Numbered from the stretch's first letter, positions 1-24,000 are shown. The stretch is 24,000 bases of DNA from Brachymonas denitrificans (GCF_907163135.1 NZ_CAJQUA010000002.1:1-24000), one strand, 5' to 3'. Program-made: numbers and translations. Notes: generated by a model not told the origin, from the letters alone.

Positions 1-1787
1 CCCATCAACTTCTGATAGGCAACACCGACCTCCTGCCCGCTCTTTCCAGCAGTGGCGGGTAACGTGCGCAGCGCCTTCTCCAACTCGACATCGTGCGCCT
101 GAATCGCCTGCTGCCATGCGTCATGCTGGGTGGTGAACTGTCCCGCCTTGTCATCAAGCAAGGTCTGCATCGCGGTCAGATGGCCGGTGAACCCCTGCTT
201 GAGTCCATCCAGCGTCGTGCGCATGGCGAGCAACTGGGCAGCATCAGGCAAGCCCTCAAGCGCCTCATCGTTGATGAAGTCAAGGTCAGGCAAGCTGTCA
301 CGCAGGTCTGTAAGCGCGTCGCGAAAGCTCTGTACGCCCTCGGTCGCGGTCTTGGCAATCTCTCGCTCGCGCGCGAGCAATGAGGTCTTGGCCAGCTTCT
401 CCTTGATCCCCAGCTCATCAAAACCGCGAAGCTGCTCTTCCAGCTTGGGCAAACGCTCAACCTGTGCATTCAGCTCGTCGAGATCGGTCAGGGACTTCGT
501 GAGCTTCTGCTGGTTGTCTTTCAAGCGCCTATGCACGTCGGCGCTCTTGGACTCGTACTCTCCGTCTTGAGGAAGGAAGCGATCCAGCAACTGCACCCGG
601 CTGGTTTCATCTTGGGCCAGCTCGTAAATCTCGTTCTGCCCATAAATGTCGATGCCCGGCAGCAAGTCGCGCGGGAGCAGGGTCGAGACGTTGCCATCCA
701 TGTCACGCACCATCGGCGGCTCGCCATGACGGCGCGAAATGGTGTACTGCTTGCCGTTCTGGGCAGAGGACACCACTGTCAGCTCAACCCGACCGGCCGA
801 GCGACCAAGGTTTTCCTTGATGATCTCTTGGTGGAGCTTCTGCGCCTGCTTGCCTTTGGGTGGCAAGTCCAAGGCGAAGCGCAGGCATTCGAGCAAGGTT
901 GACTTACCCGTTCCACGGCCGCCGATCACCGTGTTGAGATGGTCTGAAAAATCCACCCGGACGCCATCAAGGTAGCCACCGGCCACCGTCATGCGGACCA
1001 CCTTACCAATTGGGCTTTGGGCCTGCTGCGAGTTGAGCCGGACTCGCGATCCCGGATCAAGGAAGGCCACCTTGAACGCTGCGAAAGTGGGCCGTGTCAT
1101 CTTGATGAAGCACGTTGCGCTCGGCTGATCCAAGTCATCAGGCTTGGCAACATCCTTGGCATTGATCGCTGCCACAGGACGCTCACGCCGGTAGCCGTCG
1201 TCCTTGTTCAAGAACACCTTGCGATAGAAGTCCCCCTCGATGCTCGTCAGGTCGTCTATCGACCCCGGAATCTGGGCCGCGCGCAGCTTGGGATGCTTCC
1301 AGACGTGGTTCAGGCGGTTTTTCAGCAGCCCGCTTTCCTGCGTGCAATGTGCAGCGTAGATGAACCCGCCCAGTAGATCGACCTCTTCGATCAGCTCTTC
1401 CGAACTCAGCCGAGAAGGCCGAATGCCATCCGCTGGGTCGTGCAGCTTGAGGTTGCCAAGGTAGCGATCAAGCTGCTGCACCGTGGTGTCCTCGGGGAAG
1501 AGACAAACGTAATGCGTCTTGTCGTTCGAGGCGATCTCGAAGCCGGGAAACACCACGATCCCGTGCGGCTGTAGCACCTGACGCAGAGCATCGACGCTGG
1601 CCACGCTACCGTGGTCAGCCAAACCGACAACCTTGATGCCCAGCTCAAGGCACTTTTGAAGCAGCGCTTGGTTGTAGCCGTCTTCATCCAGCCCGTGATC
1701 GGCGCCCCTGTAGGTGCCGTTGTAGCCGACAGGATTGACCTGTAGCGCGCAGCGCCAAAATCTCGCGTAGGTGTATTGATCGCTCAT
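1..1787 (-). CDS. PHP-like phosphoesterase domain fused to an SMC/Rad50-like P-loop ATPase (N-terminal 595 codons; 3' end lies beyond the window edge); PplA-like architecture
   Basis: Absent from the ORF track because there is no in-window stop. The minus-strand frame is open from ATG 1787-1785 (GGGAGGA immediately upstream) to position 1. My translation: MSDQYTYARFWRCALQVNPVGYNG..GLADHGS..GFEIAS..HYVCLF..AAHC (PHP-like motifs), then Walker A VIGGRGTGKSTLLECL (about nt 923-897), then long coiled-coil-like sequence (KLTKSLTDLDELNAQVERLPKLEEQLRGF...). All other ORFs in 1-1787 are short shadow ORFs. Confidence 0.75.
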   Translation of the reverse strand, partial: MSDQYTYARFWRCALQVNPVGYNGTYRGADHGLDEDGYNQALLQKCLELGIKVVGLADHGSVASVDALRQVLQPHGIVVFPGFEIASNDKTHYVCLFPEDTTVQQLDRYLGNLKLHDPADGIRPSRLSSEELIEEVDLLGGFIYAAHCTQESGLLKNRLNHVWKHPKLRAAQIPGSIDDLTSIEGDFYRKVFLNKDDGYRRERPVAAINAKDVAKPDDLDQPSATCFIKMTRPTFAAFKVAFLDPGSRVRLNSQQAQSPIGKVVRMTVAGGYLDGVRVDFSDHLNTVIGGRGTGKSTLLECLRFALDLPPKGKQAQKLHQEIIKENLGRSAGRVELTVVSSAQNGKQYTISRRHGEPPMVRDMDGNVSTLLPRDLLPGIDIYGQNEIYELAQDETSRVQLLDRFLPQDGEYESKSADVHRRLKDNQQKLTKSLTDLDELNAQVERLPKLEEQLRGFDELGIKEKLAKTSLLAREREIAKTATEGVQSFRDALTDLRDSLPDLDFINDEALEGLPDAAQLLAMRTTLDGLKQGFTGHLTAMQTLLDDKAGQFTTQHDAWQQAIQAHDVELEKALRTLPATAGKSGQEVGVAYQKLM

Positions 1788-1878
1788 ATTCCTCCCTGAT
1801 TTCTACAGTTGCGATGCATGGCGACGCGCTACAGGACTATCGGCTGCACCTGCTATTGGTTTTCCGTCATCGAACTCA

Positions 1879-4800
1879 TTACTGGCGAAGTGCGATTTCA
1901 GCTTCAATGATCTCAGCAGCAGCAGCCCTGACCTTGGCGACGATATTGGCCCGCTTCTTAGAGTCATGCTCTTGATGGGCCTGCTTCACCAGCTCAGCAA
2001 GCGCCTTGTGCTCGGCCAAACTGGCGTCATACTCAGGCAGACTCACATGCTTGAAGATGTCGCCCATATTGGTTGCCACGTTGTGCGCCTCGATCATCTC
2101 CTTGACGATCTCCGAGTGAAGCAATCCGCACAAATAAAAGGCTGGCTCCGGTTGATCGAAGTCCGCAAAGTAGAGCTTGTGGTCAGGGACATAAACACGC
2201 GACCCGTAGCCCGGCACAGACCCAGACGCCACGACGGCCGCAGAAAAATCGCCCGTCATCTCGGCCCAAATGACCTTGTAGGGTGCGAAGGTGTAGTCGC
2301 CCACGTTGTAGATTGCGAAGAAGGGAGCACCCTTCATGCGCGTCTTGAAGGTGGAACGCGACTCCAAAAATGGCTTGTAGGCTTTGAAAAACTTGAATGT
2401 CTTGGGATTCGTGTGACTGCTGTAGCGCGCCGCAGCGCTGTCCAATGATGCCCGGTCAATGCCCTTATTAGGCACGAACGCATAGAGCGTGTTCTCCGGC
2501 AGGAAATAGCATGGATGGAGGTCGCCTGCGCCCTTTGCCAGGGGAAACAAGCTCTCAGCCTCAACCCAGAATTCGCGCGGCTGCCCCAAGTCGGTTTTGC
2601 CTTCATGTGGCCGAGTTCGCACCTTGACCGTCTTTGTTGCAGGGTTCGAGTCAATGACATCCACAAAATAGACGCCATTCAGGTCAGTCGTGATGCCCTT
2701 ACGGCCGTTGACCCAAGTAGAGGGGCCAAACATCGGCTGACATGCGGCGAAGTGCCCCGGCTTCATGATGGCCCAAGGAGCCCCCTCCATAGTCTGCGAG
2801 ACGGGATTGGCTTCCATCTGGATCACATCCACAAGATCAGCCACCTCTGCACGATGTAGACGTGGGTCGATTGCCTTCAAGCGAGCCACTTGACCGCCGC
2901 GTCCCTTCTTCGGATTGCCTGCGTTGTCGGTCTTGGGCTTGCCAAGCCAGACCCGGTAGTCCAACGGATAGCGGGTCGTGCCCCCTACCTTCTTCGTGAA
3001 CATGGCGACAGCCGTTTTATTGGCCGCGTCTGGAAACGGCTTTAGCTCCTTCATGTCATCGATGGAGATAGGCACCAAGCGGTCGGTTGCATTGATGCGG
3101 AAGCGCCGGAAGCCTTGCGACGAAGGCGACTGGAACACCGTCTGCGTGATGACAAACACCAACCGTCCATCTTCGACCAGCCACTTGTCAGCCGTCGTGT
3201 AGGTGATGATGGCGGAAATGTCTAATTCGTTACCACCGTGGAACTTGGTGTCCGAGAAGATGGCGTACTTTTCGCAGGTGGGCTTAGCTCGGTTCCGGTA
3301 TGCCTCTGGGAGATTCGACCATCGTACCCAAGGCGGATTACCAACAATGGCATCAAACTGTCCGGCAGTAGCTGACCAAAAGAAGTTGCGCACAATCCTG
3401 AACCAAATGCCGTTCCAGTTCTGCCGATGCAGTGCGAGCACTTGGTCATAGGTCGTCTTGAGGTGGTCATTCCACTCATCGGCCTGCGCCTTGCTCAGTA
3501 TCTTGGCTTTCACCAGCGCCTTAGAGACGGGCGGGAATTCAGTGTCGTTTTCAACCTCTTCTCCCATGAGCTGGAATACTTTGTCGAGCAACACGCGATC
3601 ACGCGCCAAGTCGGCAGGTAGAACAACTTGCAGATTTGCTTGCTGACTGCCAATGCTGTACTCAACCACCTTTTGATCGCCGTCAGGGTGGGGGGCAGGG
3701 GAGTACACCGCATCAGCCAAGAGAACGGGAATCTCAACGTCTTTACCCTTGCACTGCTGCAACAGGTCTGCGATAGCGATCAGGAAGTTGACGCGAGAGG
3801 ATTGCACAGCAAGTGGGTTGAGGTCGAAGCCCCAGACCGTCGTGGTCAGCATGTCCACGGTCTGCTCAGCAGTCCATCCCGCCGTCAGCGCTGCTCGGCG
3901 CTTCTGCTCAATAGCCTCCAGCAAGAACGAACCCGACCCGCATGTCGGGTCAAGTAGCCGAGCAGCAAGCCACTTGTCTCGCTTGTAGCCGAGCTTGGCC
4001 ACAGAGTGCTCGACCAACCAGTCCGGCGTGTAGAACTCGCCAAGGCTCTTGCGCAATTCCTCCGGCACCAAGTCCTGATAGAAGTCACGCAAAACATCGC
4101 GCGAGCGCCCGGTCTTCTTGATGGTATCGAAGCGATAGACCGAAAGCTGAGCTAGCAAGGTGCGAATCGCCAAGCACATCGACGTGCGGATCGCCTTCTT
4201 AGTTGTGGCATCCAGATACCAACTAAAGATGGCTTCTTCGACGAAGCCATGCAAGCCGACTGCGTTGAAGAACCCGCCGTTCTCGACATCCGAGCGTAGG
4301 GCCTCAATCAGAGCTTCGTCCGATCCGAGAGCCAGTAGCTCATGGATCAGGGAAGTGCTTGACGCCATGCCATGTGCAGCCACGATCTCGGCCGCGATCA
4401 GCTTCATCAGCAGGGAATGAAAGGTGTGGGTAACGAAAAGCTTGGCGGGCAAGTCAATGGCGGCCGGGCCTGCGAAGTCAAATCCCAATGACCCATTGAT
4501 CTTCTTGCGCTGTTGAATGCTGAGGTCAGCAGCCTGCCCATACAAGGTTGCCCATTCCTCGAAGAGCATCTTGATTTTGCGGTTGCCGGGCTGCCCAAGA
4601 GCGTCAGCAAGAGCATTGGACAGTTCCTGCATAAACTCGCGGCCTGTCTCGGATAGATGCCCAAAGTCCTCGGCTAGGTTCTCTGATGTGATGGCTCGCC
4701 GGAAATTTGCTCTCAGCGCATCGACCACCATCTGGAAGGCAATGGTCGAGAACGGCATCAGTGGCTGGTGAACGATCTTGCCGTCTTGGACTTGAGCAAA

Positions 4801-5133
4801 GCCCACATGATCGCCGTCGATGGCAATACCGATGTAGTCCTTCTCATCCAGCCCTTGCTCGGCAGCCAAGCGGGGGATGTATTTCAAGAGACGACCATCG
4901 GTCGCCTCGATGAACTTCGGACTTGTCTCACTCCCCTTGAAGAGGCCGGGGCCTTTGAACTCGATGACGACGTTGTTGTAGCTGGAGTCGCGCTTGGCTC
5001 TCTCCGCGTCCAAGTCGATCTGCAAGGCCTCTTCAAGCCCCTTCATCCATGCGTGGCGTACTTCTTCCTCGTTGACCCACTGCTTGCGGCGGCGATTGAT
5101 GAGGTCGTAGCCCTTCTTGGTATTGGTGTCCAT
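1879..5133 (-). CDS. Large gamma-class N6-adenine DNA methyltransferase, type IIG/IIL-like (MmeI/PglX-like build), possibly with an N-terminal PD-ExK nuclease motif and a TaqI_C-like specificity region
   Basis: ORF 1879..5181. I prefer ATG 5133 (MDTNTKKGYD..., GAAGGA upstream). Motif X GEFYTPDWL, motif I LLDPTCGSGSFLLEA, motif IV VGNPPWVRW, in gamma order. C-terminal GRKGITTDLNGVYFVDV resembles the TaqI_C/Eco57I-type TRD motif. N-terminal D49-X8-E58-F-K60 (RDSSYNNVVIEFKGPG). Confidence 0.8.
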   Translation of the reverse strand: MDTNTKKGYDLINRRRKQWVNEEEVRHAWMKGLEEALQIDLDAERAKRDSSYNNVVIEFKGPGLFKGSETSPKFIEATDGRLLKYIPRLAAEQGLDEKDYIGIAIDGDHVGFAQVQDGKIVHQPLMPFSTIAFQMVVDALRANFRRAITSENLAEDFGHLSETGREFMQELSNALADALGQPGNRKIKMLFEEWATLYGQAADLSIQQRKKINGSLGFDFAGPAAIDLPAKLFVTHTFHSLLMKLIAAEIVAAHGMASSTSLIHELLALGSDEALIEALRSDVENGGFFNAVGLHGFVEEAIFSWYLDATTKKAIRTSMCLAIRTLLAQLSVYRFDTIKKTGRSRDVLRDFYQDLVPEELRKSLGEFYTPDWLVEHSVAKLGYKRDKWLAARLLDPTCGSGSFLLEAIEQKRRAALTAGWTAEQTVDMLTTTVWGFDLNPLAVQSSRVNFLIAIADLLQQCKGKDVEIPVLLADAVYSPAPHPDGDQKVVEYSIGSQQANLQVVLPADLARDRVLLDKVFQLMGEEVENDTEFPPVSKALVKAKILSKAQADEWNDHLKTTYDQVLALHRQNWNGIWFRIVRNFFWSATAGQFDAIVGNPPWVRWSNLPEAYRNRAKPTCEKYAIFSDTKFHGGNELDISAIITYTTADKWLVEDGRLVFVITQTVFQSPSSQGFRRFRINATDRLVPISIDDMKELKPFPDAANKTAVAMFTKKVGGTTRYPLDYRVWLGKPKTDNAGNPKKGRGGQVARLKAIDPRLHRAEVADLVDVIQMEANPVSQTMEGAPWAIMKPGHFAACQPMFGPSTWVNGRKGITTDLNGVYFVDVIDSNPATKTVKVRTRPHEGKTDLGQPREFWVEAESLFPLAKGAGDLHPCYFLPENTLYAFVPNKGIDRASLDSAAARYSSHTNPKTFKFFKAYKPFLESRSTFKTRMKGAPFFAIYNVGDYTFAPYKVIWAEMTGDFSAAVVASGSVPGYGSRVYVPDHKLYFADFDQPEPAFYLCGLLHSEIVKEMIEAHNVATNMGDIFKHVSLPEYDASLAEHKALAELVKQAHQEHDSKKRANIVAKVRAAAAEIIEAEIALRQ

Positions 5134-5149
5134 TGTTGTCCTTCTGTTT

Positions 5150-5734
5150 TCAGTTCTGCCGCTTCGGCTCGGGCCGCCCAATAGGAGCTACCTTGTAAAT
5201 TGTGGTTCGCGAGACACCGTACAGCTCGGCGATTCGACCGATGGGGAGCTTCTGCGCGTCCACCATCTCGTTGATCTCTTTGATCTGGGCCTCGGTGAGC
5301 TTTGGCTTCCTCCCGCCGGCGCGGCCTCTGGCTCGGGCTGCGGCAAGGCCTGCACGTGTGCGCTCGCGGATCAGGTCACGCTCCATCTCGGCAAACATGC
5401 CGAACATGGCGTACATGGCCTTGCCCATCGTCGAGTCGTCGAACACGACTCGCGGCTGCAACAGCTCGATGTACACACCGGCAGCACGCAGCCTGTCGGC
5501 GATCTGCACAAGGTCGGAGAGAGACCGTCCCAGCCGGTCGAGCTTCCAGACCACCAAGGTGTCGCCACGCCGCAAGCGCCGCAGGCACTCGGCGAGCTGA
5601 GGCCGGTCAGCGCTCTTGCCGCTGGCCGTTTCCTCGTACACGTCGTCGCACCCAGCTTGCCTGAGAGCATCCCTCTGCAAGTCCGGGTTCTGATCGCTTG
5701 TTGAAACGCGCGCGTATCCGATGCGCTGCTCCAT
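5150..5734 (-). CDS. Serine recombinase (resolvase family) of the backbone
   Basis: MEQRIGYARVSTSDQNPDLQRDAL...VVWKLDRLGRS...RERTRAGL...C-terminal HTH (IGRIAELYGVSRTTIYK). ATG at 5734. Catalytic Ser motif YARVST. Confidence 0.9.
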   Translation of the reverse strand: MEQRIGYARVSTSDQNPDLQRDALRQAGCDDVYEETASGKSADRPQLAECLRRLRRGDTLVVWKLDRLGRSLSDLVQIADRLRAAGVYIELLQPRVVFDDSTMGKAMYAMFGMFAEMERDLIRERTRAGLAAARARGRAGGRKPKLTEAQIKEINEMVDAQKLPIGRIAELYGVSRTTIYKVAPIGRPEPKRQN

Positions 5735-5764
5735 TGGCCGTCCCCGCCCTCAAGGCACAAAAAA

Positions 5765-5792
5765 TGTCCAGCAAAGGTGTGTTTGCTGGACG
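5765..5792. promoter_or_regulatory. 28-bp inverted-repeat resolvase-binding site (res subsite) upstream of the backbone resolvase
   Basis: TGTCCAGCAAA-ggtgtg-TTTGCTGGACg. Arms are 10-11 bp with the TGTC...GACA polarity typical of serine-resolvase sites, about 30 bp upstream of ATG 5734. Confidence 0.5.
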
Positions 5793-5842
5793 TTGATAAG
5801 TTGACGGCAATTTTAACAGCCGGGCGGCACTTTGGACAGGCA

Positions 5843-5847
5843 AAAAC
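5843..5847. repeat. Target-site duplication AAAAC, left copy
   Basis: AAAAC immediately outside the IR at 5848. The same pentamer lies immediately outside IRt at 17614-17618. Confidence 0.7.
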
Positions 5848-5872
5848 TGTCGTTTTCAGAAGGCGACTGCAC
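5848..5872 (+). repeat. 25-bp Tn402-family terminal inverted repeat (IRi-type variant)
   Basis: tgtcgttttcagaaggcgactgcac differs at 3 positions from the class 1 integron IRi at 8108-8132. Confidence 0.8.
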
Positions 5873-5898
5873 CAGTTCACTGGGCTGGCCGCCGTGTG

Positions 5899-5940
5899 TG
5901 CATAGAACTTCTGACCGGGAACGGTCAGAAGTTCTATGCA
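5899..5940. repeat. 42-bp perfect palindrome made of two inverted TniA-box-like 19-mers
   Basis: TGCATAGAACTTCTGACCG-ggaa-CGGTCAGAAGTTCTATGCA. The right arm resembles the inner repeat gaacgtcagaagccgactgcac next to the integron IRi. Confidence 0.7.
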
Positions 5941-5995
5941 CGAAGCGCCGCGAGAGATCGGAATTGCTCAGAACTCTTGTGCACGGCGCGACAAA

Positions 5996-6019
5996 GCCGG
6001 AACCGCCGAAAATTCCGGC
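5996..6019 (-). terminator. Weak hairpin downstream of orf183
   Basis: GCCGGAA-n10-TTCCGGC just after the stop at 6022. Only a TTT tract follows on the minus strand. Confidence 0.3.
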
Positions 6020-6021
6020 GA

Positions 6022-6573
6022 TCAACCGGCAAGCTGCTTGATGCGCTCGGCCAGGCGGCCGAAAGCCTCGTTCACGTATTCCAGCACCTTGGGTTCTGCG
6101 CCCTGCGTGCGCAGCGAGTCTTTGAAGGCTTCCAGGTCGGACAGCCATTGCCGATGCAGGCGGCCCAGCTCGTCGAGCTGAGGCCGGAAGTCTTGGAGAC
6201 TGCCGCTCGCACGAAACGCCTGGTAGCCACGCTCAAGCGTGGCCGCCGTGGTCAGCAGTTGCGCGCCCATTTGCTTGTGCTGTTCGGAGAACTCGGCCAT
6301 GCCGTCATAGGGCCGCGAAGCCTTGCGGCGCTCGGCTTCGGATGCCTCTTCCATGATGCGGGCGTAGCGGTAGAACCCTGGGAACTCGCGGGACAGCGCC
6401 ATGAGCTGCTGATCGGATGTGCCGACCCAAATCCTGTGCAGGTCAGGCCCGTACCCCATCATGCGATTGATGATGGCATGGGCCTCGCTGACACCCTGGG
6501 CGGCAAGCTGCTGCATGTGTTGGTCGATCTTCGCGGCCAGTCGGCGGAATTCGTTCATGCTCATGTCCGTCAC
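6022..6573 (-). CDS. Hypothetical, apparently helix-rich (by eye) protein (about 180 aa) tightly linked to vapC
   Basis: ORF 183 aa (MTDMSMNEFRRLAAKIDQHMQQLAAQG...). GTG 6573 overlaps the vapC stop (GTGA); alternative ATGs at 6564 and 6558. I recognise no family motif. Confidence 0.55.
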   Translation of the reverse strand: MTDMSMNEFRRLAAKIDQHMQQLAAQGVSEAHAIINRMMGYGPDLHRIWVGTSDQQLMALSREFPGFYRYARIMEEASEAERRKASRPYDGMAEFSEQHKQMGAQLLTTAATLERGYQAFRASGSLQDFRPQLDELGRLHRQWLSDLEAFKDSLRTQGAEPKVLEYVNEAFGRLAERIKQLAG

Positions 6574-6965
6574 AAAAGGCGCGTTGATTGCCCTTGCGCC
6601 GTGAGAAGTGCCACCGCCTTCTTATCGAAGGAAACGAAGGTTTCCCCGCCAAGCCAGTTGCCTTCGTAGGCAATGACGCCATCGGCAAAGTCTCCGCCCG
6701 CGTCGAGCACCAGCAAGCCAGCCTCCACGGCAGGCCGGTTCACTTCCACATTCGCGGCGGCCAGTAGTGCCCGGATCGCGCTGGCCGCGTCGGCTTGCTG
6801 GAAGCCGTAGACACGCAGCAGCACCCAAACAAATTCGCATAGGCACGGCAGCGCGACCGCGATCAACTCGGCGTCGGTCAAGACTGCGGCGGCAACGTCC
6901 GCTTGTGCGGGATCGTCACGCACAACCGCACGCACAAGGACGTTGGTATCGACTGCGACCTTCAT
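6570..6965 (-). CDS. vapC: PIN-domain toxin (VapC family)
   Basis: MKVAVDTNVLVRAVV...CEFVWVL...FADGVI gives the acidic PIN residues. Its ATG overlaps the stop of the upstream antitoxin gene (ATGA). Confidence 0.85.
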   Translation of the reverse strand: MKVAVDTNVLVRAVVRDDPAQADVAAAVLTDAELIAVALPCLCEFVWVLLRVYGFQQADAASAIRALLAAANVEVNRPAVEAGLLVLDAGGDFADGVIAYEGNWLGGETFVSFDKKAVALLTAQGQSTRLL

Positions 6966-7213
6966 TGCTTACCTGCCCAGCCTTGCGCCGCCGCCTCGTT
7001 GATTTCTTCGATGGTGGCAACCTTCTGCGTCTTGCCCGCGAGCAGGCCGACAAAGCTGGCTATCGTCCCTGCGGGCCGTGCCGCCTTGAGCACGCCCCGA
7101 CCGTCTGGCAACAAGTCCAGCTCGATCTTGTCGCCTGGCCTGATGCCGAGGTGTTGCAGTACGTCCTTCCGAAACGTCACTTGTCCCCGTGCGGTAACGG
7201 TCAATGTGGTCAT
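6962..7213 (-). CDS. vapB: AbrB/SpoVT-fold antitoxin (VapB-type)
   Basis: MTTLTVTARGQVTFRKDVLQHLGIRPGDKIEL is a typical SpoVT/AbrB swapped-hairpin N-terminus. ATG 7213 has GAGGG upstream. The track start at 7231 is a TTG. Confidence 0.8.
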   Translation of the reverse strand: MTTLTVTARGQVTFRKDVLQHLGIRPGDKIELDLLPDGRGVLKAARPAGTIASFVGLLAGKTQKVATIEEINEAAAQGWAGKQ

Positions 7214-7278
7214 GGTGGTTTGCCCTCGCAATCAAGGTTGATGCTTCACATAGTAATGCAAAAATGCCTTACCGTCAA

Positions 7279-7353
7279 TGTCCGTCAAACGATCATTAGT
7301 CGGCCATGCCGGACACTGTCCAGCAAAGTTATTGCACAACGGGTTGTCGGACA
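7279..7353. promoter_or_regulatory. res-like region of the element A resolvase: two adjacent 37-bp TGTCC...GGACA sites
   Basis: TGTCCGTCAAAC...GCCGGACA (7279-7315) and TGTCCAGCAAAG...GTCGGACA (7317-7353), followed by CGGACG/CGGACA repeats. Lies between divergent vapB and the resolvase gene. Confidence 0.5.
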
Positions 7354-7394
7354 TTAAGATAGGCGGACGGAATGACGGACAAGAGAGGCGGCAA

Positions 7395-7961
7395 ATGGCA
7401 CTGATCGGCTATGCGCGGGTATCGACGGCGGAACAGGACACCGCCTTGCAGACGGATGCGCTACGCAAGGCAGGCTGCGAGCGCGTTTTCGAGGACACGG
7501 CTTCCGGGGCCAAGGCCGACCGCCCCGGCTTGGCTGATGCGCTGGCCTACCTGCGCGACGGCGACGTGCTGGCCGTCTGGCGGCTGGATCGGCTCGGGCG
7601 CTCTATGCCGCACCTAATCGAAACGATAGGCGCGCTGGAAGCGCGAGGCGTCGGCTTCCGTTCTCTGACGGAAGCCATCGACACCACCACGCCAGGCGGG
7701 CGGCTCATCTTCCACGTGTTCGGCGCGCTGGGCCAGTTCGAGCGCGACTTGATCCGCGAGCGCACCAAGGCCGGGTTGACTGCCGCCGCCGCTCGTGGGA
7801 GGAAGGGCGGGCGAAAGCCGGTTGTCACCGCCGACAAGTTGCAGCGAGCGCGGGAGCACATCGCCAACGGGCTTAATGTCCGAGAGGCCGCTACACGGCT
7901 CAAGGTGAGCAAGACGGCCCTGTACACCGCGCTGCAATCCACCAGTGCAGCCGACTCCTGA
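7395..7961 (+). CDS. Serine resolvase (TniR-like position in element A)
   Basis: MALIGYARVSTAEQDTALQTDAL...AVWRLDRLGRS...RERTKAGL...HTH VREAATRLKVSKTALY. ATG 7395 with GAGAGG upstream. The last codons (STSAADS) are encoded by inner IRt-type repeat sequence. Confidence 0.85.
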   Translation: MALIGYARVSTAEQDTALQTDALRKAGCERVFEDTASGAKADRPGLADALAYLRDGDVLAVWRLDRLGRSMPHLIETIGALEARGVGFRSLTEAIDTTTPGGRLIFHVFGALGQFERDLIRERTKAGLTAAAARGRKGGRKPVVTADKLQRAREHIANGLNVREAATRLKVSKTALYTALQSTSAADS

Positions 7962-7967
7962 TATTCC

Positions 7968-7992
7968 GTGCAGTCGTCTTCTGAAAATGACA
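7968..7992 (-). repeat. 25-bp IRt-type terminal repeat (right end of element A)
   Basis: Reverse complement is tgtcattttcagaagacgactgcac, identical to the IRt at 17589-17613. Confidence 0.85.
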
Positions 7993-8025
7993 GCTCACGC
8001 GCAGGTAGATGCGTGCGACTTTCAT
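7993..8025 (-). pseudogene. 11-codon 5' remnant of a serine recombinase gene, cut by the IRt of element A
   Basis: Minus strand reads AGGAGGcccgcATGAAAGTCGCACGCATCTACCTGCGCGTGAGC = MKVARIYLRVS, the canonical resolvase N-terminus up to the catalytic Ser, with a strong SD. Confidence 0.55.
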
Positions 8026-8036
8026 GCGGGCCTCCT

Positions 8037-8064
8037 GGTCATTTTGGGTATAGGGAAAATGACC
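8037..8064. promoter_or_regulatory. 28-bp perfect-arm palindrome, putative res crossover site of the truncated resolvase
   Basis: GGTCATTTT-gggtataggg-AAAATGACC, centre TA|TA, immediately upstream of the remnant ATG at 8025. Confidence 0.5.
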
Positions 8065-8107
8065 ATTGTTTCACGCCTAGCCAAAAAGGGAAGGTTCCCG
8101 GTTCAAA

Positions 8108-8132
8108 TGTCGTTTTCAGAAGACGGCTGCAC
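8108..8132 (+). repeat. IRi of class 1 integron / Tn402
   Basis: tgtcgttttcagaagacggctgcac followed by ctgaacgtcagaagccgactgcactatagcagcggaggggttgg, which I recognise as the 5'-CS outer end. Confidence 0.9.
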
Positions 8133-8309
8133 TGAACGTCAGAAGCCGACTGCACTATAGCAGCGGAGGGGTTGGATCCATCAGGCAACGACGGGCTGCT
8201 GCCGGCCATCAGCGGACGCAGGGAGGACTTTCCGCAACCGGCCGTTCGATGCGGCACCGATGGCCTTCGCGCAGGGGTAGTGAATCCGCCAGGATTGACT
8301 TGCGCTGCC

Positions 8310-8533
8310 CTACCTCTCACTAGTGAGGGGCGGCAGCGCATCAAGCGGTGAGCGCACTCCGGCACCGCCAACTTTCAGCACATGCGTGTAAATCATCGTC
8401 GTAGAGACGTCGGAATGGCCGAGCAGATCCTGCACGGTTCGAATGTCGTAACCGCTGCGGAGCAAGGCCGTCGCGAACGAGTGGCGGAGGGTGTGCGGTG
8501 TGGCGGGCTTCGTGATGCCTGCTTGTTCTACGG
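8310..8533 (-). pseudogene. intI1: intI1 3' fragment (C-terminal ~74 codons) truncated by IS26
   Basis: Translation ...[61 protein letters not shown]. The reading frame runs into the IS26 IR at 8534. Confidence 0.9.
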
Positions 8534-9353
8534 GGCACTGTTGCAAATAGTCGGTGGTGATAAACTTATCATCCCCTTTTGCTGATGGAGCTGCACATGA
8601 ACCCATTCAAAGGCCGGCATTTTCAGCGTGACATCATTCTGTGGGCCGTACGCTGGTACTGCAAATACGGCATCAGTTACCGTGAGCTGCAGGAGATGCT
8701 GGCTGAACGCGGAGTGAATGTCGATCACTCCACGATTTACCGCTGGGTTCAGCGTTATGCGCCTGAAATGGAAAAACGGCTGCGCTGGTACTGGCGTAAC
8801 CCTTCCGATCTTTGCCCGTGGCACATGGATGAAACCTACGTGAAGGTCAATGGCCGCTGGGCGTATCTGTACCGGGCCGTCGACAGCCGGGGCCGCACTG
8901 TCGATTTTTATCTCTCCTCCCGTCGTAACAGCAAAGCTGCATACCGGTTTCTGGGTAAAATCCTCAACAACGTGAAGAAGTGGCAGATCCCGCGATTCAT
9001 CAACACGGATAAAGCGCCCGCCTATGGTCGCGCGCTTGCTCTGCTCAAACGCGAAGGCCGGTGCCCGTCTGACGTTGAACACCGACAGATTAAGTACCGG
9101 AACAACGTGATTGAATGCGATCATGGCAAACTGAAACGGATAATCGGCGCCACGCTGGGATTTAAATCCATGAAGACGGCTTACGCCACCATCAAAGGTA
9201 TTGAGGTGATGCGTGCACTACGCAAAGGCCAGGCCTCAGCATTTTATTATGGTGATCCCCTGGGCGAAATGCGCCTGGTAAGCAGAGTTTTTGAAATGTA
9301 AGGCCTTTGAATAAGACAAAAGGCTGCCTCATCGCTAACTTTGCAACAGTGCC
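8534..9353 (+). mobile_element. IS26 (copy 1), 820 bp
   Basis: Terminal 14-bp IRs GGCACTGTTGCAAA (8534) and TTTGCAACAGTGCC (ends 9353). Encodes Tnp26. Confidence 0.97.
8597..9301 (+). CDS. tnp26: IS26 transposase Tnp26
   Basis: [60 protein letters not shown]..., 234 aa. Confidence 0.95.
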
Positions 9354-9622
9354 TAAAATAAGCCTTATATCCAAGCATAAAACAAGGTTGTCTAGACTTC
9401 TTTTAACAGTAAAGTTATCATAAAACTGAATTTTATTTTTTAGGTAAGTTTATGCATTCTATCCGCATTCGTTAAGACACAACTATTTGCATAGTGACAC
9501 TATTTTATAATGGTGGGCTTTTGTTGTGTCTTTAAGAATATATGCGGATATATAAAGTAAAAGTATGCTTAATTTATAAGTATGCTTTTAGTGCATAGTT
9601 TCCAGTTATAACTTAATTGACT

Positions 9623-9661
9623 AGCTATTTGTCCACCCTGTGGATGAATAGCTTTTTTTTT
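9623..9661 (+). terminator. Hairpin plus T9 tract upstream of msr(E) (terminator/attenuator)
   Basis: AGCTATTtgTCCAccctgTGGAtgAATAGCT followed by TTTTTTTTT. Confidence 0.5.
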
Positions 9662-9662
9662 G

Positions 9663-9741
9663 GGAGGACACTGTGATGCTAGCTTTTGTTTTCACCTAAA
9701 TCCTGTTTGCTGCATAAAAAATTTCAAGAGCTAAACAGGAG
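9663..9741 (+). promoter_or_regulatory. Candidate msr(E) leader peptide plus SD-sequestering hairpin
   Basis: GGAGGA-n7-ATG CTA GCT TTT GTT TTC ACC TAA (MLAFVFT, 9676-9699). Then TCCTGTTTGCT (9701-9711) can pair with AGCTAAACAGGA (9729-9740), which contains the msr(E) SD AGGAG (9737-9741). Confidence 0.35.
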
Positions 9742-9750
9742 TAAATAAAA

Positions 9751-11226
9751 ATGAGTTTAATTATTAAAGCGAGAAACATACGCTTGGATTATGCTGGGCG
9801 TGATGTTTTGGATATTGATGAATTGGAAATTCACTCTTATGACCGTATTGGTCTTGTGGGTGATAACGGAGCAGGAAAGAGTAGTTTACTCAAAGTACTT
9901 AATGGCGAAATTGTTTTAGCCGAAGCGACATTACAGCGTTTTGGTGATTTTGCACATATCAGCCAACTGGGCGGAATCGAAATAGAAACGGTCGAAGACC
10001 GGGCAATGTTATCTCGCCTTGGTGTTTCCAATGTACAAAACGACACAATGAGTGGCGGAGAGGAAACTCGTGCAAAAATTGCTGCCGCATTTTCCCAACA
10101 AGTACATGGCATTCTAGCGGATGAACCAACCAGCCACCTTGATCTCAATGGAATAGATCTACTTATTGGTCAACTTAAAGCATTTGATGGAGCATTACTT
10201 GTTATCAGTCATGACCGATATTTTCTTGATATGGTTGTAGACAAGATATGGGAGTTAAAAGACGGTAAAATTACGGAATATTGGGGTGGTTACTCGGATT
10301 ACTTGCGTCAAAAAGAAGAAGAGCGACAACACCAAGCCGTAGAATATGAGCTGATGATGAAGGAACGGGAGCGATTAGAATCTGCTGTGCAAGAAAAACG
10401 CCAGCAAGCTAATCGATTAGACAATAAGAAAAAAGGAGAAAAATCCAAAAACTCTACCGAAAGTGCTGGACGACTTGGGCATGCAAAAATGACTGGCACC
10501 AAGCAAAGAAAACTGTATCAGGCAGCTAAGAGTATGGAAAAGCGTTTGGCTGCATTAGAAGATATTCAAGCACCAGAGCATTTGCGTTCTATTCGTTTTC
10601 GTCAAAGTTCAGCCCTAGAACTGCACAATAAGTTCCCGATTACGGCAGATGGTCTGAGCTTAAAATTTGGTAGCCGTACTATCTTTGATGACGCTAACTT
10701 TATAATACCGCTTGGCGCTAAAGTCGCTATAACTGGATCGAATGGAACAGGGAAAACGTCCTTGTTAAAAATGATATCAGAACGTGCTGATGGATTAACC
10801 ATATCTCCAAAAGCTGAAATTGGCTACTTTACACAAACAGGATATAAATTTAACACGCATAAATCTGTGCTCTCCTTTATGCAGGAAGAGTGCGAGTACA
10901 CAGTTGCGGAAATTCGTGCAGTATTGGCTTCAATGGGGATCGGAGCGAATGATATTCAAAAAAACTTATCCGACTTATCGGGAGGTGAAATCATCAAACT
11001 GCTTTTATCCAAAATGCTTTTAGGAAAATATAATATTTTGCTTATGGATGAACCAGGAAACTATCTTGACCTAAAAAGTATTGCCGCATTAGAAACAATG
11101 ATGAAGTCCTATGCAGGAACTATTATCTTCGTATCTCATGACAAGCAATTGGTCGATAATATTGCTGACATTATCTACGAGATCAAAGACCACAAAATCA
11201 TCAAGACTTTTGAGAGAGATTGTTAA
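9751..11226 (+). CDS. msr(E): ABC-F ribosomal protection protein Msr(E) (macrolide/streptogramin B resistance)
   Basis: 491 aa. Two ABC cassettes ([10 protein letters not shown] and [10 protein letters not shown] Walker A; LSGGE signatures) with a charged inter-domain linker. Sequence recognised as Msr(E). Low-GC context. Confidence 0.93.
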
Positions 11227-11281
11227 TGATAGCCAATCTAATCCGAACATTAATTATTGAACTCTTTAAAGGAAATTAAAA

Positions 11282-12166
11282 ATGACAATTCAAGATATTC
11301 AATCACTTGCTGAAGCACACGGCTTGTTGCTTACGGACAAAATGAATTTCAATGAAATGGGCATTGATTTTAAGGTCGTTTTTGCTCTTGATACAAAGGG
11401 GCAACAATGGTTGCTGCGTATTCCTCGTCGTGATGGCATGAGGGAACAAATCAAGAAAGAAAAACGCATTTTAGAATTGGTAAAAAAACATCTTTCTGTA
11501 GAGGTTCCTGATTGGAGAATTTCATCTACAGAATTAGTGGCTTATCCCATACTTAAAGATAATCCTGTTTTAAATTTGGATGCTGAAACCTATGAAATAA
11601 TTTGGAATATGGACAAAGATAGCCCGAAATACATAACATCTTTGGCAAAAACCTTATTTGAAATCCATAGTATTCCTGAAAAAGAAGTTCGGGAAAATGA
11701 TTTGAAAATTATGAAACCTTCAGATTTAAGACCTGAAATAGCAAACAATTTGCAGTTAGTAAAATCTGAAATTGGTATAAGTGAGCAATTGGAAACCCGC
11801 TACAGAAAATGGTTGGATAATGATGTTCTATGGGCAGATTTCACCCAATTTATACATGGCGATTTATATGCTGGGCATGTACTAGCTTCAAAGGATGGAG
11901 CTGTTTCAGGCGTTATTGATTGGTCAACAGCCCATATAGATGACCCAGCGATTGATTTTGCTGGGCATGTAACTTTGTTTGGAGAAGAAAGCCTCAAAAC
12001 TCTAATCATCGAGTATGAAAAACTAGGGGGTAAAGTTTGGAATAAACTATATGAACAGACTTTAGAAAGAGCAGCGGCCTCTCCTTTGATGTATGGTTTA
12101 TTTGCCTTAGAAACTCAAAATGAAAGCCTTATCGTTGGAGCAAAAGCTCAGTTGGGAGTTATATAA
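11282..12166 (+). CDS. mph(E): Macrolide 2'-phosphotransferase Mph(E)
   Basis: 294 aa, APH-fold motifs (FIHGDLYAGHVL, IDWSTAHIDDPAIDFA). Lies 55 bp downstream of msr(E), as in the known msr(E)-mph(E) operon. Confidence 0.93.
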   Translation: MTIQDIQSLAEAHGLLLTDKMNFNEMGIDFKVVFALDTKGQQWLLRIPRRDGMREQIKKEKRILELVKKHLSVEVPDWRISSTELVAYPILKDNPVLNLDAETYEIIWNMDKDSPKYITSLAKTLFEIHSIPEKEVRENDLKIMKPSDLRPEIANNLQLVKSEIGISEQLETRYRKWLDNDVLWADFTQFIHGDLYAGHVLASKDGAVSGVIDWSTAHIDDPAIDFAGHVTLFGEESLKTLIIEYEKLGGKVWNKLYEQTLERAAASPLMYGLFALETQNESLIVGAKAQLGVI

Positions 12167-12244
12167 TTTAAAAATATGATTGCTGAGAACTGCCTTGTTT
12201 TGAAACTTGGTTGGCTTTAATTAGTTTTTAGTATTCTTTATAGA

Positions 12245-12268
12245 AAATGCCTCGATCAAGGGGCATTT
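12245..12268. terminator. Hairpin between convergent mph(E) and the GIY-YIG gene
   Basis: AAATGCC-tcgatcaag-GGGCATTT. Short T runs on both strands. Confidence 0.35.
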
Positions 12269-12277
12269 CTAACAATC

Positions 12278-12305
12278 ATTTAACATAAAATTTCTTATGC
12301 GAAAT
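12278..12305. other. pdif-type XerD/XerC recombination site (Acinetobacter dif-module boundary)
   Basis: ATTTAACATAA-aatttc-TTATGCGAAAT is the reverse complement of the XerD arm TTATGTTAAAT, a 6-bp spacer, then the reverse complement of the XerC arm ATTTCGCATAA. Confidence 0.7.
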
Positions 12306-12736
12306 TACATACCAACTTTAACCACATTGTGGACAGGTTGGATTTTAGAGATAAGAAAAACTTCTAGGGCATTTGCTAAATAAGCCGTATCACGCTCAAA
12401 GCCTATTGTAATGATGGATCCAGCATCTTTCAGTCTTGGATCTATCGCAATATATTCAGTTTTATCTTCATTCCATCGGCAATATTTCATTACCCTGGCG
12501 CTTAAGCCATTACCACGATAACGGCCAGCACCTCTAGAAGTCCCAACACCGATATAAGTCACTAAATCCCCTTTGACAAACGCATATACACCTTGTTTAT
12601 CGTAATTAGGAATTTTTCCAAAATTAAAATGTACTGGTGACCATTCAGGAGGCTTTCCTAATAGGTCTACATTCCAGTGATGTTCGAAGAATAATTCTGT
12701 ATTACGTATTAACTTATTAAGTGTTGGATCTTCCAC
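12305..12736 (-). CDS. GIY-YIG nuclease-domain protein
   Basis: 143 aa with GVYAFVKGDLVTYIGVG (GIY-x9-YIG), downstream Arg residues, and E...N (GFERD...ISKIQPVHN). Confidence 0.65.
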   Translation of the reverse strand: MEDPTLNKLIRNTELFFEHHWNVDLLGKPPEWSPVHFNFGKIPNYDKQGVYAFVKGDLVTYIGVGTSRGAGRYRGNGLSARVMKYCRWNEDKTEYIAIDPRLKDAGSIITIGFERDTAYLANALEVFLISKIQPVHNVVKVGM

Positions 12737-12753
12737 TACTTATCCCTCAAAAT

Positions 12754-13083
12754 TTATAAATTAAAAAGCTTTCGGTCACGCTCATCTGTTAAATACTTAT
12801 CCATCTGAGCAATTAATTTAGCTCTGGCTTGTTCATCATCTTCAGTGATCTTTAGCATACAGGATCCAATTAAAATTTTGCGTCTGGTATCATCCTTTCG
12901 AGCTTGTTCTTTCTCTTTAGCACGTTCTCTTGCCAGTGCTGCCTGTCTTTGAGCCTTTAACTGCTTTAGCTTTTCTTCCTGTGCTTTGATTTTGCTGTCT
13001 AGTGTTTCAGTAACGCTCATTAATCCAATACCATCATCCTGGGAAACCATCCCTAACATAAGCGCACTTGAATATGCATTCAA
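12754..13083 (-). CDS. TraD-like small coiled-coil relaxosome accessory protein (start uncertain)
   Basis: ...RERAKEKEQARKDDTRRKILIGSCMLK...DERDRKLFNL matches my memory of Ti-plasmid-type TraD (DTRRKIxxG ... LF.L). The track start 13083 is a TTG; ATG alternatives at 13059, 13050 and 13020. Confidence 0.55.
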   Translation of the reverse strand: MNAYSSALMLGMVSQDDGIGLMSVTETLDSKIKAQEEKLKQLKAQRQAALARERAKEKEQARKDDTRRKILIGSCMLKITEDDEQARAKLIAQMDKYLTDERDRKLFNL

Positions 13084-13249
13084 GGTGCTATATGTATAGT
13101 AATGTTTTCCTCGAAGAGCACGCCTAGCGCGACCGCAACCAAGCGTCGAAAAAGTATACGCTCGTCACCCGCCGTCTCCTGTGCTGAGAGTCTCAGGCCG
13201 ATCGGCCGGCAGGGCTCAATGTCAGCAAACGCGTGATGAGCGGTGGCCT

Positions 13250-13528
13250 TCAACAGTGATAAGGCGGCACCAGAGAAAAATCACTCAGGGTCAATGCCAG
13301 CGCTTCGTTAATACAGATGTAGGTGTTCCACAGGGTAGCCAGCAGCATCCTGCGATGCAGATCCGGAACATAATGGTGCAGGGCGCTGACTTCCGGTGCC
13401 AGCAGATATTTTGGCAGTTTGCCTTGGATCAGAGCCATCTGACGCAGGGCTAGTGCAGCCGGATAGTCAATAGCTACCGGCAGCGGTGCGGACTGTTGTA
13501 ACTCAGAATAAGAAATGAGGCCGCTCAT
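13250..13528 (-). pseudogene. N-terminal fragment of a recombinase-like ORF from the pSC101-type tet(C) flank
   Basis: The DNA from about 13290 rightward matches my memory of the pSC101/pBR322 sequence downstream of tet. The ORF ends abruptly near the junction with the low-GC segment. Confidence 0.35.
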
Positions 13529-13977
13529 GGCGTTGACTCTCAGTCATAGTATCGTGGTATCACCGGTTGGTTCCACTCTCTGTTGCGGGCAACTTCAGCA
13601 GCACGTAGGGGACTTCCGCGTTTCCAGACTTTACGAAACACGGAAACCGAAGACCATTCATGTTGTTGCTCAGGTCGCAGACGTTTTGCAGCAGCAGTCG
13701 CTTCACGTTCGCTCGCGTATCGGTGATTCATTCTGCTAACCAGTAAGGCAACCCCGCCAGCCTAGCCGGGTCCTCAACGACAGGAGCACGATCATGCGCA
13801 CCCGTGGCCAGGACCCAACGCTGCCCGAGATGCGCCGCGTGCGGCTGCTGGAGATGGCGGACGCGATGGATATGTTCTGCCAAGGGTTGGTTTGCGCATT
13901 CACAGTTCTCCGCAAGAATTGATTGGCTCCAATTCTTGGAGTGGTGAATCCGTTAGCGAGGTGCCGCCGGCTTCCAT

Positions 13978-15168
13978 TCAGGTCGAGGTGGCCCGGCTCC
14001 ATGCACCGCGACGCAACGCGGGGAGGCAGACAAGGTATAGGGCGGCGCCTACAATCCATGCCAACCCGTTCCATGTGCTCGCCGAGGCGGCATAAATCGC
14101 CGTGAAGATCAGCGGTCCAATGATCGAAGTTAGGCTGGTAAGAGCCGCGAGCGATCCTTGAAGCTGTCCCTGATGGTCGTCATCTACCTGCCTGGACAGC
14201 ATGGCCTGCAACGCGGGCATCCCGATGCCGCCGGAAGCGAGAAGAATCATAATGGGGAAGGCCATCCAGCCTCGCGTCGCGAACGCCAGCAAGACGTAGC
14301 CCAGCGCGTCGGCCGCCATGCCGGCGATAATGGCCTGCTTCTCGCCGAAACGTTTGGTGGCGGGACCAGTGACGAAGGCTTGAGCGAGGGCGTGCAAGAT
14401 TCCGAATACCGCAAGCGACAGGCCGATCATCGTCGCGCTCCAGCGAAAGCGGTCCTCGCCGAAAATGACCCAGAGCGCTGCCGGCACCTGTCCTACGAGT
14501 TGCATGATAAAGAAGACAGTCATAAGTGCGGCGACGATAGTCATGCCCCGCGCCCACCGGAAGGAGCTGACTGGGTTGAAGGCTCTCAAGGGCATCGGTC
14601 GACGCTCTCCCTTATGCGACTCCTGCATTAGGAAGCAGCCCAGTAGTAGGTTGAGGCCGTTGAGCACCGCCGCCGCAAGGAATGGTGCATGCAAGGAGAT
14701 GGCGCCCAACAGTCCCCCGGCCACGGGGCCTGCCACCATACCCACGCCGAAACAAGCGCTCATGAGCCCGAAGTGGCGAGCCCGATCTTCCCCATCGGTG
14801 ATGTCGGCGATATAGGCGCCAGCAACCGCACCTGTGGCGCCGGTGATGCCGGCCACGATGCGTCCGGCGTAGAGGATCCACAGGACGGGTGTGGTCGCCA
14901 TGATCGCGTAGTCGATAGTGGCTCCAAGTAGCGAAGCGAGCAGGACTGGGCGGCGGCCAAAGCGGTCGGACAGTGCTCCGAGAACGGGTGCGCATAGAAA
15001 TTGCATCAACGCATATAGCGCTAGCAGCACGCCATAGTGACTGGCGATGCTGTCGGAATGGACGATATCCCGCAAGAGGCCCGGCAGTACCGGCATAACC
15101 AAGCCTATGCCTACAGCATCCAGGGTGACGGTGCCGAGGATGACGATGAGCGCATTGTTAGATTTCAT
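13978..15168 (-). CDS. tet(C): Tetracycline efflux MFS transporter TetA(C)
   Basis: 396 aa, MKSNNALIVILGTVTLDAVGIGLVMPVLPGLLRDIVHSDSIASHYGVLLALYALMQF..., recognised as the pBR322/pSC101 Tet protein. Confidence 0.95.
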   Translation of the reverse strand: MKSNNALIVILGTVTLDAVGIGLVMPVLPGLLRDIVHSDSIASHYGVLLALYALMQFLCAPVLGALSDRFGRRPVLLASLLGATIDYAIMATTPVLWILYAGRIVAGITGATGAVAGAYIADITDGEDRARHFGLMSACFGVGMVAGPVAGGLLGAISLHAPFLAAAVLNGLNLLLGCFLMQESHKGERRPMPLRAFNPVSSFRWARGMTIVAALMTVFFIMQLVGQVPAALWVIFGEDRFRWSATMIGLSLAVFGILHALAQAFVTGPATKRFGEKQAIIAGMAADALGYVLLAFATRGWMAFPIMILLASGGIGMPALQAMLSRQVDDDHQGQLQGSLAALTSLTSIIGPLIFTAIYAASASTWNGLAWIVGAALYLVCLPALRRGAWSRATST

Positions 15169-15260
15169 ACACGGTGCCTGACTGCGTTAGCAATTTAACT
15201 GTGATAAACTACCGCATTAAAGCTTATCGATGATAAGCTGTCAAACATGAGAATTCGCGA
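15169..15260. promoter_or_regulatory. Divergent tet(C)/tetR(C) promoter-operator region
   Basis: ttaactgtgataaactaccgcattaAAGCTTATCGATGATAAGCTgtcaaacatgag contains a 19-bp operator-like palindrome at 15221-15239. Corresponds to the pBR322 tet promoter region. Confidence 0.8.
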
Positions 15261-15920
15261 ATGAACAAGCTCCAACGCGAGGCCGTGATCCGAACCGCGC
15301 TCGAACTGCTTAACGACGTGGGCATGGAAGGTCTAACGACGCGCCGACTGGCTGAGCGCCTCGGGGTGCAACAGCCAGCGCTCTACTGGCATTTCAAGAA
15401 CAAGCGTGCGTTGCTCGACGCACTTGCCGAAGCCATGCTGACGATAAATCACACGCATTCGACGCCAAGGGATGACGACGACTGGCGTTCGTTCCTGAAG
15501 GGCAATGCATGCAGTTTTCGACGGGCGTTGCTCGCTTATCGCGATGGCGCGCGTATTCATGCCGGGACGCGGCCAGCCGCGCCGCAGATGGAAAAAGCCG
15601 ACGCGCAGCTTCGCTTCCTTTGCGATGCTGGCTTTTCGGCAGGTGACGCGACCTATGCGTTGATGGCAATCAGCTACTTCACCGTCGGCGCTGTTCTTGA
15701 GCAGCAAGCTAGCGAGGCAGACGCCGAGGAGCGGGGCGAAGATCAGTTGACCACCTCAGCGTCTACGATGCCGGCGCGCCTACAGAGCGCGATGAAAATC
15801 GTCTACGAAGGCGGTCCGGACGCGGCATTCGAGCGAGGCCTGGCTCTCATCATCGGCGGTCTTGAAAAAATGAGGCTCACTACGAACGACATTGAGGTGC
15901 TGAAGAATGTTGACGAATGA
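15261..15920 (+). CDS. tetR(C): Tetracycline repressor TetR(C)
   Basis: 219 aa. TetR HTH LTTRRLAERLGVQQPALYWHFKNKRALLDAL. Divergent from tet(C). Confidence 0.92.
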   Translation: MNKLQREAVIRTALELLNDVGMEGLTTRRLAERLGVQQPALYWHFKNKRALLDALAEAMLTINHTHSTPRDDDDWRSFLKGNACSFRRALLAYRDGARIHAGTRPAAPQMEKADAQLRFLCDAGFSAGDATYALMAISYFTVGAVLEQQASEADAEERGEDQLTTSASTMPARLQSAMKIVYEGGPDAAFERGLALIIGGLEKMRLTTNDIEVLKNVDE

Positions 15921-16221
15921 CAGGGGGCGGCAGGTGCGGAGGGCGCGGTTGCTTCGTCATATGAAGCAAAGTCACCTAGCTGAATTAATGGGTGTGGATC
16001 AGGCAACCGTGTCGCGCTGGGAGCGGGGCACCCTTGCATTGTCGGATGGGAGGTGGTCAGCGGTTCTTCAATTGCTTACCGGGCCTTCCGATTCATCGTA
16101 CGACGCTGCGCTGAAGCGTCTGGTGCAATCCTCCGCCCACAAAGTCCATCTGGTAGCGACCGGACACATTGTTTGCTCGCGGCATCTCCGGCCAGGCAAA
16201 GGGAATTGCGGATTGACCTAG
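15907..16221 (+). CDS. XRE-family HTH protein, probably the 5' part of a frameshifted gene
   Basis: HTH QSHLAELMGVDQATVSRWERG. Protein-like reading continues in other frames (16053-16268, then about 16262-16507 without a start), suggesting at least 2 frameshifts. Confidence 0.45.
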   Translation: MLTNDRGRQVRRARLLRHMKQSHLAELMGVDQATVSRWERGTLALSDGRWSAVLQLLTGPSDSSYDAALKRLVQSSAHKVHLVATGHIVCSRHLRPGKGNCGLT

Positions 16222-16689
16222 CCGAACTCCTTGGTAAATCGCTGCGTGTTTATGCGTCCCCGAGATAGTTGCGGCCGACTCTGCGCTTAATGGGCTCGGT
16301 TGGCATGAGGGGCGGCTGGGGTCACTCGAGGTGGATACCGGCCCGAACTGGAGCGAGGAACTTCCATACTGCCAAGGCGAATGCTGTGGGAGCGCATCAT
16401 GCTCGCTGATGGTAGCCCGGCACTACTTGTTACCACCACAGCTTAATGCGAAGGGTGCTCCTGTTCTTGTGCATATTTTATGCGCTGCTGATTGTGCATC
16501 GAACTGATAACCTCAACGGGTCTGCTTTGTAGTTCACCACACCCCTGACGCGCGCGTGCCGGATAAGCAGAACTATGGTGCCGATGGATGTCAGGAACAC
16601 TCGGCCTGGTTCGTAACTAGGTCGTCCTGCGCGATCCTGCGGCTAGGGCCGGAATCGTGCTCGCCAGTCAGGCGCTGATGAAGCCTATG

Positions 16690-17509
16690 GGCACTGTTGC
16701 AAATAGTCGGTGGTGATAAACTTATCATCCCCTTTTGCTGATGGAGCTGCACATGAACCCATTCAAAGGCCGGCATTTTCAGCGTGACATCATTCTGTGG
16801 GCCGTACGCTGGTACTGCAAATACGGCATCAGTTACCGTGAGCTGCAGGAGATGCTGGCTGAACGCGGAGTGAATGTCGATCACTCCACGATTTACCGCT
16901 GGGTTCAGCGTTATGCGCCTGAAATGGAAAAACGGCTGCGCTGGTACTGGCGTAACCCTTCCGATCTTTGCCCGTGGCACATGGATGAAACCTACGTGAA
17001 GGTCAATGGCCGCTGGGCGTATCTGTACCGGGCCGTCGACAGCCGGGGCCGCACTGTCGATTTTTATCTCTCCTCCCGTCGTAACAGCAAAGCTGCATAC
17101 CGGTTTCTGGGTAAAATCCTCAACAACGTGAAGAAGTGGCAGATCCCGCGATTCATCAACACGGATAAAGCGCCCGCCTATGGTCGCGCGCTTGCTCTGC
17201 TCAAACGCGAAGGCCGGTGCCCGTCTGACGTTGAACACCGACAGATTAAGTACCGGAACAACGTGATTGAATGCGATCATGGCAAACTGAAACGGATAAT
17301 CGGCGCCACGCTGGGATTTAAATCCATGAAGACGGCTTACGCCACCATCAAAGGTATTGAGGTGATGCGTGCACTACGCAAAGGCCAGGCCTCAGCATTT
17401 TATTATGGTGATCCCCTGGGCGAAATGCGCCTGGTAAGCAGAGTTTTTGAAATGTAAGGCCTTTGAATAAGACAAAAGGCTGCCTCATCGCTAACTTTGC
17501 AACAGTGCC
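16690..17509 (+). mobile_element. IS26 (copy 2), 820 bp, same orientation as copy 1
   Basis: GGCACTGTTGCAAA at 16690 and TTTGCAACAGTGCC ending at 17509. The encoded ORF is identical to copy 1. Confidence 0.97.
16753..17457 (+). CDS. tnp26: IS26 transposase Tnp26
   Basis: Protein identical to the copy at 8597-9301. Confidence 0.95.
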   Translation: MNPFKGRHFQRDIILWAVRWYCKYGISYRELQEMLAERGVNVDHSTIYRWVQRYAPEMEKRLRWYWRNPSDLCPWHMDETYVKVNGRWAYLYRAVDSRGRTVDFYLSSRRNSKAAYRFLGKILNNVKKWQIPRFINTDKAPAYGRALALLKREGRCPSDVEHRQIKYRNNVIECDHGKLKRIIGATLGFKSMKTAYATIKGIEVMRALRKGQASAFYYGDPLGEMRLVSRVFEM

Positions 17510-17613
17510 GTCGAGATTGGTGCAGATCACTTCTGATATTGAACTGTCAGGAGCTGGCTGCACAACAGCCATTACGCCCAATCAACTGGTGCAGTCGTCT
17601 TCTGAAAATGACA
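17510..17613 (-). repeat. Outer 104 bp of the Tn402/class 1 integron tni end, including IRt (17589-17613) and inner TniA-binding repeats
   Basis: ggtgcagatcacttctgatattgaactgtcaggagctggctgcacaacagccattacgcccaatcaactggtgcagtcgtcttctgaaaatgaca, recognised as the IRt end. Truncated on the inner side by IS26. Confidence 0.88.
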
Positions 17614-17618
17614 AAAAC
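17614..17618. repeat. Target-site duplication AAAAC, right copy
   Basis: Immediately outside IRt; matches 5843-5847. Confidence 0.7.
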
Positions 17619-17633
17619 GCCCCTTGCGGCAAC

Positions 17634-17661
17634 TGTCCAACAAACCACCGTTTAACTGACA
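17634..17661. promoter_or_regulatory. 28-bp TGTC...GACA resolvase-type site (displaced part of the backbone res)
   Basis: TGTCCAACAAaccaccgtTTAACTGACA. The left half-site TGTCCAA matches the half-sites at 5765 and 5832-5839 (reverse complement). Confidence 0.4.
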
Positions 17662-17671
17662 CTTGCGCGCC

Positions 17672-17714
17672 CATTGATTCATTGATAGAGTTGCATTGAT
17701 TAAATTCAATCAAT
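17672..17714. promoter_or_regulatory. CATTGAT repeat cluster / 20-bp palindrome upstream of the HTH gene
   Basis: CATTGAT at 17672, 17680 and 17694. ATTGATT-aaattc-AATCAAT at 17695-17714. Confidence 0.35.
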
Positions 17715-17742
17715 CCAACTAATTCGATGAATGGAGAAGAAC

Positions 17743-18093
17743 ATGGGGAAACCCAAGAGTACCGATCTGGTCGTGCAGCCCCCGCTGGCAATTCCTCTGA
17801 ACATTGATCCTGAAAAGGACAGCTACATCATCAAGGGAGGGGCAGGTGTAGCGGTAGCTCACGTCAAGAAGCCTTCCGGCGAAGTTTTTTCCGTCCACGT
17901 CCGCGCGAATGGTGCCTTTCGCCAAATGACCCACTTCGATCCATCGCAGTTGACGGTCGATGAGCGTCGTCGCTTGGAATTGGACTTGTACGAGAAGGGC
18001 CACACACAAAGCGACATCGCCGACCTCGTAGGCGTGAAGCAACCAACCGTGGCTCACGACTTGAAATTGATGCGCAAAGCCAACGGCTCTTGA
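17743..18093 (+). CDS. Small DNA-binding protein with a C-terminal HTH
   Basis: ORF 17731..18093. ATG 17743 has GGAGA 5 nt upstream. C-terminal HTQSDIADLVGVKQPTVAHDLKLMRK is a clear helix-turn-helix. Confidence 0.6.
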   Translation: MGKPKSTDLVVQPPLAIPLNIDPEKDSYIIKGGAGVAVAHVKKPSGEVFSVHVRANGAFRQMTHFDPSQLTVDERRRLELDLYEKGHTQSDIADLVGVKQPTVAHDLKLMRKANGS

Positions 18094-18122
18094 AGTTTCC
18101 CAGACACACCGGACGCAATGTG

Positions 18123-18140
18123 TAGGTATATATATACCTA
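18123..18140. repeat. 18-bp perfect AT-rich palindrome between convergent genes
   Basis: TAGGTATATATATACCTA. Confidence 0.6.
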
Positions 18141-18151
18141 TATGCGATCCA

Positions 18152-18367
18152 TCAACCGGCGATCTCGTTCAAGCATCGCGTCTCGGCGCGCTGCCGCACA
18201 CCTTGCAGGAAGGCGTGCAGCGCGCGGCGCTGCTCGGCCTCTTCGAGCTTGCGGTACTGGGCTTGCAGGGCCGCGATCTGCTCGGCGATCTCCCGCATCT
18301 TGGGCGTCATCTCGACCCGCATCATGCGGTGGTCAGGTCTGCACGCGGTGTAGTCAGTCTTGGGCAT
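18152..18367 (-). CDS. Hypothetical 71-aa protein
   Basis: ATG 18367 with GGAGA 5 nt upstream (the track start 18382 is a TTG). Overlaps the end of the upstream ORF by 14 nt. Helical and charged (REIAEQIAALQAQYRKLEEAEQRR). Confidence 0.45.
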   Translation of the reverse strand: MPKTDYTACRPDHRMMRVEMTPKMREIAEQIAALQAQYRKLEEAEQRRALHAFLQGVRQRAETRCLNEIAG

Positions 18368-18818
18368 AGGCGTCTCCGTCAATGAGTTGAATGTTGGTGG
18401 CGGCCATCACGATGGCTCGCACCTCGATGGCGTAAACGATCAGCTCCGCGCCATCGTCGGCTTCCAGTCGAAGCATGTCCGCGCCACTGGCGATGAACTC
18501 GGCGCGCAGCGCGCGGCCGATGTCGCGCAAAGCCGCTTGGTCGATCTCTCCGGTCAGGCTGGCCATCTGACCCATGCCCGACCGGGCGGCTGGGATGTGC
18601 AGCACCTCAAGCCCGGAGCCGGGCAGCAGGTCTGGAATGCAGACAGGCCCCCGGCGAGCGCGAAGCGCGACCGCCTGCAAGGCTTCGAGCGTGGCGGCAA
18701 TGCAGCGCGTACTTGCAGCAGGTCGGATGCGCGCAGTCACCCAGCGGGCAGCGGCTGCAAGCTCGTCGGCCGAAAAGCCTTGTGGCAGTGCAGGTGTGAG
18801 CGTTTCTGCGCGCGGCAT
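18354..18818 (-). CDS. Hypothetical 154-aa protein translationally coupled to the relaxase-primase gene
   Basis: ATG 18818-18816 shares its A with the relaxase TGA (TGATG). I recognise no motif. Confidence 0.5.
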   Translation of the reverse strand: MPRAETLTPALPQGFSADELAAAARWVTARIRPAASTRCIAATLEALQAVALRARRGPVCIPDLLPGSGLEVLHIPAARSGMGQMASLTGEIDQAALRDIGRALRAEFIASGADMLRLEADDGAELIVYAIEVRAIVMAATNIQLIDGDAYAQD

Positions 18819-21511
18819 CAAGCTCCCATCCTTGGCCCTTCAAGGGCTGGATCGCGACCTTCGAGCCGCAGGAAGTCCTCCCGGTAGCGCTCGATCTTGG
18901 CCAGCATCCGGGAGCCGTCCGGGCCGAATGCGTAGCGCGCTGTCCGCTGGGCATAATCATGCCAGTTCCGGCCCTCGTCGGCGGTGCGAATCGACGGCGC
19001 GCAGGCCTCAAGGACGGTGGCGATCTCATCCTGACCGTGCCCGGTGGCCCGTAGCCGCACGGCGATCATGGAGTCCACGCGCGACAGGTCGATCCCGTCG
19101 CCCTTGTGTCGCGCAGCAATGTCGCGGTAGTGCGCCTCGTAGGCATTGGCAGGCGGCGCAGTGCGCGCAGCAGCAGGCATGGCAGGCCTCCGCTCTTGTG
19201 CCACGCGGACTTCCTCGTCGAGCTGGCGAGCAACGACACAGCTCATTGCGTATGCCTTGTCGCATGTGCAGGCCACGGCGTGACGCAGCTCCACCACCGG
19301 GAAGGTTCCGTCCGGCCGCTGGTACTTCGGCGCAGGCGCACCCGGCTCCCATTTGCGGTTCTCGAACCCCGCCGCACGATGTGGGTGGATGCAGGCTTGC
19401 AGCTTCGGGTCGCCATACTGCTTGTTGAGGGCAACGATGAGGCGATTGCCCACGTCCTGATCGTCCGTTCGGCCCAGCTTCGGCACATTGAGGATTGCCT
19501 GCAACTTGCCCGGACTCGATTCCAGAACCACCGCAGGCCGGTAGCCATCGGCGAGCATCTGGCGCAGGCTGGCATCGGTCAGGTCATCGACCAGCACATG
19601 GTGCATCCGCTCGCTTCGCGGGGTGTAGTAAAGGTTCTCGCCGCGAGCGTGGAAACGCAACAGCTCCCGCATCCGGCGCTCCACCACTGCTGCTTCCACG
19701 CCGTCCTTGCCACCCAGCACAAAGGCCTTTCGATGGTCGGCAGCCATCTTGATCGACGTGAGGGTGTACCTGTCCGCACCGATGGCTGCGTGGTACTGCT
19801 CAAAGAGCTTCATCTGGGGCGTGCGCATTGCTTCCTCCCGTGCTGCCTTCCGTGCTTCCTTGGCCGCTTCCACCTGCGCTTGCAGCTCAGGGTTCGCGAT
19901 GCGGATGCCGTGCTCCGCAGCGAGCCGAACACAGGTTGACTTGTATTCATCCGAGCCGAACACTGTGACCTTCCCCCACTTGGCAGCGCCAAGCTGCAAC
20001 GCGGCCAAGGTCGCAGCCTCGTCGTGGGCCTCCTGAACGTCGATGCGACGGCCGTGGTCAGTGAATGAGACAGCCTCAGACACACCCCCCGCCGCCCCTT
20101 GGCGGCGGTACTCGACCGTGCTGCCAACAATCTCGCCCGCGAAGGCGCGAAGATCGCGAGGCAAGGCATCGTTGTCGCCATCGCCTTCAAGACGCAGCGG
20201 CTCGTGCCGGTGGTAGCGGAAGTCGCCAGCGTCCTCTAGGCTGAACCACTTGGACAGCCACTCGTTGTATTCAGGCCATGCTTCTCGGGCATCCCGCAGC
20301 GCCTTGGCTTCGCGCCGATGTCGCTCCCGGATTTCCAGCTCGACCTGCTTGGCCTCGGCCGCTGCCACGCTTCGCATGGCGTTCAACAGCTCGCCCTTAC
20401 CCTTCCAGTTCTGGACGGCAATGGCCGCGCTGCGCTCCGCCTTCTGGGCACGGAACTGGGCCAGCTCGCGCTCGTAGCGCTCCTTCTCTTCGCGCAGCCT
20501 TTGCGCGAGGTGTGCGCGATGATGCTTCGCGGCTGTGATGTAGTCATCCCAGCCGGGCAAGTCCGGCCGCAACGGCTCAGGCTTGCGCTCCACAGGCACG
20601 ACAGCAGGGTCAGCAGGTTCAAAAGCGCCAAGCCGCTTGGTGAGCTTCGGCAAGCTGCACCAGTGGCCCGCCGTACTGGCCTTCACGGCTTGATCGCCAA
20701 CGTAGATGTGCGCCCCGCCACCGGCTTTGACGTAGCGCATTCCGCGCTCGGCGAGGCCTTGGTGCAGCTCGGCCCAGCTTGCAGCCGACCGGATCAGCTC
20801 ACCAGCTTCTTCGATGACGATGCGCGCTGCGCTCTTTTGGCCCGTCCGGTTTTCCATGTCACCGGCACGAGTCGGGACAGTGGGAACGCCATCCAACTTG
20901 CCAACACGGGCAACGGTTCCATCGTCCATCACCGTGTAGCGTGCCCGTCGCTCCGGCCGCCAACCTTGGCGATGTTCAATGATGGCCACCGTGCGCTGTG
21001 CCGCCTCTTTCCACCAACCCTTCGCAGGCTTCACGACCTGATAGGTTTCCGGGCTGACCTTGTTGATCGAGATGTGCAGGTGGATGTTGTCGGTGTCCTT
21101 ATGCAACGCCGCAATGACTTGATGTTTCTGGAGCTTGAGCTGTTCCAGAAACACATCCAGCAATTCCTCAATTTGCTCGGGTGTGGGCTGCTCATCCTCA
21201 TGCCACGATGCAACCCAGTGCTGGATCGGGTACTTGGACTTCTTGCACTCCATCGCGAGGGCGGTCATCTCGGCCTGCTGCCCCTTGAAGGTATTTGTGT
21301 TGAACCCGCGCGTCGTCAGGTAAAGCACCTTCTCCGGCTGCTCACCGTCCCCGCCGTGAATCACGCCGTCTTGGTCGATGTGATACCCGAGGCGAGTCAG
21401 GCGGGCCGCGTCATCGGGCACGGCGATGTACTCGGTCAAGTCAGCGATGTTGGTCGCCTTGGACTTGCGACCGGCCTTATCCAGATCGAGAGGGATCAAC
21501 TTGAGGATCAC
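18818..21511 (-). CDS. mobA: Relaxase-primase fusion: IncP TraI-like (MOB-P type) relaxase N-terminus + RSF1010 RepB'-like primase C-terminus
   Basis: N-terminus MILKLIPLD...NIADLTEYI (compare RP4 TraI MIAKHVP...ELVKYI with catalytic Tyr). Motif III ALHKDTDNIHLHISINKV. C-terminal NLYYTPRSERMHHVLVDDL...GYRPAVVLESSPGKLQAILNV...HPHRAAGFENRK and SRVDSMIAVRLRATGHGQDEI resemble RepB'. The GTG start overlaps the upstream stop (GTGA). Confidence 0.88.
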   Translation of the reverse strand: MILKLIPLDLDKAGRKSKATNIADLTEYIAVPDDAARLTRLGYHIDQDGVIHGGDGEQPEKVLYLTTRGFNTNTFKGQQAEMTALAMECKKSKYPIQHWVASWHEDEQPTPEQIEELLDVFLEQLKLQKHQVIAALHKDTDNIHLHISINKVSPETYQVVKPAKGWWKEAAQRTVAIIEHRQGWRPERRARYTVMDDGTVARVGKLDGVPTVPTRAGDMENRTGQKSAARIVIEEAGELIRSAASWAELHQGLAERGMRYVKAGGGAHIYVGDQAVKASTAGHWCSLPKLTKRLGAFEPADPAVVPVERKPEPLRPDLPGWDDYITAAKHHRAHLAQRLREEKERYERELAQFRAQKAERSAAIAVQNWKGKGELLNAMRSVAAAEAKQVELEIRERHRREAKALRDAREAWPEYNEWLSKWFSLEDAGDFRYHRHEPLRLEGDGDNDALPRDLRAFAGEIVGSTVEYRRQGAAGGVSEAVSFTDHGRRIDVQEAHDEAATLAALQLGAAKWGKVTVFGSDEYKSTCVRLAAEHGIRIANPELQAQVEAAKEARKAAREEAMRTPQMKLFEQYHAAIGADRYTLTSIKMAADHRKAFVLGGKDGVEAAVVERRMRELLRFHARGENLYYTPRSERMHHVLVDDLTDASLRQMLADGYRPAVVLESSPGKLQAILNVPKLGRTDDQDVGNRLIVALNKQYGDPKLQACIHPHRAAGFENRKWEPGAPAPKYQRPDGTFPVVELRHAVACTCDKAYAMSCVVARQLDEEVRVAQERRPAMPAAARTAPPANAYEAHYRDIAARHKGDGIDLSRVDSMIAVRLRATGHGQDEIATVLEACAPSIRTADEGRNWHDYAQRTARYAFGPDGSRMLAKIERYREDFLRLEGRDPALEGPRMGA

Positions 21512-21828
21512 TGGTCAGCCCCCTTGTTGGCGAGCTGGTCGATGTACGCATAGACCTGTCGCAATGCACGCGCCGTCTCGGCGCTATAGATGCCACCGGA
21601 CTCGGTGTGGACGTGCTTGAGCAGACCGCCGATGCGGTTCAGGTGCCGGATCATTTTTTCGTCGGCGTGCGCCACGATCTTGCGACCGAAGTACCTGCGC
21701 CTGACCAGCTCGCTCACCGACAGGCCTGCGTCGTCAGCATCAGCCCGCAGCCTCACCTTCTCGGCGGCTGTCAGCCGCACACCGATGCGCTCGGTGAGCG
21801 GCTCCCCATCCTTGACCTCAAACGGCAT
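21508..21828 (-). CDS. TraJ/MobC-type ribbon-helix-helix relaxosome accessory protein
   Basis: GVRLTAAEKVRLRADADDAGLSVSELVRR...LNRIGGLLKHV parallels RP4 TraJ (…INGDLGRLGGLLKLW). AAGGAG SD before ATG 21828. Confidence 0.75.
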   Translation of the reverse strand: MPFEVKDGEPLTERIGVRLTAAEKVRLRADADDAGLSVSELVRRRYFGRKIVAHADEKMIRHLNRIGGLLKHVHTESGGIYSAETARALRQVYAYIDQLANKGADQ

Positions 21829-22255
21829 TCGCTGGCTCCTTCAATTGGCCCCGTGGGCGGCGGGGTGTGTCTGTTTGTCTACATCGTTGTCATCAGCCCC
21901 CGGCAGGGCAGGATGAGGTGAGCCACGGATCGAGACGCGCAAGCGTCGAGGACACGGCGTCCCTTGGCGGGCACATGGAGCGGTAGCGGCATGTGTTCGA
22001 CAAGGGCCATCCTGTTACGTGCTTTGGACACGGTGCGTATCTCGATGGGGGCAGCTTTCCTTTCCGGTTGGAAGCAAAAAAGCTACTCGCGGCGATGCAC
22101 ATAGTATGGGTTTTTGTGTATGCGTTTGCAAGTCCTAAACGCTTCCCATAATTTCTATTATGGGAAGAAGTCAAAGCAGTAAAAGGCTTTACAGCTTGCG
22201 AGGCATGAAAAAGGACGCCAGAATAAAAGCGTATTTTTCAGACCAAGGAGCAGGC
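21829..22255. other. oriT region with divergent promoters
   Basis: Intergenic between divergent traJ-like and traK-like genes. IncP-type nick cores ATCCTG lie on the minus strand (21909-21914, extended TCACCTCATCCTGCCC) and the plus strand (22009-22014). Several short inverted repeats are present. Confidence 0.6.
22142..22167. promoter_or_regulatory. 26-bp palindrome (operator-like) overlapping a possible promoter of the traK-like operon
   Basis: CTTCCCATAAT-ttct-ATTATGGGAAG, with TTGCAA about 15-17 bp upstream of CATAAT/TAATTT. Confidence 0.45.
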
Positions 22256-22717
22256 ATGGCCATAACGATTGAAAAGGTGGAAGCCATCGCCGCAAAGCTG
22301 CGGGCGATGCCACCGGTAGAAAACAAGAAGCGGGAGATCAGCAAGCAGGAGAGCATCAAGCTGCTGACTGCCGAGATCACCGCAATGCGTGAGCGTGGCT
22401 ACACGCTGGAACAGATCGCCGCCCTGCTGACCGAGGACGAATTGCAGATTGGCGCACCCACACTGAAAAGCTACTTGCAGCGTGCCGCGTCCTCCAGCAA
22501 GCACGGAAGCAAACAGCGCTCGACGAAGCGCAAAGCCGCATCTGCTGCCACCAGCCAGAGCAGCACACCGGCAGCACCGACTGCGACCAGCCCGGCGCAA
22601 AGTCAGCCGCCCGCGCTGACCATCGGGGAGCGTGCCGCCGCCGCTCTACCGCAATCGACGGGAAACACCACCAGCGCAGTCGCCGCGATCACCCGGCCTG
22701 ATCGCCCACGCATCTGA
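22256..22717 (+). CDS. TraK/MobC(IncQ-2)-like oriT-binding protein
   Basis: ATG 22256 with AGGAG 7 nt upstream (the track ORF begins at 22160). MAITIEKVEAIAAKLRAM...GYTLEQIAALL, then a low-complexity Ser/Ala/Pro tail. Position is equivalent to RP4 traK. Confidence 0.55.
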   Translation: MAITIEKVEAIAAKLRAMPPVENKKREISKQESIKLLTAEITAMRERGYTLEQIAALLTEDELQIGAPTLKSYLQRAASSSKHGSKQRSTKRKAASAATSQSSTPAAPTATSPAQSQPPALTIGERAAAALPQSTGNTTSAVAAITRPDRPRI

Positions 22718-22731
22718 GAGGGAGCAAAGAC

Positions 22732-23427
22732 ATGAACGACATGAACACGATGTACCTGTGTGCCGGGGACAAGGGCGGAACCGGCAAGAGCATGGTGGCA
22801 GCAACGCTCATCGACGCATTCCTGCAACGAGGCATCGAGCCGCTACTGGTCGAAACGGACACGGCGAACCCCGACGTGTTCAAGAGCTATGGTGAGCGCA
22901 TCCAGTGCGCCGCGTTGAGCCTCGACGAAGCGGACGGGTGGATTCAGCTCATCAACACCGTTGACCAAGCGCGCGGGGTTCCGGTCATCGTGAACACCGC
23001 AGCTCGCAGTGGCAGCGGGGTGGCACGGTACGGAGCAACGCTCAAAAGCACGCTGGGGGAACTTGGCCGGAAGCTGGTGACGCTCTGGATCATCAACAGG
23101 CAGCGGGATAGCTTGGAGCTACTCGCGGATTTCTTGGAAGCAATGCCGGTGGGTGCCGACCACCAAGCGCATGTGCTGCGCAACCTGTACTTCGGGGCCG
23201 CTGAAAAGTTCCAGCTCTACAACGGCAGCGACATCAAAAAGCGGATCGAAGAGAGCGGCGGCAAAACGCTGGACTTCCCCGACTTGGCGGATCGCGTCGC
23301 GGATCAACTGGCGACAGATAGGTTGACGATTCAGGGGGCACTCGAAGCCATGCCGCTGGGACACAAGGCAGAGCTGATCCGGTGGAGAAATCAATCCACC
23401 AAGACACTGGCGCAGGTCATGCCATGA
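22732..23427 (+). CDS. TraL/MobD-like ParA/MinD-fold P-loop ATPase
   Basis: Deviant Walker A CAGDKGGTGKSMVAA. LLVETDTANPD resembles RP4 TraL (LQGKGGVGKS...IDTDPVN). Confidence 0.7.
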   Translation: MNDMNTMYLCAGDKGGTGKSMVAATLIDAFLQRGIEPLLVETDTANPDVFKSYGERIQCAALSLDEADGWIQLINTVDQARGVPVIVNTAARSGSGVARYGATLKSTLGELGRKLVTLWIINRQRDSLELLADFLEAMPVGADHQAHVLRNLYFGAAEKFQLYNGSDIKKRIEESGGKTLDFPDLADRVADQLATDRLTIQGALEAMPLGHKAELIRWRNQSTKTLAQVMP

Positions 23428-24000
23428 ACACGCCCGGCCGCCTAGGAATCGTTGACGCCTTCGAGGCGGCTTGGCAGCGCAGGGCCACGCCCGAAGAAGC
23501 AGACCGGCTGCACCGCGTCCAAACCGTTCTGGGCGTCAACGACAACGATGCGATCTTGGTCTTGATGGTCGCGCTGGAACACTACCAAGGGCTGTACAGC
23601 GCGATGCCCGCTCGCATCGAGGAAGCAGCCAGAACAGCCGTGGGGGAAGCAAAGGAGACAGCCCAGCGGGTAGCAAGCACTGCGGCCCAACTCGCGCACG
23701 GCGATCTGGTGGAGCAGCTAGGCGAGGCCGTCAACAAGGTGGCATCAGACAGCGCCCGGAAGCAGCAGTGGAAGGCGCTGGCCATCGGCATAGGAGTAGC
23801 CGCGATCACGATTCTGGTGACGGGGTGGCTCGCGTTTTCTCAGGGGAAAGAAGCAGGCTTTGGCGCAGGATTCAAAGCGGCGCGACATGAAGCTGCGGCG
23901 GCAAGCTGGGCCAACACGCCGCAGGGCCAAATGGCCTACCGCCTCGCACTGGTTGGCAGCTTGGATCAGGTGGCACGCTGCACAGCAGCGGGATGGAAGG
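23424..24000 (+). CDS. TraM/MobE-position gene, predicted membrane protein (3' end beyond the window)
   Basis: Not in the track because there is no stop in the window. Its ATG overlaps the traL-like stop (ATGA). MNTPGRLGIVDAFEAAWQRRATPEE...WKALAIGIGVAAITILVTGWLAF contains a TM segment. Confidence 0.5.
   Translation, partial: MNTPGRLGIVDAFEAAWQRRATPEEADRLHRVQTVLGVNDNDAILVLMVALEHYQGLYSAMPARIEEAARTAVGEAKETAQRVASTAAQLAHGDLVEQLGEAVNKVASDSARKQQWKALAIGIGVAAITILVTGWLAFSQGKEAGFGAGFKAARHEAAAASWANTPQGQMAYRLALVGSLDQVARCTAAGWK

Follow-up and report, generated by a model that had tools for sequence, protein, structure and literature searches.

The start of the window, by which I mean the whole 24,000-nucleotide stretch of Brachymonas denitrificans DNA that was analysed, is best explained as encoding a small serine resolvase together with two distinct defence genes, the latter being cargo of a mobilisable plasmid and not an obligate pair; I give this reading a probability of about 0.6. 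The first defence gene encodes a 1084-residue methyltransferase, with an N-terminal D-ExK domain as the putative nuclease for unmarked DNA and a C-terminal region that would determine the target sequence, so that the enzyme would protect on its own. The second encodes TrlF, which combines in one protein an ABC ATPase resembling SMC/Rad50 with a conserved, non-canonical PHP domain. Cassettes of TrlF are habitually found within other defence operons or at their 3′ ends, which would account for the adjacency. In most of the family a Schlafen/HATPase partner is the probable RNase effector; the clade of the window plasmid would have lost this partner, and would circulate as a frame of resolvase, exchangeable restriction system and TrlF. 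TrlF itself would act as a back-up or as a layer of its own, in which the ATPase head detects DNA ends or a phage cue and the response falls to the variant PHP domain, or to the Schlafen partner where one is present.

An earlier note on this DNA had proposed that the methyltransferase and the ATPase form a dedicated defence module. The locus is better regarded as ordinary modular cargo on a resistance plasmid than as a new two-component system. What remains of interest is a link, at the level of the class, between TrlF and restriction, and the association of TrlF with restriction-modification and BREX operons is strikingly polar.

Organization of the locus

Re-reading of the window confirmed the layout given in the earlier note, with three co-directional genes (resolvase, methyltransferase and ATPase) on the minus strand, separated by short gaps, and with stops and starts at 5150, 5133, 1879 and 1787. 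Its description of the pair as plasmid cargo beside a recombinase also holds, as the genes lie on a MOBP mobilisable plasmid and the recombinase is a serine resolvase. The methyltransferase ATG is found 16 nt past the resolvase stop, and the TrlF ATG 91 nt past the methyltransferase stop, with a GGGAGG ribosome-binding site ahead of it. The features are as follows, with residue numbers referring to the encoded protein.

5735..5960, no strand assigned: region upstream of the resolvase, probable res/regulatory region (hairpin 5766-5791; 33-nt inverted repeat 5885-5954)
5150-5734, minus strand: resolvase ORF, 194 aa (TGA stop 5150-5152)
1879-5133, minus strand: methyltransferase gene, 1084 aa (ATG 5133, TAA 1879-1881)
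5056-5073, minus strand: invariant E22/E24 of the methyltransferase, upstream of the D-ExK motif (homologue alignment)
4954..4989, minus strand: D49-x8-E58-x-K60 motif of the methyltransferase (DSSYNNVVIEFK), candidate PD-(D/E)xK nuclease motif (homologue alignment)
3328..4038, minus strand: methyltransferase catalytic core, comprising the following three motifs
4024-4038, minus strand: EFYTP, residues 366-370 (read from the sequence)
3925-3951, minus strand: DPTCGSGSF, residues 395-403 (read from the sequence)
3328-3339, minus strand: NPPW, residues 599-602 (read from the sequence)
1788..1878, minus strand: methyltransferase-TrlF spacer, 91 nt, containing the TrlF ribosome-binding site GGGAGG
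1..1787, minus strand: TrlF-family ATPase gene, N-terminal 595 of 884 codons (ATG 1787; runs off the window start)
1731..1760, minus strand: FWRCALQVNP, N-terminal strand of TrlF, in the place occupied by D-x-H-x-H in canonical PHP domains and in Ppl
About residues 1-250 of TrlF, minus strand: variant PHP-like domain (structural matches, conservation)
897-923, minus strand: Walker A motif GGRGTGKST of TrlF, residues 289-297
Within 1..1787, minus strand: start of the long helical insert of TrlF (signature motif, Walker B and H-loop lie beyond the window)

The two large genes have 938 and 2340 database homologues, and are therefore real genes rather than chance ORFs. No terminator-like or sigma-70-like site was found in the 91-nt spacer (1788..1878), and a search for separate transcription units gave no terminator-like or consensus promoter-like site between the genes. 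Positions 1-5800 are 98% identical to a mobilisable MOBP plasmid of Chitinibacter bivalviorum (NZ_CP058629), on which the same three genes are annotated. From 5848 on, the sequence matches resistance plasmids at 100% identity; the boundary between the plasmid backbone and the resistance region lies near this position.

The resolvase is a small serine recombinase (Pfam Resolvase, E 8.6e-45; HTH_7, E 2.4e-10). Homologues with 56-99% identity are located immediately 5′ of the restriction cargo in eight close TrlF loci. Across 80 loci of the methyltransferase family, only two neighbours recur, a resolvase and an unannotated upstream cluster, with 14 loci apiece, in keeping with an enzyme that does not depend on a partner gene. 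Recombinase-driven specificity switching was considered and rejected, positions 1-6200 being free of substantial inverted or direct repeats except for the site upstream of the resolvase.

The methyltransferase and the TrlF ATPase

Judging from its sequence, the methyltransferase is probably a self-contained Type IIG-like restriction-modification enzyme, for which a partner nuclease is unneeded. The PADLOC model REase_MTase_IIG (PDLC03630) matches its full length (residues 14-1074, E 8.5e-240), and the protein consists of an N-terminal alpha/beta domain, a helical spacer, a gamma-class N6-adenine methyltransferase and a putative C-terminal specificity region. The EFYTP, DPTCGSGSF and NPPW motifs are all present in gamma order (motifs X, I and IV) on one large polypeptide, as the earlier note had stated, and are invariant across homologues. 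The Pfam cut-offs are passed for Eco57I (44.3 vs 25.3) and N6_Mtase (37.3 vs 20.4), while a profile search of the PDB matched the core only, in CamA, BsaXI, PglX/BrxX and DrdV. Members of the family differ through swapped C-terminal halves.

In the N-terminal domain, residues D49, E58 and K60 are invariant in sets of 18 and of 24 homologues, down to 49% identity, and in an AlphaFold model of this region (pLDDT 87) E58 and K60 are on or beside the strand formed by residues 55-59. A nuclease fold was also looked for, with no significant Foldseek match against the PDB, zero Pfam matches for seven N-terminal fragments, and only the methyltransferase core returned by sequence and profile searches of the PDB. 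Because the D-x8-ExK motif is conserved and the Type IIG match spans the whole protein, a separate nuclease would not be needed. Neither the invariant motif in this N-terminal extension nor the whole-protein match had been remarked on in the earlier note.

The ATPase, on its profile scores, belongs to the TrlF family and is only distantly related to Ppl. A 98%-identical full-length copy scores 575.6 bits against NCBIfam TrlF (NF045780, cut-off 350), over model positions 2-944, and the window fragment (595 of 884 residues) scores 312.7 bits; the RefSeq label of WP_110612455.1 is also TrlF family. This is an uncharacterised family, already named and annotated, and a literature search for the origin of the name found nothing relevant. 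It is abundant: a single scan gave matches in 226 species-level genomes, and distant relatives occur in more than 1000 plasmid records, mostly from Escherichia and Klebsiella. The earlier note had matched the ATPase to PplA. The shared architecture and the homology stand (hhalign probability 99.8%, E 1e-27, 26% identity, with the alignment starting at residue 45), but identity with Ppl was rejected, as the full-length copy reaches only 173.4 bits, and the window fragment 83.6 bits, against NCBIfam Ppl (NF042955), whose cut-off is 1000, and the HxH motif is absent.

The SMC/Rad50-like head proposed in the earlier note is backed by matches to AAA_23, SMC_N and Rad50, in addition to the GGRGTGKST motif. 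Support for the PHP domain is partial: the Pfam PHP match is under threshold (E 0.02), but for an AlphaFold model of residues 1-270 all 13 best PDB matches are PHP-domain proteins (Foldseek; probability 0.94-1.0, E from 2e-3). Across 78 homologues (51-99% identity), conservation at the ATPase and PHP-like positions is 97-100%, and the Walker A, signature, Walker B and H-loop motifs are all retained.

The PHP site itself is not canonical. Residues C13, A14, L15, Q16 and N18 are kept in 78 of the 78 homologues, with CALQVN forming the first strand, and the only histidines among residues 1-60 are H31 and H59, with no HxH. In Ppl the N-terminus reads FDFHNHTP, and mutation H12A, within the HxH of its N-terminal PHP domain, abolishes defence (bioRxiv 10.1101/2022.06.16.496414). 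Only the absence of HxH from TrlF is certain, and not its exact substitutes, because the alignments cover too little or place the motif differently: hhalign puts the DxH of Ppl opposite D212-V-A214, a global pairwise alignment puts the HxH of Ppl opposite N23/T25 and not Q16/N18, and a profile comparison with the PHP domain of DnaE2 covers only residues 37-92. Three canonical PHP histidines are absent from TrlF, and its status as a nuclease is therefore uncertain.

Gene neighbourhoods and rival explanations

Comparison of loci indicates that the methyltransferase and TrlF are not an obligate pair. A methyltransferase of the window type is found upstream of TrlF in only 6 of 80 TrlF loci, a count that, like the other locus counts given here, is approximate because a simple ORF rule was used to call neighbour genes and a home-made iterated profile to detect methyltransferases. 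Among the 80 methyltransferase-family loci, a TrlF gene that is intact, or truncated by a contig end, is found only behind copies with at least 90% identity to that of the window (six loci), degraded TrlF remnants follow five other copies, and some copies that are at least 90% identical carry remnants only. Each gene is also found alone, on other plasmids, at 81-98% DNA identity, and for each of the two this exceeds 90% in some cases. The divergence from the window is discordant among the genes of single loci, which was counted toward their independence: in locus L016 the resolvase is 99%, the methyltransferase 98.5% and TrlF 93% identical, and in locus L015 the corresponding values are 61%, 97% and 94%. 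Two different types of methyltransferase-TrlF junction exist, and in TrlF loci with different upstream cargo the DNA homology starts only about 15 nt before the ATG. The earlier note had asked whether a gamma-methyltransferase of more than 1000 residues is a conserved neighbour of the ATPase, and had itself named rare co-occurrence as the result that would count against its module; rare co-occurrence is what was found.

The neighbourhood of TrlF in other genomes follows a different pattern. In 54 of the 80 loci, a gene of about 413 codons encoding a Schlafen/HATPase protein (SLFN AlbA_2 + HATPase_c_4) is located directly 3′ of TrlF, within about 12 nt. Of the 17 close-clade loci only one has it; the other 16 lack it, as do the metagenome copies and the Chitinibacter plasmid with its 98% identity to the window. 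The window itself stops within TrlF and does not reach this position. The TrlF-Schlafen pair is not among the systems modelled in PADLOC, and the searchable literature discusses the Schlafen-type partner without mention of an ATPase partner.

On the 5′ side, a same-strand DNA methyltransferase lies upstream of TrlF in 34 of the 80 loci (adjacent in 20), and downstream in none. TrlF cassettes occur within or just 3′ of BREX-1/2, type I, III, ISP, II and IIG systems, an XhoI-like type II system being among the neighbours, and once, with the partner, within a Wadjet-like operon; at least seven unrelated system types precede TrlF. PglX is the commonest gene immediately upstream in other genomes, its stop overlapping the TrlF start in several loci (gap -4), and one locus has the order PglX-TrlF-partner-PglZ-BrxL with overlapping stops and starts. 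In the close clade, interchangeable restriction cargo is found between the resolvase and TrlF, and on a Xanthomonas plasmid where TrlF stands alone the 3′ remnant of a type ISP gene is still present upstream. This strict downstream, same-strand and often translationally coupled position exceeds loose defence-island clustering, and may reflect functional coupling. The logic invoked in the earlier note, of a modification enzyme beside a separate ATP-driven putative nuclease as in R-M or BREX systems, is not supported for this particular pair, but is partly borne out at the level of the class, where TrlF habitually comes after restriction-modification and BREX genes of many types.

It is possible, if on balance doubtful, that TrlF is an accessory to restriction, cooperating with any methylation-based system encoded on its 5′ side. 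In one version it would be a guard, triggered once anti-restriction proteins have blocked that system, in the manner of PrrC with EcoprrI or PARIS with Ocr; in another it would process DNA ends as Rad50/Mre11 does, and destroy the DNA that the restriction enzyme has cut. The polarity of the upstream methyltransferases, the PglX-TrlF overlaps, the diversity of the preceding systems, the exchangeable cargo of the close clade and the type ISP remnant all favour such an accessory role. Back-up effectors embedded in BREX loci, including a Schlafen-histidine-kinase-wHTH protein, are also documented (PMC12839542). However, no methyltransferase is seen in 27 of the 59 loci that extend 5 kb or more upstream, the order is reversed in more distant relatives (L145 and a Klebsiella plasmid, L170), and TrlF with its partner is also found in non-defence surroundings and in the Wadjet-like operon, where a methyltransferase is lacking. 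Moreover, the upstream bias is partly a product of fixed operon orders.

As a tentative proposal for the family, TrlF PHP-SMC ATPases, usually with a Schlafen/histidine-kinase-like RNase partner, might constitute a widespread second layer of immunity tied to restriction, one that has not yet been described. Methylation-based defence operons (BREX-1/2, types I, III, ISP, II, IIG) would carry the module at their 3′ end, and it would fire when anti-restriction proteins disable the front-line system, or finish the DNA which that system has cut; the window plasmid clade would have dropped the RNase partner and would travel as a platform of resolvase, exchangeable restriction system and TrlF. If TrlF does guard or complete restriction, this would add a layer to the back-up of methylation-based immunity, and would bear on how resistance plasmids protect their hosts against phages and rival plasmids.

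A role outside immunity, with TrlF as an SbcCD/Rad50-type DNA-repair or plasmid-maintenance factor that eases restriction-caused double-strand breaks or aids the establishment of mobile elements, is improbable. The Rad50/SMC-like head and the altered PHP site would suit it, as would a RefSeq double-strand-break-repair GO term on one TrlF copy, and the neighbours of two TrlF copies, namely the repair genes alkB/ada in Acetobacter and an AlkB-like gene at locus L012. Nevertheless, TrlF is a homologue of Ppl, for which anti-phage activity has been shown by experiment, and in 54 of the 80 loci it is tightly coupled to a Schlafen-type protein, proteins of this class having been shown to function in phage defence. 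It is also embedded in BREX and restriction operons, with a patchy and mobile distribution and frequent decay.

Finally, a dedicated two-component system, in which the methyltransferase would mark self DNA and the ATPase/PHP protein would be the nuclease, is very improbable and largely refuted by the co-occurrence data: the co-directional genes with no terminator-like site in their 91-nt gap, the recurrence of the pair in six species-level genomes and several metagenome contigs, and weak PADLOC matches to mad2 and mad3 of MADS are in its favour, but the pairing is limited to one shallow methyltransferase lineage, both genes occur alone at high identity, TrlF remnants lie beside intact methyltransferase genes, the methyltransferase has a conserved nuclease-type motif of its own and matches the Type IIG model, and the PHP site of TrlF lacks the HxH that holds the activity-essential H12 of Ppl.

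Comparison with known systems

Under the preferred reading of two separate defence genes, each is best compared with known systems in turn. The methyltransferase shares with Type IIG/IIL enzymes (MmeI, DrdV, Eco57I-like) a single chain with a helical spacer, a gamma methyltransferase and a putative C-terminal specificity region, to which a candidate N-terminal nuclease would be added, and the earlier label of MmeI/PglX-like is broadly true at this class level. Membership of the MmeI family proper was rejected: MmeI_Mtase, the sole MmeI-named Pfam family reported for the protein, scores 22.7 against a cut-off of 27, and MmeI is absent from the results of the PDB profile search, in which DrdV, PglX and BsaXI are reached only via the SAM-binding core. 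I know of no characterised member of the family to which the window methyltransferase belongs.

Like the window protein, BREX PglX is large, belongs to the gamma class of adenine methyltransferases and gives domain matches of Eco57I and MmeI type. Identity with it was rejected on score, the window protein reaching 43.7 bits against the BREX-2 PglX cut-off of 400, and on context, as no BrxC, PglZ, BrxL or other BREX genes were found in the window, the Chitinibacter plasmid or the 80 methyltransferase-family loci. The conserved nuclease-type motif further distinguishes the window methyltransferase, no such motif being known from PglX. Membership of MADS was also rejected, given a MAD2 score of 33 bits (cut-off 720), PADLOC matches to mad2 and mad3 that are partial and weak (E 2.9e-15 and 8.9e-9), the context and the absence of other mad genes.

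For TrlF, the closest comparison is Ppl, reportedly a single-gene anti-phage system (Gao et al. 2020), which has the same combination of a PHP-like domain and an ABC/SMC-type ATPase in about 890 residues, and is similarly plasmid-carried. In contrast to this single gene, TrlF is in most cases accompanied by a Schlafen-type partner and lodged within other defence operons. In that respect they resemble PARIS (the ABC ATPase AriA and the nuclease AriB) and PrrC, since most of the TrlF family combines an ABC-type ATPase with a separate RNase-type effector, in a module embedded in BREX or restriction operons (type I loci for PrrC), and TrlF gives weak PADLOC matches to AriA. TrlF nonetheless shows no sequence-level membership of these systems. 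It possesses an additional PHP-like domain, the effector beside it is a Schlafen/HATPase protein where that of PARIS is a TOPRIM protein, and the TrlF clade of the window has no effector partner at all.

Gene layout and plasmid setting

Three minus-strand genes occupy this end of the window, and a check of the sequence recovered the layout and motifs described in an earlier note exactly as it had given them. The methyltransferase starts 16 nt after the resolvase stop, its own stop lies 91 nt before the TrlF ATG, and it carries the motifs EFYTP (residues 366–370), DPTCGSGSF (395–403) and NPPW (599–602); the ATPase motif GGRGTGKST spans residues 289–297.

Features of the window (genes read from the sequence)
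5150–5734, minus strand: resolvase, a small serine recombinase
1879–5133, minus strand: methyltransferase, 1084 aa (ATG 5133, stop codon 1879–1881)
From ATG 1787 past the window edge, minus strand: TrlF ATPase, GGGAGG ahead of the ATG, 595 codons visible
5885–5954: 33-nt inverted repeat upstream of the resolvase, 82% complementary, 4-nt spacer; a probable res crossover or binding site

Window 1–5800 shares 98% identity with NZ_CP058629, a mobilisable MOBP plasmid of Chitinibacter bivalviorum, where RefSeq labels the same three genes as recombinase, N-6 DNA methylase and 884-aa 'TrlF family AAA-like ATPase'. Beyond ~5848 the sequence passes into a resistance region, inserted in this plasmid backbone, that holds IS26 together with the genes msr(E), mph(E) and tet(C); 100% identity to other plasmids begins at 5848, and this switch lies close beside the inverted repeat. 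The region (5848–17509) is edged by IS26-type copies (8579–9301 and 16735–17457). Annotated relatives locate msr(E), mph(E) and tet(C)/tetR within it, and from position and order I infer that these are the ORFs at 9751–11226, 11282–12166, 13978–15168 and 15261–15920. A second resolvase (7278–7961) and an overlapping small gene pair that looks like a toxin-antitoxin pair (6570–7231) are also present.

The methyltransferase and its association with TrlF

The PADLOC Type IIG restriction-methyltransferase model aligns to residues 14–1074 of the methyltransferase (E 8.5e-240), and the Pfam Eco57I and N6_Mtase cut-offs are passed. Membership of the MmeI Pfam family (22.7 bits, cut-off 27) and of BREX PglX (43.7 bits, cut-off 400) was rejected, and in a PDB profile search the likeness to CamA, BsaXI, PglX/BrxX and DrdV was confined to the SAM-binding core. 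Towards the N-terminus, E22, E24, D49, E58 and K60 do not vary in two alignments (18 and 24 homologues, the most distant at 49% identity) and read as the E...D...ExK pattern of PD-(D/E)xK nucleases. AlphaFold gives a confident model of residues 1–340 (pLDDT 87), in which an alpha/beta domain leads into a helical spacer; searches for a nuclease fold, by Foldseek against the PDB and with Pfam on the isolated domain, returned no hits. The protein looks like a complete restriction-modification enzyme. Across 80 metagenomic loci of its family, the recurrent neighbours are a resolvase (14/80) and one unannotated upstream cluster (14/80), with nothing else conserved, which fits an enzyme acting alone; it is probably a stand-alone Type IIG enzyme. 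Some family proteins of 870 aa (P0185–P0190) are 86–89% identical to it over just 46% of its length; the C-terminal specificity halves look swapped, in keeping with enzymes that alter their target sequence through domain exchange.

The earlier note had proposed a dedicated two-component system of methyltransferase and ATPase, and had named rare co-occurrence as evidence against it. Such rarity was found: among 80 TrlF loci from species-representative genomes, the methyltransferase lies directly upstream in six. Conversely, a full or contig-truncated TrlF follows the methyltransferase in 6/80 loci of the methyltransferase family, all with copies at least 90% identical to that of the window, and in none of the ~50 loci below 90% identity that have downstream sequence; one of these, L145, carries TrlF on the upstream side. 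Five further loci, at 92–93% identity, retain TrlF merely as short remnants. Plasmids can also carry either gene without the other. Those with the methyltransferase but no TrlF come from Sulfuricystis (two), Acetobacter and a lineage spanning Raoultella, Klebsiella and Aeromonas; Acetobacter, Xanthomonas and Comamonas have plasmids with TrlF but no methyltransferase. Judged by sequence identity to the window, the three genes diverge discordantly within single loci (resolvase, methyltransferase and TrlF 99, 98.5 and 93% in L016; 61, 97 and 94% in L015), and the methyltransferase-TrlF junctions are of two different types. On these observations the pair does not behave as a conserved unit, and they lend the proposed two-component system no support. 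What lies beside the resolvase in the window is modular defence cargo: probably a stand-alone Type IIG enzyme, and a TrlF gene that lacks its partner. The TrlF remnants (residues ~150–258; L093–L095, L105, L106) adjoin intact methyltransferase genes, so TrlF is readily lost from this position.

The resolvase-TrlF frame and the surroundings of TrlF

At eight loci of the window's clade (17 close TrlF relatives), a resolvase homologue (56–99% identity) lies 17–22 nt upstream of restriction cargo with TrlF at the opposite end. The cargo may be IIG, ISP, XhoI-like type II or type III, DNA homology between loci of differing cargo starts just ~15 nt before the TrlF ATG, and a type ISP gene survives as a 3' remnant on a Xanthomonas plasmid that now has TrlF alone. 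The pattern resembles an exchange of cassettes between flanks that stay conserved.

The same 9 bp, TACACCTAC (window 1763–1787, the first 8 TrlF codons; L008:5930–6060; L002:8700–8830), contain two independent rearrangement breakpoints: Raoultella/Klebsiella/Aeromonas plasmids are window-like as far as this sequence and then carry unrelated genes, and Acetobacter plasmids are homologous solely from it onward. TrlF may have a recombination hot spot at its 5' end, or the agreement may be a coincidence (n=2). Upstream of the resolvase (5766–5791) is a hairpin, GTCCAGCAAA-loop-TTTGCTGGAC, with a T-run after it. The hairpin recurs directly upstream of TrlF in an Acetobacter plasmid (L002) that has neither resolvase nor restriction gene; it looks as if resolvase and cargo had been one insertion/deletion unit.

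More widely, the TrlF cassette is placed inside or after other defence operons.

Defence operons around TrlF
BREX-1 (BrxC ... PglX-TrlF-partner-PglZ-BrxL, overlapping stops and starts): L034
BREX-2 (PglW, PglX): L049
Type I (HsdM-HsdS upstream, or HsdR downstream): L043, L046, L053, L058, L060
Type III: L020, L021, L030
Type ISP: L014, L024
XhoI-like type II: L018
TrlF and Schlafen partner between DUF2397/DUF2398 genes and a 1382-aa SbcC-like gene: L085:1988–13231

The last arrangement, which I take to be a Wadjet type II operon, indicates that the cassette is not limited to methylation-based systems, and some loci have non-defence surroundings. With a home-made iterated profile, a same-strand DNA methyltransferase was detected upstream of TrlF in 34/80 loci (32/59 among those with 5 kb or more of sequence upstream). 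It adjoined TrlF in 20, and no locus of the 80 had one downstream or on the opposite strand. The polar, class-level association with methylation-based defence operons is real in this sample, and TrlF may have a guard or end-processing role.

Reversed orders were seen on a metagenome contig (L145:2330–8138), where a distant TrlF (48% identity) immediately precedes a methyltransferase of 52% identity, and on a Klebsiella IncF plasmid (L170:2623–10424; TrlF, 'RNA-binding' partner, HsdS, AAA ATPase, HsdM). Relatives below 60% identity occur in 1071 plasmid records, chiefly conjugative Escherichia and Klebsiella plasmids, at ~22–40% identity among the matches listed; many are annotated 'TrlF family', others Ppl. 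On one IncF plasmid (L169), the genes annotated around the TrlF relative include no restriction genes.

The partner is a protein of ~413 aa that combines Schlafen AlbA_2 and HATPase_c_4 domains. Its gene comes ~3–12 nt after TrlF in 54/80 loci: 53/63 below 75% identity versus 1/17 in the window's clade. Neither the Chitinibacter plasmid nor the metagenome copies have it; L084:10631–13248 has one TrlF gene and two tandem partner copies (412 and 430 aa). PADLOC v2 has no model for the pair. A 2026 survey tied Schlafen-histidine-kinase-wHTH proteins to BREX loci in at least 1017 taxa (PMC12839542); neither its text nor the supplements searched name an ATPase partner of PHP or SMC type. A 2025 preprint showed that bacterial Schlafens can defend against phage, histidine-kinase fusions being the commonest class; it mentions no ATPase or operon. 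The pair may be described elsewhere.

TrlF compared with Ppl

AlphaFold modelled TrlF residues 1–270 with pLDDT 66 and a good core at 40–210, and the best PDB matches were PHP domains in 13/13 cases (probability 0.94–1.0, E from 2e-3), including EndoQ, the Pol III alpha PHP domain, phosphoesterase BAD_1165 and PolC. Its active site departs from the canonical form. The Ppl N-terminus reads FDFHNHTP, and the H12A change abolishes Ppl activity (bioRxiv 10.1101/2022.06.16.496414), whereas TrlF lacks any HxH, with H31 and H59 the only histidines among residues 1–60; the DxH of Ppl aligns to D212-V-A214. In 78 homologues (51–99% identity), C13-A-L-Q16-V-N18, H59, E84, H92, H147, H161, D212 and D244 are 97–100% conserved, equal to the Walker A, signature (LSTGQQ), Walker B and H-loop, and the PHP-like domain is therefore under selection.

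The earlier note had matched the ATPase to Ppl. Homology stands (profile comparison with a plasmid-borne Ppl: probability 99.8%, 26% identity), but membership does not: the NCBIfam Ppl model gives 83.6 bits for the window fragment and 173.4 for a full-length relative (cut-off 1000), against 312.7 and 575.6 with the TrlF model (cut-off 350). By these profile scores, the window ATPase belongs to the TrlF family, a distant cousin of Ppl.
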